IMG/VR virus record: IMGVR_UViG_3300021255_000139
Origin: a virus
Taxonomy: Duplodnaviria > Heunggongvirae > Uroviricota > Caudoviricetes
Reading direction: 5' to 3' (one strand)
DNA length: 64,000 bases
In this document: in pieces, positions 1-64,000 of the stretch
Numbering within the stretch: position 1 is the stretch's first letter
Layout of the letters: every line of letters starts with the position of its first letter
Made by a program: the position numbers and the translations under genes
Notes under the pieces: model-generated
Databases searched by the model: none
Told to the model about the DNA's origin: nothing
What the model saw: the letters and a program-made list of their open reading frames with translations, nothing else

Positions 1-59
1 ATAGAGATAGGTTTTTAGAACTTGTAAAAACTATTGAACGTCCTGGATTTGATAAACTT

Positions 60-611
60 ATGGAATTTGTGAACAAGTCAGATTTTTTCACAGCACCAGC
101 AAGTACAAGGTTTCATGGATCAGTGCCGGAAGGATTATTGATCCATAGCCTTAATGTATATGATCTGTTTGTCCAAAAGTGTGAATCACCAGTTTTTAAA
201 GAATTACTTGGAGATTTGCCGGATGATTCAAAGAAGATCATGGCTTTATTCCATGACATTTGTAAAACATATTTTTACACAACCGAATTTCGGAACAAAA
301 AAATATATTCAGAGACTGGTTCAAAGAGAGATGAACAAGGTCGGTTCGACTGGAAGTCAGTTCCGGCATATACCGTGAAAGATATGATTCCATACGGACA
401 CGGTGAAAAATCTGTAATGATGCTTGAACAGTATATCAATTTGACTCCTGTTGAAAGATACGCTATTCGATGGCACATGGGTTACACTGAACCGAAAGAA
501 AATTGGAATACATTAAGTGCAGCAATGGAAAAATATCCAGCCATTCTTGCATTACACGAAGCCGACCTCGAAGCGACACACATTCTCGAAAAAGACTTAG
601 TAGCAGAGTAG
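60..611 (+). CDS. HD-domain phosphohydrolase
   Basis: His/Asp motifs RFHGS...H and ALFHDICK typical of the HD superfamily. Confidence 0.5.
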   Translation: MEFVNKSDFFTAPASTRFHGSVPEGLLIHSLNVYDLFVQKCESPVFKELLGDLPDDSKKIMALFHDICKTYFYTTEFRNKKIYSETGSKRDEQGRFDWKSVPAYTVKDMIPYGHGEKSVMMLEQYINLTPVERYAIRWHMGYTEPKENWNTLSAAMEKYPAILALHEADLEATHILEKDLVAE

Positions 612-622
612 TACGGAATTTT

Positions 623-653
623 GAGGGAGTTTCAATGCTCCCTCTTATTTTTT
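623..653 (+). terminator. rho-independent terminator-like hairpin
   Basis: GAGGGAG-8 nt loop-CTCCCTC followed by TTATTTTTT. Confidence 0.5.
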
Positions 654-666
654 CAAAGGAAACAAT

Positions 667-1182
667 ATGGCAAAAGAAAAGTTTTTTAAATGCGCTTTCT
701 CACACTGCGAACATCCAGATAAAAAAATTCCAGAAGCAGAAGCAACTAAAATAAATATTAGATATTGGCACAAAGATTGTTATGAAATTTCACAGTTGAT
801 TCAAGAGATAGTAGATGATTGGCATGAAAATGTAAGTAATACTGTAGTTATGAGTTTGCTTAGAAAAACAATAAATACAATCATTTTTGATAAAATGAAC
901 AATCCGAAACTTCCAAAAAATGAATCAGATTTATATGCGGCAAGGTATTTAAACTTTGCTTTTCAATATGCATTAAATCATAACATTCCGTTGCGACATC
1001 CGCTTGGTTTACATTATCTAATTGATGATAGACAGATAAAAGAAGCGTGGAAAAAGAAAGAAGAAGCAAGATTGCAGAAAGAGGTATCAAAGGAAGTAGA
1101 TATGAGCGAATCAAAGCAGACTACGTTCACTGCAAAGAAAGCCCCAACAGATTTTGATGCTTTATTTGGAGGCGTAATTTAG
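667..1182 (+). CDS. hypothetical protein
   Basis: clean ORF directly upstream of helicase; no recognisable motifs. Confidence 0.4.
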   Translation: MAKEKFFKCAFSHCEHPDKKIPEAEATKINIRYWHKDCYEISQLIQEIVDDWHENVSNTVVMSLLRKTINTIIFDKMNNPKLPKNESDLYAARYLNFAFQYALNHNIPLRHPLGLHYLIDDRQIKEAWKKKEEARLQKEVSKEVDMSESKQTTFTAKKAPTDFDALFGGVI

Positions 1183-2525
1183 TGGCAGACGTTTACGAGA
1201 CGCTATCTGACACGCAGTCCGAAGCTGGCATTATTGCCACGTTGGTTTATCACCCGGAATTTATTCTTCATTCCGACTACCTAAAACCGGGCTATTTCTT
1301 TCATAAGGATAATGGTTGTATATATTGGGCGATAGATCAACTGTATAAAAATGGCGTTGAGAATATTGACGCATTCAATATCACAAATATGTTGCAGTCA
1401 AATAGTGCCGTAGCAAAGCAGATGACAAAGGTAAATATGCCACCAATGGAAGAGTATATTGATCTTTGTAAAGACGCAGCACGACATACATTAGCAGAAT
1501 ATCAGTTGTTGGTTGTTAATGTTGTCAGTCTTTCTTACAAGCGTGATTTATATAAAGAGTTAGGTAATTTGCAACAAGTAGCAATTACTCCTGACTTAAA
1601 TCTAAATCAAGTAAATAAAAAAGTTTTTGATGATCTCGAACAACTGACTAATAAATATATTTTTGATAATGAAACGCTGTTATTTGGTGAAAAGGTAAAT
1701 GGATTGTGGAAAGAGGTGTGCGACCGCCGTGTTGGTAATGGGTTATATGGGATTCCCTCAAAGTTTCCGATTATTGCAAAATACTTCACTTATGAAACCG
1801 GGGAACTGGTAATGGTTTGTGGTAAAAAGAAACGAGGAAAATCTGCATTCATGCTAAACGAAGCGGTACATAAGATTCAGAATGGTATTCCAACAATTTA
1901 CTTTGATACCGAAATGAATGATCGTCTTTTCTATGTAAGAATGTTGGCGAATATCACGGGGATTGAGCAGACAAAGATTAAGTCTGGAAATCTCGCACCA
2001 GAGGAACAGAAAATCATAGATGATGCGAATGAATGGTTGAAGAAACAGCCGTTTGTTCATAAGTTTATTCCTTCAATTACGATAGAAGAAATTTATCAAA
2101 CTTGCAAAATTCTTAAATATAAGATGGGATTGCAGTATGTAATATATGATTACTTCAAATCAGATGAAAGAAGTAGTAGCGACCAATATAATGATTTAGG
2201 AGCAAAGTGCGACTTTCTGAAGAATAGGATCGCTGGGGAATTAGACTTAGCTGTTCTTGCCGGAGCGCAGTTAAACAGACAAGGCGAAATAGCTGATTCT
2301 GACAAACTCGAACGATATGCCAGTGTAAGTGTTACATGGAGAAATAAGACTTCAGACGAAATCAGAGATGATGGAAAAGAATGCGGTAACTATGCTATGA
2401 CTGTAACACTCAATCGTAATGGTGAACAAATGTTTGATGATGACTACATTGACTTCAAGTTTGCCGGGGCGATTATGAGGATTGAAGAAGCAAAGCAACA
2501 TAATAGTGAAGAAAAGCCAATTTAG
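1182..2525 (+). CDS. dnaB: DnaB-like replicative DNA helicase
   Basis: DnaB N-terminal domain signature (GIIATLVYHPEF...FFHKDNGCIYWAI) and Walker A GKKKRGKS in a RecA-like C-domain. Confidence 0.8.
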   Translation: MADVYETLSDTQSEAGIIATLVYHPEFILHSDYLKPGYFFHKDNGCIYWAIDQLYKNGVENIDAFNITNMLQSNSAVAKQMTKVNMPPMEEYIDLCKDAARHTLAEYQLLVVNVVSLSYKRDLYKELGNLQQVAITPDLNLNQVNKKVFDDLEQLTNKYIFDNETLLFGEKVNGLWKEVCDRRVGNGLYGIPSKFPIIAKYFTYETGELVMVCGKKKRGKSAFMLNEAVHKIQNGIPTIYFDTEMNDRLFYVRMLANITGIEQTKIKSGNLAPEEQKIIDDANEWLKKQPFVHKFIPSITIEEIYQTCKILKYKMGLQYVIYDYFKSDERSSSDQYNDLGAKCDFLKNRIAGELDLAVLAGAQLNRQGEIADSDKLERYASVSVTWRNKTSDEIRDDGKECGNYAMTVTLNRNGEQMFDDDYIDFKFAGAIMRIEEAKQHNSEEKPI

Positions 2526-2536
2526 GCGGTGTGTAG

Positions 2537-3559
2537 ATGGAAGAATATAGCGAGGAACTAATTCAGGAGATAAAAAATCAGATTGATATTGCAGAATTTA
2601 TATCCGAATACGTGCCACTAAATAGAAAAGGTAGAGACTGGTTCGGTAGATGCCCGTTTCACAATGAGCGCACTGCATCTTTTAGTGTTACACCATCGAA
2701 GAGAACATATTATTGTTTTGGCTGTGGTTGTGGTGGGGATATCATCAGTTTTTGCACGAGTTATTTAGGAATGCCGTATAATGAAGCGATCAAGTATCTT
2801 GCTGGACTTGCTGGACTTGATGCTGAAAAGACAACAGTTTCCTCGTCTGTAAAGTATTTTAAAAAAATGAAACGTGCGAACCGATTGTCTAAACCTACCC
2901 CACATAAGATAATTGGTTCTCACATTTTGACAACATTTGAGTATAAAGACATTGTTGAATGGATCAATGAAGGTATTCCACAACAAGTCATGCAGCAGTA
3001 TGGAGTAGCATATGATAGGCAACTTGACAGTAGATATGACCGCATAGTTTACCCGGTTTACGATATAGACGGAAATCTAATCAATGTAAAAGGTCGGACA
3101 TTATGCAAGACATACAAAGAAGAGAAGCCAATGATCCCGAAATATATGAACTACTATCCGATAGGTGATCTGGATTATTTTCAGGGGTTGAATTTCAAAA
3201 AGGAGATAATTCAGAGAAAAGGTGAAGCAATAATTTTTGAATCGTTCAAGAGCGTGATGAAAGCTGATAGTTTTGGTTGGTATAACTCTATATCATCAGA
3301 GACAAGCAAAATTAACCCATATCAGCTTCAAATACTCATTAGACTGCACGTAGACGTTACAATCGCTTTTGACGCAGATGTGGGCTTAAAATGGCTTAAA
3401 AACGATGATAAAATCGGCATTTTATCGAAGTTCACAAATGTATACATAGTCTATGATAAAGACGGTCTATTGGGTGATAAGAGCCTTAAAAATGCACCTG
3501 TGGATTGTGGAAAGGAAGTATGGGAAAAATTATATGCGCAGAGAATAAGGTTAAATTAA
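2537..3559 (+). CDS. dnaG: DNA primase (DnaG-like, CHC2 zinc finger + TOPRIM)
   Basis: CPFHNERTASFSV...YYCFGCGCGGDIISF zinc-finger signature of DnaG primases. Confidence 0.75.
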   Translation: MEEYSEELIQEIKNQIDIAEFISEYVPLNRKGRDWFGRCPFHNERTASFSVTPSKRTYYCFGCGCGGDIISFCTSYLGMPYNEAIKYLAGLAGLDAEKTTVSSSVKYFKKMKRANRLSKPTPHKIIGSHILTTFEYKDIVEWINEGIPQQVMQQYGVAYDRQLDSRYDRIVYPVYDIDGNLINVKGRTLCKTYKEEKPMIPKYMNYYPIGDLDYFQGLNFKKEIIQRKGEAIIFESFKSVMKADSFGWYNSISSETSKINPYQLQILIRLHVDVTIAFDADVGLKWLKNDDKIGILSKFTNVYIVYDKDGLLGDKSLKNAPVDCGKEVWEKLYAQRIRLN

Positions 3560-4336
3560 ATGTCACAATATAGTTTTATGATTGATAATATGGTGTGGAG
3601 TTTCAGCCGAATCAATTCTTTCAATGTGTGTCCTTATGAGTGGTATTTGCAGTACATTGAAGGGTTGCAAGGTGAAAATAACTTCTATGCAGAGTTTGGA
3701 ACTTATTGCCATAAGATTCTTGAAAAGTATGAAAAAGGTGAACTTGGCATATTTGATCTTGCTGATTATTTTGTAGACCATTTTGACGAAGAAATAAAGT
3801 CAAATGTAAGCAATCCAGAAAAATATATCGAATTAGGAAAATCCTATTTTGAAAATATTGATCTTGATTTAGGCAACTATGAAGTTCTTGGCATTGAGAA
3901 AAAATGCGATTTTGAATTAGAAGGTCGAAAGTTTACTGGTTTCATTGACTTACTTCTTAAAGATAAGGAGACTGGAGAGATTGTTTTAATTGATCATAAA
4001 TCTTCAAAATATCCGCTTGGAAAACGGGGTGGAGTTTTAAAGTCAGAAGCAGAAAAATTCGACCAATATAAAAAGCAATTATATATTTATTGCACACAAG
4101 TTTACAACGAATACGGAATATTCCCTACTAAAATAGGGTGGAATTATTTCAAAGAGCAGAAATGGCTTGTATTGGATTTCTTAAAAGAAGAATATGACGA
4201 AGCGATTAAATGGGCTTTGAAAACAATAGTTGAAATCAATGATACTGAATATTTTGCACCGAATCCATCGTTCTATTACTGTGCGAATTTGTGCAGATTC
4301 CGTAATTCCTATTGCGAGTTTAAGAATTATGGTTAA
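3560..4336 (+). CDS. PD-(D/E)XK nuclease, Cas4/RecB-like with Fe-S cysteines
   Basis: GFIDLLL...LIDHKS nuclease core, N-terminal Cys plus C-terminal YYCANLCRFRNSYC cluster. Confidence 0.65.
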   Translation: MSQYSFMIDNMVWSFSRINSFNVCPYEWYLQYIEGLQGENNFYAEFGTYCHKILEKYEKGELGIFDLADYFVDHFDEEIKSNVSNPEKYIELGKSYFENIDLDLGNYEVLGIEKKCDFELEGRKFTGFIDLLLKDKETGEIVLIDHKSSKYPLGKRGGVLKSEAEKFDQYKKQLYIYCTQVYNEYGIFPTKIGWNYFKEQKWLVLDFLKEEYDEAIKWALKTIVEINDTEYFAPNPSFYYCANLCRFRNSYCEFKNYG

Positions 4337-4347
4337 GGTGGTGGGAT

Positions 4348-7300
4348 ATGCAGAATTATCATAGACATACATCTTACTCAAATATATTTACGCCTGATTC
4401 TGCAGCAATGAATGAGCATTATGCTAAACGTGCTGTGGAATTAGGGCATAAAATAATCTGTTCTATGGAACATGGATGGCAAGGAAATTATTTTGAATGT
4501 TATGAATTGGCAAAAAAATATAACCTTAAATTCGTGTTTGGGGTAGAAGGATATTGGGTTAAAGATAGACAAAAAGAATATTTTAATGGTCTGAATAAAA
4601 AAGGTGAAGAAACATATGCAAAAGACAGAAGCAACCATCATATTGTTTTACTTGCCAAAAATGAAAATGGTAGACAGGCAATAAATGAAGCATTGTCTGA
4701 AGCTAATGAAACTGGATATTATTTTAGACCACGATTAGATTTAGAGTTACTGTTAAATCTGCCACCAGATGATGTATTTGTAACAACTGCTTGTATAGCG
4801 TTTGCCGGATATGAAGATATAGATGATATCATTTTGCAGCTTCATGATCATTTTAAATCAAACTTCATGCTTGAAATACAGAATCATGACACTGATAAAC
4901 AAAGAGAATGGAATAAACATTTAAAAGAAATTGGAGAAAAACACGGAATTGAACTGATTGTCGGGTTGGACAGTCATTATATTTATGAAGATGATGACTG
5001 GAAACGTGATGCAATCTTGCAAGCAAAAGGTGTTATCTATGAGGACGAAATCGGGTGGTTCATGTCTTATCCGAGCGATGAAGTTGTTATGGAACGCTTT
5101 CTCAAACAAGGAATTTTCACACGAGAAGAAGTTCAAAGAGCAATGGATAACACAGATATTACATTGACGTTCGATGATTATGATAATGTTCCGATATTCT
5201 CAAAGGACATCAAACTGCCGACTTTATATCCTGATTTGACTATTGAAGAAAAGAATAAATTGTATCGTAGGTTGATTGGGAAAAAGTTTGTAGAGTACAT
5301 GAAGAAAATACCAAAAGAAGATTACGATAGATACTATGAAGGTGTTGAATCAGAAATAAAGACTTATGAAGATACTGGAATGGTTGATTATCCTCTTTTG
5401 GATTATGAAATTGTAAAGGATGCAGTAGAACATGGTGGACTAATCACCGACACCGGGAGAGGTAGTGCAGTTGGATTTTTGACAAATACATTGTGCGGAT
5501 TCTCAAAAGTTGATAGATTCACTTCTGCAATCAAACTGTACCCAGAGCGATTCATTTCAACAACGAGAATTTTAGAGACTCACAGTTTACCCGATATTGA
5601 CTTGAACGTTGGAACACCAGAGATATTTGAAGAAGCACAAGTACGAGTATTAGGACAAGAACATACTTATCCTATGATCGCATTTGGAACATTGAAAAAG
5701 AAATCAGCTTTCAAATTATATGCAAAAGCAGAAGGAATTGATTTTTCACTTGCTAATGCAATTTCTGAACAGATTGGAAATTATGATGAAGCATATAAGA
5801 AAGCTGATGATGAAGAAAGAGAAAGTCTTGATATTTATGATTTTGTAGATCGTGAATATGAAGAGTACCTTGAAAAAAGCCAAGAATATTGGGGAATTAT
5901 TTCTGATAAAAAGAAAGCACCGTCTGCCTATTTATTATATCAAGGAAATATTAGACGAGAAATAGGATTGATTAAATGTAAAAGTGAATCAACCAAAAAA
6001 GAATATATTACTTGTGTAATAGATGGTGCTGTCGCAGAAAACTACAAGTTTTTGAAAAACGACATATTGAAGGTCGATGTTGTCCTACTGATCGACAAAG
6101 TGTTTAAAAGAATAGGTATAGAACATTTTGATGTAAATACATTGTTAAAACTATCAGAAAATGATAATAAAGTTTGGGATTTGTATGCTAATGGCTATAC
6201 GATGGGAATGAATCAAGTTGAGCAAGACGGTAGTCGGAAAAAATGTATGAGGTATAAACCACATAATATTTCAGAATTGTCAGCTTTCGTTGCAGCGATA
6301 CGACCCGGATTCAAATCCATGTATAATAAATTTGAAAAACGAGAAGAGTTCAGCTATGGACTTCCTGCACTTGATAATTTAATACAGACAGAGCAATTCC
6401 CATATTCATACATGATTTATCAGGAAAATATAATGTCGGTATTGCATTATGCCGGATTTCCGATGGATCAATGCTACGGTATCATTAAAGCTATTGCTAA
6501 GAAACATCCAGAGAAGGTTCTTCCATTGAAGTCTCAATTCATAGAAGGATTTAAACAAAAAATCATTGAAGATGAACATATTAGTGAAGAAAAAGCGGAT
6601 GATTACAGTGCGATGGTATGGCAGATTATCAACGATAATGTCTCATACTCGTTTAATTCAGCCCATGCCTATAGTGTGGCATTGGATAGTCTTTATCAAG
6701 GTTGGCAAAAAGCAAATTATCCGTATGAATTTTATGAGACTCTTTTGCAGCACTATTCCGACAAAGGGAAAAAAGAGAAAGTTGCGGCACTAAAAAAAGA
6801 AATGAAGAAAGCCTTTAATATCCTTGAAGGTGATTATAAATTCCGTAACGATAACCGGGCTTTTGCATCAGATAAAGAAAAAGGTGTGATTTATCCATCC
6901 CTTGCATCTGTCAAAAATGTGTCACAGAAAACCGCAAACTCTCTCTACAAGTTAGGGAAAAATACATACAACTCATATATTGATCTTTTGGTCGATATAA
7001 AGAAAGAAAAGATAAATATACGGCAGCTTGACATCTTAATAAAGTTGGATTATTTTAGTGAATTTGGTGAAATTAACAATATTCTTGCGCAGACTGCATT
7101 GTTCGAGAAATTCTATACACGCAGCCAGATTAAAAAAGCAGATATTCCAGCACTTGATTTGTCCGAAGAAGTGATACGATCTCACGCCGGAAAAGAAACA
7201 GAAAAGTTATACTCTAACATAGATATGATTGCTCTAATTAAAGAATTGGCGAAATCTGTTTCAAGTCGTAGAACAACGACCGCACAGAAAGCATATTACC

Positions 7301-7617
7301 AGTGGCGATATTTAGGATATGTCGATTTAATTGATCCAGACTATAAAGGATATTGTATTGTAAACTCTGTGAATGCAAATTATACACCACGATTGAATGT
7401 TTATCCGCTGGCAAATGGCAATGCTTTAAGTGTTAAAATTTCAAAACCGATATTTCGCAAGAATCCAGTTGAAGAAGGAGATGTCTTGAAAGTCGGCAAC
7501 CAAAGAAAAAAGAATAGAGTGCGATTAACGCCTGACGGAAAATTTGTACCCATAGATGATGAATTTGAATGGTGGATAACAGAATATGAAATAGTTGGAG
7601 TCACAAAAGACAAATGA
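4348..7617 (+). CDS. dnaE: DNA polymerase III alpha subunit (DnaE-type C-family polymerase)
   Basis: N-terminal PHP domain (HRHTSYS...), 1089 aa, polymerase core motifs. Confidence 0.85.
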   Translation: MQNYHRHTSYSNIFTPDSAAMNEHYAKRAVELGHKIICSMEHGWQGNYFECYELAKKYNLKFVFGVEGYWVKDRQKEYFNGLNKKGEETYAKDRSNHHIVLLAKNENGRQAINEALSEANETGYYFRPRLDLELLLNLPPDDVFVTTACIAFAGYEDIDDIILQLHDHFKSNFMLEIQNHDTDKQREWNKHLKEIGEKHGIELIVGLDSHYIYEDDDWKRDAILQAKGVIYEDEIGWFMSYPSDEVVMERFLKQGIFTREEVQRAMDNTDITLTFDDYDNVPIFSKDIKLPTLYPDLTIEEKNKLYRRLIGKKFVEYMKKIPKEDYDRYYEGVESEIKTYEDTGMVDYPLLDYEIVKDAVEHGGLITDTGRGSAVGFLTNTLCGFSKVDRFTSAIKLYPERFISTTRILETHSLPDIDLNVGTPEIFEEAQVRVLGQEHTYPMIAFGTLKKKSAFKLYAKAEGIDFSLANAISEQIGNYDEAYKKADDEERESLDIYDFVDREYEEYLEKSQEYWGIISDKKKAPSAYLLYQGNIRREIGLIKCKSESTKKEYITCVIDGAVAENYKFLKNDILKVDVVLLIDKVFKRIGIEHFDVNTLLKLSENDNKVWDLYANGYTMGMNQVEQDGSRKKCMRYKPHNISELSAFVAAIRPGFKSMYNKFEKREEFSYGLPALDNLIQTEQFPYSYMIYQENIMSVLHYAGFPMDQCYGIIKAIAKKHPEKVLPLKSQFIEGFKQKIIEDEHISEEKADDYSAMVWQIINDNVSYSFNSAHAYSVALDSLYQGWQKANYPYEFYETLLQHYSDKGKKEKVAALKKEMKKAFNILEGDYKFRNDNRAFASDKEKGVIYPSLASVKNVSQKTANSLYKLGKNTYNSYIDLLVDIKKEKINIRQLDILIKLDYFSEFGEINNILAQTALFEKFYTRSQIKKADIPALDLSEEVIRSHAGKETEKLYSNIDMIALIKELAKSVSSRRTTTAQKAYYQWRYLGYVDLIDPDYKGYCIVNSVNANYTPRLNVYPLANGNALSVKISKPIFRKNPVEEGDVLKVGNQRKKNRVRLTPDGKFVPIDDEFEWWITEYEIVGVTKDK

Positions 7618-8153
7618 TATTAGGAAAGTATAAGTATACGGAGTCCGAAGAAAAGGAACTCCTGTCATCTATTGTGATTTTGGTCGATACAAGGGAAAAG
7701 AAAAACGATCATATAATTGCATACTTTGACAAATACGATATTCCATATAAGAAAAAAGCATTGAAACAAGGTGATTACAGTTTCTTCATTCCGAAAAACG
7801 ATGCCTTGTCTATCGTGCGAGACACTTACTTTGACAGCGAGATAATCATTGAGCGTAAAGCTAACTTGAACGAATTATCGAACAATTTATCAAATGATCG
7901 TTCGAGATTTGAAGAAGAGTTTTCAATCGCAAAAGCGCACAAGAAGTATTTATTGATTGAGAATGCAAATTATTCAGATGTTGTACAAGGAAATTATGAC
8001 ACACAATATAATAAGAAGTCATTTCTTGCCAGTTTGCATAGCTTCAATCATAAGTATAATCTGGAGATAGTATTTATCCCGGATCACAATTATACGCCCA
8101 TTTTCATATATGGAACTATGCAGTATTATTTGAGAAATCAGTTAAAATCTTAA
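7614..8153 (+). CDS. ERCC4-type (XPF/Mus81/Hef-like) nuclease
   Basis: VDTREKK ... GDY ... IIERK(A)NL motif order characteristic of the ERCC4 nuclease domain. Confidence 0.5.
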   Translation: MILGKYKYTESEEKELLSSIVILVDTREKKNDHIIAYFDKYDIPYKKKALKQGDYSFFIPKNDALSIVRDTYFDSEIIIERKANLNELSNNLSNDRSRFEEEFSIAKAHKKYLLIENANYSDVVQGNYDTQYNKKSFLASLHSFNHKYNLEIVFIPDHNYTPIFIYGTMQYYLRNQLKS

Positions 8154-8180
8154 TATTGTGGGGGTGAAAATCCCCACAAT
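8154..8180 (+). terminator. perfect hairpin TTGTGGGGG-TGAAAA-TCCCCACAA
   Basis: 9-bp GC-rich stem directly after gene stop; no U-tract, so terminator or protein site. Confidence 0.4.
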
Positions 8181-8184
8181 ATAC

Positions 8185-8212
8185 TTGACATTTTCTCAAA
8201 AAGCGTTATAAT
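8185..8212 (+). promoter_or_regulatory. sigma70-like promoter (TTGACA-16 nt-TATAAT)
   Basis: consensus -35 at 8185-8190 and consensus -10 at 8207-8212, 37 nt upstream of ligA start. Confidence 0.55.
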
Positions 8213-8249
8213 ATATAACGAATAAATAAATACACGAAAGGAAATCAAC

Positions 8250-10205
8250 ATGACCGATATTGAGCGTGTAAAACAACTTACAGAAATTCTTAATCAATAC
8301 CGTGACGAATACTACAATCTTTCTCGTCCATCGGTATCAGACGAAGAGTATGATGCGCTGTTTGACGAACTGACAGAGTTGGAGAAGAAAACCGGGTTTA
8401 TCTGCAACAACAGTCCAACTCAAACAGTTGGTTATACTGTAAACACATCTCTTCTGAAAGTCAAGCACGATCATCCGCTATTGAGTCTTGCCAAAACAAA
8501 AGATTTTTACGAAGCTGCGAACTTCACTGGTTCAGAAGAAGCACTTCTTATGTTTAAGCTGGATGGTTTAACTGTATGTCTTACATATGAAAGCGGTGAA
8601 CTGATTGAAGCAAGCACCCGTGGGAATGGAGAAGAAGGAAGTCTCATTACGGATAATGCAAGAACTTTTATCAATGTTCCTAAGTCAATTCCTTTTCTTG
8701 GTCGCTTAAAAATTGTCGGAGAAGGTATTATTAGAAGAAACGACTTTGATGAAATTAACTCCACAATGCCGGAAGGTGAAAAATATAAAACACCGAGAAA
8801 CCTTGCAAGCGGAAGTATTCAGCAGCTTGACTCTGGAATTTGCGCACAGCGGAGAGTCAGATTTTATGCTTTCAATGTCCTTGAAGGAATTGACGAACCG
8901 TTTCTGAGTCGTAGACTTGAAGTCGCAAAATCTTATGGGTTTGACATTTGCCCGTTTGAAATTCTGAATAATGAGAAAAACTTTGCGGATAGAGTAGATG
9001 AAATGGTCAGAAACGCCGACTCAATGAGCATTCCGATTGATGGTCTGGTAATCATGTACAATAACATTGCATATGGGTATTCTCTTGGTCGGACAGGACA
9101 TCATTACAGAAATGGAATTGCGCTGAAATTCCAAGAAGAAGAGGAAGAAACAATCCTCCGGGATATTGAATGGCAAGTCGGACGAACTGGAAAAATCACA
9201 CCTGTTGCAATTTTTGATACTGTTATTCTTGACGGAACTAACGTATCTGCAGCATCGTTACACAACATCAGCACAATGCGGAAGTTAGGAATTAAGAAAG
9301 GTGCGACAGTAACAGTTGTCAAAAAGAACGAAATCATACCACAGATTGTAAAATCAGTTGGTGGATCAGAAGAGTTTGATTATCCGGCTGTTTGCCCTGT
9401 TTGTGGAAGTCCGTCAATTATCAAGAATGATGGTACAACAATTACCGCATGGTGTGAGGATGAAGATTGTGTTGCAAAAAACATCAGAAGTCTTACATAC
9501 TTTGCTTCTAAGGATTGTATGAATATTGATGGACTATCTGAAAAAACATTACAGAAGTTTGTTGATGAAGGGCTGATTAAGAATGTCTATGATATCTATA
9601 CTCTCAAAGATCATAAAGAAGAGATTATCTCTTTTGAAGGAATGGGAGAAAAGATGTATGAATCTTTAGTTTCTGCCATTGAAAAGAGTAGAAAAGTAAA
9701 GTTGGAAAATTTCATAGCAGCATTAGGGATTCCAAATGTCGCACTATCTAAGGCAAAAATAATCAGCAGACATTTTGATGGAAAATGGAGCGAGTTCAAA
9801 AAAGCGGTCGATGATAATTTTGATTTTACAACGCTTGATGGATTTGGAACAGAGATCAATAGATATATTCACACATTCTTCAGATACAAATTCGATGTAA
9901 AACCAGAATATAAGAAATTGCTTGATACAATCGGATTTATTATCGCAGAAAACTCGAACACCAATTTTTCTCTGGCTGGAAAAACATTTGTAATTACGGG
10001 GTCTTTAAATAATTTCTCTAGTAGAAAAGTCCTCCAAGATAAGATTGAAAGTATGGGTGGAAAAGTTGCTGGAAGTGTCAGTAAGAATACAGATTACTTG
10101 ATTAATAATGATTCAACAAGTTCTTCGACAAAAAATAAAAAAGCACAGATTTTGAATGTGCCGATTATTACAGAAGAGGAATTTTTGAATATGATAAATG
10201 AATAA
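8250..10205 (+). CDS. ligA: NAD-dependent DNA ligase
   Basis: adenylation motif KLDG, OB/zinc/HhH regions, C-terminal BRCT (AGKTFVITGSL). Confidence 0.9.
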   Translation: MTDIERVKQLTEILNQYRDEYYNLSRPSVSDEEYDALFDELTELEKKTGFICNNSPTQTVGYTVNTSLLKVKHDHPLLSLAKTKDFYEAANFTGSEEALLMFKLDGLTVCLTYESGELIEASTRGNGEEGSLITDNARTFINVPKSIPFLGRLKIVGEGIIRRNDFDEINSTMPEGEKYKTPRNLASGSIQQLDSGICAQRRVRFYAFNVLEGIDEPFLSRRLEVAKSYGFDICPFEILNNEKNFADRVDEMVRNADSMSIPIDGLVIMYNNIAYGYSLGRTGHHYRNGIALKFQEEEEETILRDIEWQVGRTGKITPVAIFDTVILDGTNVSAASLHNISTMRKLGIKKGATVTVVKKNEIIPQIVKSVGGSEEFDYPAVCPVCGSPSIIKNDGTTITAWCEDEDCVAKNIRSLTYFASKDCMNIDGLSEKTLQKFVDEGLIKNVYDIYTLKDHKEEIISFEGMGEKMYESLVSAIEKSRKVKLENFIAALGIPNVALSKAKIISRHFDGKWSEFKKAVDDNFDFTTLDGFGTEINRYIHTFFRYKFDVKPEYKKLLDTIGFIIAENSNTNFSLAGKTFVITGSLNNFSSRKVLQDKIESMGGKVAGSVSKNTDYLINNDSTSSSTKNKKAQILNVPIITEEEFLNMINE

Positions 10206-10221
10206 ATAGGAGTAATATTTA

Positions 10222-10521
10222 ATGAAGAAACTTTTTATCAGTCAGCCCATGAATGGGAAAACAGATGAAGAAATACTTGCAGAACGTAATAGAGCGATTG
10301 ATTATGCAAGTAAAATGATTAAAGATGAAGTAACTGTAATTGATTCATTTTTTGAAAAAGCACCAGTTGGAGCAAAGCCACTGTGGTTTCTTGGGAAGTC
10401 AATCGAACTTCTTTCAGACGCTGATGTAGTGTATTTTGCTGCTGGTTGGGAAGAAGCCAGAGGTTGCCGGATCGAACATGAATGTGCTGTTGAATATGGT
10501 ATTGATGTAATAGAATCATGA
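10222..10521 (+). CDS. nucleoside 2-deoxyribosyltransferase-like (DUF4406-like) small protein
   Basis: about 100 aa, DADVVYFAAGWEEARGCRIEHECA resembles DUF4406/NDT-like fold; weak. Confidence 0.3.
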   Translation: MKKLFISQPMNGKTDEEILAERNRAIDYASKMIKDEVTVIDSFFEKAPVGAKPLWFLGKSIELLSDADVVYFAAGWEEARGCRIEHECAVEYGIDVIES

Positions 10522-10739
10522 GAAAGTTTTTAAATATATTTGCAATCTTCTTATTCTTTTTGGGATTGATTGCGATGATGGCAAATATAGCTTGTCCGTT
10601 TGTGTATTGTCATTTTCATGGGATAACAGTTGCCACAATTTTTATAGGTATTGGATATTTCTTTTTATTCGATACTATATGGGGAGCGGTAGCTATAATT
10701 GGTTATCTATTGTGGGTAAGAGATGAAATAAGATATTAA
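10518..10739 (+). CDS. small membrane protein
   Basis: two hydrophobic helices. Confidence 0.4.
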   Translation: MRKFLNIFAIFLFFLGLIAMMANIACPFVYCHFHGITVATIFIGIGYFFLFDTIWGAVAIIGYLLWVRDEIRY

Positions 10740-10747
10740 GCAGTATA

Positions 10748-10898
10748 AAATTAGTCTTTTATTCACTGTTTTTAAAACCACCTATTTGTGTAACTTTTTG
10801 CTCTTTGAAAACCTATAAAATAACTTGAATTAGCTTTTATCTATCTTGGAAATAACGTAAAAAGGTTATTTGATCCCGGATAGATAAAAGACTAATTT
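10748..10898 (+). promoter_or_regulatory. structured leader element A (15-nt long-range inverted repeat AAATTAGTCTTTTAT / ATAAAAGACTAATTT enclosing hairpin with ATAACGTAAAAA loop)
   Basis: seen directly; paralogous to elements at 14576 and 16442 with compensatory arm changes. Confidence 0.55.
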
Positions 10899-10945
10899 AC
10901 AGTTCAATAGATGATTATCTTGCAGATTCTCCGCAAAACGAGATT

Positions 10946-11872
10946 GTGAGCAAGAGCATTATTAAAACGTATTCTGTGATTAACAATCCAAAATATAAAA
11001 ATCCAGTGTGCAGCATTTCTGGAGGTGCGGATTCCGATATTATATTAGATTTATGTATGAATTGTGATCCAAACAAGAAAGTGAAATATGTATGGTTTGA
11101 TACTGGATTAGAGTATAAAGCAACAAAGGATCATCTAAAATATTTGGAAGAAATATATGATATAGAAATTGAAAGATTCAAAGCATTAAAGTCTATTCCT
11201 CATAGTTGTAAAGAATACGGGCAACCGTTTCTTTCAAAACAAGTCAGTGACTTTATAAGTAGGTTGCAGAAACATGGATTTCAATGGGAAGATGAATCTT
11301 ATGAAATATTATCTCAAAGATACTCGAATTGCAAATCTGCCCTTGAATGGTGGTGTTGTAATAAAGGAGAAAAAAGCAGATTCAATATCACAAACAATAA
11401 GTATTTAAAAGAGTTTATGGTAGAGAATCCACCTTGGTTTAAAATTTCAAGCAAATGCTGCAAATATGCAAAGAAAGATGTGGCAAAGGCACTTATAAAA
11501 TCAGGGAAACATGATCTCGATATAGTTGGAATTAGAAAAGCAGAAGGAGGTATTAGGTCATCTTTATATAAGAGTTGTTTTGCAGAAAATCAATTTACTG
11601 ATGATTACAGACCAGTATTCTGGTATAAAGATTCCGATAAAAGAGATTACGAAAACGCCTTTTGTATTACGCACAGTAAGTGTTATGAAGAATATGGTTT
11701 AAAGAGAACAGGATGTGCCGGGTGTCCATATAATAGATATTTTGAAGATGAATTATCAGTTATTGAAAAATATGAACCAAATTTATATAAAGCTGTTTGT
11801 ACAATTTTTAAGGATTCATATAAATACACACGGATGTATAAAGACTATGTAGAACAACAAAAATATAAATAA
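10946..11872 (+). CDS. PAPS reductase family / PP-loop ATP pyrophosphatase
   Basis: SGGADSD PP-loop, GIRKAEGGIRSS, RPVFWYKDSD motif, C-terminal Cys cluster; GTG start. Confidence 0.7.
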   Translation: MSKSIIKTYSVINNPKYKNPVCSISGGADSDIILDLCMNCDPNKKVKYVWFDTGLEYKATKDHLKYLEEIYDIEIERFKALKSIPHSCKEYGQPFLSKQVSDFISRLQKHGFQWEDESYEILSQRYSNCKSALEWWCCNKGEKSRFNITNNKYLKEFMVENPPWFKISSKCCKYAKKDVAKALIKSGKHDLDIVGIRKAEGGIRSSLYKSCFAENQFTDDYRPVFWYKDSDKRDYENAFCITHSKCYEEYGLKRTGCAGCPYNRYFEDELSVIEKYEPNLYKAVCTIFKDSYKYTRMYKDYVEQQKYK

Positions 11873-11887
11873 CAACCAAAAGGAAAA

Positions 11888-12576
11888 ATGTTAGAGATTG
11901 ATACAATTATTCATGATGATTGTATGAAATTCCTCGATTCTCTGAGGGGGGGGGTGGGATTTTTGACCTAACCCTAACCGATATTCCATACGGTGAAGTC
12001 AATCGAAGTAGTAACGGGTTGCGGAATTTGAATAAAAAAGCTGCAGATGTTATGACTTTTGATCTTCCTACCTTCCTCGAAGAATTATACAGAGTGACGA
12101 AAAGTACGATCATTATATTTTGTGGCAAAGAACAGTTAAGCGAAATACATAGATTCTTTGCCGGGAAACAAATGAAAGGATTAGGAACTGTACGACAACT
12201 GATATGGAATAAAAGTAATCCGTCACCAATGAACGGACAACATATTTATCTTTCAGGTGTTGAAAATGCAGTATGGTTCAAGAAACGTGGTGGCACATTT
12301 AACGCAAAGTGCAAAAATACGGTTTTCAAATACCCGAATGGTCGGGCGAAACTCCATCCTACCGAGAAGAATCATGATCTTATCCGAGAACTGATTAGGG
12401 ATAACAGCAACGAAGGTGATTTGATTTTTGATCCTTGTTGTGGATCAGGCGCACATTGCTTAGTTGCAGCAGAAGAAAATCGCCACTACATAGGAATTGA
12501 ACTGAATGACGATTATTATAAAATCGCCAGCGAACGATTAGAAAACTACAAAGGAGAAACTGATGGGAAACGATAA
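11888..12576 (+). CDS. beta-class amino (N6A/N4C) DNA methyltransferase, frameshifted at poly-G9
   Basis: N-terminus IIHDDCMKFLDSL (ATG at 11888) runs out of frame at G9 tract 11946-11954; downstream frame has DIPY and FDPCCGSGA motifs. Confidence 0.65.
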
Positions 12577-12832
12577 GTTTGAACAGCTTGTAAAAAAGAC
12601 AGTTGTAGATTACGTCAATAAACATCTCGATAAAGCAGACGGTGTGATCATTGACGCATCGGACGTATTTATTGTTTGGTCGTGTAAGACATTACAGAAC
12701 AACAAGGCTCTGGTTTCTACTACTCTTTCAGATGGTATGTATTATGAATTAACATACAATGGAGATAAGAGAGAACTATACTTTGATGCATATAAGAAGT
12801 GGGAAAATATCTGTATTGAGATTAACGATTAA
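12563..12832 (+). CDS. hypothetical protein
   Basis: ORF only. Confidence 0.35.
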   Translation: MGNDKFEQLVKKTVVDYVNKHLDKADGVIIDASDVFIVWSCKTLQNNKALVSTTLSDGMYYELTYNGDKRELYFDAYKKWENICIEIND

Positions 12833-12854
12833 ATAAATATCGGAGGTTTATATC

Positions 12855-13091
12855 ATGGAAAGAACAAGAGATTATCGCAGAAAGAAGAATTACTCAAAAG
12901 CAATGAAAAGAAAGAAGTTTTGCGAAAATGCTTATGGATTCGATTGGTATGAGCATTTAGGACAGTATATAAAAGGAAAAATACATTGTTCGTGTCCGTT
13001 ATGTTCAGCGAAGTCAAAGCGTAACGGATATAAACCTTCAGATTTGCGAAAAATCGAATCTTCAAAGAATCAGATATCGGAGTATGCATAA
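12855..13091 (+). CDS. small basic Cys-containing protein
   Basis: ORF, K/R rich. Confidence 0.35.
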   Translation: MERTRDYRRKKNYSKAMKRKKFCENAYGFDWYEHLGQYIKGKIHCSCPLCSAKSKRNGYKPSDLRKIESSKNQISEYA

Positions 13092-13264
13092 TGGGGAAAG
13101 TAGCAGAAACTCAAATCATGGGAAAATACTGTGAGGATTGCAAATATTGCACTATAGATGAATCCAATAAGGCATGGATTAAAGTGCATTGTGGTGCGAG
13201 AAATAAGACATATCACTACGGGCAGTGTATTCCATGCGAGGATAAAGAAAAGAAGGGCAAATAA
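13091..13264 (+). CDS. small Cys-rich protein (57 aa), not in ORF track
   Basis: ATG 13091 overlapping previous stop (ATAATGG); CEDCKYC...C...CIPCE pattern. Confidence 0.35.
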   Translation: MGKVAETQIMGKYCEDCKYCTIDESNKAWIKVHCGARNKTYHYGQCIPCEDKEKKGK

Positions 13265-13266
13265 GT

Positions 13267-13467
13267 ATGACGTTTGGAAATGTATATCCCACAATGCTTT
13301 ACGGGAGAAAAATCAAACGTAAGGACTGGAAAGGCTATTGGGCTTGGGAAAATGACACAATAATGATGCACTGCGAAGATGGAACAGTATTAGATATAAG
13401 GCAGACAGATAATCCGAGATTTACATTTGACAATATTGCTGCAAATGATTGGATTGTCGCTGAATAA
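13267..13467 (+). CDS. hypothetical protein
   Basis: ORF. Confidence 0.35.
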   Translation: MTFGNVYPTMLYGRKIKRKDWKGYWAWENDTIMMHCEDGTVLDIRQTDNPRFTFDNIAANDWIVAE

Positions 13468-13481
13468 AAGAAAGGAGCATT

Positions 13482-13880
13482 TTGAAAATGCCAGAAAAGA
13501 AACAGTTTAAGTATGGTGCTGTTGTTGAAATGAATCAGGATTTTAGCGTTGAATCAACAGAAGGTATGACATTCGACATTAAGAATGGTGAACTTGCTGT
13601 TGTGGGATTCGATAACTACATTCACTATATGGATCACAATCTCGTTGAAGAAATTAACCCGAAAACAGTTGAACTTAAAGGAATTTCGCCACGAGGTCTG
13701 TCGAACTACATTACTACATATTTGGACGCAAATATGAATCTTGAAGCTATGCTGAAAGAACATGACATGGATGGTCAGATGTTCGCAGATTATATTGCAG
13801 CAGCATTTGAAAATATCGGACTGCCGGACGATATGGAAGAACTCATGCCGACAGAAGAAACGGAGGAAGAAAATGAGTGA
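13482..13880 (+). CDS. acidic hypothetical protein
   Basis: ORF with RBS; acidic C-tail. Confidence 0.4.
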   Translation: MKMPEKKQFKYGAVVEMNQDFSVESTEGMTFDIKNGELAVVGFDNYIHYMDHNLVEEINPKTVELKGISPRGLSNYITTYLDANMNLEAMLKEHDMDGQMFADYIAAAFENIGLPDDMEELMPTEETEEENE

Positions 13881-14565
13881 CGGTATTTTTTGCAAAAACT
13901 GTAATAAGTATGTCAATGTTTTCTGTGATACATTTGACGGTCACACAAGATGTGAAGAATGTAAATCAGACAATCTTTACACGACTGAACAGATAATTGA
14001 AGATATGAATAAAAGAATTAAAAAGATGGAAGATAACAGCCGGATTATTCATGTTGATTTGAACCATGAGTCAGAAAAGGAATTGAAAAAGCTGAAAGAA
14101 ACTATGGGTAATCTTCCAGTAAGTATCATTGATAAGAACGAGTATGACGCTGTTTCTGCAAGTGGTGCGACTTATATTACTGTTTCTCCGTCTAACTACG
14201 AGAAGCTGAAGAAGGTTGCGCCGGGAGAACAAATCAGGGTATTTTGCACCGATAATCGCATTGAAGGACTTGTTTTTTCTTTGGTTGGAATTACCCACGA
14301 TACGGTTACATATGAACCGCCTAAGAATGAAACAAAACAGAAGTCGAAGAAGTCTAAGAAGAGACGTGCAAAAAAGTCAAAAAGAAAGAATGTTACTAAA
14401 ACTACACAGAAGAAGTTGACACAGCGAGAAGAGATGATCCGCAATGGTTCGATTGTTCCAGATAACGGAAGTCCGAAGAAAAGATATCCTTCTCACACAG
14501 CTTCAATTCCGTATAACAGAGACAGGTATCATTCAAGAAAAGATTATATAAGAAGTTATGAATAA
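13873..14565 (+). CDS. zinc-ribbon protein with lysine-rich C-terminus
   Basis: ATG 13873 after GGAGGAAG RBS; CKNCNK...CEECK. Confidence 0.45.
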   Translation: MSDGIFCKNCNKYVNVFCDTFDGHTRCEECKSDNLYTTEQIIEDMNKRIKKMEDNSRIIHVDLNHESEKELKKLKETMGNLPVSIIDKNEYDAVSASGATYITVSPSNYEKLKKVAPGEQIRVFCTDNRIEGLVFSLVGITHDTVTYEPPKNETKQKSKKSKKRRAKKSKRKNVTKTTQKKLTQREEMIRNGSIVPDNGSPKKRYPSHTASIPYNRDRYHSRKDYIRSYE

Positions 14566-14575
14566 TCGTGCATAA

Positions 14576-14734
14576 AATTAAGTTTTTATTCACTTCATTA
14601 TAAATAGCCATTTTACAGTGTTTGTGTGTCTCCTAACTTGATTATCTTGTGCATCAGTTAAATTCTGTTGGCTAAAAATAACGTAAAAACGTGCTTTTAG
14701 CCATTAGAATAAAAACTTAAGTTCATCAATAAAT
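14576..14734 (+). promoter_or_regulatory. structured leader element B (arms AAATTAAGTTTTTAT / ATAAAAACTTAAGTT; internal hairpin GGCTAAAA-ATAACGTAAAAACGTGC-TTTTAGCC)
   Basis: seen directly; same architecture as element A. Confidence 0.55.
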
Positions 14735-14743
14735 GTACTCTCA

Positions 14744-15610
14744 TTGTTTGATGGAATAAGTTGTGGATATTTGGCACTGCAACGAGCCGGATTGAATATA
14801 GATACATATTATGCAAGTGAAATTGAGCCTCATGCAGAAGGGATTTCAAAATATCATTTCCCGGACATTGTGAGATTAGGAGATGTAAATTTTTATGATA
14901 ATTGGAATCTTCCACACATTCATTTGTTGATTGGAGGAAGTCCATGTCAAGATTTATCTATTGCAAAGGCTAATAGAGAAGGACTAAACGGAGAGAAAAG
15001 CGGTCTATTTTGGAAATACGTTGAATGCTTAGAGAAGTTTAAACCAGATTATTTCTTGTTAGAGAACAATTACAGTATGCCAAAAGCTGCACGAGATGTA
15101 ATATCAGAAGTGCTTGGAGCAGAACCAATTATGATAAATTCTGATCTTGTTTCAGCACAAAACAGAAAAAGATTGTACTGGACAAATATATCGGGCATTG
15201 AACAGCCAAAAGATAAAGGAATAGAGTTGCAGAATATACTTGAAAGTGGAACAGTAGACCGTAAAAAATCATTATGTGTGACAAGACGATATGCTGGATT
15301 TCACGGATCACAAGCATTGTTATGTAGACGGTACTTTGGAAAGTCTTTTGGTCAGGCAGTTTTTGAGAAAGATATAAATACAATCAAACAACAATGGAAG
15401 GAAAACCCGTTCTTTGAATCTGATGATAACAACATTAGACAATTAACAATTACGGAGTGCGAAAGACTGCAGACTCTGCCAGATGGCTATACAAAGTATG
15501 AAGTATGGAAAAATGAAGTGAGAGAAACACCAAAAATCGCACGATATGAAGCAGTTGGTAATGGTTGGACAGTAGATGTGATAAGTCACATTTTAGGGTA
15601 TTTAAAATGA
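14744..15610 (+). CDS. DNA (cytosine-5)-methyltransferase
   Basis: motifs I (LFDGISCGYLAL), IV (GSPCQDLS), VIII (QNRKRLY), X (GNGW); TTG start. Confidence 0.8.
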   Translation: MFDGISCGYLALQRAGLNIDTYYASEIEPHAEGISKYHFPDIVRLGDVNFYDNWNLPHIHLLIGGSPCQDLSIAKANREGLNGEKSGLFWKYVECLEKFKPDYFLLENNYSMPKAARDVISEVLGAEPIMINSDLVSAQNRKRLYWTNISGIEQPKDKGIELQNILESGTVDRKKSLCVTRRYAGFHGSQALLCRRYFGKSFGQAVFEKDINTIKQQWKENPFFESDDNNIRQLTITECERLQTLPDGYTKYEVWKNEVRETPKIARYEAVGNGWTVDVISHILGYLK

Positions 15611-15957
15611 ATATAGATGAAGCTATTGCTCATGCCAAAGAAGTAGCAGAAAGTCAGGCTGATTTATATGATTGCTATTTGCAGCATGGAGAACAAGGCG
15701 ATCATGTGCAAGAATGCTTAAAATGTTCCGCACAGCATAGTCAGCTTGCCGAGTGGTTGGAGCAACTGAAACGTGCAGATACTCTTTTGACAGCAACTCA
15801 TGATTTATTGCAAAAACAATATAAGAATATCTATGTTCTGAATTTGCTTGCGGAAACAATTAACTATGACGAAGCTGAATGTGATGGAAATTGCTTAATG
15901 GAAGATATTGAAGCATGGATGATTGAACGTGGTATAGATCATGACGATGACGAATAA
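15607..15957 (+). CDS. hypothetical protein
   Basis: ATGA overlap with Dcm stop; ORF track start 15565 probably too early. Confidence 0.4.
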   Translation: MNIDEAIAHAKEVAESQADLYDCYLQHGEQGDHVQECLKCSAQHSQLAEWLEQLKRADTLLTATHDLLQKQYKNIYVLNLLAETINYDEAECDGNCLMEDIEAWMIERGIDHDDDE

Positions 15958-16435
15958 AGAAGCTATAAAACGTATCAAAGATTTTGCATTATATCATGCA
16001 ATACGTGACTTGCCAAATTCGGCGTATACAGTTGAAGCATTTGAAATGGCAATCAGAGCGTTAGAAAATCAAGATCGTGGAGTAGTTAGTCTTGGTGTAT
16101 ATGAACAAGTTCGGTGGGAAAGAGATATAGCAATCTCTCAACTCGAAGAACTTGGTTATGGTCTTGGAGAAAAGATTAGGGAAGAAGATAAGAAAATGGG
16201 TAAACCAACATTAGCTGACATCGCAGCTAAATTAAGTGAGTTCGATTCCGAATGTTTAATGACGATTGATGAATATCTTGAGTCTGTAGAAGATGGTTCG
16301 ATTACAGATTATGATGGTTGCGGAGTCTATGTAGATGATAACGGAATACAAACTATGGCAACAGACTTTGATCCAGACAAGATTAAAGCAATGAAAAATC
16401 TTGGAATCAGATTTGTATGCTGGTATAACAAATAA
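15941..16435 (+). CDS. hypothetical protein
   Basis: ORF. Confidence 0.4.
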   Translation: MTMTNKEAIKRIKDFALYHAIRDLPNSAYTVEAFEMAIRALENQDRGVVSLGVYEQVRWERDIAISQLEELGYGLGEKIREEDKKMGKPTLADIAAKLSEFDSECLMTIDEYLESVEDGSITDYDGCGVYVDDNGIQTMATDFDPDKIKAMKNLGIRFVCWYNK

Positions 16436-16441
16436 CTCATA

Positions 16442-16599
16442 AAATAATTTTTTTATTAACATTTTCTTGCATTTTCACCTCAATATAACCGAAAAATACC
16501 AAACAAAACCGCCGAATTTAGCAAAATAGACCGTAATATTACGGCAAAAAATGAAAAAATTGCCGATATTCAGCGGTTTTCGTTGATAAAAAAATTATT
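16442..16599 (+). promoter_or_regulatory. structured leader element C (arms AAATAATTTTTTTAT / ATAAAAAAATTATT; internal palindrome CCGTAATATTACGG)
   Basis: seen directly; third copy of same architecture. Confidence 0.5.
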
Positions 16600-16608
16600 C
16601 AATGGCAT

Positions 16609-17820
16609 TTGGTGAACTTCTCTGAAATTGATAAGTTTGCTATTAAGTCATACTGTGCGATACATGATGTGGATGAACAGTTAAATTTAGGTGATATTTC
16701 AAAGATTGATCCAGATGTCATTGATGATTTTGATTTAATGACGTGGGGATTTCCTTGTACTGATTTGAGTCGTGCCGGGAAACAGCAAGGCTTTTTAGAC
16801 AATAACGGAAATCTCACACGAAGCGGATTATATTATGAAGGTATCAGAATCTTACGTGCAAAGAAGCCGAAGATATCTATAATTGAGAACGTCAAGAACC
16901 TTGTTAGTAAAAGATTTTACAAAGAATTTCATATGATTTTGAACGATCTTGAAGAAGCCGGGTATAACTCCTATTGGAAAGTATTGAATGCAAAAGATTA
17001 TGGTGTTCCTCAAAATCGTGAAAGAGTTTTTATTGTATCTATCAGAAAAGATATAGATAATGGAAAGTTTCAATTTCCGCAGCCAAGAGAAAATCGCACT
17101 GCATTACTTGATATTATAGAGGAAAATGTAGATGAAAAATACTATGTAGACACGAAAAGAGCAGATGATTTAATTTCAAATGTAATTCTTGGAGATAATC
17201 TGCCAAAAGAAAAACTTAATGATATTATTCAATTAGGGAATATCGCAGTAGAGAAGGGCTTTAAAAACCCACAAATCGGAAGAGTCTATGATTCTCATGG
17301 AATCGCCCCCTCAATTACAACGATGCAAGGCGGTGATAGGATGCCAAAAGTATTGATTAGAGTAAGAGAGGGAACTAAAAAAGGATATGCAGAAGCTACA
17401 ATAGGAGATTCAATTAACATTGCTTATCCGAAAAGCGAAAACCGCAGGGGGAGAGTAGGAAAGCAAATGGTTAATACATTAGAAACATCTCCACAACAAG
17501 TTGTTGTTTTGGCTGATAAGGATGAAGTCTACAAAATAAGGCGATTAACACCGAAAGATTGTTGGCGTTGTATGGACTTCTCTGATGAAAGTTTTTATAA
17601 GGCACAAGCTGCAGGAATAAGTAATAGTCAGTTATATAAACAAGCCGGGAACAGTATTGTAGTTTCATGCTTATACTATATTCTCGAAGAATTATACAAA
17701 GCACTTCCTGATCAATTTTCTGACTTGGCTGTTACAAGTTTCTTTTCTGGTATAGGAGCATATGAAGTCGCACTGGATAGATTGTGCGAAAAAATAAATA
17801 ATGGCTTGACAAATGAATAA
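16609..17820 (+). CDS. DNA (cytosine-5)-methyltransferase, apparently circularly permuted (motif I at C-terminus)
   Basis: begins at post-motif-I segment NFSEIDKFAIKSY, then IV (GFPCTDLS), VI (ENV), VIII (QNRERVF), TRD, X (GNS), and ends with motif I FFSGIGAYEVALDRL; TTG start. Confidence 0.7.
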   Translation: MVNFSEIDKFAIKSYCAIHDVDEQLNLGDISKIDPDVIDDFDLMTWGFPCTDLSRAGKQQGFLDNNGNLTRSGLYYEGIRILRAKKPKISIIENVKNLVSKRFYKEFHMILNDLEEAGYNSYWKVLNAKDYGVPQNRERVFIVSIRKDIDNGKFQFPQPRENRTALLDIIEENVDEKYYVDTKRADDLISNVILGDNLPKEKLNDIIQLGNIAVEKGFKNPQIGRVYDSHGIAPSITTMQGGDRMPKVLIRVREGTKKGYAEATIGDSINIAYPKSENRRGRVGKQMVNTLETSPQQVVVLADKDEVYKIRRLTPKDCWRCMDFSDESFYKAQAAGISNSQLYKQAGNSIVVSCLYYILEELYKALPDQFSDLAVTSFFSGIGAYEVALDRLCEKINNGLTNE

Positions 17821-17849
17821 ATAATATCTATAATACAAATAAATACGAG

Positions 17850-18155
17850 GTGATATTGATGCAAAGAAATGATTCGAGAAACACGAAAAGAAACAGAGAC
17901 AGGAAATATAAAGAAAAACTCAAACGTCTTTATAAAGTCAATAGCTGGATGGTTTCAAAACGTGATCCCGAAGATGATTTCTGTCGCAGAGATATCACCA
18001 AGGTTTATTATAAACGATTTTATTGGACAAATGGCGTGAAGAAATGGTTGCGCAGACAATCCAATAAAGCTATAAGAAACGCAACTTTTGATGAAATCCC
18101 CATGAAAGGTTGCGGTTACAAAAAGAAATATGACTTATGGTGGGAATTATATTAA
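17850..18155 (+). CDS. basic hypothetical protein
   Basis: ORF. Confidence 0.35.
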   Translation: MILMQRNDSRNTKRNRDRKYKEKLKRLYKVNSWMVSKRDPEDDFCRRDITKVYYKRFYWTNGVKKWLRRQSNKAIRNATFDEIPMKGCGYKKKYDLWWELY

Positions 18156-19123
18156 GGAGGAAAAGAATGGATATCATTAAAACACACACCGGGAAAATCT
18201 ATGTAGATAAGGAGAAGCAGCTTGAATTTCTTACTGTAGGAGATTATGGGAAAGAGAATAATATCAAAGCTGATTTTCTTGGACTCACAAAAGAGATTAA
18301 CGGAGTAGCAAATACTGCTGTTGATCTCACAAAGAAGTGGGTTGCAACAATTAGTACGCAGAAAGGTTGTCCGATGAAGTGTCAATTCTGCGATTGCCCT
18401 AAGTATGGATTTCACGGAAATGCGAGTGTTTCAGATTTGGTATATGAAATTGAAACAATCCTTATGAACGAACATATAAAGAATACAGAAAGATTTAATG
18501 TTCATTTTGCGAGGATGGGAGAGCCTACGTTCAATGAGAACGTATTGACTTTTGCCCGATACTATTTGAAGAACATTGTTGATAATTATGTTGCTGCGGA
18601 CACTATCCACCCGGTAGTCTCAACTATGCTGCCAGCCAAGAATAGAAAGTTAAAGGATTTTCTTCTCAACTGGTGCGAAATTAAAAATAGTGATTATAAA
18701 GGTGAAGCCGGACTGCAGTTCAGTATTAATAGTACGAATAATGAACAGAGAAACATACAATTCAACAATATGAGTCTGAATCTCGAACTGATTTCTTATC
18801 TGGCTGATCTTCTGCCTATGCCGATTGGTCGCAAATATACTCTGAATTTTGCGGTAACAAAAGATACGATTCTTGATGCAGATAGACTGTCGAACTTGTT
18901 TGATAAGGAAAAGTTCATTGTAAAAATCACACCGATTCACGAAACTAATTCTGCTATTAAAAATGGGTTTGACGTAACTACAACTTACACGGACTATGAT
19001 GTGTACAGACAGTTTGAACAGCCACTTGTTGAAAAAGGATGGGATGTTATCGTGTTTGTTCCATCAAAAGAAGAGGATAGCGACAGAATCACTTGCGGAA
19101 ATGCACTTATTTCTATGATGTGA
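18137..19123 (+). CDS. radical SAM domain protein
   Basis: CPMKCQFC (CxxxCxxC) and MGEPT motif. Confidence 0.65.
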   Translation: MVGIILRRKRMDIIKTHTGKIYVDKEKQLEFLTVGDYGKENNIKADFLGLTKEINGVANTAVDLTKKWVATISTQKGCPMKCQFCDCPKYGFHGNASVSDLVYEIETILMNEHIKNTERFNVHFARMGEPTFNENVLTFARYYLKNIVDNYVAADTIHPVVSTMLPAKNRKLKDFLLNWCEIKNSDYKGEAGLQFSINSTNNEQRNIQFNNMSLNLELISYLADLLPMPIGRKYTLNFAVTKDTILDADRLSNLFDKEKFIVKITPIHETNSAIKNGFDVTTTYTDYDVYRQFEQPLVEKGWDVIVFVPSKEEDSDRITCGNALISMM

Positions 19124-19124
19124 G

Positions 19125-20261
19125 GTGGCAGAAATGGCAGAAACATATGAACTGACATTAACTGAAAACTATGTATCAGATTGGGATTTTTATGATGCCA
19201 TAAGAGAACTTATTCAGAATGGTACAGATCAAGAGATTCTTGATAAGAGCAACCACTTTGACATGATTTATGATCCCGGCGAAAAGGTTCTTCGATTTAT
19301 CAACGCTACGTCCAAACTGAAAATCAATACTTTATTGTTAGGTAGAAGTAGCAAGACGAATAACTCAGATACGGTCGGGCAATTTGGTGAAGGTTACAAA
19401 ATTGCAGCACTCGTTCTGAACCGTATCGGCAAAACATTTACTATTTACAATAATAATAAAAACGAGGTCTGGGAAAGCAAGTTTGTTAATTCTAAGAAGT
19501 GGTTGGAAAAAATTCTTCAGTTTACAGTAACAAAAAATGAAACAGATAAAAAAGGACTTGTTATTGAAATCGGAAATGTTACCTATTGGGAATATGAAGG
19601 TATTTCTGATATTTGGCTTCAGAGATATGAAGAAAAGAATGACGTTGAAAAAATCCACACCATGTACGGAGAAATCCTTCTGAATGATGAATTGAGTGGA
19701 AGAATCTTTGTTAATGGTCTTTCTGTAAACTCCAAAAATGAAATGCACTATGGATATAATTTCAAGCCTAAATACATCAAGTTAGAGCGAGATCGTAGAA
19801 CGTGTGATGATTGGGAAATGGGATATGTAACTACAAGAATGATTTGTGAAGCTGTTCTTGCTGGAAGTCTTTCCATTTATGAAGTAACTAAACTTGCAGA
19901 TATGGATGCAAAAGACATTTATCATATGTCATTCGCTTATTATGAAGAGAACGTAGCGAAAGTAAAAGAATTGCTACTTCAGCAGTTTGATGCACAATAT
20001 CTCGACAGCATTCCAGTTGAAACACAAGAAGAATATAATCGGGTAAAAACCTATGGTGGCAAACCCGTTATTGTTCCGCAGCCGATTGCACGAATGTTGA
20101 AAGATACTATGAGGGCAAGGATCAAGAAACTCTCAATGGAAAATCTGGACGATATTCCGACTGTAAAAGAGCAACTTGAAAGATGGCTTAATGCATGGTT
20201 CGGTGAATTACCCGGAGATGCTATTGATGAATTTAGAAACATTCTCAAGAAGATGGATTAA
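19125..20261 (+). CDS. GHKL-family ATPase domain protein
   Basis: N-box ELIQNGTDQ and G2-box GQFGEGYKIAAL of the Bergerat fold. Confidence 0.5.
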   Translation: MAEMAETYELTLTENYVSDWDFYDAIRELIQNGTDQEILDKSNHFDMIYDPGEKVLRFINATSKLKINTLLLGRSSKTNNSDTVGQFGEGYKIAALVLNRIGKTFTIYNNNKNEVWESKFVNSKKWLEKILQFTVTKNETDKKGLVIEIGNVTYWEYEGISDIWLQRYEEKNDVEKIHTMYGEILLNDELSGRIFVNGLSVNSKNEMHYGYNFKPKYIKLERDRRTCDDWEMGYVTTRMICEAVLAGSLSIYEVTKLADMDAKDIYHMSFAYYEENVAKVKELLLQQFDAQYLDSIPVETQEEYNRVKTYGGKPVIVPQPIARMLKDTMRARIKKLSMENLDDIPTVKEQLERWLNAWFGELPGDAIDEFRNILKKMD

Positions 20262-20555
20262 ATATGAGTGGGAATATAAAACAAATTGCTTTTAACACAT
20301 TTATGTCTGTGTGTAGATATAGTGGTATTGGAACAGATTATCATGGGAGTTCAGAATTTTATCTGACTTGTCGTAAGCCAGATTGTATTCCAAGAGGAAG
20401 TTCTTGGGGGTATATGTGATATTCGTCATTGTCCATTTTACGGTTGCAATGGAAAAGATGCAAGAATATATATTGGTGATCAACTTGTCGCAACTGCCGA
20501 AAATGTAAATTTTCATTTAGTTGGGTAAAATCCTCTATGAAAATAATAAGAAGCA

Positions 20556-20939
20556 ATGAATAAATTTTATCTTTTGGTTGCTGGAACTCGAACATTTAAT
20601 GACTATGAACTTTTATCAAAGAAAATCAAGCAGCTAACAATCAAATACGGGAATGACATTTGTATCGTATCTGGTGGAGCAAAAGGAGCAGACACGTTAG
20701 CTGAACGATATGCAAAAGAACATGGTTTAGAATTTATAAAGTTTCCAGCGAAATGGGATGAATACGGAAAGAAAGCCGGATTTATCAGAAATGAAAAAAT
20801 GCATAATTATATCTCACAACACGAACATCGGGGTTGCGTTCTCTTTTGGGATGGGAGATCGAAAGGAACAAAACATAGTATAGCATTGTCAAAGAAGTAT
20901 GAAAATCAATTAAGAATTATTATGTATGAGGATCAATAA
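20556..20939 (+). CDS. SLOG/DUF2493-like nucleotide-binding protein
   Basis: LLVAGTRTFND ... IVSGGAKGADTLAERYA matches DUF2493/DprA-like Rossmann pattern. Confidence 0.5.
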   Translation: MNKFYLLVAGTRTFNDYELLSKKIKQLTIKYGNDICIVSGGAKGADTLAERYAKEHGLEFIKFPAKWDEYGKKAGFIRNEKMHNYISQHEHRGCVLFWDGRSKGTKHSIALSKKYENQLRIIMYEDQ

Positions 20940-20963
20940 ACTAAGTGTACCAAGGATTTAATA

Positions 20964-21458
20964 ATGGACGAAGTAGAGTTAAAGAATAAAATTAAGTTGT
21001 TGGACAAAGAACAAATTTGGGAAGTCGTGGAAGAATGCATTGACCAATCTGTTAAGAGTAATACTTATTTAATGGAGCAAGTATATGAAAATGCTAAAAA
21101 AGAAACACTCTCAACTGATTATGTTTATGGTAGTGCTTTAAAGGTAGTAGCGAAAAGAATTAAATCAATGCTTGAAGAATATCCATGTATTAAACACATA
21201 ATATGCGACAATGGACTTATATATCAAACAGACATAGATGCAATCACAGGACAAAGATATATAAAAGAAATATATAATTTTGAAAGTAAGGACGAAAAAA
21301 CACTACAGTATCTTGATGCTATGTCAAGTAATGCAAGTAGTTGTCAGCGTGATATTAAAACATTAAAAAAGATGATCAAGCATTGTAAAAATCCTATGGA
21401 GAAAAAATCTTTGGAAAAAGAACTAAATGAAGCATATAAAAGAAGAAAAATAAAATGA
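20964..21458 (+). CDS. hypothetical protein
   Basis: ORF. Confidence 0.4.
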   Translation: MDEVELKNKIKLLDKEQIWEVVEECIDQSVKSNTYLMEQVYENAKKETLSTDYVYGSALKVVAKRIKSMLEEYPCIKHIICDNGLIYQTDIDAITGQRYIKEIYNFESKDEKTLQYLDAMSSNASSCQRDIKTLKKMIKHCKNPMEKKSLEKELNEAYKRRKIK

Positions 21459-21468
21459 GGATTTCATC

Positions 21469-21669
21469 ATGATTATAAAAGACATCGCAGAACTTCAAAA
21501 TAATTACAAAAAAATGATCGAATCAAATACTTTTTCAAAGAAAAGGTTAATTGAAATTTGTGTTCCATTTAGAGACAAATATCATCTTACTGATGGTCAA
21601 ACAGTAGCAATCGCAAGAGAAGAAATGTCTATATCTCAAATATATGAATTAGTGGGAGATGTTGAGTAA
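21469..21669 (+). CDS. hypothetical protein
   Basis: ORF with RBS. Confidence 0.35.
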   Translation: MIIKDIAELQNNYKKMIESNTFSKKRLIEICVPFRDKYHLTDGQTVAIAREEMSISQIYELVGDVE

Positions 21670-22286
21670 TGAATAAATACTATAAAACTTTTATCAGTGC
21701 AATCATTGCAGGAATATGTATCTCAATAGGTGGTACTTGTTTTCTTTCACTTGATAATAAAGTGATAGGAGCATTTATGTTTTCTTTAGGATTACTGACT
21801 ATTTGTTCTAATGAGTTTCATCTTTTCACCGGGAAAGTTTGTTTTGCAAGAAAGTGGGATGATTATCTTAACCTACTTTTAATATGGATCGGAAACTTTG
21901 TAGGTTGTGGGATTGTAGGGTTTTCTGTTAAATACACACGTCCGCAACTTATTCAGAAAGCGGTAGAAATTTGCAATATAAAAATGACAGAGAAGTGGTG
22001 GATGATTATCATTCTTGGGATTTTCTGCAATGTACTAATTTTCTTTGCTGTGAATAATTTCAAAGAGACAGCCAAAAAAGAAAAGGTAGTTCTCTTAATT
22101 ATGTGCGTGATGGCTTTCATACTATGCGGATTTGAACACTGTGTTGCAAATATGTTCTATTTCATTGTTGCCGGAACACCTGATTCTACAAGATATATAC
22201 TTCTCAATACGGTTGGAAATGCAGCCGGAGGTTTGGCAATCGGCTTAGTCTGTGAAAGGTTAAAGGTAAGACATGAGCATCTTTGA
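21669..22286 (+). CDS. formate/nitrite transporter (FNT) family channel-like membrane protein, short
   Basis: multi-TM; FEHCVANMFYF resembles FNT signature FEHSIANMF. Confidence 0.45.
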   Translation: MNKYYKTFISAIIAGICISIGGTCFLSLDNKVIGAFMFSLGLLTICSNEFHLFTGKVCFARKWDDYLNLLLIWIGNFVGCGIVGFSVKYTRPQLIQKAVEICNIKMTEKWWMIIILGIFCNVLIFFAVNNFKETAKKEKVVLLIMCVMAFILCGFEHCVANMFYFIVAGTPDSTRYILLNTVGNAAGGLAIGLVCERLKVRHEHL

Positions 22287-22542
22287 TTTATGGGTAAAAG
22301 GTTGCGAAATTAACAAGACGTTGCTTTATCGACTTGAAGGTAATGGAAACACCGCACTTTATAAAACAATATCAAAGCATCTTGTCAATCATAATTACTT
22401 TTATGATTCGCCTGTTTATCATGTTTGGGTAAATGGTAAAAGACTAATAGCAACAACAAGTTACCTTGAAGCATATCACAAGTGGGAGAGTGCTGCAAAA
22501 AATGGACACTACGGAAAAACGAATGTATTGTTTGAAAATTGA
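22273..22542 (+). CDS. hypothetical protein
   Basis: ORF. Confidence 0.35.
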   Translation: MSIFDLWVKGCEINKTLLYRLEGNGNTALYKTISKHLVNHNYFYDSPVYHVWVNGKRLIATTSYLEAYHKWESAAKNGHYGKTNVLFEN

Positions 22543-22661
22543 TAAGATGAAATATTTTCCGAACAGCAATGTTTTAAAACAACTAACGATAAGAAAACTA
22601 TTATCGTATGGCTTTTCAGAAGAGTTAATTAAGGTTTTGACGAAATAGAAAGGAACTGAAA

Positions 22662-23633
22662 ATGATAGAACAAAATTTTTCGGAAAGGTTGCTGCAACGG
22701 TTTTGCAAAGATTGCAATTTACCTATCAACATTTATTCATATCCGTATTTTTACAGTCGGCTGAAACTATATGATCCGATTTATCACACAGTAGAAAAAT
22801 ATGATCTGTTTATTAAGAGCATGGAAAATTATGCGAACGAACAAGATTATTTTGAAGATTACAACAGAATTAAGGATGAAGCAATTACTGCAATTAAAAC
22901 ATCACAAGGCTACAAAGATTTCAATGAAGTTGATTTAGGAAAATTCATCGTTCATGATGATTATGCGCATTTGCCCGGCAGAGACATTTATCATCCTTCT
23001 AATGCAGATAAATCATTTTTGAGTATCGACATGAAACACGCCAACTTTAGTGTGTTAAAGTATTATACTTATGATATTTTTAATTCTGACACTTGGGAAG
23101 ATTTTATACGGAGATTTACTAATAATGAACATATTATCAAGAGTAAATATATTCGTCAGGTGATCTTAGGAAACTGCAATCCCGGCAGACATATAACATA
23201 CGAGAAATTTGTAATGTCGCACCTGATGCATAAGTTATATCTTTATTGTTTGAATCACGGTGTCAATCTTCCGTTTGATAAGATTGTAGCTTTCCACAAC
23301 GATGAATTGATTTATGATATTGGAGATTTTACTATCCCAGAAGCACTCGATGCAAAGGTTACGATTGATTCGTTTAAGAGTGAGATTCCGATTTCTTGCA
23401 CCATGTTTACTCTTTTTGATTTGGCTGGCTATGGCTATGCGAAGTTAATGCATGATGGACAGATAAAGTTGAAGTGTGTTGAAAATGAGTTTATGCCAAT
23501 GCTGCTTAGAAAAATATACCATGAAGAGATTCAGCCGGACGATATGGTATTTATGTTCAAGGGAGAAATCGCACGATTTGATAAAGTACCAGAAAAACTT
23601 AAAAATGGAAAATATCCAACATTCAGGAGGTAA
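22662..23633 (+). CDS. hypothetical protein
   Basis: ORF with RBS. Confidence 0.4.
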   Translation: MIEQNFSERLLQRFCKDCNLPINIYSYPYFYSRLKLYDPIYHTVEKYDLFIKSMENYANEQDYFEDYNRIKDEAITAIKTSQGYKDFNEVDLGKFIVHDDYAHLPGRDIYHPSNADKSFLSIDMKHANFSVLKYYTYDIFNSDTWEDFIRRFTNNEHIIKSKYIRQVILGNCNPGRHITYEKFVMSHLMHKLYLYCLNHGVNLPFDKIVAFHNDELIYDIGDFTIPEALDAKVTIDSFKSEIPISCTMFTLFDLAGYGYAKLMHDGQIKLKCVENEFMPMLLRKIYHEEIQPDDMVFMFKGEIARFDKVPEKLKNGKYPTFRR

Positions 23634-23640
23634 TGTCATC

Positions 23641-23940
23641 ATGGAACAAATGAAAAGCCACAAGTTTGATGCAGAAGAAAGAAAGGTTTTTGATTCTATT
23701 AAAACTGTGAAGCAGATGAATGTTTTATATTCTTCTTATGGAGATGAAAGAACAAAAGCCTTGCAGACAAGTTTGCAGTGTATGAGGAAATTCATTCCTG
23801 AAGTTGCCAGATTTGACAACAAAAGAAATAGATTCATTTGCCCTACTTGTGGAAATCGCATTAAATTAAGAAAGAACGATTTAATGAAATTCTGTGGTGA
23901 CTGTGGTCAAAAATTACTTTATGAAGGTATTGATGAATGA
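23641..23940 (+). CDS. zinc-ribbon protein
   Basis: CPTCGN...CGDCGQ; ATG 23641 after GGAGG; ORF-track start 23476 overlaps previous gene. Confidence 0.4.
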   Translation: MEQMKSHKFDAEERKVFDSIKTVKQMNVLYSSYGDERTKALQTSLQCMRKFIPEVARFDNKRNRFICPTCGNRIKLRKNDLMKFCGDCGQKLLYEGIDE

Positions 23941-24416
23941 GTTATAAAGAGATTCAGGCTGATTTATTTTCTATGCCAGAAGAGTATTTTCTCGCACATT
24001 GTATTAGTGCTGACTTAGGCATGGGAAAGGGAATCGTAGTTGAGTTTAATAAACGGTTTGATATGAAGAATAAGTTGGTGCGAAAATATGGCAATCGTTT
24101 AGACGAGTGGGATAAAAACGACTATGGAGAATGTATTCTTGAAGATCGTGTGTTTAATCTTATTACGAAACGAAATTACTGGAATAAACCAACTTATGAT
24201 ACGTTGATTTCCGCACTAAAAGATATGAGATATCAAGCCATTAACAATAATATTAAACATATAGCAATGCCTATGATTGGCTGTGGATTGGATAGACTCA
24301 ACTGGATTCGAGTATCATATATCATTCAGAAGATTTTTTCTGAAACAGATATAGAAATTGTTGTTTGTATGAATGCGAAAAATTATAAAATGTTCGCACA
24401 CAGGGAGAAAGAATGA
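23937..24416 (+). CDS. macrodomain protein (TARG1/OARD1-like ADP-ribosyl hydrolase)
   Basis: LAHCISADLGMGKGIVVEFNKRF closely resembles OARD1 core HCISEDCRMGAGIA. Confidence 0.55.
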   Translation: MSYKEIQADLFSMPEEYFLAHCISADLGMGKGIVVEFNKRFDMKNKLVRKYGNRLDEWDKNDYGECILEDRVFNLITKRNYWNKPTYDTLISALKDMRYQAINNNIKHIAMPMIGCGLDRLNWIRVSYIIQKIFSETDIEIVVCMNAKNYKMFAHREKE

Positions 24417-24895
24417 AACAGGTAATTGTAGCAAATAAGTCATTGAATATGAGTCCGGGAAAGTTAGCAGCTATGGTCGCACATGGATCAATCGCCTTTC
24501 TGATTGCATGGTTTAAAGAGTATACTGATATTTCCTTTGAAATCCAAACGCCAGACAAAAGATATGATTATGGATATGGAATGTTCGAGGATGCCAATAT
24601 TGACAGAACAACATTTTCCGAATGGATTAACGGATCATTTACAAAGATTGTTCTTGAAGCAGATCAAGATGAAATGGAAAATATTATAAGAGCAGCACAA
24701 GAGAATCATATGTATAATGGAGAAGATTTCTTCAACATTGTAGATGAATCAACAGAGTTTGAAAATATCCCACGATGGGCTGTTATTGCGTTTAGACCGA
24801 TGGAGTCTGAAGAAATTGATCCTATAACCGGGCATTTAAACCTTTATGGGAAAGAAGATAGTTCTTTAGATAATCAGGTGGAAACATGGACGTAA
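24413..24895 (+). CDS. peptidyl-tRNA hydrolase PTH2-like
   Basis: SPGKLAAMVAHGS resembles PTH2 GKGKIAAQCAHA. Confidence 0.45.
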   Translation: MKQVIVANKSLNMSPGKLAAMVAHGSIAFLIAWFKEYTDISFEIQTPDKRYDYGYGMFEDANIDRTTFSEWINGSFTKIVLEADQDEMENIIRAAQENHMYNGEDFFNIVDESTEFENIPRWAVIAFRPMESEEIDPITGHLNLYGKEDSSLDNQVETWT

Positions 24896-25449
24896 AAGAA
24901 GTAACTTGCTATAAATGCGGAAAATGTGGGCTTGTATATCACGTTCGTGAATGGGCTGAACGATGTTGCAAACCTAAGAAGTGTGAGAGATGCGGTGTAG
25001 AAATTCCGCACAATGCTTTTTACACTTTATGCAATAAATGCAGAGCAGAAAAAGAAAGAGAAGAAGAACTACATAGATTTGAAAAGGCAAGAAAATATAC
25101 ATTGAAGAGCGCACCACCTGAACGGTGTGAAATGATGTATTCTGATTCTTATGGTTACAATGAAGGATATTTTTCCGAAATCGAAGAATTAAAAGAATAT
25201 TGCGAAGATAATGATATCGTAATGCCGGATTATGTTTGGTGTACTTCATCGCACCAACTGAATATAGATATTGATTCTGTAGTCGAAAGCGAGTGTGAAG
25301 ATTTACATGAGGATGCGTATGAATGGATCGCACAAAAAGACATTGATGAATTAAGAACTTTTGTTAATAGATGGTGTGAGAAACAAACTACAACACGGAC
25401 ATTTTATGTAGATTATTCTGCCGCTATAATATTGAAAGAGTTATCATGA
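24886..25449 (+). CDS. multi-zinc-finger protein
   Basis: CYKCGKCG...CCKPKKCERCG...CNKC. Confidence 0.4.
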   Translation: MDVKEVTCYKCGKCGLVYHVREWAERCCKPKKCERCGVEIPHNAFYTLCNKCRAEKEREEELHRFEKARKYTLKSAPPERCEMMYSDSYGYNEGYFSEIEELKEYCEDNDIVMPDYVWCTSSHQLNIDIDSVVESECEDLHEDAYEWIAQKDIDELRTFVNRWCEKQTTTRTFYVDYSAAIILKELS

Positions 25450-25778
25450 ATAATAATTTTCAAAAAATACTGTCTTACCTAAATAGAACAAGAATATGGA
25501 ATATATCATATGATGATGATAATAATGAATATCGTTTCAGTTTTGTGGCAAAAAATCAGTATGAAGAAAAAAATTTTACTATTTATTATGCAGACAGTAA
25601 TCATGAAATAAAAATATCTGATCCAAGACCATTTTATCATTATTATTATCTAATGTTTGAACAACCATATGTAGGTATGAGAACTGGAGATTTGGGAACA
25701 GTATATGAATGGAAATGGTATCAAGATGAAGAAGATGTTTTATATCGTATCAAACAACTGATGAACAGAAGGTACTAA
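25446..25778 (+). CDS. hypothetical protein
   Basis: ORF. Confidence 0.35.
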   Translation: MNNNFQKILSYLNRTRIWNISYDDDNNEYRFSFVAKNQYEEKNFTIYYADSNHEIKISDPRPFYHYYYLMFEQPYVGMRTGDLGTVYEWKWYQDEEDVLYRIKQLMNRRY

Positions 25779-26232
25779 TGAAAATGAGAGTAAGAACAAG
25801 AGAAGAGAAGAAAATTAGTGACTTATTGAACACTATGTCATTAGTTGATATTAGAATAATTTCAGAAATAGAAGAAATACAACGAGGAAATGAACATTCT
25901 TCAAAAGATATATTGGAAGGAATTGAGTATATCCTTGAAGAAAGATTTGCATTTATGATTAGAGATGAAAATAAACCAGAATAAAAAGCTGGTTTTATTC
26001 TCATAGCTGTTTCAAGCCATGACTCTGGCTGGAAATCACGTTTTTGTGGATACTTTTTGTATGAGATAGATAAATCGTCATTCACCGTAATTCTATATAA
26101 TTTATGGAGTGTTCCGCTATGATCGAATGCTTTGATAATCTGTTTGTCCAACCAGTAATATCCCTCAAATAACGGTAATACGGCATTTTTTGCACTCCAC
26201 ATATCAATCAATTCTTTATATATTGGTTGCAT
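25750..26232 (-). CDS. hypothetical protein (3' extent uncertain)
   Basis: ATG 26232 preceded by AAGGAGA RBS; 26232-25990 part looks protein-like, remainder is probably antisense read-through. Confidence 0.3.
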   Translation of the reverse strand: MQPIYKELIDMWSAKNAVLPLFEGYYWLDKQIIKAFDHSGTLHKLYRITVNDDLSISYKKYPQKRDFQPESWLETAMRIKPAFYSGLFSSLIINANLSSRIYSIPSNISFEECSFPRCISSISEIILISTNDIVFNKSLIFFSSLVLTLIFISTFCSSVV

Positions 26233-27275
26233 ATTTCTCCTTTGCAATAAAACCAGCTTTTGAAATCAAAGAAAAGAAAAGCATCCAACTTATACAAGAT
26301 ACTGTTGACACTCACCCAGAGTATAGTTCTTTCGTGCTACATTCGACAGGAAAAGATAGTGTTGTCGTTCAGCATTTATGTGATATGGCAAATAGAAATA
26401 TAAAGACTGTTTTCAATAATACAACATTGGATTGTGCAGATACATACCGAATAGTCAATCTAAACAAAGACAAATGGATCATTACAACGCCGGACATAGG
26501 ATTCTATCAATATATTAAAAAAGAGAACTTTATTCCAACAAGATTTTCGAGAGCCTGTTGTTCAATATTTAAAGAAGGAAATCACATCAATCATTTTGAT
26601 AATGTCGATAAGGCAATATGGATAATGGGTGTTCGGAATGATGAAAGTGCAAAAAGATCGAACAGACAAGATATAGAACATAACCCAAAGTGGGGAAATC
26701 GAGAATGGATTGGGTTATTGCCTATTAGAAAATGGACAGAATTGGAAGTTTGGCTTTATATTATATTGAACAATTTGCCATTAAATCCGAAATATAGAAA
26801 AGGATATAAAAGATGTGGCTGCCATGTGGCGTGTCCATATCAGAGCAAATCTGATTGGATTCTTGATCAGTATTTCTATCCTAAAATGTATAATAGGTGG
26901 CATAATATTCTTGAAGATGATTTTATAAAAAATGGGAAATGGTGTACGCTTAATTGCACGATTGAAGAATATCATAAGTATTGGAACGGTGGTGTAGTTC
27001 GAGAAATTCCAACACGAGAAGTGATTGAAGAATTTATGAAATACAAAGGTATTGATGATTTTTCTTTGGCTGAGAAGTATTTCAACAAGAAGTGTAAGAA
27101 ATGTGGCAGACTGATACGATCTAAAGATGTAATAGCTATGAACTTGAAAATGAGAAGTCGGACTTGCTCTGATTTTTACTGTAAAAAATGCTTTATAAAA
27201 GAAGCTGAAATAACAAAAGAAGAATGGGATAGTTATATTAGTGGCTTCAAAAATGAAGGTTGTGTTTTGTTCTAA
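26190..27275 (+). CDS. PAPS reductase family / PP-loop ATP pyrophosphatase with C-terminal zinc ribbon (DndC/SspD-like)
   Basis: STGKDS PP-loop, GVRNDES, PIRKWTELEVWLYI, CGCHVACP, C-terminal CKKCGR...CKKC; TTG start. Confidence 0.7.
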   Translation: MHSTYQSILYILVAYFSFAIKPAFEIKEKKSIQLIQDTVDTHPEYSSFVLHSTGKDSVVVQHLCDMANRNIKTVFNNTTLDCADTYRIVNLNKDKWIITTPDIGFYQYIKKENFIPTRFSRACCSIFKEGNHINHFDNVDKAIWIMGVRNDESAKRSNRQDIEHNPKWGNREWIGLLPIRKWTELEVWLYIILNNLPLNPKYRKGYKRCGCHVACPYQSKSDWILDQYFYPKMYNRWHNILEDDFIKNGKWCTLNCTIEEYHKYWNGGVVREIPTREVIEEFMKYKGIDDFSLAEKYFNKKCKKCGRLIRSKDVIAMNLKMRSRTCSDFYCKKCFIKEAEITKEEWDSYISGFKNEGCVLF

Positions 27276-27349
27276 AATATCTGTTGACAAAACATTTACT
27301 TTATGATATTATAACGAATAGATAAATACAGAAAGGAAGTGAGACAAGA

Positions 27350-27919
27350 TTGAGTGTGAATATTACTAATCACGCTGCAATGAGGTATGCTGAAAGAATT
27401 GCCGATAAAGAATCATTAGCAGACATAAATACCTATGTTGCCAGAAACCGGGATAAGATAGAAAATGATATAAATACAATGCTTGATCATTCAGATTTTC
27501 TTTATCACGGAAGAGTAGGAACAAAAGATAACGGTGTTGTTGATGTATATCTCTCTGGAACATGGATTCTTTTATTGGATTCAGCCAAAAGCAAAGTGAT
27601 TACACTATACAAAGTTGATTTCAATGTGGGCGAAGATTTCAACAAGCAGTTCATTCAAAAGATTCTCGAACGAATGGAGATTCACAAGAAAGAACTGGAT
27701 GAAGTGAAAAAAGAAGTTGCAGAACAGCGTGAGAATTATCTGCAAATCATTAAAGATAACAAAAGTCAGATTGCAGAATATAAGAACGCTATAAGGCAGT
27801 TAGAAAATCTCAATACCGATTATCAAGATATTGTTGACACTATGGATGCAAAATGTATAGCTTCTGAAATTGCAATCCGGCATGATGTTGAAGATTTAGT
27901 TATGAAGAGGGAGTTCTAA
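27350..27919 (+). CDS. coiled-coil protein
   Basis: ORF; heptad-like charged C-half. Confidence 0.4.
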   Translation: MSVNITNHAAMRYAERIADKESLADINTYVARNRDKIENDINTMLDHSDFLYHGRVGTKDNGVVDVYLSGTWILLLDSAKSKVITLYKVDFNVGEDFNKQFIQKILERMEIHKKELDEVKKEVAEQRENYLQIIKDNKSQIAEYKNAIRQLENLNTDYQDIVDTMDAKCIASEIAIRHDVEDLVMKREF

Positions 27920-29097
27920 TGCTTTATTACGATAATGCAGCAACAACAAGGGTTGACAAAAGTTTAGAGCCAATTTTGCAGAGTATGTTCTTTGACAATT
28001 ACGGCAACCCATCAAGCGTACATACAGTCGGACAATATGCAAAAGAAGTAATTGAGAGAGCGAGGGAGTTGGTTGCGATTTCCATAAATTGCGCACCAGA
28101 TGAAATCATTTTCACATCAGGAGGATCAGAGTCAAATAACCTTGCCCTTAAAGGATTTTCATTTGCGAATGACTGTGAGATTATCACAAGTCCTATTGAA
28201 CACAAGTCAATTTTAGAGACTTGTAAATTCTTACAGAATCAACAAATAAATAAATACTACACTGTCGATGTGGATTCAGACGGTGTGGTTGAAATGTTTA
28301 GTCTGCAAGAAAGAATAGCAGAGGTTAAAAGTTATAATCTGATTCCGCTGGTAAGTATTCAGTTGGCAAATAGTGAAATCGGAACGATTCAACCAATTAA
28401 GGAAATAGCAAAAGTTGTTCATTCTTTTGGTGGTGTTCTTCACGTTGACGCAGTTCAGGCGTACTTCACAATCCAAATTGATGTTCAAGATATGGGAATT
28501 GATATGCTGTCCGTATCTGGTCATAAGATTGGAGTTCCGAAAGGGATAGGCTTTTTATATAAGAAGAAAAGCATACATATCGAACCTTTAATTCATGGTG
28601 GTGGTCAAGAACATGGATTGAGAGCCGGAACAGAGAACACTCCGTATATTGCAGCTTTAAACGATAAACTTTGTCGAGATTTCAGCGAAGAAGATATAGG
28701 GCAAAAAGCGGAACAGCTTTATCAAATGAGGACGTATCTCGAAAAGAAACTGTTAAAAATTCCAGATTCAAGAATCAATGGAGCAGAAAACAAACTACCG
28801 GGGAATATAAATATCAGTTTCAAAGACATTGACGGAGAAACACTTATGATGCTTCTCGACACAAATGATTTAGAGGTATCAAATGGTTCAGCTTGTAATG
28901 CTGGAAATCCAGAACCTTCATATGTACTGAAAGCTATCAAAGTTCCAGATGACTATATTAACGGAACAATTCGGATCACGATTGCCCCGAAAAAGAAATC
29001 AAATTCATATCGGTTAGAATCGAAAGATTTTGCAGAACTTGATATGGTTGCAGATAAGATAAGTAAATATGTAAGTGTTTTAAGAAAAGTTAGGTAG
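27919..29097 (+). CDS. cysteine desulfurase (class V aminotransferase, IscS/NifS/DndA-like)
   Basis: YYDNAATT N-terminus, SGGSESN, PLP lysine motif SVSGHKIGVPKG, active-site Cys region NGSACNAG. Confidence 0.8.
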   Translation: MLYYDNAATTRVDKSLEPILQSMFFDNYGNPSSVHTVGQYAKEVIERARELVAISINCAPDEIIFTSGGSESNNLALKGFSFANDCEIITSPIEHKSILETCKFLQNQQINKYYTVDVDSDGVVEMFSLQERIAEVKSYNLIPLVSIQLANSEIGTIQPIKEIAKVVHSFGGVLHVDAVQAYFTIQIDVQDMGIDMLSVSGHKIGVPKGIGFLYKKKSIHIEPLIHGGGQEHGLRAGTENTPYIAALNDKLCRDFSEEDIGQKAEQLYQMRTYLEKKLLKIPDSRINGAENKLPGNINISFKDIDGETLMMLLDTNDLEVSNGSACNAGNPEPSYVLKAIKVPDDYINGTIRITIAPKKKSNSYRLESKDFAELDMVADKISKYVSVLRKVR

Positions 29098-29106
29098 GAG
29101 GACAAG

Positions 29107-29727
29107 ATGAATATCGAGAAAATCAAAGATGCATTGAAAGTTTTTAGCTGTGAAGTTATCAGCCAGAATGAAAATGAAGCAGTTATCAAAGTATCGAAGA
29201 AAACCGTGAAACTGGCAGATATCCCGAATGGATCAACTTTTAAAGTCGGGAAATTCGAGTTTATTAAACTTGGAGATGCTGCAGACGGAGAAACAACAGC
29301 GGTTATTCTGAAAGAATTTGTAAAGAGGATGGAATTTGGCAAGCATAACAACTACGCCAAAAGTGATGTGCGTAAATATCTCAACAGTGATTTCCTGAAG
29401 GAACTTGAAAAAGAAGTTGGTGCAAACAATATATATGAACATAAGGTTGATTTGATTGCAAATGACGGTCTGAAGGATTATGGAAGTGTAAGAGATAAGG
29501 TTAGTCTGATCACAGCAGAAAATTACAGAAGATATCGTGAGTTTCTTCCGAATTATGGTGATTGGTGGTGGACTGCAACACCATATTCATGTGAATCCAA
29601 CGGTTATGCGTCCAACGTTTGTTACGTGTACTGCAGCGGTTCTTTGGGCGGGATCGACTGTGGCGATTCGGAGGGTGTGCGCCCGTTTTGCATCTTTTCA
29701 TCTTCAATCTTTGTATCTTGTGAATAA
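29107..29727 (+). CDS. DGR1 variable target protein (C-type-lectin-like VR at C-terminus)
   Basis: C-terminal codons 29602-29690 match TR1 except at TR adenines. Confidence 0.7.
   Translation: MNIEKIKDALKVFSCEVISQNENEAVIKVSKKTVKLADIPNGSTFKVGKFEFIKLGDAADGETTAVILKEFVKRMEFGKHNNYAKSDVRKYLNSDFLKELEKEVGANNIYEHKVDLIANDGLKDYGSVRDKVSLITAENYRRYREFLPNYGDWWWTATPYSCESNGYASNVCYVYCSGSLGGIDCGDSEGVRPFCIFSSSIFVSCE
29602..29690 (+). repeat. DGR1 variable repeat (VR1)
   Basis: about 80-90 nt copy of TR1; differences almost exclusively at TR A positions. Confidence 0.75.
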
Positions 29728-29748
29728 ATTAGAGAGTAGCCGAAGTCT

Positions 29749-30123
29749 ATGGACGATAATGAAAAACTAAAAATTGTCAATAAAGCTAAAGAGTTGTTCG
29801 ATTGCACTTTGACAAATACATCAAATAGAAAAAAGTTTCCAGCAAAATACAGAGTTCTTGTTGAAAGAATGCAAAATAAAAGTATAGACATTTATGACTG
29901 TATAATGGATGCGAATCGAAAAAGGCTATACATTCCAAAGGAGAAGATAGATAGAAATTCATTACAAACACAAGCTATTGCTGATTGTGACAAACTTAAT
30001 ATGTTTATTGAAACTGCAATGAATCACAATCTAATTTCTGCCGGATTGTGCGATGAATGGTCAAAGAAAGTAAAAGATGTTAAATACATGACGATTGCAT
30101 GGAGAACAAACGATAATAGCTAA
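29749..30123 (+). CDS. avd: Avd (accessory variability determinant)
   Basis: 124 aa helical basic protein between VR and TR; KFPAKYRVLVERMQNKSIDIYDCIMDANR resembles Avd family. Confidence 0.55.
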   Translation: MDDNEKLKIVNKAKELFDCTLTNTSNRKKFPAKYRVLVERMQNKSIDIYDCIMDANRKRLYIPKEKIDRNSLQTQAIADCDKLNMFIETAMNHNLISAGLCDEWSKKVKDVKYMTIAWRTNDNS

Positions 30124-30125
30124 CT

Positions 30126-30224
30126 CAGGTTATGTGTTGTAGCGTCCAACGTTTGTTACGTGTACAACAACGGTACTTTGAACAGGAACGACTGTGACTA
30201 TTCAAAGGGTGTGCGCCCGTTCTG
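30126..30224 (+). repeat. DGR1 template repeat (TR1)
   Basis: seen directly; AAC-rich; shared GC-rich 3' end GGGTGTGCGCCCGT (IMH-like). Confidence 0.75.
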
Positions 30225-31365
30225 GTGGATAGCGAGGGCGAGTAAGCAATATGCTGAAAGGAGAACAACATCATCAAAAGAACACATAACCTTTCCAAAT
30301 AAAAAGGATAAATACAAAGGTTTAAATAAAATATTGACAGACTTTCAAAAAGTCGTAGACTTCGGAAACTTATATAGAGCATATAAGAAAGCCAAAAAAG
30401 GTAAAAGAAATAAACGAAGTGTAGTAAAATTCGCCATTGTAGCACTTGAAGGTATTCATTTACTAAGAGAACTACTGACAAAGAGAACATATACAATTTC
30501 TTCATATGGCGAATTTACTATATTTGAACCAAAAGAAAGATTAGTAAAGTCTGGAGCATTTAAAGATAAAGTAGTTCAGCATTCATTGTGTGATAATGTC
30601 TTATTACCAACAATGGCAGAGTTATTTATAGAGAATAATTTCGCCGGACAAATAGGGAAAGGAACATTATTCGGACTGGATCATTTGAAGAACGATATGC
30701 TGCAATTCCATAAAGAACATGGAATGGACGGCTATATTCTAAAATGCGATATTACTAAATTCTTTTATACCATAGACCATGATGTATTGAAAAGTGTTGT
30801 CCGAAAATACTTTTCGGATGAAGGTATTATTTGGTTATGTGATCTATTTATAGATAGTACAGATGGAGTAGGAATACCACTTGGAAATCAAGTAAGTCAA
30901 GTATTCGCACTAATGTACTTAAATGAATTGGATCACATTATAACAGAAGAATTACATATAAAGTATTATGGAAGATATATGGATGACTTTTATTTAATAC
31001 ATGAAGATAAAGAATACTTGAAATATTGTCTGAATGTAATTCAAGAGCATATTCATAGTTTGAAATTAACATTGAATGGTAAAACACAGATTATGCCGTT
31101 CAAAAATGGCATCAAATTTCTTGGCTTTCATACATATGTGACACCAGAAGGAAAAGCAATACGGAAACTCAAAAATGAAAATAAGCGCATGATTAAAAAG
31201 CGTTTATTAAAACACAGCAAACTTGTTAAGGCTGGAAAGATGACAAAAGAGAAGTTCTTTGAATCATATGAATCGTGGAAAAATCACGCATCACATGGAA
31301 ACTGTATTAAGCTGATTTATCAAATGGATAAATATGTTGAAGAACTATTCAAGGAAACAAAATAA
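30160..31365 (+). CDS. DGR reverse transcriptase (RT1)
   Basis: RT motifs ILKCDITKFFYTIDH, IPLGNQVSQVFAL (DGR-type GxxxSQ), YGRYMDDFYLI; ORF-track N-terminus is translated TR, true start probably about 30250-30340. Confidence 0.8.
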   Translation: MYNNGTLNRNDCDYSKGVRPFWWIARASKQYAERRTTSSKEHITFPNKKDKYKGLNKILTDFQKVVDFGNLYRAYKKAKKGKRNKRSVVKFAIVALEGIHLLRELLTKRTYTISSYGEFTIFEPKERLVKSGAFKDKVVQHSLCDNVLLPTMAELFIENNFAGQIGKGTLFGLDHLKNDMLQFHKEHGMDGYILKCDITKFFYTIDHDVLKSVVRKYFSDEGIIWLCDLFIDSTDGVGIPLGNQVSQVFALMYLNELDHIITEELHIKYYGRYMDDFYLIHEDKEYLKYCLNVIQEHIHSLKLTLNGKTQIMPFKNGIKFLGFHTYVTPEGKAIRKLKNENKRMIKKRLLKHSKLVKAGKMTKEKFFESYESWKNHASHGNCIKLIYQMDKYVEELFKETK

Positions 31366-31401
31366 GTATTTTATCAACCAAAAGAAAGGAAGTGTTGTTA
31401 A

Positions 31402-31560
31402 TTGAACCCGGCATTTATCATACTTGTGATTATCATTTGTATCGCAGTGTGGTTTTTGGCATCGGCTCTTTACAAACCTATTGGAAAATTCGTAGGTAAA
31501 GTTGGAGAAGATGCTATCAAAGAATTAACAGATGAAGAAAAGGAGAACGAAGAAACATGA
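31402..31560 (+). CDS. small membrane protein (52 aa), not in ORF track
   Basis: TTG start, one TM helix, stop overlaps ATG of SPFH gene (ATGA). Confidence 0.3.
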   Translation: MNPAFIILVIIICIAVWFLASALYKPIGKFVGKVGEDAIKELTDEEKENEET

Positions 31561-32468
31561 AAAGAAGAGGTTTTGTAGGTGGTATCACACTTGCAATCAT
31601 TATTATTATAACTATTATTTTAATGATCTTTTGCACAACGAGAGTGCCAGCCGGATATGTTGCGGTTCAGTATAACATGAATGGCGGTGTCAAAGAAGAA
31701 GTTCTTTCACAGGGATTTCATGTTGTTCCACCGACAGTAAAGACAACACTCTACACAGTAGGGCTTGAACAGAGTTATCTTACATCGGATTCTCGTGGAG
31801 ATTCAGAAGATGACGAAAGTTTTTCTGCCAGTTCTTCCGAAGGTAAAGCAATTCAGATTGATCTTACATTTACATACCAGTATCAGCCAGAAAATGTAGT
31901 CGGAGTTTTTAACAGATTTAAAGGGCAGAGTGGAAAAGAAGTAAGAGATAGCTTTATTAAACCTAACATTATTTCATGGACAAAGGAAATTGTAGCAAAA
32001 TATAAGGTGTCGGATATTCTTGGAGCGGAAAGAGCAAATATCAATATTACTATGACAGATTATCTTTCTAAGAAATTTGAACCATATGGAATTACAATCA
32101 GCAATGTTTCTCTTATCAATGTTGAAGTAGATGAAGAAACCAGAGAAGCAATTAACGCAAAAATTACCGCACAGCAGAATGCAGAAACACAGAATATCAA
32201 TAATCAGACAGCTATTGACAAAGCTGCAGCAGATGCAGAAGTTGCACGTACAAACGCACAGGCAAAAGCAGATGCGAAAATGATTGAAGCTGAAGCAGAA
32301 GCAAATGCGAACAAACTTCTTGAACAGTCACTTACAGATAAGATTCTTAGACAGAGATATATTGAAAAATGGAATGGAGAACTGCCGAAGGTGTCTGGTG
32401 ACAACGCTATGATTCTTGACATGAATGATTTTGAAACTACTGAAACTACTGAAAATACGGACAAATAA
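31557..32468 (+). CDS. SPFH/band-7 (stomatin/prohibitin-like) membrane protein
   Basis: N-terminal TM then PAGYVAVQYNMNGG SPFH core and Ala/Glu-rich coiled coil. Confidence 0.65.
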   Translation: MKRRGFVGGITLAIIIIITIILMIFCTTRVPAGYVAVQYNMNGGVKEEVLSQGFHVVPPTVKTTLYTVGLEQSYLTSDSRGDSEDDESFSASSSEGKAIQIDLTFTYQYQPENVVGVFNRFKGQSGKEVRDSFIKPNIISWTKEIVAKYKVSDILGAERANINITMTDYLSKKFEPYGITISNVSLINVEVDEETREAINAKITAQQNAETQNINNQTAIDKAAADAEVARTNAQAKADAKMIEAEAEANANKLLEQSLTDKILRQRYIEKWNGELPKVSGDNAMILDMNDFETTETTENTDK

Positions 32469-32490
32469 TAAATGAATAAATATCAGATAA

Positions 32491-32518
32491 CTTGTTTATA
32501 ACATATGTTATAGACAAG
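32491..32518 (+). promoter_or_regulatory. 28-bp near-perfect palindrome CTTGTTTATAACATATGTTATAGACAAG
   Basis: seen directly; 20 nt upstream of MTase start. Confidence 0.35.
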
Positions 32519-32539
32519 TTGTCTGTATGAGGACAGAAA

Positions 32540-33298
32540 TTGGAATTAAACAAAATATACAGAGGCGATTGCTTAGAAGTAATGAAGCAGTTGCCAGACG
32601 ATTCAGTTGATATGATCCTGACTGATTTGCCGTATTCTCGCACCAAAAATCATTGGGATGTGATCATACCTCTTGAACCTATGTGGGAACAATATCTTAG
32701 GATTGCAAAAGAAAATGCTTGCATTGCTTTATTTGCAGATGGAATGTTCATGGCTGATCTGATGAAAAGTCAAGAATCAATTTGGAAATATAATCTTGTA
32801 TGGGATAAGGTTTTGACTTCTGGATTCTTGAATGCCAACAGAATGCCACTTAAAGCGCATGAAGAAATCTGTATCTTTTACAGAAAGCCACCTGTTTATA
32901 ATCCGCAGAAAGTGCCGGGAAACCGCAACCACAGCAAAGGTAGTAAGAAGGTTAATAAGAATCATAACTACGGAGACTATGGTTTTGTGGATAATCATGA
33001 AACGCTTGGAGAGATGAAACATCCGACAAGTATTTTAAGATTTCAAAAGCCACACCCGTCTAAATCCTTGCATCCAACAGAAAAATCAGTTGAATTATGT
33101 GAATGGTTAATCAAAACTTACACAAATCCGAGGGGGATTGTCCTCGATAGCTGCATTGGATCAGGAACTACTTGTTTGGCTGCAATTAAGAACGACAGAT
33201 ACTATATTGGAATCGACTTAGAAGAACAATATTGCAGAGTTGCGGAAAACAGAATCAGAGAATATCTGGCTGAAAAAGAATCTATAGAGGTGGAATAA
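32540..33298 (+). CDS. beta-class amino (N6A/N4C) DNA methyltransferase
   Basis: YRGDCLEVMKQLPDDSVDMILTDLPY (DPPY-type) then VLDSCIGSGTT (motif I); TTG start with GAGGA RBS. Confidence 0.8.
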   Translation: MELNKIYRGDCLEVMKQLPDDSVDMILTDLPYSRTKNHWDVIIPLEPMWEQYLRIAKENACIALFADGMFMADLMKSQESIWKYNLVWDKVLTSGFLNANRMPLKAHEEICIFYRKPPVYNPQKVPGNRNHSKGSKKVNKNHNYGDYGFVDNHETLGEMKHPTSILRFQKPHPSKSLHPTEKSVELCEWLIKTYTNPRGIVLDSCIGSGTTCLAAIKNDRYYIGIDLEEQYCRVAENRIREYLAEKESIEVE

Positions 33299-33601
33299 AT
33301 GGAGAGAAGAAATCCGGGAGAGTACACAACATACGAAACAAGAGCGTTAGCTAATGAGTCGGTTGATCGTAGAATGAGATATGAACAAGTTCTTGAATGT
33401 TTAAGAGATAAGCCTATGACTGCAAAAGAAGTTGCAGTTGAGATGATGAACAAAGGTTATATCCCAACATCAGAACGAAATTTTACCGCACCACGATTGA
33501 CTGAACTTTCGCAGAGAGGATTAGTCGAACCGATTGGAAAAACGCAGTGTCAGTATACCGGGAAAACAGTCGCAGTTTACGCACTAAGGAGCGCATCATG
33601 A
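33299..33601 (+). CDS. winged-helix DNA-binding protein
   Basis: MTAKEVAVEM...LTELSQRGLVEPIG wHTH-like. Confidence 0.35.
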   Translation: MERRNPGEYTTYETRALANESVDRRMRYEQVLECLRDKPMTAKEVAVEMMNKGYIPTSERNFTAPRLTELSQRGLVEPIGKTQCQYTGKTVAVYALRSAS

Positions 33602-34194
33602 GCAACTTTTACATAGCAGATTTACACCTATTCCATGAAAACGTTTTGAAGGATGGACGATTTCACGAACGACCATTTGAAACACTTGAAGAAATGCACA
33701 AAGTTATTGTGAATAATTGGAATGAAGTTATAACAAATGGAGATATGGTTTATCTTTTGGGTGACGTTGCGCATAAAGGTAATCCATTAGAAGTAGCCAG
33801 TTTATTGGCTCATTTAAAGGGTCAAATTGTTCTGATAAAGGGTAATCATGATAAAGTTCAGGATCAGAGATTGAGAAAGCAGTTTGTCGAAGTTTTAGAT
33901 TATAAGGAAATTGTTGATAACATTGATGGGAAAGCTGTTCCTGTCGTATTGTCGCACTATCCTATATTCTCATGGAAAGGACAGTTCAGAGGTGCGGTAC
34001 ATCTTTACGGTCACGTTCACGATAATGATGATGATATACTTTATCAAAATGCAATAAAGACAGCAGATGACTACTTTAAGAAAAGGGACGGAGAAAGACA
34101 TAAACCATTCATGGCTTTTAATGTTGGATGTATGAAAGATTATATGAATTATAAACCGAGAACATTGAAAGAAATAATTGCTGCAAACGCTTGA
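33598..34194 (+). CDS. calcineurin-like metallophosphoesterase
   Basis: DLHLFH, GDVAHKG, GNHD, GHVH metal-ligand motifs; ATG 33598 after AAGGAG. Confidence 0.65.
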   Translation: MSNFYIADLHLFHENVLKDGRFHERPFETLEEMHKVIVNNWNEVITNGDMVYLLGDVAHKGNPLEVASLLAHLKGQIVLIKGNHDKVQDQRLRKQFVEVLDYKEIVDNIDGKAVPVVLSHYPIFSWKGQFRGAVHLYGHVHDNDDDILYQNAIKTADDYFKKRDGERHKPFMAFNVGCMKDYMNYKPRTLKEIIAANA

Positions 34195-34238
34195 CAAATA
34201 GATAAAATGTGGTACAATAAGAACGAATAAATAAATAC

Positions 34239-35573
34239 ATGGGAGATGATATGTATACACTAATGAATTGGAATCCAGTATATAATTTTGTGTTTATGAT
34301 TAAACATGAATATCAGAAGAAAATAGGACAGCCAGAATACAAAAAGTATGAAGTTGACGGAAAAGAGATTACTTGTCTGGAGTATTGGATTCTCGCACTC
34401 AATAACAAAGATTATACAGATAGGATCAAGTATCTGGAAATCAACCAAAATAAAGAATTGTTGTTGGTGCGATATGCTAAGTATTCAGATGTTCTTAGCG
34501 GTGAAGAAGAGATTATACTTGATGATATTTGGGATATGTACGATGGTTTCTATCTCGAATGCCGGAGTGTGGTTTTTGATTTGAAGTCAGAAGAAATTGT
34601 GATTGCTCCGTTTAAAAAATTCCGCAACCTAAACGAATGTCCTGAAAATTCACTCGAAAACGTGACAAAAGAAATCAATAGTGCGAAGAATGTTGAAGTG
34701 TCAAATAAACTTGATGGCTCTATGCAGTGCGCACGTTGGTACAGAAATCACGTTGTTATGTCTGGAAGTCAGGCGATTGATCCGGCTATGTCGTGGAGAT
34801 TGCAAGACGGTCTAAGAATGCTGAACGAAAATCCAAGCTACACAGAAATGCTCCGATTCTTCCCGAATACAACATTCATTTTTGAATACATTTCATTAGC
34901 CGATGCTCATGTAGTTAAATATTCAAAAGAAGAAGAAGGTTTATATCTGGTTGGAATGAGAGATGTTTGTACTGGATTTCAACATTCATACAAAGCTGTG
35001 CTTGCAGTTGCTAAAAGATATGGAATTAAATGTACGAGTGTTTTCGACAAAACACTTGACGAAGTTCTTGAAGATGTCAAACAAATAAAGTCGGAAGATC
35101 AAGAAGGATTTGTTCTCAATATTATTTATGAAGATGGTTCTTCCCGGCTTATCAAAATCAAGGGCGATGATTATGTTCATATTCATAAGATTCTCTCAAA
35201 ATTATCCTCGATCAATCTTATTATAAAAGCGATTGCGGACGGAAATGTTGACGATTTGAAAGCAAAAATTCCAGCAGCTTATAAGAACAGAGTAACGGTG
35301 TTGGAGAAAATCGCACGAGATTTCGTCAAAAAACAGGAACATACAGTAAACGAATATTATTTCTATTCACCAAAATCAGACAAGAAAACCTTTATGATTT
35401 GGGTGGAAAAGAATGTTCCAAAGGAATATAAATCTTACGTGAGAAACTGTTATCTTGGAATTAAGAATAATTATTTGAAGTCTCACGCTGAAACCAAGAA
35501 TCCCAGATACATTAAATTGGTAGAAATGGGAGTAAAACGAGAAGATTATACAACAATCTTTTCAGAGGAGTAG
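34239..35573 (+). CDS. RNA ligase-like nucleotidyltransferase
   Basis: covalent nucleotidyltransferase motif I SNKLDGSMQ (KxDG). Confidence 0.5.
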   Translation: MGDDMYTLMNWNPVYNFVFMIKHEYQKKIGQPEYKKYEVDGKEITCLEYWILALNNKDYTDRIKYLEINQNKELLLVRYAKYSDVLSGEEEIILDDIWDMYDGFYLECRSVVFDLKSEEIVIAPFKKFRNLNECPENSLENVTKEINSAKNVEVSNKLDGSMQCARWYRNHVVMSGSQAIDPAMSWRLQDGLRMLNENPSYTEMLRFFPNTTFIFEYISLADAHVVKYSKEEEGLYLVGMRDVCTGFQHSYKAVLAVAKRYGIKCTSVFDKTLDEVLEDVKQIKSEDQEGFVLNIIYEDGSSRLIKIKGDDYVHIHKILSKLSSINLIIKAIADGNVDDLKAKIPAAYKNRVTVLEKIARDFVKKQEHTVNEYYFYSPKSDKKTFMIWVEKNVPKEYKSYVRNCYLGIKNNYLKSHAETKNPRYIKLVEMGVKREDYTTIFSEE

Positions 35574-36521
35574 TTGTTAATGCAAAAGTTTATTATGATG
35601 TGTGGACTTCCCGGTAGTGGAAAATCTACATACGCAAAGAAACATTTTGTCGGAGAAAATGTAGCATATCTTTCGTCTGACGAATTAAGAGAGGAACTTC
35701 TTGGTGATGAAAATAATCAGGAAGAGAACGGAAAAGTATTTGAAGAAATGGAAAGACGCACTATTTCAGCTTTAAAAGCCGGGAAAAGTGTTGTATACGA
35801 TGCTTGTAATACAAGCTATAAGAAACGGTCACACCTTATCAAACAGATAAATAGATACGGAATACAAAAGATTTGTGTTGTGGTTTATGCTGATTTAGCC
35901 GACTGTATTTCGAGAAATCTCAATAGAGAAAGAAAAGTTCCAAAAGAAGCAATCGAAAAAATGCTCAAAGGCTTTTATTTTCCGCAGTATTTTGAAGGTT
36001 GGGATGAAATCAAGATTGCCGGAACAATCCATACTGGTGAAGCCACCGAGATGCTTAACGAGTTGTTCTTTGGTAAAGATGGTTTGATTTATCAGGATCA
36101 TGATAATCCGCACCACAAACTTTCGATTGGTTATCACTGTTTGATGTGCTATGCTAGTGCTTTATTCTTGGGCGGTGATGAAAATCTGCAGTTAGCTGCA
36201 TTATTCCATGATATTGGAAAGCCGTTCACGAAGGGATTTAAAGATAGTAAAGGAAACGAAAGCGAAGAAGCCCACTATTACCAGCACCATTTAGTTTCTG
36301 GATATTTTGCAGTTCCTTATCTATATAGTGCAGATGCCGTTCAGAAAGACGATTTAAAAGATATTCTTGAAATTCTCGCACTGATTGATTACCATATGCA
36401 TCCTTATTTTTGGGAGAAAGATGATAATAATAAGATGAAAGAAAAGTATCATAATTTATGGGGTGATGATCTGTACAACAAAATTCTTTTACTTCATGAA
36501 TGTGATGAAAGGGCGCACTAA
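35574..36521 (+). CDS. polynucleotide kinase (P-loop) fused to HD phosphohydrolase (Pnkp-like)
   Basis: CGLPGSGKST Walker A at N-terminus; LAALFHDIGKPF HD motif in C-half. Confidence 0.65.
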   Translation: MLMQKFIMMCGLPGSGKSTYAKKHFVGENVAYLSSDELREELLGDENNQEENGKVFEEMERRTISALKAGKSVVYDACNTSYKKRSHLIKQINRYGIQKICVVVYADLADCISRNLNRERKVPKEAIEKMLKGFYFPQYFEGWDEIKIAGTIHTGEATEMLNELFFGKDGLIYQDHDNPHHKLSIGYHCLMCYASALFLGGDENLQLAALFHDIGKPFTKGFKDSKGNESEEAHYYQHHLVSGYFAVPYLYSADAVQKDDLKDILEILALIDYHMHPYFWEKDDNNKMKEKYHNLWGDDLYNKILLLHECDERAH

Positions 36522-37105
36522 TGTTTACAATGACAGAAGATTTTGCCAAAGAATTGCTCAAACAAGATGATGGAAACCATTCTCTTTTGTTCCATTATTT
36601 TAAAAAGTGGATAGACTCACATCATATGGACGAATATGAAAGATTCGGTTTGGAAGAAATGATGTTCTTTGAACGTGATTATCTTCTATATTATCTTGAC
36701 ATTATGAAGCGAAAAATCTCACGAAGAAAAATTGTAGACATTGGATGTCAGCATGGTTTCCAGCAAGTCATTTTCTCGGACTTTGAATACATTGGAATTG
36801 ATATTTCAAAATGCCGGACAATGTGGGATTATGGCACATATATTCTTGGCAAAGACTTTACTGAGTTAGATATTGATTTATCTGATTCAATACTAATATC
36901 AAATATGTCTCTTGGATATTTCAATAACTGGATCAACAAAACAGATAAAGAAATAGCGAAAAAATTGAGTAAATGTGATTATCTCTATATTGCAACTACG
37001 GATGATTTGCTTGAAGAACTGAAACCATATTACACAGAAACAACACTAATTGAAGATCATTTTATATTAGGTGAACATTTTAGGAGAGTATTTTTTGGAA
37101 GATAA
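36521..37105 (+). CDS. hypothetical protein
   Basis: ORF. Confidence 0.35.
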   Translation: MFTMTEDFAKELLKQDDGNHSLLFHYFKKWIDSHHMDEYERFGLEEMMFFERDYLLYYLDIMKRKISRRKIVDIGCQHGFQQVIFSDFEYIGIDISKCRTMWDYGTYILGKDFTELDIDLSDSILISNMSLGYFNNWINKTDKEIAKKLSKCDYLYIATTDDLLEELKPYYTETTLIEDHFILGEHFRRVFFGR

Positions 37106-37337
37106 AATTGAAGTTCTGGTTGCGGATTTGCAGCCAAAAGAAAATGAATGGATTGTTGTTAAATATAATCCGTATGAAATATCGGTATCGACAATTAAAA
37201 ACTATATGGATTATTTAGGCAAGAAATTCGGAGAACACGTAATAGCAGTTCCCAATGATTTAGAAATCATGAAGGGAGACAAAGACAAGTATATTAAAGC
37301 CTTTGAAAATATTTTGGAATGGTTAAAGAATGAGTGA
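37071..37337 (+). CDS. hypothetical protein
   Basis: ORF. Confidence 0.3.
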   Translation: MNILGEYFLEDKIEVLVADLQPKENEWIVVKYNPYEISVSTIKNYMDYLGKKFGEHVIAVPNDLEIMKGDKDKYIKAFENILEWLKNE

Positions 37338-37935
37338 TTGGATCGGCAACAGAAAAAGTGTTTATACCACTCTTGGAGCAAGCAGTCATTCTGAAAAAGA
37401 AAGAGAAATGAACGATTACTATGCTACTGATCCGTATGCGATAGACGTTTTAATCAATGACGGGGGGGCAAATCTTGCACCTAACATTTGGGAAGTAAGC
37501 TGCGGAGAAGGTCATTTATCAAAACGACTTGAAGAATATGGATATAATGTTAAATCGACTGATTTGATTTATCGTGGATATGGGGTCGGAGGAATTGATT
37601 TTCTCACTTGTAACGATAAGTTTGATGGCGATATTTTAACAAATCCACCTTATAAATTTGCACAAGAATTTGTAGAACATTCACTTGAGTTAATCCCAGA
37701 CGGAAGAAAAGTATTTATGTTTCTCAAACTTACTTTCTTAGAAGGGAAAAAGAGAAGAAAACTTTTTGATCTTAGATGTTTTAAAACTCTGTACGTTTCT
37801 ACAAAACGGATTCTTTGTGCAAAAAATGGAGATTTTGAAGGAATGAAAGCCGGAGGTGGCAGTGCTGTAGCTTATGGGTGGTATGAATTTGAAAAAGGAT
37901 ATTGTGGGAATCCGATGATTAAATGGATAAATTGA
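37330..37935 (+). CDS. gamma-class N6-adenine DNA methyltransferase
   Basis: motif I-like IWEVSCGEGHL upstream of NPPY (ILTNPPYKF). Confidence 0.65.
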   Translation: MSDWIGNRKSVYTTLGASSHSEKEREMNDYYATDPYAIDVLINDGGANLAPNIWEVSCGEGHLSKRLEEYGYNVKSTDLIYRGYGVGGIDFLTCNDKFDGDILTNPPYKFAQEFVEHSLELIPDGRKVFMFLKLTFLEGKKRRKLFDLRCFKTLYVSTKRILCAKNGDFEGMKAGGGSAVAYGWYEFEKGYCGNPMIKWIN

Positions 37936-37936
37936 A

Positions 37937-38167
37937 ATGAGTTTAGTACCTATTGGAAAAGATACATATGTAGATACGGATGATTTAGATAACCAAGAAT
38001 ACCACTATTATTGTAAAGCAGAGAATTTAGAAGAGTCACTACCTTACAATGATGAAAATTATCAAACTGTCAACAAGTATCGTTTGTTAAAATATTCAAT
38101 ACTTTGCGGTCGATTATCTGCATATGAAATAGAAACAAACCCAAAATATGAGTGGTTCAGAGACTAA
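37937..38167 (+). CDS. hypothetical protein
   Basis: ORF. Confidence 0.3.
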   Translation: MSLVPIGKDTYVDTDDLDNQEYHYYCKAENLEESLPYNDENYQTVNKYRLLKYSILCGRLSAYEIETNPKYEWFRD

Positions 38168-38211
38168 TTATGTGAATAAAATTCAGGTTTTATTCACAAA
38201 TAAATAAAGAT

Positions 38212-38418
38212 ATGAATAGAACAATAACAGAAATGCACATCTTTCTTGATGAATTATTTGAAGCGTGGAAACGGAAACCAATGTTGAGATTTGGTCAATT
38301 AGTTGTTGATGTTCTTGGCGTTGATCCTTTCTATATCGAAGATAATGAAGCAAGAAAGAAATTCAGAGAATTTGGAGTAGACAATGTTAGCAGCCATAAA
38401 CCTAAAACAGATGTTTAA
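38212..38418 (+). CDS. hypothetical protein
   Basis: ORF. Confidence 0.3.
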   Translation: MNRTITEMHIFLDELFEAWKRKPMLRFGQLVVDVLGVDPFYIEDNEARKKFREFGVDNVSSHKPKTDV

Positions 38419-38632
38419 GCCATTCAATAAAGCAGAACCAGATTCTTTTGCAATGAATGAGTTTATACATATGGAGTGTACAAAAGTGACGGTTCTTGGA
38501 GAAAAGAAAATCGCACTCTGCAATGCTCCCAGCTTTGTATTAACAGATGATGTAAAAAGGGTTACTTGTCCGAAATGTAAAAGCATTATCAAAGTAACGA
38601 CCAAAAAGAAAAGGTTAGGTTATAAAGTATGA
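38384..38632 (+). CDS. zinc-ribbon small protein
   Basis: C...C...CPKCKS. Confidence 0.3.
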   Translation: MLAAINLKQMFKPFNKAEPDSFAMNEFIHMECTKVTVLGEKKIALCNAPSFVLTDDVKRVTCPKCKSIIKVTTKKKRLGYKV

Positions 38633-39501
38633 AAGTATTTCATCACAATGATATTGACGGTTTAAGTGCGGCTGCTGTTGTCGCAAGATTTACACAGAAC
38701 TATAACCCGGATAGCTACTATATGTACGATTATTCAATACCGTTACCTACTGAAGTAGTCGAAGAAGGAGAAACCGTTTATATCGTTGATTTGTCATTTT
38801 CTATAAATACAGTAGATAAACTGAAAGAGTTGATTGATGAAAAACACTGTGATTTAATCTGGTGTGATCATCATACTTCTACAATGGAAGTTCTGGCGCA
38901 GTTCCCGGAATATAACAGCATCAAGGGATTACGTAGTGAAAAATGCAGTGGTGCAGCATTAACATGGATGTACTTCAAAAACTGTGAATTTGAAGAGTGT
39001 CCAATGTTTATCAAAATGATTAGTGATTTCGATTGCTGGAAATATGAAATTGAACACACTCTGCATTTTAAGTATGCACTCGAAGCAAAGGATATTAACC
39101 CGTTTAGCAATATCTGGAATCATCTTGTAAGAGATCAGAACACAAAGGGAATGCCTTTACTTAACGAAATGATTGACAAAGGTATTGTTATTGAAAAGTA
39201 TATGGAGCAGTGGTTCGAGAATTACTGCACATCATACGCCTATGAATCAGAGATTAACGGTGTTAAATGTCTGGTATGTAATATCCGGGCTAACAGCTTA
39301 GTATTCGGAGACAGAATAAAAGATTATCCGCTTGTCGCTATTTGGGTATTTGATGGAGAGAAATATAAGTATTCCATTTACTCTGACAAGGATAATATAG
39401 ATTGTTCAAAGATTGCAGAAAATTTTGGTGGCGGTGGTCACAAAGGTGCTGCAGGATTTTCAACAAAACAACAGATTTTATATAAGAAGGAGAACAGTTG
39501 A
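38629..39501 (+). CDS. DHH/DHHA1 phosphoesterase (NrnA-like)
   Basis: HHNDIDG, CDHHTS (DHH) and GGGGHKGAAGF (GGGH) motifs. Confidence 0.7.
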   Translation: MKVFHHNDIDGLSAAAVVARFTQNYNPDSYYMYDYSIPLPTEVVEEGETVYIVDLSFSINTVDKLKELIDEKHCDLIWCDHHTSTMEVLAQFPEYNSIKGLRSEKCSGAALTWMYFKNCEFEECPMFIKMISDFDCWKYEIEHTLHFKYALEAKDINPFSNIWNHLVRDQNTKGMPLLNEMIDKGIVIEKYMEQWFENYCTSYAYESEINGVKCLVCNIRANSLVFGDRIKDYPLVAIWVFDGEKYKYSIYSDKDNIDCSKIAENFGGGGHKGAAGFSTKQQILYKKENS

Positions 39502-39875
39502 TAATGAAGAGTTTTATTGACAAGAATGATGAATTGAACATTAAATTTGAGAACGAGAAAGAAGAAGAGCATTTTATTACGGCTGTCGGCTACATTCTCG
39601 AATCAATGGGAGAAGAGATTGAGGATTATATCGAGGCTTGTGTGGCAGAAGAAAGGCATTCTCTGAATCGTGCTATCGACCTTGAAAAAGAAATTGAAAA
39701 AGTAACTTTCAATGATCCGGCAACAGTTGTGTTCTGGAAGGACGGAGAAAAGACAGTTTCTAAAGCAAAGAACGGCGATAAGTTCAACAAGGAGACTGGT
39801 CTTGCTATGGCAATCGTTCGCAGACTGTGTGGAAACCGCAATTACAATAAAGTCTTTGAGAAGTATTGCTCTTGA
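39498..39875 (+). CDS. hypothetical protein
   Basis: ORF. Confidence 0.35.
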   Translation: MIMKSFIDKNDELNIKFENEKEEEHFITAVGYILESMGEEIEDYIEACVAEERHSLNRAIDLEKEIEKVTFNDPATVVFWKDGEKTVSKAKNGDKFNKETGLAMAIVRRLCGNRNYNKVFEKYCS

Positions 39876-40092
39876 CAAATAAATAAATAGAGGTAAAATA
39901 TTATTTGTGAGATATGCTTACAAACTCCTTGCCACCCACGTTGTCCGAACTATCAACCTAAAATAAAGTGTTGTTGTGATGAATGTGGTGAAGAAATATA
40001 CAAAGGTGAGGAATACTGGACTGATGATGGCGGTTTCATCTATTGTTCAGAAGAATGTGCCGAAAAGCACAATGGAATCGTGAGCAAGGAGG

Positions 40093-40347
40093 ATGATTAT
40101 TACGATGATGAATACTTTTAATATTTCGATTAACACGATTGATAAAGTTAAGCGGTTTGTGAATTTGACAAATCGGTGCGAAGTAGATGTCGATATAATC
40201 AGTGGCAGACTTCTTGTTGATGCAAAATCCATTATGGGTATTTTCAGTATGGATTTGACAAGACCTATGACACTCCGTGTTCACGAGTCCAATATTGAAA
40301 AATTGGAAGAATATAAGAAAATGTTTGAGGAATTTATTATTGAATAA
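40093..40347 (+). CDS. HPr-like (PTS phosphocarrier fold) small protein lacking catalytic His
   Basis: VDAKSIMGIFSMDLTRPMTL resembles HPr VNLKSIMGVMSLGI; no His15 equivalent. Confidence 0.35.
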   Translation: MIITMMNTFNISINTIDKVKRFVNLTNRCEVDVDIISGRLLVDAKSIMGIFSMDLTRPMTLRVHESNIEKLEEYKKMFEEFIIE

Positions 40348-40360
40348 AGCTGATTTATAT

Positions 40361-41194
40361 ATGGTCAGAGATATTAAGGAAATTTTCGACAATGGGTTTG
40401 TTGACGAAAATCCACGTCCGAAGTATTCCGATGGAACTCCGGCACACACATTATCAGTTAATCATGTTGTGCGAAAGTATGATCTAAATCGAGAATTTCC
40501 AATCTTATCTCTTAGGAAAATTGCTTGGAAAACTGGCATCAAAGAAATTTTTACAATCTATCAGAAACCAACAAACAACATTTGTAGCATGGAAAGCATG
40601 GGTGTCACATGGTGGAAACCGTGGGATATCGGAGATGGAACTATTGGACAGCGATATGGTGCAACAGTTGCACGATACGATCTTATCAATAATCTGATTA
40701 AAGATATCCAGAATGATCCATATGGTCGCAGAAAAATTGTCTCGTTGTGGCAAGAAGCTGATTTGAGAGAAACTGCCGGACTTGCACCTTGCGCATTCTT
40801 GACTATGTGGAATATAAGAAAAGATAAGAGCGAAAAAGAATTTCTTGATATGGCACTTATTCAGAGAAGTGGGGATATGCTTGCTGCATCGGGTGCTGGT
40901 GGAATTAACGAATGTCAGTATGCAGCATTGCAGATGATGATTGCACGACATACGGGATATGAACCGGGTATTTTCACACACTTTGTAGCAAATGAGCAGA
41001 TTTATGATCGTCATGTATCTGCAGCAAAACTTCTTCTCGAAAGATATGAAGATATACGGTCTGAAAATGAACGGAATCCAAGGTTAATTTTAAATCCAGA
41101 TAAAACAAACTTCTACGATTTTACGATTGATGATTTTACGATGGAAGAGTATAATCCTGTTCCCGGAAAGGTCGAACTTGATTTAGGTATTTAA
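40361..41194 (+). CDS. thyA: thymidylate synthase (ThyA-type)
   Basis: RRKIVSLWQ, catalytic LAPCAFLTMWN, IQRSGD, Asn retained in INECQYAAL; start trimmed to ATG 40361. Confidence 0.75.
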   Translation: MVRDIKEIFDNGFVDENPRPKYSDGTPAHTLSVNHVVRKYDLNREFPILSLRKIAWKTGIKEIFTIYQKPTNNICSMESMGVTWWKPWDIGDGTIGQRYGATVARYDLINNLIKDIQNDPYGRRKIVSLWQEADLRETAGLAPCAFLTMWNIRKDKSEKEFLDMALIQRSGDMLAASGAGGINECQYAALQMMIARHTGYEPGIFTHFVANEQIYDRHVSAAKLLLERYEDIRSENERNPRLILNPDKTNFYDFTIDDFTMEEYNPVPGKVELDLGI

Positions 41195-41195
41195 T

Positions 41196-41696
41196 ATGAT
41201 AAAAGCAATCGTTGCAGTGGACAACAAGTGGGGTATTGGTAAGAAGAATAAACTTCTTGCCAATATTCCTGAAGATATGAAGTTTTTCAAAGAAATGACA
41301 ACAGGTTCTGTAGTTATTATGGGTATGAATACATTTAAGTCCATGAATTACAAACCGTTACCAAATAGACAGAATATTGTGATTTGTCGAACTGACGAAA
41401 CAAATCCGTACAGTTATGACAATCTGACATTCATGAATATAACAGAAGTAAAGTTTTATTTATTGAAAAACTCTAACAAAAACATTTTCATTATTGGTGG
41501 AGGTGCGACTTATAATTGTTTCTTCGGTTTTTGCGACCTTATATATGTAACAAAAATCTTTAATGATTATGGCGCAGATACATTCTTCAGAAATCTTGAC
41601 GAAGAGGAAGGATGGAAAGAATCACATTCTGATCCAATAGTGACAAAGAATAATATAATAATACAGTTTTGCAAATACGAAAGGATCAATAAATGA
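41196..41696 (+). CDS. folA: dihydrofolate reductase
   Basis: AVDNKWGIGKKNKLLANIPEDMKFFKEMTTGSVVIMGMNTF classic DHFR N-terminus. Confidence 0.8.
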   Translation: MIKAIVAVDNKWGIGKKNKLLANIPEDMKFFKEMTTGSVVIMGMNTFKSMNYKPLPNRQNIVICRTDETNPYSYDNLTFMNITEVKFYLLKNSNKNIFIIGGGATYNCFFGFCDLIYVTKIFNDYGADTFFRNLDEEEGWKESHSDPIVTKNNIIIQFCKYERINK

Positions 41697-42787
41697 TTGT
41701 ATTAGTTGGCTGTAGCGGTTCTGGCAAATCTACAATAGCATATCATTTGTTCATGAACCACAACTATAAACGAATCGTTTCATATACTACTCGACCTCCC
41801 CGGTGTGGGGAAAAAGATGGTTATGATTATCACTTTGTAAGCAAAGAAGAATTTCTTCAGAAGAAAAAGCAAGGATTTTTTGCTGAAAGTGCTGAATATC
41901 GTGGGTGGTATTATGGAACAGCAGCAGAGGATTGTACAGATGATAAACTTGCAATTCTCACACCTCATGGATTACGGCAGATTAAACAACTGCCGAATTT
42001 AAACATAGTCAGCTTTTATATTGATGTGCCACGCAGAGACAGGTTAATCAAAATTCTTGAACGTGGAGACGATATAGAAGAAGCAAAAAGACGAGATGCT
42101 TCTGATGTTGGTCAGTTTGATGGTTTATCAGATGAAGTTGATTTCGTAATCAGTAACCCAAATTATGAAACTGGTGCAGAGTTTATCGCAAAAAGTATTG
42201 ATTTCAAATATAAGGCTCTTACCAATAATCCAGTTGAGCAGCCAAAAAAGAAATTGAGGATATTGTGCGATATTGACGGGGTTGTAGATGATCTTGTCGA
42301 ACAAATAACAAATAAATACAATGAAGCATATAACGACAACCTGACAATCGAACAGATAACAGAATACAATATGAATCTGTTCACAAAGCCGGAGTGCGAA
42401 GATGTGTTTGAAGAATTTTGTACTCCAGAACTTATTCTAAATATGAATCCAATCGAAGGTGCGGTAGAGGCGGTTACAAAACTTATGGAAGAACATGAGT
42501 TCTATTTTGTAACATCTACAATACCAGAGAATGTAGGATATAAAAATGCATGGTTGAAAGAGTTTTTCCCACTTTATACAGAAAAAATGCTTGTAGTAGC
42601 TTACGATAAGTCGATTGTTCACGGCGATATTTTAATTGATGATTATGGTGAAAACCTGAACAATAATATTGGTCTAAATCTGTTATACAACCGTCCTTGG
42701 AACACAGGTATTCAAGAAAAGCCAAATTATAAGCGAGTTTATAATTGGGAAGATATCATTGAACAAATAAATAATTATGGAGGCTGA
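41693..42787 (+). CDS. guanylate kinase fused to HAD-type 5'(3')-deoxyribonucleotidase
   Basis: GCSGSGKST P-loop and YTTRPPRCGEKDGYDYHFVS GMPK signature; C-half LCDIDGVVDD HAD motif I. Confidence 0.6.
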   Translation: MIVLVGCSGSGKSTIAYHLFMNHNYKRIVSYTTRPPRCGEKDGYDYHFVSKEEFLQKKKQGFFAESAEYRGWYYGTAAEDCTDDKLAILTPHGLRQIKQLPNLNIVSFYIDVPRRDRLIKILERGDDIEEAKRRDASDVGQFDGLSDEVDFVISNPNYETGAEFIAKSIDFKYKALTNNPVEQPKKKLRILCDIDGVVDDLVEQITNKYNEAYNDNLTIEQITEYNMNLFTKPECEDVFEEFCTPELILNMNPIEGAVEAVTKLMEEHEFYFVTSTIPENVGYKNAWLKEFFPLYTEKMLVVAYDKSIVHGDILIDDYGENLNNNIGLNLLYNRPWNTGIQEKPNYKRVYNWEDIIEQINNYGG

Positions 42788-45002
42788 TATATTGGTCGAA
42801 TATGTAATTAAGAGAGATGGCAGAAAGGTAGTGTTTGATAAATCAAAAATCGTCACAGCTATCGAAAAAGCCATGAAAGAATGTGGTGAAGTAGATAATA
42901 CGCTTGCTTCTCGAATTGCTTGTTATATCAAAAATCTTGATATTGAAACAATGGGTATCGAAGAGATTCAGGATATCGTTGAATCTAAGCTGATGGCAAG
43001 TAATAAGAAAGACGTTGCAAAGAAATATATTATCTACCGCAACGAAAGAAGCAAGTACCGTGAAAACCGCACAAAACTTATGAAGATAGTTGGAGAAAAA
43101 ATCAACGCTTCTAATGTAGTTAATCAAAATGCAAATGTAGACGAAAGATCATTTGGCGGTCGAATGGGAGAAGCAAACGGTGCAGTTATGAGACAATACG
43201 CCCTCGACAATATTGTTTCTGAAATGGCAAAAAACAATCATCTGAATAATGAGATATATATTCACGATCTTGATTCATACGCCGTTGGGATGCATAACTG
43301 TCTGTCCGTACCGTTTGATAAACTCCTTGCTAACGGCTTTAATACACGGCAGACAGATGTTCGTCCGGCAAATTCAATCAACACAGCATTTCAGCTTGTT
43401 GCTGTCATTTTCCAAATTCAGAGTTTGCAGCAGTTTGGTGGTGTTAGTGCAACTCACTTAGATTGGACAATGATTCCATATGTTCGTAGAAGTTTTTGGA
43501 AACATTATAAAGATGGTTTGAAGTATATTGCGCATGAAAATCCAGATTCTGATTGGGTTGCAGATACTCATTCTATCGAAGATGAAAGGTATAAGAAAAT
43601 TCCAGAAGTGTACGAATATGCGCTCGATATGGTCACAAAAGAAACATATCAAGCAGTCGAAGGGATGTACCATAATCTGAATACCTTGCAGTCACGATCT
43701 GGAAATCAACTTCCGTTTACATCAATCAACTATGGAACTTGTACAGAGCCAGAAGGAAGAATGGTAATCAAAGCATTACTTGACGTTTCCATTAAAGGGA
43801 TTGGTAAACACCATAAAACACCAATATTCCCATGTGGCATTTTCCAGCTTAAAAAAGGAATAAATAGACATAAAGGCGATCCGAATTATGATTTGTTCAG
43901 ATTGGCTTTAAGGTCAACTTCACAAAGACTTTATCCGAATTACGCAAATGTTGATTGGTCTGGAAACGCTGGATATGACGAAAATGATCCTAAAACATAT
44001 TTCAGCACTATGGGATGCAGAACCGCAAATGGAATGGACATTAACGGTTTTGGTCAGTTAAAAGATGGACGTGGAAATATTTGCCCGGTAACAATCATTA
44101 TGCCAACGCTCGCTATGGAATGCAAAGAAAGTTGTGAAAGACTTTTTTATCCAGACGGATATTCCGAAAAGATTCTTATTGACGCATTTATGCAGAGATT
44201 AGATAAGAAAATACATGAAGCGAAAGATATGTTGATTGAAAGATTCAACTATATTTGCAGCCAATCGCAAGAATCTGCAAAATTCATGTATGAAAATGGC
44301 ACAATGGAAGGATATGACGGGAAAGATATTTCGTCAGCATTAAAACACGGAACACTCGCACTTGGACAGATTGGGCTTGCTGAAACACTACAGATTCTCA
44401 TTGGTTGTGATCATACAACTGAAAAAGGTATGGAGTTGGCAAAGAGAATTGAGACGTTGTTCAGAGACAGATGTGCAGAATTTAAACAGGAATATAAACT
44501 TAATCTTGGCGTGTATTATACCCCGGCAGAGAATCTTTGCTTTACGGCTATGAAGAAATTCCAAGAAAAATATGGGATTATTCCAAATGTTTCAGATAGA
44601 AAATTCTTTACTAATTCAATTCATGTTCCAGTATGGATTGACATTAATCCGATGGAAAAGATCGACATTGAATCACAACTGACAGGATTTAGTTCTGCTG
44701 GATGCATTACCTATGTTGAACTTCCATCAACTGCGAAGAATAACATTGACGCTCTTGAAACAATCGTAAACTATGCGATGGATAAAGATATTCCATACTT
44801 TGCCATCAATGTTCCAAACGATATGTGTATGGATTGCGGATATTGTGACGAGATCAATGATAAGTGTCCGATTTGTGGAGGAACAAACATTCAGCGGTTA
44901 CGTAGAGTAACAGGGTATCTCACCGGGAATTATACAACAGCATTTAATGAAGGAAAGATTCAGGAAGTAGAAATGCGAGTAAAACACGTAAAGGAATTTT
45001 AA
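42777..45002 (+). CDS. nrdD: anaerobic ribonucleoside-triphosphate reductase
   Basis: N-terminal ATP-cone (VIKRDGRKVVFDKSKI), C-terminal zinc ribbon CMDCGYC...CPICGG and glycyl-radical motif RVTGYLTG. Confidence 0.9.
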   Translation: MEADILVEYVIKRDGRKVVFDKSKIVTAIEKAMKECGEVDNTLASRIACYIKNLDIETMGIEEIQDIVESKLMASNKKDVAKKYIIYRNERSKYRENRTKLMKIVGEKINASNVVNQNANVDERSFGGRMGEANGAVMRQYALDNIVSEMAKNNHLNNEIYIHDLDSYAVGMHNCLSVPFDKLLANGFNTRQTDVRPANSINTAFQLVAVIFQIQSLQQFGGVSATHLDWTMIPYVRRSFWKHYKDGLKYIAHENPDSDWVADTHSIEDERYKKIPEVYEYALDMVTKETYQAVEGMYHNLNTLQSRSGNQLPFTSINYGTCTEPEGRMVIKALLDVSIKGIGKHHKTPIFPCGIFQLKKGINRHKGDPNYDLFRLALRSTSQRLYPNYANVDWSGNAGYDENDPKTYFSTMGCRTANGMDINGFGQLKDGRGNICPVTIIMPTLAMECKESCERLFYPDGYSEKILIDAFMQRLDKKIHEAKDMLIERFNYICSQSQESAKFMYENGTMEGYDGKDISSALKHGTLALGQIGLAETLQILIGCDHTTEKGMELAKRIETLFRDRCAEFKQEYKLNLGVYYTPAENLCFTAMKKFQEKYGIIPNVSDRKFFTNSIHVPVWIDINPMEKIDIESQLTGFSSAGCITYVELPSTAKNNIDALETIVNYAMDKDIPYFAINVPNDMCMDCGYCDEINDKCPICGGTNIQRLRRVTGYLTGNYTTAFNEGKIQEVEMRVKHVKEF

Positions 45003-45512
45003 ATGCGGTTTCTTGACATATCATATCCTGATATTAACAACGGAATAGGATTAAGGGCAACTCTTTGGTTATCTGGTTGCTCCCACCATTGCAAGGGTTG
45101 CCAAAATCCTCAAACGTGGAACAGTGAGGCTGGACGTAGATTTGACAAAAGACATAAAGAAAAAATACTGAATATACTTTCTAAGTCATACATCAACGGA
45201 CTTACTGTTTCTGGAGGCGATCCATTATATAAAGAAAACGTAGATGATTTAGCAAAATTGTTGAAAGCAATAAAAGAAATCCTTCCAGAAAAAACAATTT
45301 GGATTTATACGGGCTACACATGGGAAGAGATATTATCCGACCAAAAGAAAAAAGAAGTAATAAACTATTGCGATGTATTAGTTGACGGAGAATACGTGCA
45401 AGAATTAAGAGATATTACACTTGCTTTTCGTGGCAGTAAAAATCAAAGACTAATTGATGTTCAACAAACAATGCAAAAGGGAGAAATCATTCTATGGAAT
45501 AACAAACAATAA
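45003..45512 (+). CDS. nrdG: anaerobic RNR activating enzyme (radical SAM)
   Basis: GCSHHCKGCQNP CxxxCxxC, size 169 aa, immediately after nrdD. Confidence 0.85.
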   Translation: MRFLDISYPDINNGIGLRATLWLSGCSHHCKGCQNPQTWNSEAGRRFDKRHKEKILNILSKSYINGLTVSGGDPLYKENVDDLAKLLKAIKEILPEKTIWIYTGYTWEEILSDQKKKEVINYCDVLVDGEYVQELRDITLAFRGSKNQRLIDVQQTMQKGEIILWNNKQ

Positions 45513-45520
45513 ATAAAAAC

Positions 45521-45546
45521 AGGCGGTTGGCGAAAACCAATCGCCT
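45521..45546 (+). terminator. hairpin AGGCGGTTGG-CGAAAA-CCAATCGCCT
   Basis: 9/10-bp stem after nrdG stop; no U-tract. Confidence 0.3.
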
Positions 45547-45564
45547 TTACCACTGGAGAAAGAA

Positions 45565-45747
45565 TTGACAAAAGAAATAACACAAGATGAATATTTTGCT
45601 CTAAAACTATTAGAACAAATGACGCAAAATCAAATTATTCCGAGCAGAATGTTTCAATCAATAATAGAAGATTATCGTGGGAAGATTGACTTCAAAGAAT
45701 TTTCGTGTTATGATGATAGCAAAATACATCAAAGAGTGAATATCTAA
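45565..45747 (+). CDS. small hypothetical protein
   Basis: ORF, TTG start. Confidence 0.3.
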   Translation: MTKEITQDEYFALKLLEQMTQNQIIPSRMFQSIIEDYRGKIDFKEFSCYDDSKIHQRVNI

Positions 45748-45759
45748 AGGAGTCTATCT

Positions 45760-47631
45760 ATGAGTGATTTACGGAGAAACCCATTATATTATTTAAGGTC
45801 AAATAAAGATTTACAAGATTTACCGAGAAGAGTTGCGATATATGCACGAGTATCAACAGAACATGAAGCACAGCTATACGCATTGGAAAATCAAGTAGAT
45901 TGGTACAATGAAATTCTCGCACGACATTCAAACTGGACTTTGGTTGAACAATATATTGATCGTGGAATCACAGGAACATCAGCTAAAAAACGTCCGAGTT
46001 TCATGAAAATGATTGATGATGCAGCCAATGAAGAATTTGATATAGTTATCACAAGAGAAGTATCAAGATTCGCAAGAAACACAGTAGATACACTTCAGTA
46101 TACTAGAGAGTTAAAACGTAATGGTATCGAAGTGTATTTTGTTGAAGATAATATCTGGACTTTTGATCCAGATGGAGAACTAAGACTAACCATTATGGCA
46201 ACTCTCGCACAAGATGAAAGCAGAAAAACTTCGTTACGTGCGAAAGCTGGACAGAGAACAAGTATGGAGAAAGGTGTATTTTTCCAGAACGGTTCAATCT
46301 TAGGTTACGACTATAATAAATATGATAGAACACTCACAATCAATGAAGAACAAGCGGAAACAGTAAGAATGATTTTCGATTTGTATAACCAAGGATTAGG
46401 AGTGCGAAAAATTCAATGGGAATTAGAAAAAGCTGGAAGAAAAACAGCACGAGGAAGTGATTTGTGGAGTGCCTCTGTAATCAGCCGAGTTCTCAAAAAT
46501 AAAATATACTGCGGATATTTGGTATGGTACAAGCAGTTTGTGCCAGATTTTCTCGAACAAAAGAAGGTTAATAACCACGGAGAAAAAGAACAGTTTGAGG
46601 TTTTAGGATCGCACGAACCGATTATAACGCTTGAAGAATGGCAGAAAGCAAACGATAGGCTGAATGCAAGAAAATCAACTGATGGAAAACAAACAGCCAA
46701 AAGAAAACCTGTTGATGTTTGGACGAAAAAGCTACGTTGCATTTGTGGTCGTGGATTTAACCGCAGAGCGTGGCACAAAGACGCAAAAAACGGAAAAGAA
46801 TACTACGGGTATACCTGTTATAATGTAGTAAAGTCCGGGAGTGCGAAAACAAGAGCGAACAAAGGTTTAACTATGGAAGGAGTTTGCACAACACCGTCTG
46901 TATCACGCTGGAAACTTGAAGCAATGGCACTCTATATTTTTAGAACTATGTCTATTAACAAAGATCATATCATCGAAGTAGCTACCCGTATGATAGATAG
47001 TCATATTAAAGACGGTGAAAGTGATCTTGAAAAAAATAAGAAAACCATCAAGTCTTTGAATTTAGAACTTGAAAAGTTGGAGAAAAAGATAGATAATATA
47101 ATTGATATGCGTACAGAAGGGGAGATATCAAAAGAAGTCTTTCTTAGCAAAAAGGAGCAGTTCGAGGATCGTGTAAAAGAAATAGAAGCGCAACTTGACG
47201 AATTGAATACTGACGAAGAAACACAAGATTATTCAAAACAGATTGCGCTATGGAAAGACTGCCTTGAACAAATGCTCAATTATCAAGACGCTGATAAAAT
47301 CCCGGAGTACGTCATTGATGCTATGGTTGATTATATTCTTGTAGACGGAACTACGTTTAAATGGAAGTTTCGCTTTATGCCTGATGAATACGATTTGACC
47401 GTTGAAGGTAATCGTGAAAGCAATGGAGTGTTGATAGATAATAAGAGTGGCGAAAAAGTCTCGTCTTTTGCTCAATGCTTCACAGGCAGCAATAAGCGAA
47501 GGACGAAAATAGAACGTTGGAAGGTAGCTGAATATCTTTTTACTAAGGATATTGCTATCAAATACATGAATAAGCGTCCACAAGATAGAATACACAAGTG
47601 GTATGATATTTTGATTGAGATTTATTTCTAA
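45760..47631 (+). CDS. large serine recombinase (integrase)
   Basis: N-terminal resolvase catalytic domain VAIYARVSTEHEAQ, recombinase domain, Cys zinc ribbon and coiled-coil C-terminus. Confidence 0.85.
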   Translation: MSDLRRNPLYYLRSNKDLQDLPRRVAIYARVSTEHEAQLYALENQVDWYNEILARHSNWTLVEQYIDRGITGTSAKKRPSFMKMIDDAANEEFDIVITREVSRFARNTVDTLQYTRELKRNGIEVYFVEDNIWTFDPDGELRLTIMATLAQDESRKTSLRAKAGQRTSMEKGVFFQNGSILGYDYNKYDRTLTINEEQAETVRMIFDLYNQGLGVRKIQWELEKAGRKTARGSDLWSASVISRVLKNKIYCGYLVWYKQFVPDFLEQKKVNNHGEKEQFEVLGSHEPIITLEEWQKANDRLNARKSTDGKQTAKRKPVDVWTKKLRCICGRGFNRRAWHKDAKNGKEYYGYTCYNVVKSGSAKTRANKGLTMEGVCTTPSVSRWKLEAMALYIFRTMSINKDHIIEVATRMIDSHIKDGESDLEKNKKTIKSLNLELEKLEKKIDNIIDMRTEGEISKEVFLSKKEQFEDRVKEIEAQLDELNTDEETQDYSKQIALWKDCLEQMLNYQDADKIPEYVIDAMVDYILVDGTTFKWKFRFMPDEYDLTVEGNRESNGVLIDNKSGEKVSSFAQCFTGSNKRRTKIERWKVAEYLFTKDIAIKYMNKRPQDRIHKWYDILIEIYF

Positions 47632-47639
47632 GAATATAG

Positions 47640-47672
47640 AGTGTCATCTAATATGGTGGCACTCTATTGTTT
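47640..47672 (+). promoter_or_regulatory. imperfect inverted repeat ATAGAGTGTCATC-TAATA-TGGTGGCACTCTAT (terminator or candidate attP arm)
   Basis: seen directly after recombinase stop, followed by TGTTTT. Confidence 0.35.
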
Positions 47673-47678
47673 TGCGCA

Positions 47679-47718
47679 AAAAAATAAGGGCAACAGATTT
47701 CTCCATTGCCCTCAAACA
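47679..47718 (-). terminator. rho-independent terminator for minus-strand block
   Basis: minus strand GAGGGCAATGGAGAAATCTGTTGCCCT then TTATTTTTTT. Confidence 0.55.
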
Positions 47719-47961
47719 TCAACCGTTGTTTATCTGATTTCTAATCAGACAAAGACTCTTGATTAAGTTGTTTAAAATTTCTTCGTCAAGCGTACCAGTC
47801 AATGAAACGCTATCCGTTTCCTTATCTGCAAGTGTAAGATTTACATTTGATTCCTCACGTTCAAGAATCAACTGTGTGTTAGGAAGTAACTCAAACATTA
47901 CAGATTTTATAGACTGATGATCTTTTGAAAAATTATCATAGTTTACATATACGTTCGCCAT
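47719..47961 (-). CDS. hypothetical protein
   Basis: ORF. Confidence 0.4.
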   Translation of the reverse strand: MANVYVNYDNFSKDHQSIKSVMFELLPNTQLILEREESNVNLTLADKETDSVSLTGTLDEEILNNLIKSLCLIRNQINNG

Positions 47962-47978
47962 TTGTTCGCCTCACATCT

Positions 47979-50411
47979 TTAAACTTTGGCAATATAAGCA
48001 GAATGAACAAATCCATATTTGCCATTATACTTAACATAATACCAAGTATCGCCGTTATTAGCTTTCACGGAGTCACAAACTGATACTTTTGTTCCTTCCG
48101 TAAGCGGAGAGAAACTACAAGTCTTATTTTCTGTTCCAGCCCACGTCCGAACATTTAGTGAATCCGCTGTGACTTTTCCTGTCCATTTTGCTACCGTATT
48201 CAAAGTTCCAGAAGTGGAAGTAGATTTCTTAGTGGTCGTAGGAGTTATTGTACCAGTAGTATCATACTTCGGAGTGATAAATCCACGAATATACCTACCG
48301 TTGATTGATAACTTTCTCTGTTTTACCGAATTAGAATAGTTCCCTTCAACAACGAGGAAGTAACCCTGATCTTTATGAACTTCTGTAACAGTTCCGATAT
48401 GATCCGGCGCACCAGTATTATCACCAGCACCACTATCTTCCCAATCATAGATGACTGCATCGCCCGGAGATGGAACATATGAATCTTGTTCAACCCAAAC
48501 ACCCATTTCTTTTGCTCGTTCGATAATATAGTAGCAACTTATTTCAATCGGCATTATCGCAGTATAACCAAGTTTGATTGCCAAAGCAGACCATGTACAA
48601 GCGCACCACGGCCATCCATATTCCATCTTAGTTCCACGAGGGAATTTGCCAGTATAGGAATTGTAAATATCAATAATAGATTTGTACGACCCGTCAGCTT
48701 CATTCTTGCCAATCCAACTATTTATGAGATTAACAACCGCACTTCTCGAATACTTTCCAGTTTTTTTCTTGGTCGTAGTTGTTATCTTTTTTGTTGTCGT
48801 AGTAGTTTTCTTCTTAGTAGTTGTTGCTTTCTTAGTTGTTGTAGCAATCTTTTTTGTAGTAGTTGAAGCAACCTTCTTAACCCAGCCAGAATGAACAAAT
48901 CCATATTTGCCATTATATTTGATGTAATACCATACGTCACCATTGTTTGCCTTTACAGAGTCACAGACTTCAATTTTCGTTCCTTCTTTAAGGGGAGAAA
49001 AACTACAAGTTTTATTTTCTGTTCCAGCCCATGTTCTTACGTTTAATTCATCGGCAGTAACTATACCAGTCCATTTAGGAATAGTATTTAATTGACCAGA
49101 AGTAGATGCTTTTTTGGTTGTCGTGGAAGTATTTGAAGAAGTTCCACCAGATTTAGAACCAATGCCAAGGTTAGTTGCAGTATGATGATTATCATTCAGA
49201 AGAATATCGCCCGGCAGAAGATAATCAGCACTTGTAAGATATTTGCTATCAGTTAAAACCTGAAATCCGGCATTCTTATATGCAGTACGCATATTTCCAG
49301 TATATGATGCTCCGATATTTTTTAATGCAGCAATACCAAGCAGATATCCGACAGCTTTAGTATTTGCGATTACTCCAGCAGAACAATCAGCTTCACAAGC
49401 AGTTGTAATTTTTGAAGGACGATAACCGACTTTCTGCAACTGCGTCCAATAAGTATCTCTCTGATATTGATCATATCCAATCTTATTATTGCTGGCTGCT
49501 TCGATTGCAAGTTCAGCAATCAATTCACGAACTTCTTGATTTGGATATCTTAATACACAACTCCAAGGACGGGAATACCAACTTCTGATACACCATTCAT
49601 TCCCTGTTTGATCTCCGGCAGCACCACCATGAATACCACCGTTTTCATCCCCACCACTGTTGGAGATTTTGCCATAATAGTTATTAAAATTCACACTCAC
49701 GATAGAAACCTCCTTTTTCGTAGTGGTTGTTGTCGAGTTACTTGCTGATGCTTTAGGAAGATATTCTTTAAGCCATTGATATACTTTCTGCTGACGTGTT
49801 TTATATGCTCCAACTTGATTACCAGTGTCGGTTTTACAAGCAGCATATAAATTATCAAGTGTATAAGGCTTTTTAGTTTTTTGCACTATCCTTTTTAAAG
49901 CGGAGTTGCCACCTTGGTGTACAAAATTTGCCGCTTCAAATAAAGCATCAATTTCAGTTATTCCAAGAGTTTCAGCATATGCAATATACTGATTGAGCAA
50001 TTTAACGATCCTCTGATCTTGAACTTTTTTACCCTCTGTAGAACTGATAATGTTCACAATAGCTTTTGCTTTCGCAGAAGTTTTTGAAGGGTTATAACCT
50101 GACCAAGAAGATTTCTTTAAATCAGAAGCTAATCCAGCATTATCATATTTGGCGAAAACATTTGGATATTGATCCTTAATATCTTGTAATAGTGCTTTTG
50201 CATAATTCTTAAACTCTTGAAATGCACCTATCGTTATCGAATCTTCTGCAGATGAGTTGGTGTAGGCATTTGTATAGTCGTTATAACGTCTTTGACCATA
50301 AATCTGCCCTCCGGTCTCCACTGCTCCGATGATATTGATAAGGACTTGCATTTGAGCATCTGTTATTTTTGCCATAAAACACCTCATATTGTTATAAAAA
50401 AGACGGTGCAA
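47979..50411 (-). CDS. multidomain cell-wall hydrolase (CHAP peptidase + Thr/Lys linker + 2 SH3b)
   Basis: CHAP-like WPWCACTWS...PDHIGTV; two SH3b repeats (WYY(I/V)KYNGKYGFVHS); TTTKK low-complexity linker. Confidence 0.6.
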   Translation of the reverse strand: MHRLFYNNMRCFMAKITDAQMQVLINIIGAVETGGQIYGQRRYNDYTNAYTNSSAEDSITIGAFQEFKNYAKALLQDIKDQYPNVFAKYDNAGLASDLKKSSWSGYNPSKTSAKAKAIVNIISSTEGKKVQDQRIVKLLNQYIAYAETLGITEIDALFEAANFVHQGGNSALKRIVQKTKKPYTLDNLYAACKTDTGNQVGAYKTRQQKVYQWLKEYLPKASASNSTTTTTKKEVSIVSVNFNNYYGKISNSGGDENGGIHGGAAGDQTGNEWCIRSWYSRPWSCVLRYPNQEVRELIAELAIEAASNNKIGYDQYQRDTYWTQLQKVGYRPSKITTACEADCSAGVIANTKAVGYLLGIAALKNIGASYTGNMRTAYKNAGFQVLTDSKYLTSADYLLPGDILLNDNHHTATNLGIGSKSGGTSSNTSTTTKKASTSGQLNTIPKWTGIVTADELNVRTWAGTENKTCSFSPLKEGTKIEVCDSVKANNGDVWYYIKYNGKYGFVHSGWVKKVASTTTKKIATTTKKATTTKKKTTTTTKKITTTTKKKTGKYSRSAVVNLINSWIGKNEADGSYKSIIDIYNSYTGKFPRGTKMEYGWPWCACTWSALAIKLGYTAIMPIEISCYYIIERAKEMGVWVEQDSYVPSPGDAVIYDWEDSGAGDNTGAPDHIGTVTEVHKDQGYFLVVEGNYSNSVKQRKLSINGRYIRGFITPKYDTTGTITPTTTKKSTSTSGTLNTVAKWTGKVTADSLNVRTWAGTENKTCSFSPLTEGTKVSVCDSVKANNGDTWYYVKYNGKYGFVHSAYIAKV

Positions 50412-50436
50412 TAATTCGCACCGCCTTGATTAATAG

Positions 50437-51231
50437 TTATTTCCATCTAAGGATTTCTGAAATTTTTCTACTCTTATTTTTCTTTGAGTAGTCTGGTTTG
50501 ATTCCAGTATAAATATTATTCGTAATACTAGCATGACCACCGTCATAAACAATATAATCATAACCAGTATAAACAAACGTGTGGCTATAGTCTTTGAATG
50601 TTATAATATCTCCGACTTCAAGTAGCCGTTTATCAACAGCCTGTTTTACAGTTAAACCGATCGGTTTACCTGATGTAATTCTTTCAAAATAGGTTTTTAT
50701 TGCTCCCGTGTAGCAATGTTTGAAAGAACCATTTTTACCCCAAAAGTTACTGAAAGAAATGCTAAGATGTTTTAATCCCCAACGACAAGGAACAACACAA
50801 GTAATACTTGCTTTCTTTTTACCTTCTACGGTCTTTTTTGCCTTTTCAAAAGTTGAAAGTTCCGATTTATAACCATACTCAAAATATTTGCCATTAGCTT
50901 TTACAAATGTATGTATCTGTTCGAGATAGTCAACAAATTCTATTGCTTTGTCTGAAATACCAACCACATAAGAAGAATTTACAAATCCATATTTTCCATT
51001 ATATTTGATATAATACCAAGTCTCTTTTTTGGTTGACAATATTGCATCACAAACAATCACAATTCCACCCATTTTAATAGGGCTGAAAGAACAATCTTTT
51101 GAACTTCCAGCCCAATCTTTAACAGGGGTACTTTTGTTTAATTTACCTTTGAACTTCTCTGATTTATTTGGTGCAGTTTTCTTAGAAACGTAAAACACCT
51201 TATCGCTGTTTGCAGTAATCTTTCTTATCAT
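50437..51231 (-). CDS. SH3b + papain-like (NlpC/P60-CHAP-like) peptidoglycan hydrolase
   Basis: SH3b WYYIKYNGKYGFV; C-terminal Cys/His pattern FKHCYTGAI...SHTFVY...GGH. Confidence 0.45.
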   Translation of the reverse strand: MIRKITANSDKVFYVSKKTAPNKSEKFKGKLNKSTPVKDWAGSSKDCSFSPIKMGGIVIVCDAILSTKKETWYYIKYNGKYGFVNSSYVVGISDKAIEFVDYLEQIHTFVKANGKYFEYGYKSELSTFEKAKKTVEGKKKASITCVVPCRWGLKHLSISFSNFWGKNGSFKHCYTGAIKTYFERITSGKPIGLTVKQAVDKRLLEVGDIITFKDYSHTFVYTGYDYIVYDGGHASITNNIYTGIKPDYSKKNKSRKISEILRWK

Positions 51232-51319
51232 GTAATCACCTCATTAAAATATTGTTGTAACCCCTCTATTTCTCACGCCATCTTAATGAGATTGGTTAGC
51301 ATTCCCAATACGATTTATG

Positions 51320-51478
51320 TTATTTTTGTCTTTCTTTCATTTCCGCAATAGCACGATCACAAGCAATCATGCATATACGGTAAATATCGTCTCTGTCTTG
51401 TTTCTTAATAACATTGATTTTCGCAAGTTCGGTAACACGTCCGATAAGATCACGTTTCTCGAATGCGGTCAAATCCAT
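51320..51478 (-). CDS. small protein (52 aa), not in ORF track
   Basis: ATG preceded by GGAGG RBS on minus strand; MDLTAFEKRDLIGRV... Confidence 0.4.
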   Translation of the reverse strand: MDLTAFEKRDLIGRVTELAKINVIKKQDRDDIYRICMIACDRAIAEMKERQK

Positions 51479-51524
51479 ATTAATCCTCCAAAAATTATCA
51501 AAAATTGATGATAAAATGTATCTT

Positions 51525-51926
51525 TTATTTTACATCAATCTTACTTTCTCGAACGACTGTTTCGATATAATTATCAAGGTAAGCATCGAAGTTTGTGTAA
51601 ACTGATTCAATAGCAGACTTCATTTCACGAGAAATAAGTTCTTTTGCTTTATCTATCGCCATCTGTTTTGCAATCGCTTGTGCTTCTGCGTCAAATTTGC
51701 CCTGATGCTTCATAGTATCGACATACGTCTGCGAAACAGTCATAACAGCCACACTAATAGCTTCTCCTGCGTAATCAATAAGATTTTGTACTTGCTCACT
51801 TTCAATATTATCCTTATTCTTCTGAATAATAGATTTTACAAAATTCGCAAAGTAAACAGTCACAAATGGAAGAATACCAGTTATGACCAAATACATAAGC
51901 TGTTGAATAAATTCCTTAAAAGTCAT
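51525..51926 (-). CDS. holin-like membrane protein
   Basis: N-terminal TM helix LMYLVITGILPFVTVYFANFV then charged domain; sits immediately upstream of endolysin. Confidence 0.4.
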   Translation of the reverse strand: MTFKEFIQQLMYLVITGILPFVTVYFANFVKSIIQKNKDNIESEQVQNLIDYAGEAISVAVMTVSQTYVDTMKHQGKFDAEAQAIAKQMAIDKAKELISREMKSAIESVYTNFDAYLDNYIETVVRESKIDVK

Positions 51927-51940
51927 TTACATTACCTCTT

Positions 51941-52888
51941 TCATTTTAAAAGTTCATTGACCTTCGTTTGAACTTCTTTATAATCTGAACCAAAAAATCT
52001 TTTCCTTACATCACCGCTCCCAGCATATCCACTAATAACATACCTTGCAGAAGCAGCAATATAATCAGAACGTCCTTCATTAGATAAATAATAATTAACT
52101 AATCTTTGGACATCGCTATAATGTTTACCGAGAGATTTCTTTCTTGTGTCTCCATTTCCGTATTTCCCACGTATAGTTTCAACAGCCAAAAAAGAAAGTT
52201 CTTTAGATATGTTGAGATTTGTGTTAGGTTTTTGTTCCTTAATTTCAGATTGTTTATTACATTTTGAATAACTATTCCATTGATCCTTAGTAAGATATCC
52301 GATATCCATATCAAGATTTCCAGAATAATTATTTAATCGACCGCTTGATGAATACTGAAAAATCGTGGGGGATTTCCATGCGCCATATCCATAAGAGTCA
52401 GTCCAAGGATTTGTTTGATATCCAGTCCTTTCATAATTCTTGTATTGTGCTACCCAAAGTGGATTGTTTTTAGCAATAATACTCCAATTATGTTGTCGGC
52501 ATACTGACTTACTCATATAAATAAAAATCCTTATACCCGTTTTTTCAAATATTCTATCAGCAAACTTCTTACACCATGATACAGACTTATTACTACCAAA
52601 TAGAGGATTGTTTTTTCCTTCCCAATCTAAACATAATAATCCTGTGCCGATTTTTGATCCAATATTTTTTAAGAAGTAATCTGCTTCATTATTTGCATCT
52701 TTTCCGTTTGCATAATGATAAAAGCCAATCAGTTTTTTTGACTGACTGGCTTGTTTATAATGTTTCTCAAAAGATGGATTTATGTAATGAGTTCCTTCGG
52801 TAACTTTAATAATTACAAAATCGGCAGCTATTTTTGTTATGTCTAAGGTTTTTTGATAATTTGCAATATCTATACCTTTTAAACTCAT
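51941..52888 (-). CDS. endolysin: GH25 muramidase + 2 CW_7-like cell-wall-binding repeats
   Basis: GIDIANYQ...FVIIKVTEG...GFYHY GH25 pattern; C-terminal repeats RGKYGNGDTRKKSLG..Y..VQ..VN. Confidence 0.8.
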   Translation of the reverse strand: MSLKGIDIANYQKTLDITKIAADFVIIKVTEGTHYINPSFEKHYKQASQSKKLIGFYHYANGKDANNEADYFLKNIGSKIGTGLLCLDWEGKNNPLFGSNKSVSWCKKFADRIFEKTGIRIFIYMSKSVCRQHNWSIIAKNNPLWVAQYKNYERTGYQTNPWTDSYGYGAWKSPTIFQYSSSGRLNNYSGNLDMDIGYLTKDQWNSYSKCNKQSEIKEQKPNTNLNISKELSFLAVETIRGKYGNGDTRKKSLGKHYSDVQRLVNYYLSNEGRSDYIAASARYVISGYAGSGDVRKRFFGSDYKEVQTKVNELLK

Positions 52889-52897
52889 GTTGCCACC

Positions 52898-54091
52898 TCA
52901 TTTCTTTAACATACGATTTACTTGATTTTGAACTACGGTATATTCATCTCCAAGTAATTGTTTTCGAGTTTCATTAACTCCATATTTATTATTTATTACT
53001 TCCTTCGCTGTTTTAATAACCCAGTTCACCTTGTCTTGGACTTCATTATAAATATTTCCAAAATATGCTTTACGAGTTTCGCCACTCCCAGCATATCCAG
53101 AAAGTACAAAATCAGCACAAGCACGAATATAATCATTGTGTCCATTGGAAGAAAGATAGTGATTTACAAGTTTTTGAACAACACTATATCTGTTACCAAG
53201 CAGATTTTTTCTATCGTTCCCAGAACCGTATTCCGCATGAATAACACCTACAGCAAGAGCAGAATCTGAACGATTTTTAATACTATCGTTTTTTGCTCCA
53301 ACGAGAGTAAAATCACGAATTGCAACCCACCCTTTATACGTGTCATAATCGCCAATAGGTTTATTGTTTTTGTCTACTTTGAACTCATGTTTATAATTTC
53401 CAGTAGTGATAAATCTTCCACCAGAATCAAAGAGAATTATATTTCCATTTACAATATCTCCAACAATAGCAACGTGACCCCAATCAGACCAATCGTCACA
53501 ATTATTAGTAGTTACGGGATTACGGAAAAATTGAATAAGATCACCAATTTGCAAATCCTTCTGATTTCTAAAGAAAGGACACTTCCTTGATTTTATATGA
53601 CTTTTGTAAGCACAGGAATTTGTTGGTTGATTATTTCCACCATAAAGACCAGCCTTATAAAGCAAAGAATCCATTCCATAGTTGCAATTTGTTGTTTTAT
53701 CTTTGCTTTCTTTGCCACAAAGATCATCAATTCGACCCCAATTACATCTTCCTTTTTGATTGTTGATATAGAAGGGAGAGCCACCAGCCCATTTTCTATA
53801 CCACGTTCCATTATTGTAATCAAATCCAAAAATAGACATAAGTCCAAAAACATATTCCGCTATTTCGTGCAACTCTTCAACTGTCTTTACACTCGCAGTT
53901 TTCCCATTCCATTTTTTAAAAACTCCACCAAGACTATTGAGATATGCACTATATCCACCATATGCTTTCAACTTAGAGATATAGTTTGTACAATTAAAAT
54001 CTGATTTATGTGCATCTATTATTTTCTGTGTAGCATTGCTAAATTGTTTCACTTGTGATACCTTTTCTTTCACTATAAGTTGACGCAACAA
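52898..54091 (-). CDS. peptidoglycan hydrolase (papain-like peptidase) + 3 CW_7-like repeats
   Basis: Cys/His CNYGMDSLLY...WGHVAIVGD; three repeats YGSGNDRKNLLG.RY..VQ..VN. Confidence 0.55.
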   Translation of the reverse strand: MLRQLIVKEKVSQVKQFSNATQKIIDAHKSDFNCTNYISKLKAYGGYSAYLNSLGGVFKKWNGKTASVKTVEELHEIAEYVFGLMSIFGFDYNNGTWYRKWAGGSPFYINNQKGRCNWGRIDDLCGKESKDKTTNCNYGMDSLLYKAGLYGGNNQPTNSCAYKSHIKSRKCPFFRNQKDLQIGDLIQFFRNPVTTNNCDDWSDWGHVAIVGDIVNGNIILFDSGGRFITTGNYKHEFKVDKNNKPIGDYDTYKGWVAIRDFTLVGAKNDSIKNRSDSALAVGVIHAEYGSGNDRKNLLGNRYSVVQKLVNHYLSSNGHNDYIRACADFVLSGYAGSGETRKAYFGNIYNEVQDKVNWVIKTAKEVINNKYGVNETRKQLLGDEYTVVQNQVNRMLKK

Positions 54092-54119
54092 AATAGGGGA
54101 GTTTTGCTCCCCTATATTT

Positions 54120-54884
54120 TTATAGTTTGATTGAACTGCTTATACAATATCCATCAATCTTATTATTGGTGCAAAAATTCTTAATTCTTTTTATCAAAAA
54201 ATTACTTTTCGTGTATTCAAGAAGAAATACAAGCAACTTGTATTTTTTACACCTCTTACAATAGGATTTAAAGTAACTATGGTCTGAAGAACATTGCTCT
54301 CCAAAAGTACCATTTCCACTATAGCTTTTTATTCTACTATAAACAGTTTCTTGATTTACTCCATCAATTATGGATTGTTTCTTTTGATCAATCAACTTGG
54401 AAACAAACGTATCTGCACCGTTAAGTATTAAAATCATATTTTGCGATTTGATCCATTTGCATATTTCAACCATTGCATTATAAATATTATTTGCAAGGCT
54501 TTTATTTTTCTTCTCTTCAAGGATATACCAATAAATATCTCCGTTATCTAACCAAACGCCATCAAATCCTTTTACTTTTGCATTTAATACTAAACTCTTA
54601 ATACGTTGTTTCCAAATAGAAGATGTAACATTAACCCAATATTCGTGACTCCAGTCCTCATTTTTTGCGATACAAATAGACTTATATTTTTTAAAGTCAG
54701 ACCAATCAGTTTCTGCCATTCCATAGTTTAAATAGCACAGAACGGTTTTACATCCGTTTTTGTGTATCTTCTCTATATCTGTTTTATTATAAACAGAATC
54801 AACAACGAGAACGTCATAGTTTTTTGAATCACGAATTATTGCGGACTTATGAGATTCTTCTAAACAAACTTTATACCGTTTCAA
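54120..54884 (-). CDS. putative TIM-barrel glycoside hydrolase-like protein
   Basis: GFDGVWLDNGD resembles GH114-like hydrolases; weak. Confidence 0.3.
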   Translation of the reverse strand: MKRYKVCLEESHKSAIIRDSKNYDVLVVDSVYNKTDIEKIHKNGCKTVLCYLNYGMAETDWSDFKKYKSICIAKNEDWSHEYWVNVTSSIWKQRIKSLVLNAKVKGFDGVWLDNGDIYWYILEEKKNKSLANNIYNAMVEICKWIKSQNMILILNGADTFVSKLIDQKKQSIIDGVNQETVYSRIKSYSGNGTFGEQCSSDHSYFKSYCKRCKKYKLLVFLLEYTKSNFLIKRIKNFCTNNKIDGYCISSSIKL

Positions 54885-54886
54885 AC

Positions 54887-55270
54887 TTACCCAACTACCT
54901 CGTTATAATCCTCTTCGGGTACATCTGTTTGATGTTCAAGCATTGCCATTTCGTATGTAATTCCACCAGCAGTATTTTCAGCTTTTGATTTGCTATAATA
55001 AGCTACTAATGTAGGAATAATAGCAACTGGAACACCAATCAGAGCATAAAGAGCGGACGAATCTTGAAATTGCCACATAAAACATTCAGCAAAAATCAAA
55101 ACCTCAAAACAAATTAAAAAAACAGCCAAAAGAGCAAGTTTACTCGTAGTCGGCTTTTTGATCTTTGTTCGATATTTGTTTTTCAATTCTTTCAGTTTTT
55201 GCTTCTGGCGTAAATCACGGTTTTCAAGTTCGATCCGCTTTTTACGTGCTTCATATTCCTTATTCGTCAT
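54887..55270 (-). CDS. membrane protein with charged N-terminus
   Basis: ORF; 2 TM. Confidence 0.35.
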   Translation of the reverse strand: MTNKEYEARKKRIELENRDLRQKQKLKELKNKYRTKIKKPTTSKLALLAVFLICFEVLIFAECFMWQFQDSSALYALIGVPVAIIPTLVAYYSKSKAENTAGGITYEMAMLEHQTDVPEEDYNEVVG

Positions 55271-55778
55271 TTGTCATTTCTCCGTCTTTGTTATGAACAG
55301 GTAGTGCCATTATATCCGGGTATAACTTATCATGGTAGATATCATCCCCTCCGGCACTTTCATAGACCTTACCGCACTCCATAAAAGTTTTAAGACCTTC
55401 CTTAGTTATGTAGTTTCGTTCCGTTGATTCGGAATGAATCCTCCACAGTGTAGAACGCATCGAAGCAACCGTCAAAGATTTAAGCAAAGTGTTTATATCA
55501 GATATCTGTCGTTCCATTTTTTCATCAGCAGCATTACTTTTTTCGGACAAACTCTGTAATTTTTCATGTTGCTTATTTAATTGTTCATTAATCTTCTCGA
55601 TTTCTTCTTTGCGCTCTCTCTCTTTCTTCATACTGGACGTTTCTATGTTGAATAATTTGATGAACTTATTATAAAACTCTTTGATAACAACAAGTGCAAC
55701 AACCAGTATTACTAAGCTGATTATGATCATTTTCCAATCAGCATTGAGCAGTTCATTAGCAGATTCAACTACGCCCAT
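55260..55778 (-). CDS. N-terminal TM + coiled-coil protein
   Basis: ORF. Confidence 0.35.
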   Translation of the reverse strand: MGVVESANELLNADWKMIIISLVILVVALVVIKEFYNKFIKLFNIETSSMKKERERKEEIEKINEQLNKQHEKLQSLSEKSNAADEKMERQISDINTLLKSLTVASMRSTLWRIHSESTERNYITKEGLKTFMECGKVYESAGGDDIYHDKLYPDIMALPVHNKDGEMTNDE

Positions 55779-55788
55779 TTATAATACC

Positions 55789-56283
55789 TCACTTATCAGT
55801 ATGTTTAGGATTCGTTTGGCATTTCTTAATCTTGAAAATAAGAATAATGCGACCAAACAAAACATAGTGTGGAATTTCAGTATCTTCAAAAACATAGTAG
55901 TTTATCGCATCTGCAATAAATATTCCTATAATGCTCATTCCGATCCAAAGTATGCTAAATGGCACACAAATAACACCGTCAAAATTGAGTGGAAGATTAC
56001 TATAATCCCACATTTGTGTTAATCCCAATAATTTAATAGTTTCTCCGACAACCAGTTCCATAGTGGTTATGATTGCAGAGCCTATACATCCGTATAGAAG
56101 TATGTCGATATCCCAGCGGATTCTATCATTTATAGGATCAATAATCAGAAGAAATAGTCCTCCTAATATCCCCATAAGTGGATAGGAATATCCTCGGAAA
56201 CAAGTTTCTATCGTAATGTATAGGCAAAATCCGACTACAAAGAGAACTGACTTTCGGAACAATTTCTCTTTAAATGTAATCAT
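55789..56283 (-). CDS. polytopic membrane protein
   Basis: 4+ hydrophobic helices. Confidence 0.4.
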   Translation of the reverse strand: MITFKEKLFRKSVLFVVGFCLYITIETCFRGYSYPLMGILGGLFLLIIDPINDRIRWDIDILLYGCIGSAIITTMELVVGETIKLLGLTQMWDYSNLPLNFDGVICVPFSILWIGMSIIGIFIADAINYYVFEDTEIPHYVLFGRIILIFKIKKCQTNPKHTDK

Positions 56284-56285
56284 TA

Positions 56286-56846
56286 TTAATCACTCGTTTC
56301 TGGATTCATTTGCTGATAAAGAATCTTCAATACTTCTGACTGATATTCGACTGGAATTTCTACACCATATTCAATAGCCATGACATCTTCAATATCAGTA
56401 AGAGATTTAATATAATCTCTCAAAGAATTAAAATATGTGGTATGGAATGTAATGTAATTTTCCATCTGTGTATTGATAGCAATTATGTCCTCCGCAGAAA
56501 AGATATGACAACTTCCATTATCCCAATGCCACGGCAAGAACTCATTACCAGCAACCGCACGTTCATTCAGTTTCATAATCATAGTTTGATCCGTAATATC
56601 CAAACTGAAATGATATGTATTGCCATCTGCAAGCTGAACATCAATGCCGTTTAGGATCATAAGATTACAAGCCATGCTCATTTCGGCAACTTTCGCACTG
56701 ATTACATCAGCAAGGTTTTCTTGTGCGATAAATCCGACCTTATTCAGTTCGGCAATCACAGCACTCTTAATTTTGGCTGGAATATCATCAATATCTTTTT
56801 GAAAAGTAGTGATAAGTTCCACCCACACTTTTATAAGTTTCTCCAT
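56286..56846 (-). CDS. hypothetical protein
   Basis: ORF. Confidence 0.4.
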   Translation of the reverse strand: MEKLIKVWVELITTFQKDIDDIPAKIKSAVIAELNKVGFIAQENLADVISAKVAEMSMACNLMILNGIDVQLADGNTYHFSLDITDQTMIMKLNERAVAGNEFLPWHWDNGSCHIFSAEDIIAINTQMENYITFHTTYFNSLRDYIKSLTDIEDVMAIEYGVEIPVEYQSEVLKILYQQMNPETSD

Positions 56847-56859
56847 TACTCGAACCTCC

Positions 56860-57210
56860 TTAAATCAAAGAACTCAATTCTACAATGCATTCTTTCAATT
56901 CATTGTTTTCGGTTCTAAGTTTTGCGATAATTTCAGCATCAGTCATGTCTCTTTCATCAGTCCATGCAATACCATAAGCCCAAAACTTATCAAAATTATC
57001 AATAATGTTTTGTTCGCTTGTAGCTGCACTGTCAATCTGGAAGAACACTTCGTCTGCAGTTTGCACTTCATATTCTTCGCCGTTCTCATTACGAGTTTCA
57101 GTCTTTATATTTTTTCTAAGCCATACATCGGCAATCCCATTGTGGGGCATATAAAGAACAGGAACGAGTTCAATATCAAGCGGCATTAACGTTTTGCAAA
57201 TATTGCTCAT
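56860..57210 (-). CDS. acidic hypothetical protein
   Basis: ORF. Confidence 0.35.
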   Translation of the reverse strand: MSNICKTLMPLDIELVPVLYMPHNGIADVWLRKNIKTETRNENGEEYEVQTADEVFFQIDSAATSEQNIIDNFDKFWAYGIAWTDERDMTDAEIIAKLRTENNELKECIVELSSLI

Positions 57211-58507
57211 AAAATGCTCCCTTCCTTCTTTCCAACTTATAAATACGTACCATCTTTCTGTAATTTATAAGTTTTATATCACGAGAAATTATGTTACGTG
57301 AAATTCTCATACATCTATCTACCTGATACTTGTCTTTCAAGTGTTTAGAGTTTGTATGAACAATATAGCCATAATAACTACACATTGTACGAGCATCTTT
57401 TAGAGAAACAGGAATATGATTATCTATCTTTTTATTTATTCGTCTTAACTTACGTGCAATTTTAATAAATACACTCTTACGAATAGTAATACGGTCACGA
57501 TAGATTTTATATCCCATCATGTCGATGAAACATCCTCGCTCTTTATTTCTTTTCTTATCAAAATAAACAAATCTTTGAATACCCCAATTAGGTTTAATTT
57601 CAAGACCAAGTTCATTTTTAAAGAAATTAATAGTCATTTCAACAGCCATTTTCAAGTGCCGTTTATTTTGACCACAAAGTAGAATATCATCCATATAGAA
57701 CAGTTGGTGTGAGATCAACCGTTTTTTCACTTTTGTTTTTGTTGTGAAAAGATTCTGTTCCATATAATGATAAGCGTATGATAAATAGTAGTTACACAGC
57801 CATTGTGATAAATGAGAACCAATAGATAGTCCACCTTCAGAAAATGAATCAATCATCAAGTCAATCAAATAGATAAGATCAAGATTCTTTATATCCCGAT
57901 GAATATACTTTTTAATTTTGTCATGTTCAATACTTGGATAACATTTTTTAACATCAAGTTTTACAAAGTATTTTACTGAACCCGGATTACGATCAATCCA
58001 TCGTTGGATTGTACGAACACCGTAAAGTTGTCCTCGTCCGGGAATACTTGCACATTGATACCTTCCAATTTTCCTATTAAACATTTTCTGACAAGCATTT
58101 ACAATTACATACTCGTAACATTGTTGAAGCATATGTTCAATTCCAATTTGTCTTACTTTGCCAGAATTGCCATCATATCTTTCACTAAATCTTATTGGTG
58201 GAAATGTCACATCATGGTTCTTTATGTGTTGACTCATATCTTTTGATATATGATCTATAATGAACATAAGTCCGTCAACACCATGTAGATCATATAAATC
58301 TTTTACAATGGATTTTGGCACATTTTCATAATGTGCCAAAAATCCAATCGTTTTTGTCTTGTTGTATTTTCTATTTAAACAATCAAGAACACAACCTTTG
58401 ATATAACTAACATCGGTTATATCTATATCTTTACAATATGTAATCATATTGATTATCCGCTCTCTTTCTGGGTCAAATAGCGTTCGATATAAAAATTTAC
58501 TTGCCAA
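57176..58507 (-). CDS. DGR reverse transcriptase (RT2)
   Basis: VKLDVKKCYPSIEH, LSIGSHLSQWLCNYYL (GxxxSQ), LFYMDDILLCG. Confidence 0.8.
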   Translation of the reverse strand: MASKFLYRTLFDPERERIINMITYCKDIDITDVSYIKGCVLDCLNRKYNKTKTIGFLAHYENVPKSIVKDLYDLHGVDGLMFIIDHISKDMSQHIKNHDVTFPPIRFSERYDGNSGKVRQIGIEHMLQQCYEYVIVNACQKMFNRKIGRYQCASIPGRGQLYGVRTIQRWIDRNPGSVKYFVKLDVKKCYPSIEHDKIKKYIHRDIKNLDLIYLIDLMIDSFSEGGLSIGSHLSQWLCNYYLSYAYHYMEQNLFTTKTKVKKRLISHQLFYMDDILLCGQNKRHLKMAVEMTINFFKNELGLEIKPNWGIQRFVYFDKKRNKERGCFIDMMGYKIYRDRITIRKSVFIKIARKLRRINKKIDNHIPVSLKDARTMCSYYGYIVHTNSKHLKDKYQVDRCMRISRNIISRDIKLINYRKMVRIYKLERRKGAFYEQYLQNVNAA

Positions 58508-58618
58508 GAATCACCCTAATATATTTTAATCAAGAGATTAGGTAATCTAATCACGTAGTTGTATTATGATTAGACGGTTTATGTGTTTCCCAAGGGTGTA
58601 GAAACCACACCCCCTCAC

Positions 58619-58733
58619 CAGAGAGTGCCGGGCAGAAATGTTCCAGTTCGTATTCGAAAGACCATTGTTCAAATTCCGATTGAACAGACCAGCATTCGCA
58701 CCATTGTTCAGATTGCCGAACGCCAGCACAAAT
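58619..58733 (-). repeat. DGR2 template repeat (TR2)
   Basis: about 115 nt; AAC-rich on minus strand; matches VR2 except at A positions. Confidence 0.8.
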
Positions 58734-58765
58734 TTTCTTTTACACATAAACCCCATATAGATAAA

Positions 58766-58791
58766 TTGCCGACTGCTTTCGCAGTCAGCAA
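58766..58791 (-). promoter_or_regulatory. hairpin between VR2 and TR2 (GCCGACTGC-TTTC-GCAGTCAGC)
   Basis: seen directly. Confidence 0.35.
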
Positions 58792-58902
58792 AAAAGTTAC
58801 TTCATTTTTACATTTTTTATCCGTCAGAAATTGGCTTCATGTACTTTCAAAAGAAACCTACGGTTTCTCTTGACTTTTCCCTCTGGCTTATCACTACCTG
58901 AA

Positions 58903-60486
58903 TTATGCAGCTACTACGCCACATCTTCCAGTAGCAGAGAGCCGGGCAGAAATGTTCCAGGACGTAGCCGAAAGACCATAGTACAAAAACCGATAGAACA
59001 GACCAGCAAGCGCACCATTGTTCAGAGCGCCGAACGCCAGCACTTCATATGTTCCGTCAGTGTTGTTCATATAATTTCCGTCACAATAACCAGTTGTAGA
59101 AGAAGCAGCTAAAGCAGAAGCACCTCTCACACAAGGATTATTTGAATCAAATCCCATCTCAGAAGGATATTTCCACGCATTCGCTCCACCGGGCATATCA
59201 TATCCATCAACTGTTACATAATTAGAATTAGTTGCAGCATTAGACAGATTTGTGCAATCATAACAAACATCATAATGACCTATCATCGGATCACCAGACT
59301 GTCTATATTTAGCATTTCCAAGCACTTCATACTGACCAATGAACATTTCTACGCCGAAAAATCTACATGGATTTTGACCATTGGTATTGTTATTCGGTGA
59401 TCCACAAGTGCCAAGAACATCATCAGTCGCACCAGTTCTCCAAGGCATATTTGAAATAATACAAGTTGTATCAGTATCAAATGCGTTTCCGTCCAAATAA
59501 ACAGCAGTATACGTTGTGCCATCAACAGTAACTTCTTCAACTTTTGTAACAGTACGTCTGTCTGCTACGTTGTGCATAGAAGCATTATTTCTATCATTAG
59601 ATGTACCACTCAAATGACCAATAGAAGCAACACTCCCTACAAGATATTTCGCAGACTGACCAGATGCTATTAAAGCACGATTAACGCCAGTTTCAGCTTT
59701 TGTAATTGCTACCTGATTGTTATAACTTGTACATCCAGCCATAATAGATTGCGAATCTCTTGTTGCAAAAACCACTTGGAAAAGCGTTTCAAGTAAAAAT
59801 GTATCTTGAATAGTAGTCGCACAATACTGACTTCCTTTTGTATGGAATGTAGTTAATGCAACATTATGACTCATGTGATGATATGCTGCAGCACCACTAA
59901 CGCTCATAGGAGTTCCAGAAGTGCCTTCAGAAGCATAGTATTTTGCAATCGGAATAAATGGACGAATTGTCTTATCTGAACGAACAGCACCCCCCATCGG
60001 GAAGTAACCATCTCTTTTTGTATCAGAAACAGAAATGGTTTCACCAGTTGCATCAATATCAATCTTCACATAAGAAGTGCCAAAAAGCACATAAACATCC
60101 TGTGTGAATTTATCAAATCCATCTTCACCTTCAAAATAGTCAACTACAAATTCGCCATCAGCATCAACATGACCATTGACAGTGAGTCCATTAAAAATAG
60201 CATAATCGTCAAAGTCATTTCTTGCAGCCACCTTATCAGTGGAAGGACGTGCGATCATTCCAACAGCATCGTCCCTTCTGATTCCAGCAGGAGACGGAGA
60301 TGTGCTAAACTTGTTGAAGAAAACACTGAAAACTTTTCCATTTTTCTTTGTGTTAAAATAGTTAGCCGCAACCTGTGTTTTTAGTGTTGCGTTATTATTC
60401 ATCGTCATCATATTGGCGATAATAAAATCTGTATTATCTCGAACTTTATCAAGAGTTGATTTGTCAGCTATATAAATCTTACTCAT
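58903..60486 (-). CDS. DGR2 target: putative receptor-binding/tail protein with C-terminal C-type-lectin-like VR
   Basis: C-terminus LAFGALNNGALAGLFYRFLYYGLSATSWNISAR is the mutagenised copy of TR2-encoded LAFGNLNNGANAGLFNRNLNNGLSNTNWNISAR. Confidence 0.7.
   Translation of the reverse strand: MSKIYIADKSTLDKVRDNTDFIIANMMTMNNNATLKTQVAANYFNTKKNGKVFSVFFNKFSTSPSPAGIRRDDAVGMIARPSTDKVAARNDFDDYAIFNGLTVNGHVDADGEFVVDYFEGEDGFDKFTQDVYVLFGTSYVKIDIDATGETISVSDTKRDGYFPMGGAVRSDKTIRPFIPIAKYYASEGTSGTPMSVSGAAAYHHMSHNVALTTFHTKGSQYCATTIQDTFLLETLFQVVFATRDSQSIMAGCTSYNNQVAITKAETGVNRALIASGQSAKYLVGSVASIGHLSGTSNDRNNASMHNVADRRTVTKVEEVTVDGTTYTAVYLDGNAFDTDTTCIISNMPWRTGATDDVLGTCGSPNNNTNGQNPCRFFGVEMFIGQYEVLGNAKYRQSGDPMIGHYDVCYDCTNLSNAATNSNYVTVDGYDMPGGANAWKYPSEMGFDSNNPCVRGASALAASSTTGYCDGNYMNNTDGTYEVLAFGALNNGALAGLFYRFLYYGLSATSWNISARLSATGRCGVVAA
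58934..59047 (-). repeat. DGR2 variable repeat (VR2)
   Basis: 3' end of 527-aa ORF; every difference from TR2 is at a TR adenine. Confidence 0.8.
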
Positions 60487-60503
60487 TCTTTTTACTCCTT
60501 TTC

Positions 60504-60950
60504 TTATGCACCATCGTCAAGACATAATAATCCGTTTTCTACAGAAAGAGTGTAAACGGTTGCAGTTTCGGTATCAGTCAATTTATTTATCTTTCCATCC
60601 ACTTCACTTATTTTTCCATCCAATTCTTTACCTTGTTTGGCAGAAAGTGGAGTATTAGTAGACGCAGATGTAAGGTTATTTACCACATCTGATTTTTTCA
60701 ATACGTTACCTTCAAACGTAGTAACACGACCAGAAACAGAAGAAATGTCTTGTGCATTTTTATTTATTTGTTGATTCATAGAAGATGCAGAATCAGAGTG
60801 CGAAGAAATCCATGTAGCAATTTCTTTTAGTGTGTCAAATGATTCAGGTGCATCGGCTATAATCTTTGCAATCTCCGTTGAGATTTTTGCTAATATCTTT
60901 TGGTTATATCTTTGAAGTCCATTTTCGTCCAAAAAAGCAGACATAATCAC
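60504..60950 (-). CDS. tail-fibre-like structural protein
   Basis: coiled-coil; C-terminus YTLSVENGLLCLDDGA paralogous to 61258 ORF. Confidence 0.4.
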   Translation of the reverse strand: MIMSAFLDENGLQRYNQKILAKISTEIAKIIADAPESFDTLKEIATWISSHSDSASSMNQQINKNAQDISSVSGRVTTFEGNVLKKSDVVNNLTSASTNTPLSAKQGKELDGKISEVDGKINKLTDTETATVYTLSVENGLLCLDDGA

Positions 60951-60955
60951 ACCTC

Positions 60956-61237
60956 CTATTCAAATAGATTATCTATAAAGGAGTTTGAAATTGCTTCTAC
61001 TTCAGAACCGCTCGAACTTCCTCCTGACGATTCAGCATAAGAAACCCATGTATCATCGCCCTTTAAAAAATATTTCGTTCCATCAGAACAACGTGCGATA
61101 GAACCTTGACTGCAAGTATTTAATCCAGCAGAACCTTTCTTTTTTGTGGTTGGGAGTGCGGACAAATCACTTGCACTATCAATAGCGAATATACAATAAT
61201 TTGTTTCGCTATTGCGTCCAATTAAACAAAGAGACAT
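60956..61237 (-). CDS. hypothetical structural protein
   Basis: ORF. Confidence 0.3.
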   Translation of the reverse strand: MSLCLIGRNSETNYCIFAIDSASDLSALPTTKKKGSAGLNTCSQGSIARCSDGTKYFLKGDDTWVSYAESSGGSSSGSEVEAISNSFIDNLFE

Positions 61238-61257
61238 AATTTATCCTCACTTTCTTA

Positions 61258-61788
61258 TTAAGATTGTTCATTGCCATCAGTTTCAATAACGCCATCATCT
61301 AAGTACATAACGCCACCTTCTACACCAAGCGTATAAACTTGACCGTCTAAATCATCTGTCATTGAATTTAATCCGGCAGTCAGATTATCTACATTTTGTG
61401 CAGCACTGTTCGCAGCAGCAGCAGCTTGTGTGGCAGCTTCGGCAGCTTGATTAGCAAGAGCAGCAGAAGCAGTCATACTCGAACTGAATTGTCGCACTTC
61501 ATCATAATATGAAGCCATAACTGTATTCAGTTTTTCCATTCGTTCGTTATTGACAATAATAGGAAGATCAAAGAAAGTGTGGACACCATCGCCTTGTCTT
61601 ATATTAAAATACTTAATCGTAGGATTATCTTCATCGGTAGTGATTTCAACTGCGATTTCTCGTTCGTCCAAAATCAGAACATTTTCTACCGCTTGATAAT
61701 CTGCCGTAGTACCAGTAAGCAGTTTAATAACAGCCATAGAATCCTCCTTATTCTCCGAGTAATCTAATCGCCGGAGTTCCACCATCAA
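61258..61788 (-). CDS. tail-fibre-like structural protein
   Basis: N-terminus paralogous to 61748 ORF; C-terminus YTLGVEGGVMYLDDGV. Confidence 0.4.
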   Translation of the reverse strand: MMVELRRLDYSENKEDSMAVIKLLTGTTADYQAVENVLILDEREIAVEITTDEDNPTIKYFNIRQGDGVHTFFDLPIIVNNERMEKLNTVMASYYDEVRQFSSSMTASAALANQAAEAATQAAAAANSAAQNVDNLTAGLNSMTDDLDGQVYTLGVEGGVMYLDDGVIETDGNEQS

Positions 61789-62449
61789 AATCTATACCAG
61801 TGTATTCAGTCAGTCTCCTTGCGATAGTAAAGCAATCTATATCAATGATTGTCCTAACTCGTTTGTGGGGCTTTTCACCATCACACACGATTGTACATGA
61901 GCGATAAAGTGCTTCTGCCCGTCTAAAATAATCTTCTACGCTGTCCAGAATTTGTTCCGAATTTGCGAGAAGTGAATTTTCAATGATGTCTTGGATTTCG
62001 TCTTTGAGATCAGATACATCCTCTTTGTAGCCTTGTGCATCACTTGCATATTGTGCAGCATTTGAAGCAGCAGCTATCGCATTTGTATAATACTGACCAG
62101 CGGAATCCTTTGATTGTCTTGCTTGGGTCGCATAGTCATTTGCAGACCTTTCGCTTTGCTTTGCTTGATTAGAATAATACTGTGCATTGTCGTATTCCTC
62201 ATTCTCTCGTGAGTTCGTGTCTCCACGAGCATAACTTCGAGTTTCGACAAGGAGACTATGAACAGCATCATAATCAAAACTGTATGGCAAGTCATTCCAC
62301 GGGGTTTGACCATCGCCAATTTTCATTTTCCAAGGTGTACTTGATCGTGGCACTACTTCAACCGCCAACTCTCTTTCTTCGAGAATTGGGTTTCTTGCAG
62401 ACCAGTTTGCAGCAGTATCACCACGGATTCTTATTTTTATATAAGCCAT
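61748..62449 (-). CDS. tail-fibre-like structural protein
   Basis: ELAVEVVP...KIGDGQTPWNDLPY N-terminal module shared with 61258 ORF. Confidence 0.4.
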   Translation of the reverse strand: MAYIKIRIRGDTAANWSARNPILEERELAVEVVPRSSTPWKMKIGDGQTPWNDLPYSFDYDAVHSLLVETRSYARGDTNSRENEEYDNAQYYSNQAKQSERSANDYATQARQSKDSAGQYYTNAIAAASNAAQYASDAQGYKEDVSDLKDEIQDIIENSLLANSEQILDSVEDYFRRAEALYRSCTIVCDGEKPHKRVRTIIDIDCFTIARRLTEYTGIDFDGGTPAIRLLGE

Positions 62450-62501
62450 ATGTCACCTCTATATTAAATAAGAGTGGGAGAGTAATTCCCCCACTCATAT
62501 A

Positions 62502-63842
62502 TTATCTACGCCAAATATTAAGAGAAGTCGTATAGTTAGCATCTAATGCATTGATAGAATTATAGTTACTCAAACCAGTACAACTATGTATTGCACCAAA
62601 GTAACCATTCTGACTACCTTCAATCTTACTGAATATATTACCGTCATAGAATGCCGGAAGATTACCAGTCAAATTTGCACATTCGTAGAACAAAGCACCA
62701 ACATATTTCAGTTTAGTGTTTTTTGCACTACCATGTAAGAAAGTAGCAACGACTTGCGTAATATTTGTGAAAGCAAACAAAGCATATACACTTTCCAGAG
62801 TAGCAATGCAGTTCGCCATAAATGTAGCATTTATAGTTCCAGTCAAATGATCAATTCCATAGAATGCCCTTTCTGCCGTTACAAGTTGAACCTGTCTTGC
62901 AAAAAGAGTTTCAGGAACATTACAAGCTGGAATATTATAACATTCTCTAAATACATCATTGACACTTGTCAACGCAACGCATTTCGTAAAGAAGTTTGGT
63001 GCGACCAAATAATTCAATCCAGTATTCTCGTCATAATACGCTTGATCCAAACCACGACATTTATAGAACATAGAAGCAACCGTTGTCAGCGCAGTATATC
63101 TATCTGTAATGCTTGAAGTATAGAACATATCTTCCGGGAATCCACCTGTCAGATATTCACAATCATAGAAACAGTAAGAAGCATTCTGCAAATTCAAACA
63201 GTCAGCCAAAAATCCTTTTTGTGTAATATTACCGTTTTCATCTTTTGTTCCAGTTGGCAGTTCGCCAGTCAGACCAAGACAACCATAGAACATATAAGAA
63301 ACATTCTGTAATGTCTGTCTGCAACTATTGAACATATTAACAGGAATAGAACCTTGCAACAGTGCGCAGTTATAGAACAAATATGACGTATTCACAAGAG
63401 AAGTACATCCTGCAAACATATTACTTGGAATAGAGAATGTGTGATTCGTGTTATTATGGAAAAATCCAGCCACATTTTGTAAGTTCGGACAATTAGTAAA
63501 TAAACTGTCAGCAACTCCGACCATAGCTGAATTATCAATGTCATTACCTGTCAGCATAGAACATCCAGCAAACATATACGATGCATTAACAATGTTATTT
63601 TTACATGATTCAAAGATTGAAACCACATTTCCATTTACAGTTTTATATGGAATACAACCTGTTAATCCAGCACAGTTCTGGAATGCGTATGATGTATTTT
63701 GTAACAACGTATTATTCTCAAACAATGCAATCGAAAGAGAATTACCATATTCATCGTCTACACCATTATTATCATAATAGCAGTATTTCAATGCCCTATT
63801 TTCTGAAGCATGATAGAATAGATAACTGACATCTGTAAGCAT
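62502..63842 (-). CDS. BspA-type leucine-rich-repeat protein (possible tail/adhesion protein)
   Basis: about 20 repeats of about 22 aa of the form ...YMF.GC..LTG.... Confidence 0.55.
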   Translation of the reverse strand: MLTDVSYLFYHASENRALKYCYYDNNGVDDEYGNSLSIALFENNTLLQNTSYAFQNCAGLTGCIPYKTVNGNVVSIFESCKNNIVNASYMFAGCSMLTGNDIDNSAMVGVADSLFTNCPNLQNVAGFFHNNTNHTFSIPSNMFAGCTSLVNTSYLFYNCALLQGSIPVNMFNSCRQTLQNVSYMFYGCLGLTGELPTGTKDENGNITQKGFLADCLNLQNASYCFYDCEYLTGGFPEDMFYTSSITDRYTALTTVASMFYKCRGLDQAYYDENTGLNYLVAPNFFTKCVALTSVNDVFRECYNIPACNVPETLFARQVQLVTAERAFYGIDHLTGTINATFMANCIATLESVYALFAFTNITQVVATFLHGSAKNTKLKYVGALFYECANLTGNLPAFYDGNIFSKIEGSQNGYFGAIHSCTGLSNYNSINALDANYTTSLNIWRR

Positions 63843-64000
63843 CGGTAATTTTGATAAGAAATCCTCAAAATAACCTTCAACTTTTGTATTTCCAAAGAAA
63901 CCATATAAAGTATATCTGCTACTACTATTAGGAATAAAATCAGTATTTGCAATACCTATGGTTCGGATATTTGGTGCGCCAGCAAAGAAATCTGATGTAA

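Follow-up and report, generated by a model that had tools for sequence, protein, structure and literature searches.

A TARG1-type macrodomain and a divergent PTH2-family protein encoded side by side in an uncultured gut phage

Two neighbouring genes on the plus strand of the window, by which we mean the whole 64,000-nucleotide stretch of viral DNA analysed here, encode a TARG1/OARD1-type macrodomain and a divergent member of the PTH2 family of peptidyl-tRNA hydrolases. Both domains are recognisable, the catalytic residues of both are conserved, the second protein has a PTH2 fold, and the side-by-side position of the genes is not conserved in relatives. We regard them as two real and independent accessory enzymes, probably active, of a gut phage of ~166 kb, where they would belong to a general kit protecting nucleic acids and the tRNA pool; this reading as a whole is held with about even confidence.

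No new kind of system is described here, as both families and phage macrodomain counter-defence are already on record. Macro and PTH2 genes are common accessory genes in phages and have been catalogued (Iyer et al. 2021, 2022; PMC7824862, PMC9503650). The earlier remark that neither gene is standard phage core equipment holds. Furthermore, a phage macrodomain acting as an anti-DarT factor, AdfM, was published in 2026 (PMC13309987).

Locus layout and identity of the two proteins

The span marked by the sequence-only reading, 23937-24895, is filled exactly by two ORFs of the same direction, at 23937-24416 (159 aa) and 24413-24895 (160 aa). The stop of the first and the start of the second overlap by 4 nt (ATGA). 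Both motifs quoted in that reading are present, LAHCISADLGMGKGIVVEF at aa 19-37 of the first protein and GKLAAMVAHG at aa 16-25 of the second. Upstream lies a small ORF (23605-23940, +), presumably co-transcribed, whose stop overlaps the macrodomain start. Its C-terminal part gives weak zinc-ribbon matches, taken here as context only, and a 111-aa gene was called at the same position in a relative that is 97-99% identical (L088). Along the whole gene arm that holds both genes, start and stop codons overlap as a rule, so the ATGA overlap carries no specific signal.

Between 20 and 30.5 kb no terminator-like site was found, against 3.7 expected, in keeping with a single long transcription unit. 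A scan for promoters did not exceed the shuffled expectation. Neither tRNA genes nor Rfam families were found in the window. Profile matches identify the window as phage. A megablast search with the 20-30 kb region against 50,697 phage records gave no match and hence no annotated close relative. One near-identical copy is present in a MAG labelled Bacteroidaceae, and more distant PTH2 homologues come from Clostridia MAGs, many of them ruminant-derived.

The first ORF encodes a macrodomain of the TARG1/OARD1 type, as had been read from the sequence. With phmmer against the PDB, it matches human TARG1/OARD1 over aa 6-143 (4j5r, 4j5q, 2eee; E=1.4e-25), and BLASTP gives 39% identity to human TARG1 over 142 residues (E=1e-34). 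PHROG 335 also matches (E=5e-29). Residue K78 aligns with TARG1 K84 (ITK78/ITK84) and D119 with TARG1 D125 (GCGLD119/GCGLD125); in human numbering, Lys84/Asp125 is reported as the catalytic dyad of TARG1 (Sharifi et al. 2013). The ADP-ribose-binding loops GMGKG and IGCGLD are conserved, with the former aligned to RMGAG of TARG1. Like the human protein (C6orf130; 4J5R, 4J5S, 2EEE), the phage protein is a single domain of ~150 aa with the aligned dyad and both loops. Unlike it, the phage protein ends in a C-terminal tail of 15 residues, and its loop at aa 50-65 is longer by 9 residues. It is predicted to be a mono-ADP-ribosyl hydrolase.

The earlier reading had named the Macro, Macro_2 and PTH2 families as its check. 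PTH2 is clearly matched by the second ORF (PF01981, E=1.2e-17). Macro (PF01661) gives a partial match to the first ORF at 79-126 and falls just below its gathering score (21.4 bits vs 22; E=2.5e-4), and neither Macro_2 nor any other Pfam family is listed there at E<=0.1. A precomputed PF01661 match is carried by some close homologues of the macrodomain.

As for the second ORF, both its PTH2 signature and its family are borne out. The PF01981 match covers the whole profile (1-115 of 115) with 64.6 bits vs a cut-off of 23. The AlphaFold model (pLDDT 88, pTM 0.82) is a confident PTH2 fold, and the 12 best matches to it in a Foldseek search of the PDB are all Pth2 (probability 1.00, target TM 0.69-0.82). 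K17, H24 and D111, the catalytic Lys and Asp among them, do not vary across the 37 sequences of the family alignment, and K17 aligns with the GK of archaeal Pth2 enzymes in the sequence match to archaeal structures. In S. solfataricus Pth2 the catalytic Lys and Asp are reported to be K18 and D86 (Fromant et al. 2005).

Archaeal and eukaryotic Pth2 proteins (S. solfataricus 1XTY, P. horikoshii 1WN2, M. jannaschii 2ZV3, human PTRH2/Bit1 1Q7S) share with the phage protein the fold, the GK..AA..AH motif and the positions of the catalytic Lys and Asp. Those proteins have ~115-120 aa, whereas the phage PTH2 has 160 aa, with an extra beta-hairpin of ~20 residues (aa 38-57) inserted after the first helix and a C-terminal tail. 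It also reads AAMVAH in place of AAQVAH, and DESTEF in place of the DxGxT loop. The NCBIfam equivalog cut-offs for Pth2 are missed (NF003314, 48.5 vs 126; TIGR00283, 39.9 vs 82). By these measures it is a divergent PTH2 family member and not an archaeal Pth2 equivalog. Judged by their scores, both domain assignments lie far beyond chance.

Among phages, PTH2 proteins are encoded by jumbo phages and mycobacteriophages (XacN1, Atu_ph07, SCTP-2, Phabba), in large genomes that also have an RNA ligase and end-healing enzymes, as here. Their predicted task, when ribosomes are rescued following the cleavage of tRNA, is to free tRNA from peptidyl-tRNA (Iyer et al. 2021, PMC7824862). The protein described here is only 29-34% identical to them, and 29-38% identical to any PTH2 in the phage collection. 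Its lineage also differs, being a ~166-kb, non-jumbo, uncultured gut phage, where the commonest PTH2 neighbour is o189, an uncharacterised 189-aa protein.

Conservation of the adjacency and of the gene neighbourhood

The two genes had been proposed to form an anti-defence pair, which is not supported by their distribution. Adjacency with the same 4-nt overlap is kept only in L087 (73%/79% identity) and L088 (97-99%). Of 54 PTH2 loci, 2 have the macrodomain gene within 5 kb, and of 70 macrodomain loci, 2 have PTH2 within that distance; in either set these are the nearest relatives just named, which form one cluster at 70% identity. The arrangement is absent from 18 IMG/VR PTH2 loci, from 68 IMG/VR macrodomain loci and from 52 bacterial and archaeal genome loci. 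IMG/VR contigs with the macrodomain and those with PTH2 do not overlap, and a search of the best homologues (120 + 120) turned up no protein that combines the two Pfam domains. On grounds of conservation, we reject both an obligate pair and a fusion. The juxtaposition is best read as recent and specific to this lineage, in an accessory region that is being shuffled, and does not amount to a conserved two-gene system.

An RNA end-healing and sealing module (33547-36521, +) is located 9 kb downstream of the two genes. It is composed of a calcineurin-like phosphoesterase (33547-34194, +; Metallophos), an Rnl1-type RNA ligase (34239-35573, +; PHROG 562, RNA_lig_T4_1) and a polynucleotide kinase-HD phosphohydrolase (35574-36521, +; AAA_33 and HD). 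It is separated from both genes by unrelated ones, namely a PAPS reductase, a diversity-generating retroelement and a methylase. KptA, Thg1, CCA-adding enzyme and phage ADP-ribosyltransferase were not found in the window by tblastn, nor by Pfam, PHROG or PADLOC scans of ~58 ORFs, and no 2H enzyme was found in the window. The module, PTH2 and the macrodomain may share a functional context. In this respect, the phosphoesterase, Rnl1-type ligase and kinase-HD of the window resemble the tRNA-repair pathway of phage T4 (Pnkp-Rnl1) and the KptA-2H-Macro systems for RNA repair of bacteria or viruses (PMC9503650); in relatives, PTH2 or the macrodomain is found next to Rnl1, Thg1, KptA and a CCA-adding enzyme. 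Unlike those systems, the window has no detected KptA or 2H, its ligase module is 9 kb off, and the link is one of context only.

Among relatives, the PTH2 neighbour that is conserved best is o189 (27350-27919, +). It has an N-terminal alpha/beta domain followed by a single 90-residue helix. The N-terminal domain gives weak fold matches to the colicin D and CdiA tRNase domains, and no fold is claimed for it.

In relatives, RNA-repair genes occur near either gene. For PTH2, a single run in L105 (Butyrivibrio proteoclasticus P18) contains Rnl1 ligase, PTH2, Metallophos, Thg1 and Tpt1/KptA. Thg1 directly follows PTH2 in L102-L104, and PTH2 is flanked by an OB-fold RNA ligase and two phosphoesterases in L117 and L118. 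As for the macrodomain, 16 loci encode a CCA-adding enzyme no more than ~3 kb upstream of it. KptA and a CCA-adding enzyme are both upstream in four (L028, L032, L036, L081), and Rnl1, Thg1 or a phosphoesterase of the window type is nearby in three (L071, L073, L078). A 257-aa metallophosphoesterase comes directly after the macrodomain in 27 loci, and the same type adjoins or nears PTH2 in L013-L015 and L107; the macrodomain-adjacent protein gave no informative PDB sequence match. Lastly, in 23 related loci the gene that immediately precedes the macrodomain encodes an uncharacterised 180-aa protein (PHROG 8839). That it might be an ADP-ribosyltransferase is pure conjecture.

Collapsing near-duplicate loci at 70% identity leaves 17 PTH2 clusters and six macrodomain clusters. 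Repair genes are then near PTH2 in 1 of the 17 clusters and phosphoesterases in 5, and the repair-context evidence for the macrodomain comes entirely from one cluster of the six. With near-duplicates removed, the association of both genes with RNA repair is only suggestive. Cultured phages with this macrodomain (phage G, Fnu1, LpeD, LC76P1) are uninformative, their neighbouring genes being nearly all hypothetical proteins.

The presence of RNA-repair enzymes around both genes in some relatives supports rescue of the translation apparatus more than a dedicated pair reversing ADP-ribosylation. Phage PTH2 has been predicted to act in ribosome rescue by taking peptides off cleaved tRNAs (PMC7824862). 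The literature also connects Macro with RNA repair that depends on KptA and with the removal of ADP-ribose adducts (PMC9503650).

Predicted roles and alternative readings

In the reading that we prefer, both genes would be co-transcribed within a long plus-strand arm for replication and host takeover. Through its Lys78/Asp119 dyad, the macrodomain is predicted to release C1''-linked ADP-ribose from its adduct with a macromolecule or a small molecule. Its likeliest substrate would be nucleic acid, with ADP-ribose linked to thymine or uracil or placed on a phosphate end, and its removal would make phage DNA or RNA usable again. TARG1 takes ADP-ribose off thymine, uracil and the phosphate ends of RNA (PMC13036486, PMC11833690). 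PTH2 is predicted to use Lys17, His24 and Asp111 to hydrolyse the ester that joins the tRNA 3' end to a peptide or an N-acyl-amino acid, by which tRNA would return to the pool after ribosome stalling or drop-off. Both enzymes would work beside the module of phosphoesterase, Rnl1 and kinase-HD, keeping nucleic acids and translation working under host attack.

An anti-DarT role of the macrodomain is a live rival, though a rather unlikely one in our estimate. The protein would be an orphan DarG-like antitoxin of the AdfM type that strips thymine-linked ADP-ribose off phage DNA and so defeats DarTG2, with PTH2 unrelated or auxiliary. TARG1 itself reverses thymine ADP-ribosylation of the DarT type (PMC13036486), and the TARG1-class macrodomains DarG, SCO6735 and AdfM have been tied by experiment to thymine de-ADP-ribosylation of DNA, which speaks for this rival. 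AdfM (PhiKZ gp104 family) was shown to counter DarTG2 (PMC13309987). With AdfM and the macrodomain of DarG2, our protein shares the TARG1/ALC1-like class and the conserved catalytic Lys, and AdfM is likewise an orphan phage macrodomain without a cognate toxin.

DarG models also match our protein (NCBIfam 4.7e-13, PADLOC 6.4e-16), but only with their macrodomain part (NF048014, profile positions 26-153 of 338; PADLOC, 27-152 of 329), and the NCBIfam score is far under the family cut-off (49.1 bits vs 250). The match to a DarG structure, 5m31 from Thermus aquaticus, has E=3.3e-5 vs 1.4e-25 for TARG1, an enzyme with many substrates to which the macrodomain is much closer. Unlike DarG, to which its similarity is weak, the 159-aa phage protein has no C-terminal DarT-binding domain, and no DarT or ADP-ribosyltransferase was found among the flanking ORFs with Pfam, NCBIfam or PADLOC. 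With tblastn at E<=1e-5 we retrieved no AdfM of a chimallivirus, and our protein is therefore not closely related to those AdfM proteins that have been characterised. In relatives, the neighbours are phosphoesterase, CCA-adding enzyme and KptA, not DNA-protection genes. From the DarT/DarG link drawn earlier, the class of macrodomain stands, with a DarT-type substrate as one of several possible, whereas the DarG C-terminal domain and a DarT neighbour are absent. A DarTG toxin-antitoxin reading was rejected on the lack of DarT and of the DarG C-terminal domain and on the sub-threshold scores.

We find it improbable that the two genes are a true functional module for one substrate class. The macrodomain would then de-ADP-ribosylate tRNA or mRNA (uracil-linked, or with a Tpt1-like 5'-phosphate cap), PTH2 would clear stranded peptidyl-tRNAs, and translational coupling would ensure co-expression. 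Preservation of the ATGA overlap in L087 at 73-79% identity points this way, but start/stop overlaps are usual along the whole arm and the adjacency is confined to one shallow lineage. A single 257-aa metallophosphoesterase family partners both genes, though not in the same relatives, KptA is near PTH2 in L105 and near the macrodomain in the four loci named above, and TARG1 efficiently removes 5'-phosphate-linked ADP-ribose from RNA (PMC11833690). Yet the IMG/VR contigs with each gene are separate sets, and fusions were not found.

Just as improbable to us is a role of PTH2 against toxins that acylate or trap tRNA, by hydrolysis of the N-acetyl-aminoacyl-tRNA made by GNAT toxins (TacT, AtaT, ItaT), with the macrodomain separately degrading immune signals or metabolites that derive from ADP-ribose (cyclic ADPR variants, ADPR-1''-phosphate, O-acetyl-ADPR). 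Pth is described as the enzyme that detoxifies TacT-acetylated tRNA (PMC9241777), but this activity is known for bacterial Pth1 and not for PTH2. A YAcAr/SLOG protein is encoded 3 kb upstream of both genes (20556-20939), but it is not adjacent to them, neither gene has a GNAT toxin or signal-sponge context around it, and TARG1-class enzymes are better known for macromolecular substrates.

Finally, we give a slightly smaller chance still to an undescribed, ADP-ribose-aware branch of phage tRNA repair, in which macrodomain, PTH2, the 257-aa metallophosphoesterase and o189 would be a loosely linked, shuffling set for damaged or modified (peptidyl-)tRNA: after a phage or host tRNase or ADP-ribosyltransferase hits tRNA, PTH2 would strip the peptide, the macrodomain would uncap ADP-ribosylated RNA ends or bases, and phosphoesterase, kinase and Rnl1 would heal and seal.

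Meaning for the phage lineage

In the literature searched we found no experiments on a phage PTH2, which makes the hairpin-bearing divergent PTH2, together with o189 as its recurrent partner, a sensible choice for a first test of function. If the roles proposed for the two independent accessory enzymes are right, a common ~166-kb gut phage lineage invests in the reversal of ADP-ribosylation and in the recycling of trapped tRNA, beyond its ligase/kinase module. Such an investment, if true, would fit hosts that attack both phage nucleic acids and the translation apparatus.

Domain identity and gene arrangement

The macrodomain, encoded by the ORF at 23937-24416 (+, 159 aa), has human TARG1/OARD1 as its top match among all PDB sequences (phmmer, E=1.4e-25, aa 6-143). 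The next match, the Thermus aquaticus DarG macrodomain, reaches only E=3.3e-5. Identity to TARG1 is 39% over 142 residues (BLASTP), with ITK78 and IGCGLD119 aligned to TARG1 ITK84 and IGCGLD125, and the GMGKG loop aligned to RMGAG. Lys84 and Asp125 form the catalytic dyad of TARG1 (residue roles as in Sharifi et al. 2013). Because of this similarity and the aligned Lys and Asp, the ORF encodes a TARG1-class macrodomain, as the sequence-only reading had proposed, and its active site is intact. It also matches PHROG 335 (5e-29). The hit to the Pfam Macro profile fell marginally under the gathering score (21.4 bits vs 22).

DarG models, describing the antitoxin of DarT, match in their macrodomain part alone (NCBIfam, 49 bits vs a cut-off of 250; PADLOC, 6.4e-16). 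With no C-terminal domain and no adjoining DarT, identity as a DarG antitoxin was rejected.

As for the next gene (24413-24895, +, 160 aa), its assignment as PTH2 is borne out both by Pfam PF01981, whose profile is matched end to end (E=1.2e-17), and by the fold of its model. It matches PHROG 1866 (1.4e-17) and the NCBIfam Pth2 equivalog models, the latter under their cut-offs. In an alignment of 37 homologues, K17, H24, W71, D111, E115, F127 and P129 are invariant; K17 and D111 are the counterparts of Lys18 and Asp86, the catalytic residues in the Sulfolobus enzyme, and the GK aligns with that of archaeal enzymes. The AlphaFold model, a confident one (pLDDT 88, pTM 0.82), has a beta-hairpin at aa 38-57, about 20 extra residues after helix 1, and its best 12 Foldseek matches in the PDB are all Pth2 structures (target TM 0.69-0.82). 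Two subfamilies were distinguished, that of the query (AAMVAHG and IVDESTEF) and a more canonical one (AAQVSHGS and DNCHTELEPE). Many homologues (P0033, P0047, P0050, P0064 and others) are 236-245 aa long, with a C-terminal extension of ~85 residues without a Pfam match.

The two ORFs are co-directional, share an ATGA overlap and together fill 23937-24895, within a long, tightly packed run of plus-strand genes. The zinc-ribbon ORF upstream has an ATGA overlap with the macrodomain gene, and the PTH2 ORF overlaps the next ORF by 10 nt. Since the flanking ORFs overlap likewise, the shared ATGA follows the local norm and is no special signal. No terminator-like sites were seen between 20 and 30.5 kb (3.7 expected from shuffles), and promoter-like sites are not enriched in the region.

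The adjacency is not conserved

From IMG/VR we gathered 18 loci encoding a PTH2 homologue (full-length matches are 50-58% identical) and another 68 that encode a homologue of the macrodomain (52-66% identical). Both genes together were found in none of them, searched within 6-kb flanks, and the contig names of the two sets do not overlap. Likewise, the PTH2 alignment retrieved 52 loci from bacterial and archaeal genomes, and a TARG1-like macrodomain lies within 10 kb of PTH2 in 0/52. Adjacency is confined to the nearest relatives, the loci L088 (97-99% identical) and L087 (PTH2 73%, macrodomain 79% identical; gene order and 4-nt overlap unchanged), which form one cluster at 70% identity. At L089, where PTH2 is 64% identical, the macrodomain is gone; the gene directly 3' of PTH2 there (1699-1953) matches Pfam Sequestin (PF21825).

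Overall, a partner lies within 5 kb at 2/54 PTH2 loci and 2/70 macrodomain loci, and among the 240 best homologues the two Pfam domains never occur in one protein. These counts argue against the earlier interpretation of the genes as an anti-defence pair. In cultured phages the two genes are in different genomes, and 200 kb separate them in the sole metagenomic phage record that contains both. Because adjacency is seen only in the nearest relatives, the juxtaposition is young and lineage-specific.

Gene neighbourhoods and genome

In Butyrivibrio proteoclasticus P18 (L105), PTH2 stands second in a run that begins with an Rnl1-type RNA ligase and continues after PTH2 with Metallophos, Thg1 and Tpt1/KptA. 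These genes, at 8879-13227, make up a compact cluster for tRNA repair in this bacterial genome; an AAA ATPase and a VWA/metallopeptidase protein come next. Elsewhere, Thg1 is directly 3' of PTH2 (L102-L104), or PTH2 is flanked by an OB-fold RNA ligase and two phosphoesterases (L117, L118); phosphoesterases are also near it in L106, L110, L116 and L129. Upstream of the macrodomain, KptA and a CCA-adding enzyme occur in four loci (L028, L032, L036, L081), the latter within about 3 kb in 16 loci, while Rnl1, Thg1 or a phosphoesterase of the window's type accompanies it in L071, L073 and L078. A 257-aa calcineurin-like metallophosphoesterase (PHROG 1649) begins 13 nt 3' of the macrodomain in 27 loci (within L020-L086, e.g. 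L020 6001-7218), and the same family adjoins or is near PTH2 in L013-L015 and L107. A 180-aa uncharacterised protein (PHROG 8839) often precedes the macrodomain in related phages.

At 33547-36521 (+), 9 kb downstream of PTH2, the window encodes a complete module for healing and sealing RNA ends: a calcineurin-like phosphoesterase (33547), an Rnl1-type RNA ligase (34239) and a fusion of polynucleotide kinase with an HD phosphohydrolase (35574). These neighbourhoods are consistent with earlier comparative-genomic proposals, that PTH2 frees peptides from cleaved tRNAs in ribosome rescue (PMC7824862) and that Macro processes by-products or adducts of KptA-type RNA repair (PMC9503650). Many of the loci are near-duplicates and were collapsed at 70% identity, after which repair genes accompany PTH2 in 1/17 clusters and phosphoesterases in 5/17; the macrodomain repair-gene evidence all comes from 1/6 clusters. 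On these counts, an association of both genes with RNA repair is no more than suggestive.

The most common and most conserved neighbour of PTH2 in relatives is o189, a 189-aa uncharacterised protein (27350-27919, +), within 5 kb at 20/54 loci and directly upstream at 13, among them a Christensenella MAG (40% identity). In its model (pLDDT 91) a 90-residue helix follows an N-terminal alpha/beta domain in which H8, R12, Y13 and R16 are invariant. Foldseek gives weak matches to colicin D and CdiA tRNase domains (E=0.05-0.2). Just upstream, at 27284-27312, is the region's best sigma-70-like promoter match.

In terms of gene content on both strands, the window is phage DNA. The plus strand carries replication and DNA repair genes (DnaB helicase, primase, PD-(D/E)XK nuclease, PolIII-alpha-type polymerase, ERCC4 nuclease, NAD-dependent DNA ligase), several DNA methylases (at least 5 in the window), nucleotide metabolism genes (ThyA, DHFR, guanylate kinase, NrdD and its activase) and a serine integrase; endolysins and tail genes are on the minus strand. 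The window has no tRNA genes and no Rfam families. Many metagenomic contigs of 165-170 kb hold exact copies of both proteins, and the phage genome is therefore about 166 kb. Megablast against 50,697 phage records retrieved no close annotated relative. As to the host, which is uncertain, a MAG labelled Bacteroidaceae contains one near-identical copy of the macrodomain, and distant PTH2 homologues are in MAGs of Lachnospiraceae, Butyrivibrio, Christensenella and other Clostridia, many from ruminant gut.

Several other genes were observed. A YAcAr (YspA/cpYpsA-related SLOG) domain protein lies at 20556-20939 (+, Pfam E=8e-18), 3 kb upstream of the macrodomain; for SLOG domains, processing of NAD/ADP-ribose derivatives and co-occurrence with Macro in phages have been predicted (PMC9503650). 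A formate/nitrite transporter family membrane protein (21669-22286, +, Pfam E=2e-30) is an unusual auxiliary gene in the early-gene arm. In L088, the 97-99% identical relative, an IS element (DDE_Tnp_1 transposase, 495 aa, 3505-4992) separates the YAcAr region from the transporter gene; it is absent from the window (~21460-21670). The accessory arm encodes an SPFH/Band 7 domain protein (31557-32468, +, Pfam E=1e-25).

A diversity-generating retroelement spans 29107-31365 (+), with a DUF6273 target gene (29107-29727, variable repeat 29608-29690), Avd (29749-30123), a template repeat (30142-30224) and a reverse transcriptase (30160-31365). The repeats, 83 nt each, are 84% identical, with mismatches at template adenines. 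A second reverse transcriptase (PHROG 1423, 57176-58507, -), among tail and lysis genes, may be part of a second such element. Two PAPS-reductase-domain proteins and, near the second of them, a protein whose L088 counterpart matches the class V aminotransferase family (Aminotran_5) are encoded at 10946-11872, 26190-27275 and 27919-29097 (+). Together with the methylases, these may hint at a sulfur-dependent DNA or RNA modification system.

Proposed roles

Both proteins belong to kinds already known in phages. Among medium-sized phages ~40% have a Macro domain, and among jumbo phages 56% (PMC9503650); macrodomain counter-defence in phage is already published (PMC13309987). PTH2 has been reported from a range of jumbo phages (PMC7824862), and genes annotated as PTH2 exist in mycobacteriophages and jumbo phages; the searched literature yielded no experiments on a phage PTH2. 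Only the hairpin-bearing PTH2 subfamily and the recurrent partner o189 are mildly new.

While domain identity, the aligned residues, the fold and the lack of conserved adjacency are shown by the analysis, we infer the activities and substrates of the two proteins as those of independent enzymes. The macrodomain would take off ADP-ribose via Lys78 and Asp119. Its likeliest target would be nucleic acid that bears ADP-ribose on thymine, on uracil or at a phosphate end; TARG1 has been shown to reverse adducts of each of these types (PMC13036486, PMC11833690). PTH2, via Lys17 and Asp111, would cleave the ester that holds a peptidyl or N-acyl-aminoacyl group on tRNA, so that the tRNA goes back to the pool.

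That the macrodomain is instead an anti-DarT2 factor like AdfM, the phage macrodomain countering DarTG2 defence, is unlikely: the class relationship and the 2026 AdfM paper (PMC13309987) speak for it, but the affinity to TARG1 is much stronger, tblastn at E<=1e-5 recovered no chimallivirus AdfM, and the gene neighbourhoods weaken it further. Clearly less probable is that PTH2 counters GNAT toxins that acetylate tRNA and that the macrodomain counters soluble ADP-ribose signals, a scheme plausible from the literature (PMC9241777; PMC9503650) and from the YAcAr/SLOG gene 3 kb upstream, but with no direct contextual support. A true module of both proteins on one substrate is just as improbable and is contradicted by conservation.

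Finally, we give about an even chance to two independent enzymes, one for ADP-ribose removal and one for tRNA recycling, which beside the ligase/kinase module would help the phage to maintain usable nucleic acids and a usable tRNA pool while the host attacks them.

Follow-up and report, generated by a model that had tools for sequence, protein, structure and literature searches.

The virus IMGVR_UViG_3300021255_000139, a large gut-type phage, carries three consecutive plus-strand genes which very probably form a phage "heal-and-seal" RNA repair system, with a ligase (ORF2) and a kinase-HD fusion (ORF3) as the core and a metallophosphoesterase (ORF1) as an optional part. This reading is based on family and fold assignments, on the conservation of catalytic residues, and on a conserved gene linkage in which known RNA-repair genes take part. 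From these we infer the chemistry of each step, a tRNA substrate, and a role in counter-defence. In a first-pass annotation, the three genes had been described as a calcineurin-like phosphoesterase, a KLDGS protein, and a kinase-HD protein, and matches to PF00149, to PF09511, and to AAA_33 plus HD bear this description out. The family assignments of ORF2, ORF3, and ORF1 are all far above chance. RNA repair is a classic answer of phages to abortive-infection nucleases that cleave tRNA, and the cassette, though real, is a counter-defence of a type that is already familiar.

Gene layout and regulatory signals

The features of the locus are collected in Table 1; the window is the whole stretch of DNA that was analysed (64,000 nucleotides). 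Based on the sequence and on the lengths of homologues, the starts of two ORFs were corrected. ORF2 most likely begins at the ATG at 34251, with GGGAG as ribosome-binding site, which gives 440 aa, and ORF3 most likely begins at the ATG at 35580, with GGAG 9 nt upstream, which gives 313 aa. ORF2 and ORF3 are translationally coupled and are the conserved core of the cassette. ORF1 has the ribosome-binding site AGGAG, and its ATG overlaps the stop codon of an upstream wHTH-like ORF. The promoter-like site between ORF1 and ORF2 scores 11/12, the joint best value within 29000–40000, and only this one among the best matches of that region has an extended −10 TG. The promoter call is at the level of a consensus match, and the region as a whole has no more promoter-like sites than expected from shuffled sequence.

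Table 1 Features of the predicted repair cassette and its flank (positions in the window; protein lengths as called)
Feature	Position	Strand	Description
ORF1	33598–34194	+	198 aa, small aq_1665-type metallophosphoesterase, putative accessory enzyme for healing 2',3'-cyclic/3'-phosphate ends
Sigma-70-like promoter match	34191–34218	+	TTGACA-16 nt-TGgTACAAT, in the ORF1–ORF2 gap
ORF2	34239–35573	+	444 aa, predicted Rnl1-family ATP-dependent RNA ligase
ORF2 motif I KLDGS	34707–34721	+	K157, predicted adenylylated lysine
ORF2 C-terminal all-helical domain	35184–35570	+	about residues 316–444
ORF3	35574–36521	+	315 aa, kinase-HD fusion
ORF3 N-terminal domain	35574–36023	+	predicted P-loop polynucleotide 5'-OH kinase
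ORF3 C-terminal HD phosphohydrolase domain	36096–36521	+	predicted 2',3'-cyclic phosphodiesterase / 3'-phosphatase
ORF4	36521–37105	+	194 aa, weakly class-I SAM-methyltransferase-like

The cassette lies far from the structural module, which is on the opposite strand. No tRNA genes, Rfam elements, or Hen1 were found in the window. The same phage also encodes a PTH2 peptidyl-tRNA hydrolase, which points to an investment in tRNA and translation rescue. Nucleotide-metabolism genes in the region are ThyA, DHFR, Gmk-NT5C, and NrdDG. An RT 3 kb upstream was considered as a partner of the module and rejected, as it belongs to a classical DGR whose TR/VR repeat has its mismatches at TR adenines.

The ATG of ORF4 overlaps the stop codon of ORF3. 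ORF4 has no match in Pfam, PHROG, or NCBIfam. Its family comprises 23 clusters, one of which is called "Class I SAM-dependent me..." in UniRef, and its best profile matches against the PDB are weak ones to methyltransferases (E 0.014). Relatives of ORF4 in other genomes do not adjoin ligase or kinase genes. As it has no family match and its relatives lie away from repair genes, ORF4 was rejected as a Hen1-like RNA methyltransferase of the module; judged from these searches, it is a lineage-specific neighbour and not a conserved module member. That ORF4, being coupled to ORF3, might mark repaired RNA like Hen1 is a smaller add-on possibility.

Ligase and kinase-HD fusion

ORF2 matches RNA_lig_T4_1 (PF09511) with 81.8 bits, where the gathering score is 28.3, and T4 Rnl1 is its top match by sequence as well as by fold. 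Motif I (SNKLDGSMQ, with K157), III, IV (EG), and V (KxK) are present and invariant across 20 homologues. K157-L-D-G, E216, E289-G290, and K306/K308 align with K99, E159, E227-G228, and K240/K242 of T4 Rnl1, the T4 numbers having been counted by hand from the sequence; motif I of the T4 enzyme reads K-E-D-G-S. R109, K127, and F128, also invariant in homologues, align with Arg54, Lys75, and Phe76 of the T4 Rnl1 N-subdomain, which are supported as essential residues (PMC6379707). By fold, Rnl1 is nearer to ORF2 than any other ligase or capping clade is, and a grouping of the KxDG protein with DNA ligases or capping enzymes, which would have spoken against an RNA ligase, was looked for and did not appear. 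The earlier view of ORF2 as RNA ligase-like can thus be narrowed to the Rnl1 family by Pfam, sequence, fold, and C-domain profile.

The active site does not match that of T4 Rnl1 at every position. Lys119 of T4 Rnl1, reportedly found essential by Wang and co-workers in 2003, aligns with Ser177 of ORF2, which is invariant in the ORF2 family. Against the NCBIfam equivalog for T4 RnlA (TIGR02308), ORF2 reaches 64.1 bits vs a cut-off of 242; therefore, it belongs to a divergent subfamily and is not a T4 RnlA orthologue.

The C-terminal domain of ORF2 was recognized by profile-profile comparison only, because the Pfam match to T4_Rnl1_C is weak and below the cut-off (E 0.006) and a search of the C-domain profile against PDB sequences gave no match. 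In hhalign, the profile aligned with T4-like Rnl1 C-domains with a probability of 95.4% (E 1.8e-8, 97 columns), compared with 0.2% for a reversed control. By this comparison, the C-domain of ORF2 is homologous to the tRNA-specifying C-domain of T4 Rnl1, which confers specificity for the tRNA anticodon loop (PMC6379707).

ORF3 matches AAA_33 (E 2e-25) and HD (PF01966, E 3e-7) and has the domain order kinase (1–150)–HD (175–315); its AF2 model is two-domain, with a pLDDT of 93. The kinase was judged by the P-loop GxxxxGK[ST], by the general-base Asp with its neighbouring Arg (Asp38/Arg41 in CthPnk), and by the lid arginines. The P-loop of ORF3 reads GLPGSGKST, and G11-K17-S18, D36, R39, and R118/R120 align to the CthPnk SSD..R segment. 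All of these residues are invariant except S18 and R120, each of which is conserved in at least 90% of the sequences. The kinase fold is nearest to CthPnk, T4 Pnk, fungal RNA kinase, and PSTK and not to (d)NMP kinases. A grouping with dNMP kinases, which would have argued against a role in end healing, was thus not found; the nearest enzymes are polynucleotide and RNA 5'-kinases. The comparison with T4 Rnl1, Pnk, and CthPnk, as it had been proposed, places ORF2 nearest to T4 Rnl1 and the ORF3 kinase nearest to CthPnk and T4 Pnk.

The HD metal ligands of ORF3 (H188, H212-D213, H234, H238, H274, and D311) are complete and invariant. T4 Pnk matches the kinase part of ORF3 only; the C-terminal half has an HD fold and no DxDxT (HAD) phosphatase. 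Similarly, bacterial Pnkp (TIGR04075) covers the kinase segment only, with 62 bits vs a cut-off of 750. Both halves of RM378 p110 can be aligned to ORF3, whose HD domain is homologous to the HD half of that protein. Hence, of the label "kinase/HD Pnkp" given to ORF3 before, the kinase and HD domains stand, but the protein is neither a T4-type nor a three-domain bacterial Pnkp, and its domain order is reversed. From its domain composition, ORF3 is HD-Pnk-like in its predicted action, but a permuted or independent fusion.

PHROG 562, which ORF2 matches, is annotated "RNA ligase and tail fiber protein attachment catalyst." Together with the nucleotide-metabolism genes of the region, this would suit a reading in which ORF2 is mainly a non-enzymatic morphogenetic factor, as T4 gp63 is in tail-fibre attachment, and the kinase-HD protein an enzyme of nucleotide metabolism. 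We regard this as highly improbable. The catalytic residues of the ligase are all invariant in homologues that are 51–78% identical to ORF2, and the kinase fold is nearest to polynucleotide kinases, not to NMP kinases. Moreover, the genes are distant from the structural module and on the other strand, and the pair also resides in bacterial chromosomes beside Hen1-Pnkp, where tail fibres are absent.

Gene linkage and the position of ORF1

A megablast of 30–40 kb of the window against cultured phages gave no match, nor did a single-sequence scan of viral contigs; homologous viral loci were found with an alignment-based scan. The kinase follows the ligase in 75/78 viral loci, corresponding to 22/24 dereplicated lineages. 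A gene between ligase and kinase at one locus (L033) is not claimed as RlaP, as it has no Pfam or PDB match and only matches phrog_388 "nucleotidyltransferase." The Bacillus phages Tsamsa and Nate have the ligase and then the kinase-HD gene, with overlapping stop and start codons. Seven loci in Bacillota genomes have Hen1 (complete or partial) after the ligase and kinase-HD pair; full-length Pnkp is present in five of these, and Ro60 precedes the pair in two loci.

ORF1 matches Metallophos (PF00149, E 4e-7) and phrog_547 "phosphoesterase" (E 8e-37), and its family profile aligns over the full length with Aquifex aq_1665 (PDB 1xm7, E 4e-24), the only solved relative, which is uncharacterised. 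The aligned ligase-linked orthologues all retain its dinuclear metal motifs (D8-x-H10, G55-D56, G82-N83-H84, H120, and G138-H139-x-H141). No characterised member of the aq_1665-type family was among the matches found. The named families that it weakly resembles are PdeM, which is associated with DNA damage, and one related to SbcD; with PdeM (TIGR04123), ORF1 shares distant superfamily similarity only (24 bits vs a cut-off of 150).

The module of end healing and sealing that had been proposed for all three genes is therefore upheld for the linked ligase and kinase-HD core, while the metallophosphatase is an accessory and not universal, as 6/24 dereplicated viral lineages have an ORF1-type gene no more than 6 kb from the ligase. 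It is quite possible, if doubtful, that the repair module consists of ORF2 and ORF3 only, with ORF1 being an unrelated general phage phosphoesterase (for the metabolism of nucleotides, signalling nucleotides, or DNA ends) that happens to share the auxiliary-gene region. In favour of this, no ORF1-type gene is near the ligase in the other 18 of the 24 lineages, and among 27 genome-collection loci, one occurs only in L102, a likely phage contig. The ORF1 family (PHROG 547) is also far commoner, with 1489 phage records vs 288 with an ORF2-like ligase; in Psychrobacillus phage Perkons, its member adjoins DHFR and RecU. The weak relationship to PdeM and to the SbcD-related family, the coupling of ORF1 to the wHTH-like ORF upstream, and the strong promoter-like site that splits it from ORF2 agree with this separation. 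Against it, the ORF1-type gene is the immediate neighbour in 5/24 lineages (binomial P about 1e-4 to 6e-4), with four or more gene orders among them, and the ligase lineages with this recurrent adjacency are 36–60% identical. For instance, orthologues 41% identical to ORF1 directly precede the pair in L008 and directly follow it in L010. In L079–L081, a 164-aa kinase-only Pnk without HD is directly followed by the phosphoesterase, with an ATGA overlap. In Pseudomonas phage EM, moreover, 1.2 kb separate a member of the family from an rnlA homologue; Ralstonia RSP15 has a member near an HD protein and a kinase-like ATPase, and Eggerthella LE2-3 one near tRNA genes. For the AAA protein adjoining rnlA in phage EM, homology to the ORF3 kinase was not detected at E < 0.01.

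Judged from its motifs and neighbours, ORF1 is most likely an optional accessory with a second or alternative 2',3'/3'-phosphoesterase activity. More tentatively, and somewhat unlikely as yet, the aq_1665-type family may be a dedicated RNA 2',3'-cyclic-phosphate/3'-phosphate end-healing enzyme which partners with the HD domain of the kinase or replaces it. If so, a phage with two 3'-end healing chemistries, HD and metallophosphoesterase, could possibly repair RNA after more than one class of defence ribonuclease.

Predicted pathway and comparison with known systems

In the proposed pathway, a ribonuclease of the host (or of a competitor) would cut RNA, with a 2',3'-cyclic phosphate left on one side of the break and a 5'-OH on the other. 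The HD domain of ORF3 would open and remove the 2',3'/3' phosphate so that a 3'-OH results, with ORF1 most likely adding its second or alternative activity at this step, and the N-terminal kinase would phosphorylate the 5'-OH. ORF2, adenylylated on Lys157, would then join the 3'-OH and 5'-PO4 ends, most likely directed to breaks in tRNA anticodon loops by its T4-Rnl1-like C-domain. By its gene content, the cassette thus probably mends RNAs, most likely tRNAs, that were cut by bacterial defence nucleases. From the T4 paradigm, it is a reasonable inference that the host uses PrrC/RloC-like anticodon nucleases.

Alternatively, the cassette might serve general RNA (mRNA/rRNA) or DNA/RNA end repair, not the repair of tRNA anticodon loops against PrrC/RloC-type nucleases. 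The cellular homologues of the pair adjoin Ro60 and Hen1-Pnkp, and the window is devoid of tRNA genes. According to PMC6097658, Runella HD-Pnk is a "DNA/RNA" end-healing enzyme by the title of a paper cited there, so a DNA role is possible for such kinases, and the adjacent Runella ligase sealed no substrate that was tried. Yet the C-domain of ORF2 is homologous to the anticodon-loop specificity domain of T4 Rnl1 (PMC6379707), its nearest folds are those of two tRNA-joining ligase clades (T4 Rnl1 and fungal Trl1), and the same phage has PTH2. We therefore consider general repair unlikely and keep tRNA repair as the preferred reading.

To our knowledge, phage RNA repair has been studied almost only in T4. 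The cassette overturns nothing in current understanding. Large phages of gut and soil Bacillota widely carry the Rnl1 and kinase-HD pair and share it with bacterial chromosomes, where it adjoins Hen1-Pnkp and Ro60 repair genes. The cassette offers a compact system for asking whether tRNA-cleaving defences operate in gut Clostridia, and it also bears on the role of the kinase-HD order variant and on the aq_1665-type phosphoesterase as an RNA end-healer. The RNA ligase and the kinase/phosphatase are possible reagents.

T4 Rnl1 (RnlA, gp63) is about 20% identical to ORF2, whose N-terminus is about 50 residues longer. In T4, Rnl1 acts with a Pnkp that heals 3' ends by DxDxT/HAD, whereas here an HD domain plus a separate metallophosphoesterase are encoded. 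Unlike in T4, the ligase and kinase genes are adjacent and translationally coupled.

The HD-Pnk enzymes of Runella slithyformis, RM378, and D. radiodurans combine the same HD and P-loop 5'-OH kinase modules in one polypeptide. We know of no enzyme with the kinase-HD order that has been characterised biochemically. The order HD(N)-kinase(C), the reverse of ORF3, is seen in RM378 p110 by its alignment with ORF3 and is given for Runella HD-Pnk and Dra PNKP in PMC6097658 and PMC1997131. The latter, in its account of RM378 PNKP (Blondal 2005), places the 3'-phosphatase activity in the HD domain. RM378 encodes an Rnl1 about 7 kb from its PNKP, and the Runella HD-Pnk gene overlaps the 3' end of the upstream ligase gene (PMC6097658).

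Bacillus siphophages of large size (Tsamsa, Nate, Skywalker, and others) and Bacillus phage KLEB27-3 have the same architecture and gene order, with overlapping stop and start codons, in genes known from annotation alone. ORF3 is 31–36% identical over its full length to the kinase-HD proteins of these phages. ORF2 shares 37% identity with the KLEB27-3 ligase over 90% of its length, whereas the Tsamsa-type ligase is too divergent for BLAST detection from ORF2. These pairs have no adjacent ORF1-type phosphoesterase; gp181 of KLEB27-3, a "metallophosphoesterase," was rejected as an ORF1 orthologue (E 0.098). Finally, bacterial Pnkp-Hen1 (Clostridium/Acetivibrio thermocellum) unites kinase, metallophosphoesterase, and ligase in a single polypeptide accompanied by Hen1, whereas the phage has separate genes, and it is a true Hen1-Pnkp that adjoins the cellular homologues of the ligase and kinase-HD pair.

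Gene models and catalytic domains

The first-pass annotation had described three consecutive genes at 33598–36521, encoding a calcineurin-like phosphoesterase, a 444-aa RNA-ligase-like protein with the motif KLDGS, and a P-loop kinase fused to an HD domain. All of this was recovered: three ORFs lie at these coordinates, the KLDGS motif was found in ORF2 and the P-loop in ORF3, and the family matches agree (see table). The window is phage-like, with a GC content of 33–38%. Its plus-strand gene array extends to about 47.6 kb, where a minus-strand block follows.

Coordinates of the proposed repair module, its neighbours and one comparison locus
Feature	Position	Strand	Length	Match or remark
ORF1	33598–34194	+	198 aa	calcineurin-like Metallophos; PHROG 547 "phosphoesterase"
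ORF2	34239–35573	+	444 aa	RNA_lig_T4_1 PF09511, 81.8 bits (cut-off 28.3); PHROG 562
ORF3	35574–36521	+	315 aa	AAA_33 E 2e-25, HD E 3e-7; PHROG 505 "polynucleotide kinase"
ORF4	36521–37105		194 aa	directly after ORF3
Diversity-generating retroelement (DGR)	29107–31365			83-nt repeat pair (VR 29608–29690, TR 30142–30224), 84% identical, mismatches are A in the template copy
DGR target gene	29107–29727			DUF6273; variable copy at 3' end
ORF in Avd position	29749–30123		124 aa	
RVT_1 reverse transcriptase	ends 31365			follows the 124-aa ORF
DNA methyltransferase genes	16609–17820, 32540–33298, 37330–37935			C5, N6/N4 and phrog_799 type
Formate/nitrite transporter family gene	21669–22286			E 2e-30
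phrog_335 "phosphatase"	23937–24416			weak Macro-domain match; PTH2 directly after
PTH2 peptidyl-tRNA hydrolase	24413–24895			E 1e-17
PAPS-reductase-domain protein	26190–27275			
Class-V aminotransferase/cysteine-desulfurase-like protein	27919–29097			
DHH/DHHA1 phosphoesterase	38629–39501			phrog_4771; 2 kb 3' of module; kept in L006/L007
Nucleotide-metabolism block	40277–47631			ThyA, DHFR, guanylate kinase-NT5C fusion, anaerobic RNR NrdD and activase
Large serine recombinase	45760–47631			ends block at strand switch
Kinase-only Pnk and ORF1-type metallophosphoesterase	7354–8408 (locus L079)			3' of Rnl1 ligase; also in L080, L081

The ORF1 ATG is preceded by AGGAG and shares bases with the stop codon of an upstream 100-aa ORF. 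Most likely, ORF2 starts at ATG 34251, which has GGGAG before it and gives 440 aa, equal to the length of the closest homologues, and ORF3 at ATG 35580, with GGAG 9 nt 5', giving 313 aa and again matching the homologue length. The ORF3 stop codon overlaps the ATG of ORF4. Between ORF1 and ORF2, in a gap of 44 nt, lies a putative, consensus-level sigma-70-like promoter match (TTGACA-16-TGgTACAAT, 34191–34218). It is one of two such matches at 11/12 within 29–40 kb, of which it alone has an extended -10 TG.

The proposed likeness of the KxDG protein to T4 Rnl1 held, as this is the best solved-structure sequence match to ORF2 (E 1.4e-10). R109 and K127-F128 of ORF2 align with Arg54 and Lys75-Phe76 of T4 Rnl1, K157-x-D-G and E216 with Lys99-x-Asp-Gly and Glu159, and E289-G290 and K306/K308 with Glu227-Gly228 and Lys240/Lys242; none of these residues varies among 20 aligned homologues with 51–78% identity to ORF2. 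One position does differ, Lys119 of T4 Rnl1, which we take to be essential; at the aligned position the ORF2 homologues carry an invariant Ser. The roles of Arg54, Lys75 and Phe76 have been confirmed in T4 Rnl1 (PMC6379707). What defines an RNA ligase family is the domain joined to its nucleotidyltransferase core, and T4 Rnl1 owes its anticodon-loop specificity to its C-domain (PMC6379707). Hence, the C-terminal 129 residues of ORF2 were tested alone. As a profile against PDB sequences they gave no match; compared profile to profile with C-domains from five T4-like Rnl1 proteins of annotated phages, they gave a probability of 95.4% (E 1.8e-8, 97 columns), against 0.2% for the reversed control. 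On this evidence, ORF2 is a genuine, if divergent, ligase of the Rnl1 family. As a T4 RnlA equivalog it scores below the cut-off (64 vs 242 bits).

The polynucleotide-kinase type assigned to ORF3 was likewise supported: its N-terminal half matches best the kinase domain of Clostridium thermocellum Pnkp (E 1e-12), followed by PSTK, Pnkp1 and T4 Pnk, and the catalytic Asp and Arg of C. thermocellum Pnkp align with D36 and R39. The P-loop, S35-D36, R39, D76 and R118 of the kinase half do not vary among 22 homologues, nor do H188, H212-D213, H234, H238, H274 and D311 of the HD half.

Linkage of ligase and kinase-HD genes

Full-length relatives of ORF3 (31–36% identity) occur in 37 cultured-phage records, nearly all of large Bacillus siphophages (Tsamsa, Nate, Skywalker and others), and in many of them an annotated RNA or tRNA ligase adjoins the relative. 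In Tsamsa and Nate, both of which were examined, the ligase lies immediately upstream of the kinase-HD gene with a stop/start overlap. Bacillus phage KLEB27-3, whose ligase is the closest to ORF2 among cultured phages (37% identity), has kinase-HD 1.3 kb downstream. Metagenomes hold many ORF2 homologues (50–96% identity), with kinase-HD as the next gene in all contexts examined. An alignment-based scan of IMG/VR gave 78 ligase loci, 75 of them with a kinase after the ligase; after dereplication at 80% ligase identity, this order was found in 22 of 24 viral lineages. The two exceptions are a contig that ends inside the ligase gene (L083) and a locus without a kinase within 6 kb (L078). Like the identity of the enzymes and the conservation of their catalytic residues, the linkage is demonstrated.

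The kinase-HD protein can also partner a PF09414 (Rnl2-type) ligase, and in several viral lineages such a ligase lies directly 5' of the Rnl1 gene. In the most populated viral lineage (L033), a 267-aa nucleotidyltransferase (7304–8107; phrog_388, E 1.6e-10; GS...DxD signature) is inserted between the ligase and kinase-HD genes, perhaps as an RlaP-like partner that restores excised nucleotides; Pfam and PDB gave no support for this.

Among bacterial genomes, it is chiefly those of Bacillota that carry the pair (Lachnospiraceae, Acetivibrio, Pseudobacteroides, Priestia and others). Hen1 and three-domain Pnkp come immediately after it in Acetivibrio cellulolyticus, A. mesophilus, Pseudobacteroides cellulosolvens and several MAGs, and a Ro60/TROVE gene precedes it in two loci. 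Thus, the pair sits within the best-known bacterial RNA-repair neighbourhood. The five-gene super-cluster of Ro60/TROVE, Rnl1-type ligase, kinase-HD, Hen1 and three-domain Pnkp in A. cellulolyticus (L091, JH556653.1; also L110, L123, L108 and L109) is two complete heal-and-seal systems adjoining each other.

The ORF1 phosphoesterase and neighbouring genes

All five metal-binding motifs of ORF1 are invariant in the aligned ligase-linked orthologues. Its family profile covers Aquifex aq_1665 (PDB 1xm7) at full length (E 4e-24); this protein is labelled merely "hypothetical protein" and therefore conveys no function to ORF1. Against the named PdeM and SbcD-related families, scores were far under the cut-offs. 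Orthologues lie immediately 5' of the pair in the window and the L006–L009, L013 and L018 types, and immediately 3' in the L010/L036 and L033 types. The phosphoesterase is within 6 kb of the ligase in 6 of the 24 dereplicated lineages; 5 of them have it directly adjacent, arranged in at least four ways. The chance under random placement is about 0.01–0.03 (6-kb criterion) or 1e-4 to 6e-4 (adjacency), both rough binomial figures for lineages partly dependent on one another. The most telling case for a link to repair is that of L079–L081, where a 164-aa kinase without HD comes after the ligase and the phosphoesterase gene then starts at the kinase stop (ATGA). This order amounts to the kinase-metallophosphoesterase part of bacterial Pnkp divided over two genes. 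A Rnl2-type ligase lies 1.3–1.6 kb upstream in these loci.

Four cultured phages with the ORF1 family were sampled. In Pseudomonas phage EM, 1.2 kb separate the gene from an rnlA homologue (E 1.5e-14 to ORF2), and an HD-type protein and a Rnl2-like ligase are encoded nearby. In Ralstonia RSP15, the neighbours of the ORF1-type gene are an HD hydrolase and an ATPase with weak likeness to Pnk; in Eggerthella LE2-3 they are tRNA genes, and in Psychrobacillus Perkons DHFR and RecU. The EM locus (L135, NC_073601.1 10498–17920) comprises, in about 6.5 kb, a "kDNA-like ligase" (Rnl2-like), the HD-type protein (annotated RelA/SpoT), the ORF1-type metallophosphatase, rnlA and a small AAA protein. This Pakpunavirus cluster has the look of an RNA-repair island so far overlooked in a group of therapeutic phages that is otherwise well studied.

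Against a link, the ORF1 family occurs in 1489 phage records vs 288 with an ORF2-like ligase, 18 of 24 lineages lack the phosphoesterase close to the ligase, and the promoter-like site separates ORF1 from ORF2 in the window. For these reasons, we lean towards ORF1 being an accessory end-healing enzyme and not a core component.

ORF4 had no match in the family search and a weak class I SAM methyltransferase similarity in the profile search (E 0.014). It has the signature DIGCQxG...YIGID, its family is small (23 clusters), and none of its relatives in other genomes lies beside repair genes; it is a lineage-specific neighbour. The reverse transcriptase 3 kb upstream was rejected as linked to the module, as it is part of the DGR; the same gene is found upstream of the module in L006/L007.

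Around the module is an auxiliary-gene block (DNA methylases, PAPS-reductase, cysteine-desulfurase-like, PTH2, ThyA, DHFR, Gmk-NT5C, NrdD/NrdG, DHH phosphoesterase, large serine recombinase). These genes suggest that the phage is temperate and its host anaerobic, consistent with the Bacillota distribution of relatives; the nucleotide block and recombinase suggest a strict or facultative anaerobe. PTH2 would give this phage a second function in translation or tRNA rescue, and in L008 it lies 1.5 kb upstream of the phosphoesterase-ligase-kinase genes. The window holds no tRNA genes or Rfam elements. The PAPS-reductase and cysteine-desulfurase-like pair, also present in L008, is reminiscent of DndC/DndA-type sulfur transfer (DNA or tRNA thiolation). 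The DHH/DHHA1 protein could degrade nanoRNA, pAp or cyclic-nucleotide signals. The formate/nitrite transporter is an unusual auxiliary metabolic gene for a phage. A stretch of 21 kb holds all three methyltransferase genes, of which two flank the module; together they indicate heavy anti-restriction investment.

Proposed pathway and comparison with known systems

The chemistry, substrate and counter-defence role proposed for the module are modelled on the paradigms of T4, RM378, Runella and C. thermocellum. The 2',3'/3' phosphate would be removed by the HD domain and probably by ORF1, the kinase would add a phosphate to the 5' end, and the Rnl1-type ligase would join the break via a Lys157-AMP intermediate. 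Anticodon loops of tRNA are most likely the target, because the C-domains of ORF2 and T4 Rnl1 are homologous.

RNA repair by phages that use Rnl1/Rnl2 ligases, polynucleotide kinases and phosphatases of the HAD, HD or calcineurin-like type is already catalogued, and PNKPs whose 3'-phosphatase is an HD domain form a known subfamily. To our knowledge, no characterised enzyme has the order kinase-HD. As stated in PMC1997131, the phage RM378 enzyme is the only one with 3'-phosphatase activity demonstrated in the HD domain. RM378 p110, annotated "probable poly A polymerase" in the RM378 genome, aligns to both halves of ORF3, but has HD first and kinase second, whereas ORF3 has the kinase first. Runella HD-Pnk (described in PMC6097658) and D. 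radiodurans PNKP also have an N-terminal HD, unlike ORF3. Thus, ORF3 would act as an HD-Pnk, but its domain order is the opposite one. This order sets the locus apart, as do two different predicted 3'-phosphoesterases at one locus, the recurring link to an uncharacterised phosphoesterase family, and the cellular Ro60-Rnl1-kinaseHD-Hen1-Pnkp super-cluster.

Follow-up and report, generated by a model that had tools for sequence, protein, structure and literature searches.

The window (the whole stretch of 64,000 nucleotides that was analysed) belongs to a gut phage of ~166 kb that bears a classical, Avd-bearing DGR (DGR1) and, 28 kb from it, another such element (DGR2). The analysis supports DGR2 as a further complete DGR that has an RT, a TR and a VR of its own, located on the minus strand and with no adjoining Avd. 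The following features were assigned to the locus:

56860-57210, minus strand: 116-aa acidic ORF overlapping the 3' end of RT2; a tail-module gene kept in synteny and no part of the DGR
57176-58450, minus strand: RT2, DGR-type reverse transcriptase of 424 aa (RVT_1, PHROG, motifs)
58451-58621, minus strand: non-coding TR2-RT2 spacer, conserved among close relatives
58622-58729, minus strand: TR2, invariant template repeat of 108 nt with 25 A, mostly in AAC/AAT codons
58903-60486, minus strand: target gene for a 527-aa tail-module protein with a diversified C-terminus (PHROG, fold)
58936-59043, minus strand: VR2, variable repeat of 108 nt (36 codons), ending 11 codons before the target stop
58936-58952, minus strand: IMH-like invariant 3' end of VR2 (TTTCTGCCCGGCTCTCT), from the VR2/TR2 alignment

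Reverse transcriptase, repeats and target

RT2 matched Pfam RVT_1 (1.7e-17) and the reverse transcriptases of PHROG 1423 (2.8e-69). The listed ORF reaches a TTG at 58507; translation probably starts at the ATG at 58450, for a product of 424 aa, since the database relatives are 423 aa long. The GxxxSQ and YMDD motifs named in the first-pass annotation were confirmed by alignment, in which SIGSHLSQ and YMDD of RT2 lie opposite IGSLTSQ and YMDD of PDB 8ub7_A and PLGNQVSQ and YMDD of RT1. The 328-aa protein 8ub7_A, which we take to be the Avd-binding Bordetella enzyme bRT, is matched by RT1 over its full length (4e-36), whereas RT2 is weakly similar (2e-6) and ~95 aa longer. RT2 had also been described as unrelated in sequence to RT1. 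This proved incorrect, as the two are 28% identical over 137 aa of the palm, and by sequence RT2 is a divergent DGR RT and a distant relative of RT1. It has 749 database relatives and belongs to a large lineage carried by prophages of Firmicutes and Actinobacteria of the gut, among others. Among 60 relatives in bacterial genomes, the layout VR-TR-RT was found in 56, and the VR/TR mismatches numbered 829 at A versus 4 at other bases.

TR2 and VR2 are offset by 314 nt, and the pair was also recovered by an independent repeat search. The repeats had been put at ~115 nt; the pair is real, but its length is 108 nt. Classification of the substitutions in the TR2/VR2 alignment bore out the claim that the two differ at template A only: all 14 mismatches lie at a plus-strand T of TR2, i.e. 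a coding-strand A (hypergeometric P = 3e-11, given 25 A per 108 nt of TR2), and each of them changes the first or second position of an AAY-type codon. A search across the window for further VR2-like targets found none. The AAC-rich peptide that TR2 was said to encode fared less well. The 69-aa ORF over TR2 gave no family hit and was rejected as a gene; what it translates is the template, in the frame of VR, and then RNA elements.

The 3' segment of VR2 and TR2 is GC-rich and invariant, with a single fixed VR/TR difference, in all relatives. At this locus the difference lies at 58940 (T in VR) versus 58626 (A in TR). The resulting H/L difference is regarded as fixed rather than mutagenized because all relatives read ...SARLSATGRCGVVAA. 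By analogy with the Bordetella IMH/IMH*, this IMH-like segment may direct homing.

The target protein belongs to PHROG 17147 (8e-123) and also matched PHROG 5302, 'tail protein', and its neighbour genes carry Phage_fiber_rpt and Mtd_N domains. The AlphaFold model (pLDDT 90.5) had as its best PDB fold match 5vf4, the DGR variable protein of Thermus aquaticus (Foldseek E 2.7e-7, probability 1.0), in agreement with the earlier placement of VR2 in the lectin-like tip of a 527-aa protein. The Thermus protein is, as the target appears to be, a DGR variable protein with a C-type-lectin-type variable tip. However, the two share 12-13% identity with a TM-score of 0.36-0.48, their N-terminal parts differ, and the context of the Thermus protein is cellular whereas that of the DGR2 target is a phage tail. 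The target is probably a receptor-binding protein.

RNA elements around the template

Five candidate RNA elements were located near TR2:

58576-58586, minus strand: downstream strand (ACACATAAACC) of a TR-bracketing helix, spacer nucleotides 36-46
58594-58612, minus strand: stem-loop directly 3' of TR2 (GGGTGT / ACACCC), at the position of the canonical Avd-binding stem-loop
58742-58752, minus strand: upstream strand (GGTTTATGTGT) of the TR-bracketing helix
58766-58791, minus strand: hairpin of 11 pairs including one G.U, with a GAAA loop (dG -11.2, z -4.6)
58852-58868, no strand assigned: palindromic, terminator-like hairpin with a T-run, ~35 nt past the target stop codon

The TR-bracketing helix is a long-range pairing of 11 bp (P ~0.006 versus shuffles in an ungapped-helix test on short flanks). 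This test was the informative one; RNAduplex on long flanks gave results no better than shuffles. One relative, L004, preserves the helix via a compensatory G:C to A:T change, and 27 of 53 RT2-lineage members have such a helix at P<=0.05, in 24 different sequences. The helix prefers purine-pyrimidine alternation. A TR-bracketing helix is a feature of canonical Bordetella-type DGRs, where the duplex has been termed 'cPRT Stop' (bioRxiv 10.1101/2023.10.23.563531), and that of DGR2 may have an analogous role. Its downstream strand begins at spacer nucleotide 36, versus 59 in Bordetella. A UUGGG:CCCGG template:primer pairing beside the helix was considered and rejected, as it is not conserved in L004. 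No DGR2 priming site was identified, and no promoter for a TR-RT transcript was evident.

The terminator-like hairpin at 58766-58791 lies upstream of the helix, 13 nt from its 5' strand, and L004 carries it in a version with compensatory changes. In 25 of 49 RT2-lineage members, a GC-rich hairpin in the corresponding position reached z<=-2. The hairpin had been proposed to stand in place of Avd. It does exist, but it is not there 'instead of' Avd, since it is a terminator-like element common in the lineage. The hairpin at 58852-58868 is likewise kept in L004 with a changed sequence. The candidate stem-loop at 58594-58612 has 6 bp and is thus shorter than the usual 9 bp topped by a tetraloop; a stem of different sequence (GGGTGAAT / ATTCATCC) occupies its place in L004, and L005-type relatives have no such stem-loop. 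Directly 3' of VR2 there is a weak hairpin (z -1.2), whose weakness counts against the reading of DGR2 favoured below. The TR2-RT2 spacer is presumed to be the 3' part of the DGR RNA. It gave no match in Rfam, and RNAalifold found no structure for it, the diverged spacers being poorly aligned.

Accessory genes and the question of Avd

The gaps between VR2 and TR2 (206 nt) and between TR2 and RT2 (171 nt) are so short that no Avd-sized ORF fits in either; the first-pass annotation, too, had seen no Avd-like ORF between VR2 and TR2. No Avd was found near DGR2 in PHROG hits of the neighbouring genes, by phmmer or with an 88-sequence Avd profile HMM. The same profile found none at 21 loci. The Avd alignment was too diverged to serve as a locus query. 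Among 60 RT2 relatives in bacterial genomes (784 kb), none had an Avd within 8 kb. In the window the Avd profile HMM hit Avd1 alone (E 1e-48), which confirmed that Avd1 is the only homologue there; its family matches Pfam bAvd. Avd1 belongs to DGR1, which lies on the strand opposite to DGR2 and comprises:

29608-29690, plus strand: VR1
29749-30123, plus strand: Avd1 (PHROG 3206, 'Avd protein of DGR', 2.5e-20)
30142-30224, plus strand: TR1
~30334-31365, plus strand: RT1

An avd gene in the cassette, as in the Bordetella type (Architecture B of Wu et al., 2018), is thus not a property of DGR2. Its layout is that of Architecture A1, namely target(VR)-TR-RT on one strand with a C-terminal VR, TR immediately upstream of RT and no avd, HRDC, MSL or CH1 gene. 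Wu and colleagues (2018; PMC5758913, NAR 46:11) assigned 29% of DGRs to the accessory-less Architecture A, concluded that some lineages use Avd-independent retrohoming, and found no distant avd genes by profile search in genomes with avd-less DGRs. Because target-TR-RT without an accessory gene is this published architecture, the Avd-less state of DGR2 is typical of its lineage and neither new nor anomalous. The DGR2 genome differs from those of that search in also holding a canonical Avd-bearing DGR.

The 116-aa ORF might be a new accessory protein that takes the place of Avd in the RT2 lineage. It is kept directly downstream of RT2-type RTs that are just 43% identical, and the frames always overlap or abut. 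However, the same family directly follows the tail gene in prophages from which precisely the TR-spacer-RT segment is missing, and it also occurs without any DGR. The protein is acidic (pI 4.3), unlike the nucleic-acid-binding Avd; comparison of the two families by hhalign gave a probability of 0.3%; and a confident model shows a beta-sheet with helices, no helical bundle and no PDB match. Nor is it of the size of CH1, described as 160-169 aa (Wu et al., 2018). An accessory role is therefore very unlikely, and the ORF was rejected as an accessory gene, being present in DGR-free prophages and unrelated to Avd.

Alternatively, DGR2 may not be autonomous and may borrow Avd1 in trans from 28 kb away, coupling the two cassettes. 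Avd1 is encoded in the same genome, both cassettes lie on one 165.8-kb contig, and the helix of DGR1, GGTTATGTGTT:AACACATAACC, is nearly identical to GGTTTATGTGT:ACACATAAACC of DGR2. Both helices take the form GGTT-N6-T : A-N6-AACC, with GGTT-TATGTG-T in DGR2 and GGTT-ATGTGT-T in DGR1, and at least 60 loci of the Avd-bearing RT1 lineage share the format (AGGTT-N6-T), while most RT2-lineage relatives have other helix sequences. The window-type spacer also has a stem-loop at the canonical Avd-binding position, which L005-type relatives lack. On this evidence the DGR2 sublineage could have adopted a canonical RNA module (the GGTT-N6-T helix plus the post-TR stem-loop) for use with Avd1, a scenario that we consider improbable. 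If it were true, one Avd would serve two RTs of different lineages, the first natural sharing of an accessory factor between DGRs. Borrowing of Avd1 is itself unlikely, as all 60 RT2 relatives lack an Avd within 8 kb and yet display strongly A-biased VR/TR divergence, and no distant avd was seen in the avd-less DGR genomes of Wu et al. (2018). Furthermore, the similarity to 8ub7_A that marks RT1 is weak in RT2, and the likeness of the helices could reflect chance or a shared mechanistic constraint, given the purine-pyrimidine alternation. DGR2 appears to be independent of Avd, in a genome that does encode Avd1.

Natural variation and relation to known systems

In natural populations, hypervariation of the target is confined to template-A codons. 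Among 16 close homologues (members of a 90%-identity cluster), the only hypervariable columns are those matching Asn/Ile codons of TR, with up to 10 residues each, and the last 15 residues are invariant. The cluster as a whole holds 62 distinct target sequences. The 165,775-bp contig has a TR2 identical to that of the window and a VR2 that differs at A sites only. Compared with the window, the TR is fully identical in L021, differs at one G/C site in L001 and L002, and at 4 non-A positions in L017; the VRs of these loci and of the window all differ, at A sites. Sequence information passes from TR to VR: each of the non-A TR variants GGT, GCT and GCC-TTG recurs in the VR that belongs to it. Exact-TR searches in IMG/VR found TR2 in two short contigs only and TR1 in none; the co-occurrence of DGR1 and DGR2 was seen on the 165.8-kb ENA contig. 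Megablast of the DGR2 locus against GenBank phages gave no match.

These differences between assemblies indicate that DGR2 is active in nature. The A-biased differences could instead date from past activity of a decaying relic with a non-functional RT, and in L003 and L016 a single chimeric VR/TR copy is present and the 314-nt interval is missing, so the cassette can be lost by recombination. These chimeras may, however, be assembly artefacts. The RT2 ORF and its motifs are intact, and genomes that have the same TR and are 99.8% identical overall nevertheless show VR2 differences, at A sites only; together with the diversity of targets in the 90% cluster, this makes decay extremely unlikely. 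DGR2 is thus very probably a self-contained, currently active DGR with the order target-TR-RT and no accessory gene, acquired independently of DGR1.

The cDNA synthesis and homing steps of DGR2 are ones that we infer. The transcript of TR2 and its flanks would fold such that the 11-bp helix clamps the sequences lying 12 nt before TR2 and 36 nt after it. RT2 would then copy TR2 into cDNA with random misincorporation opposite adenines. The cDNA would replace VR2 at the 3' end of the gene for the 527-aa tail protein, rewriting ~11 codons of the lectin-like tip, so that the receptor specificity of the phage would change.

The Bordetella BPP-1 DGR (mtd-avd-TR-brt) similarly diversifies a tail receptor-binding protein at its C-terminal lectin-like tip; DGR2 differs in having no neighbouring Avd and a target without a sequence match to Mtd. 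DGR1, although of the same genome and mechanism class, has an unrelated TR and diversifies a 206-aa DUF6273 protein encoded among non-structural genes. Hypervariation of one tail-side structural protein and one protein in a non-structural neighbourhood is shared with Quimbyvirus, in which one RT and one TR act on two VRs (Benler et al., 2021; Microbiome 9:78, PMC8008677), whereas the phage described here has two complete cassettes from different RT lineages. Multiple DGRs occur in ~10% of DGR-bearing complete genomes (Wu et al., 2018). In a literature search, no paper turned up that explicitly describes two DGRs of different lineages in one phage, nor did any statistics on how rare such a pair is. 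Systems of the DGR2 kind are already known, and it is plausible that pairing with a second-lineage DGR on one phage is uncommon.

One large gut phage maintains two hypermutation systems of different ancestry, one of them diversifying a probable tail receptor-binding protein and the other a small non-structural protein, which bears on host-range plasticity and on other variable functions. The RT2 lineage, with hundreds of members of which 60 were examined, is a natural set of DGRs without Avd in which the TR-bracketing helix is kept. It allows a direct test of what Avd does and what replaces it, and could yield a simpler two-component (RNA + RT) tool for engineered targeted mutagenesis.

The repeat pair, its target and signs of transfer

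The second diversity-generating retroelement of the window (DGR2) lies on the minus strand. Its features, together with the window's other cassette (DGR1), are as follows.

58903-60486: target ORF of 527 aa, in which 11 codons separate the end of VR2 from the stop
58936-59043, minus: VR2, the variable repeat, a 108-nt direct repeat with TR2
58852-58868: second hairpin, palindromic, with a T-run
58766-58791, minus: hairpin of 11 pairs with a GAAA loop (dG -11.2, z -4.6)
58742-58752: upstream strand of the TR-bracketing helix, GGTTTATGTGT, 12 nt upstream of TR2
58622-58729, minus: TR2, the template repeat, a 108-nt direct repeat with VR2
58594-58612: short stem-loop directly after TR2
58576-58586: downstream strand of the helix, ACACATAAACC, at spacer positions 36-46
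57176-58507, minus: RT2, the reverse transcriptase ORF (Pfam RVT_1, 1.7e-17; PHROG reverse-transcriptase family, 2.8e-69)
56860-57210, minus: 116-aa ORF overlapping the RT2 stop
29107-31365: DGR1, with VR1 (29608-29690), Avd1, TR1 (30142-30224) and RT1

TR2 and VR2 were detected independently by a repeat search, at an offset of 314 nt. The first-pass annotation had described the region as it reads in the sequence and was correct in substance, although the repeats measure 108 nt and not the claimed 115 nt or so. As it had claimed, the mismatches are confined to A: comparing the copies on the coding (minus) strand gives 14 differences, TR2 carries A at 14/14, and all 14 fall in codon position 1 or 2. 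With 25 A among the 108 nt of TR2, the probability of all 14 mismatches falling on A is P = 3e-11. Translated in the VR frame, TR2 reads VLAFGNLNNGANAGLFNRNLNNGLSNTNWNISARHS. A whole-window search found no further copies matching TR2 at its non-A positions.

The target ORF matched PHROG 17147 (8e-123) and a PHROG 'tail protein' family, no Pfam domains were found in its 527 aa, and its gene neighbours carry tail-fibre repeat and Mtd_N domains. An AlphaFold model based on 49 homologues was confident (pLDDT 90.5), and its sole significant fold match in the PDB was TaqVP, the variable protein of a Thermus aquaticus DGR (E 2.7e-7). The tail-gene context and the fold match argue for a receptor-binding protein. 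Two proteins with Mtd_N domains are encoded upstream of DGR2 (61748-64000, minus), and no VR was found in either. On a related 165.8-kb contig (L021:366-8739), one Mtd_N protein is 2,539 aa long with Mtd_N and LRR-like regions; the window ORF at 62502-63842 is probably part of this protein.

The 90%-identity cluster of the target contains 62 distinct sequences. Among 16 members compared, the columns with 5-10 residue types are the Asn and Ile codons of the TR, and the last 15 residues are invariant. The H/L difference closest to the 3' end (58626 vs 58940) is constant in all relatives and is better read as an asymmetry of the IMH/IMH* type, the 3' boundary segments of VR and TR, than as mutagenesis. 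The 165.8-kb contig (165,775 bp, from ENA) has the same TR2 as the window, and its VR2 differs from the window's at template-A sites only. Non-A variants of the TR (AATGGT in the window, AATGCT in the related loci L001 and L002, AATGCCTTG in L017) are each mirrored in the cognate VR, a pattern that reads as the signature of ongoing TR-to-VR transfer. Judged from sequence, DGR2 is a genuine, active DGR. Two other relatives (L003:3383-3490 and L016:2718-2825) have a single repeat copy that resembles a VR at the 5' end and a TR at the 3' end, and the 314-nt VR-TR interval is absent; this could be either VR/TR recombination losing the DGR or an assembly artefact at a hypervariable repeat.

RT2 and the accessory-less layout

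RT2 probably starts at the ATG at 58450, because its database relatives are 423 aa long. The GxxxSQ and YMDD motifs noted earlier were recovered by aligning RT2 to PDB 8ub7, a reverse transcriptase of 328 aa (E 2e-6, covering the core region only); IGSHLSQ falls opposite IGSLTSQ, and YMDD opposite YMDD. RT2 exceeds this enzyme, which we take to be bRT of the Bordetella phage, by about 95 residues, and the C-terminal tail of RT2 is rich in lysine and arginine. RT1 gave a full-length match to that chain (4e-36). RT1 and RT2, previously regarded as unrelated, share 28% identity over 137 palm residues; they are therefore distant relatives belonging to different DGR lineages.

The gaps of 206 nt between VR2 and TR2 and of 171 nt between TR2 and RT2 leave no space for a gene, and a PHROGs search found no match to Avd, the accessory protein of canonical DGRs, among the DGR2 neighbours, which agrees with the earlier reading of the VR2-TR2 interval. 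The ORF at 29749-30123 matched Avd in PHROGs (2.5e-20). Its product, Avd1, proved to be the lone Avd homolog in the window: phmmer with Avd1 returned no match besides itself, and a profile of 88 homologues, a family matching Pfam bAvd, picked out Avd1 alone when run against every six-frame ORF from the window and from 21 related loci.

The lone accessory-gene candidate was the 116-aa ORF, which is conserved behind RT2-type enzymes of just 43% identity. It was rejected: the same family is found directly after the tail gene in three prophages (L008-L010) that are missing precisely the 1.5-kb TR-spacer-RT segment present in their sister L005, and its profile-profile score against Avd was 0.3%. 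The product is acidic (pI 4.3) and its confident model combines a beta-sheet with helices; no PDB, Pfam or PHROG match was found for this conserved, acidic family of about 115 aa. The 116-aa ORF is a tail-module gene. Members of the family are always positioned directly behind a tail receptor gene or an RT. The 1.5-kb segment is cleanly present or absent (L005:5615-7119 vs L008:5027-5037) at a site that separates the tail gene from the gene that follows it. A cassette deletion is suggested in L008, where the DGR-free version still has roughly the last 100 nt of the RT gene.

At least 749 relatives of RT2 were found. Taking one genome per bacterial species gave 60 loci, from Lachnospiraceae, Bacilli, Erysipelotrichaceae, Collinsella, Bifidobacterium, Akkermansia and other taxa. 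The order VR-TR-RT occurs in 56/60, with about 170-270 nt from the VR to the downstream TR and about 200-330 nt from there to the RT; repeat mismatches number 829 at A vs 4 elsewhere. The Avd profile gave no match among 6,520 ORFs in 784 kb around the 60 loci (best E 0.24), so a layout lacking Avd is the norm in the RT2 lineage. This layout corresponds to 'Architecture A', which accounts for 29% of 372 DGRs and whose authors found no distant avd genes and proposed Avd-independent homing (Wu et al. 2018, PMC5758913).

RNA structures around the template repeat

The two strands bracketing TR2 are perfectly complementary, and a match of such length arose in about 0.6-0.8% of shuffles. In a relative whose RT is 63% identical (L004), the helix is kept in the same place by a compensatory G:C to A:T change. 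Distant lineage members have other helices at the same position (TACAACGC:GCGTTGTA, CACGGCGCA:TGCGTCGTG and TGACGTGC:GCACGTCA), and a helix at P<=0.05 was found in 27/53 distinct loci, with 24 different sequences. In many RT2-lineage members (loci L022-L081, 20-30 nt past each TR), a conserved TTTCGC (or CCGTACC) motif and another hairpin come after the downstream strand; GTCTAAT stands in their place in the window-type sublineage. The DGR2 helix is analogous to the avd:Sp 'cPRT Stop' duplex of the Bordetella element, which is essential for cis-primed reverse transcription there and has been reported in 207/278 Avd-bearing DGRs (bioRxiv 10.1101/2023.10.23.563531).

A helix is also present in DGR1, where GGTTATGTGTT (30128-30138) pairs with AACACATAACC (30281-30291). 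The form AGGTT-N6-T : A-N6-AACCT, of 12 bp with covarying N6, occurs in DGR1 and in about 60/72 RT1-lineage IMG/VR loci (among L082-L161). The helices of DGR1 and DGR2 are nearly the same in sequence and canonical in both, though the RTs and TRs differ; this likeness may reflect a common constraint, chance or a common factor. A DGR2 helix that is canonical and almost DGR1's in sequence is the main support for a minority hypothesis, namely that Avd1 of DGR1 acts in trans on DGR2, which we consider improbable. DGR2 is a member of a very large family with an already known accessory-less architecture.

The short stem-loop after TR2 differs in sequence in L004. When the spacer is folded in isolation, its minimum-energy structure lets ACACAU of the downstream helix strand form local pairs with GUGUGG from the stem region after TR2 (within 58562-58621, minus). 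This pairing may be a competing conformation, like the resting and active RNA states of the Bordetella element.

Between the target and TR2, the hairpin flagged in the first-pass annotation is present, with 11 pairs where a 9-bp stem had been counted. It has a terminator-like score on the minus strand, L004 has a compensatory version, and 25/49 lineage members have a GC-rich hairpin (z<=-2) in the interval from the target stop to the upstream helix strand. Most likely, it terminates or attenuates the tail-gene transcript just ahead of the DGR RNA.

Two DGR lineages in one phage

DGR1 has the canonical order target-avd-TR-RT, with 11/13 VR1/TR1 mismatches at A. Its target is a 206-aa DUF6273 protein encoded among non-structural genes (PAPS reductase, class-V aminotransferase and SPFH, with a methyltransferase further on), and so is not a tail protein. 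Both DGRs are found on the 165.8-kb contig, with DGR1 spanning roughly 75-82 kb and DGR2 roughly 107-110 kb, which makes their pairing a stable trait of a phage some 166 kb in size. CW_7, GH25, CHAP and SH3 domains in the lysis genes point to a Gram-positive host. The window region 47979-54091 (minus) holds lysis-type genes that contain internal repeats as well as domains of the CW_7, CHAP, SH3 and endolysin-like kinds. A target protein of the same phage (MBR4589579.1) occurs in a MAG labelled Bacteroidaceae, a label that is probably a binning error.

Multiple DGRs occur in about 10% of DGR-bearing complete genomes (Wu et al. 2018, PMC5758913). Neither an explicit precedent for a phage with two DGRs of different lineages nor rarity statistics were found in the searchable literature. 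Less ordinary here is the presence on one phage of two DGR lineages, one with Avd and one without, whose targets are a tail protein and a non-structural protein; less ordinary, too, is that an Avd-less lineage still keeps the TR-bracketing helix.
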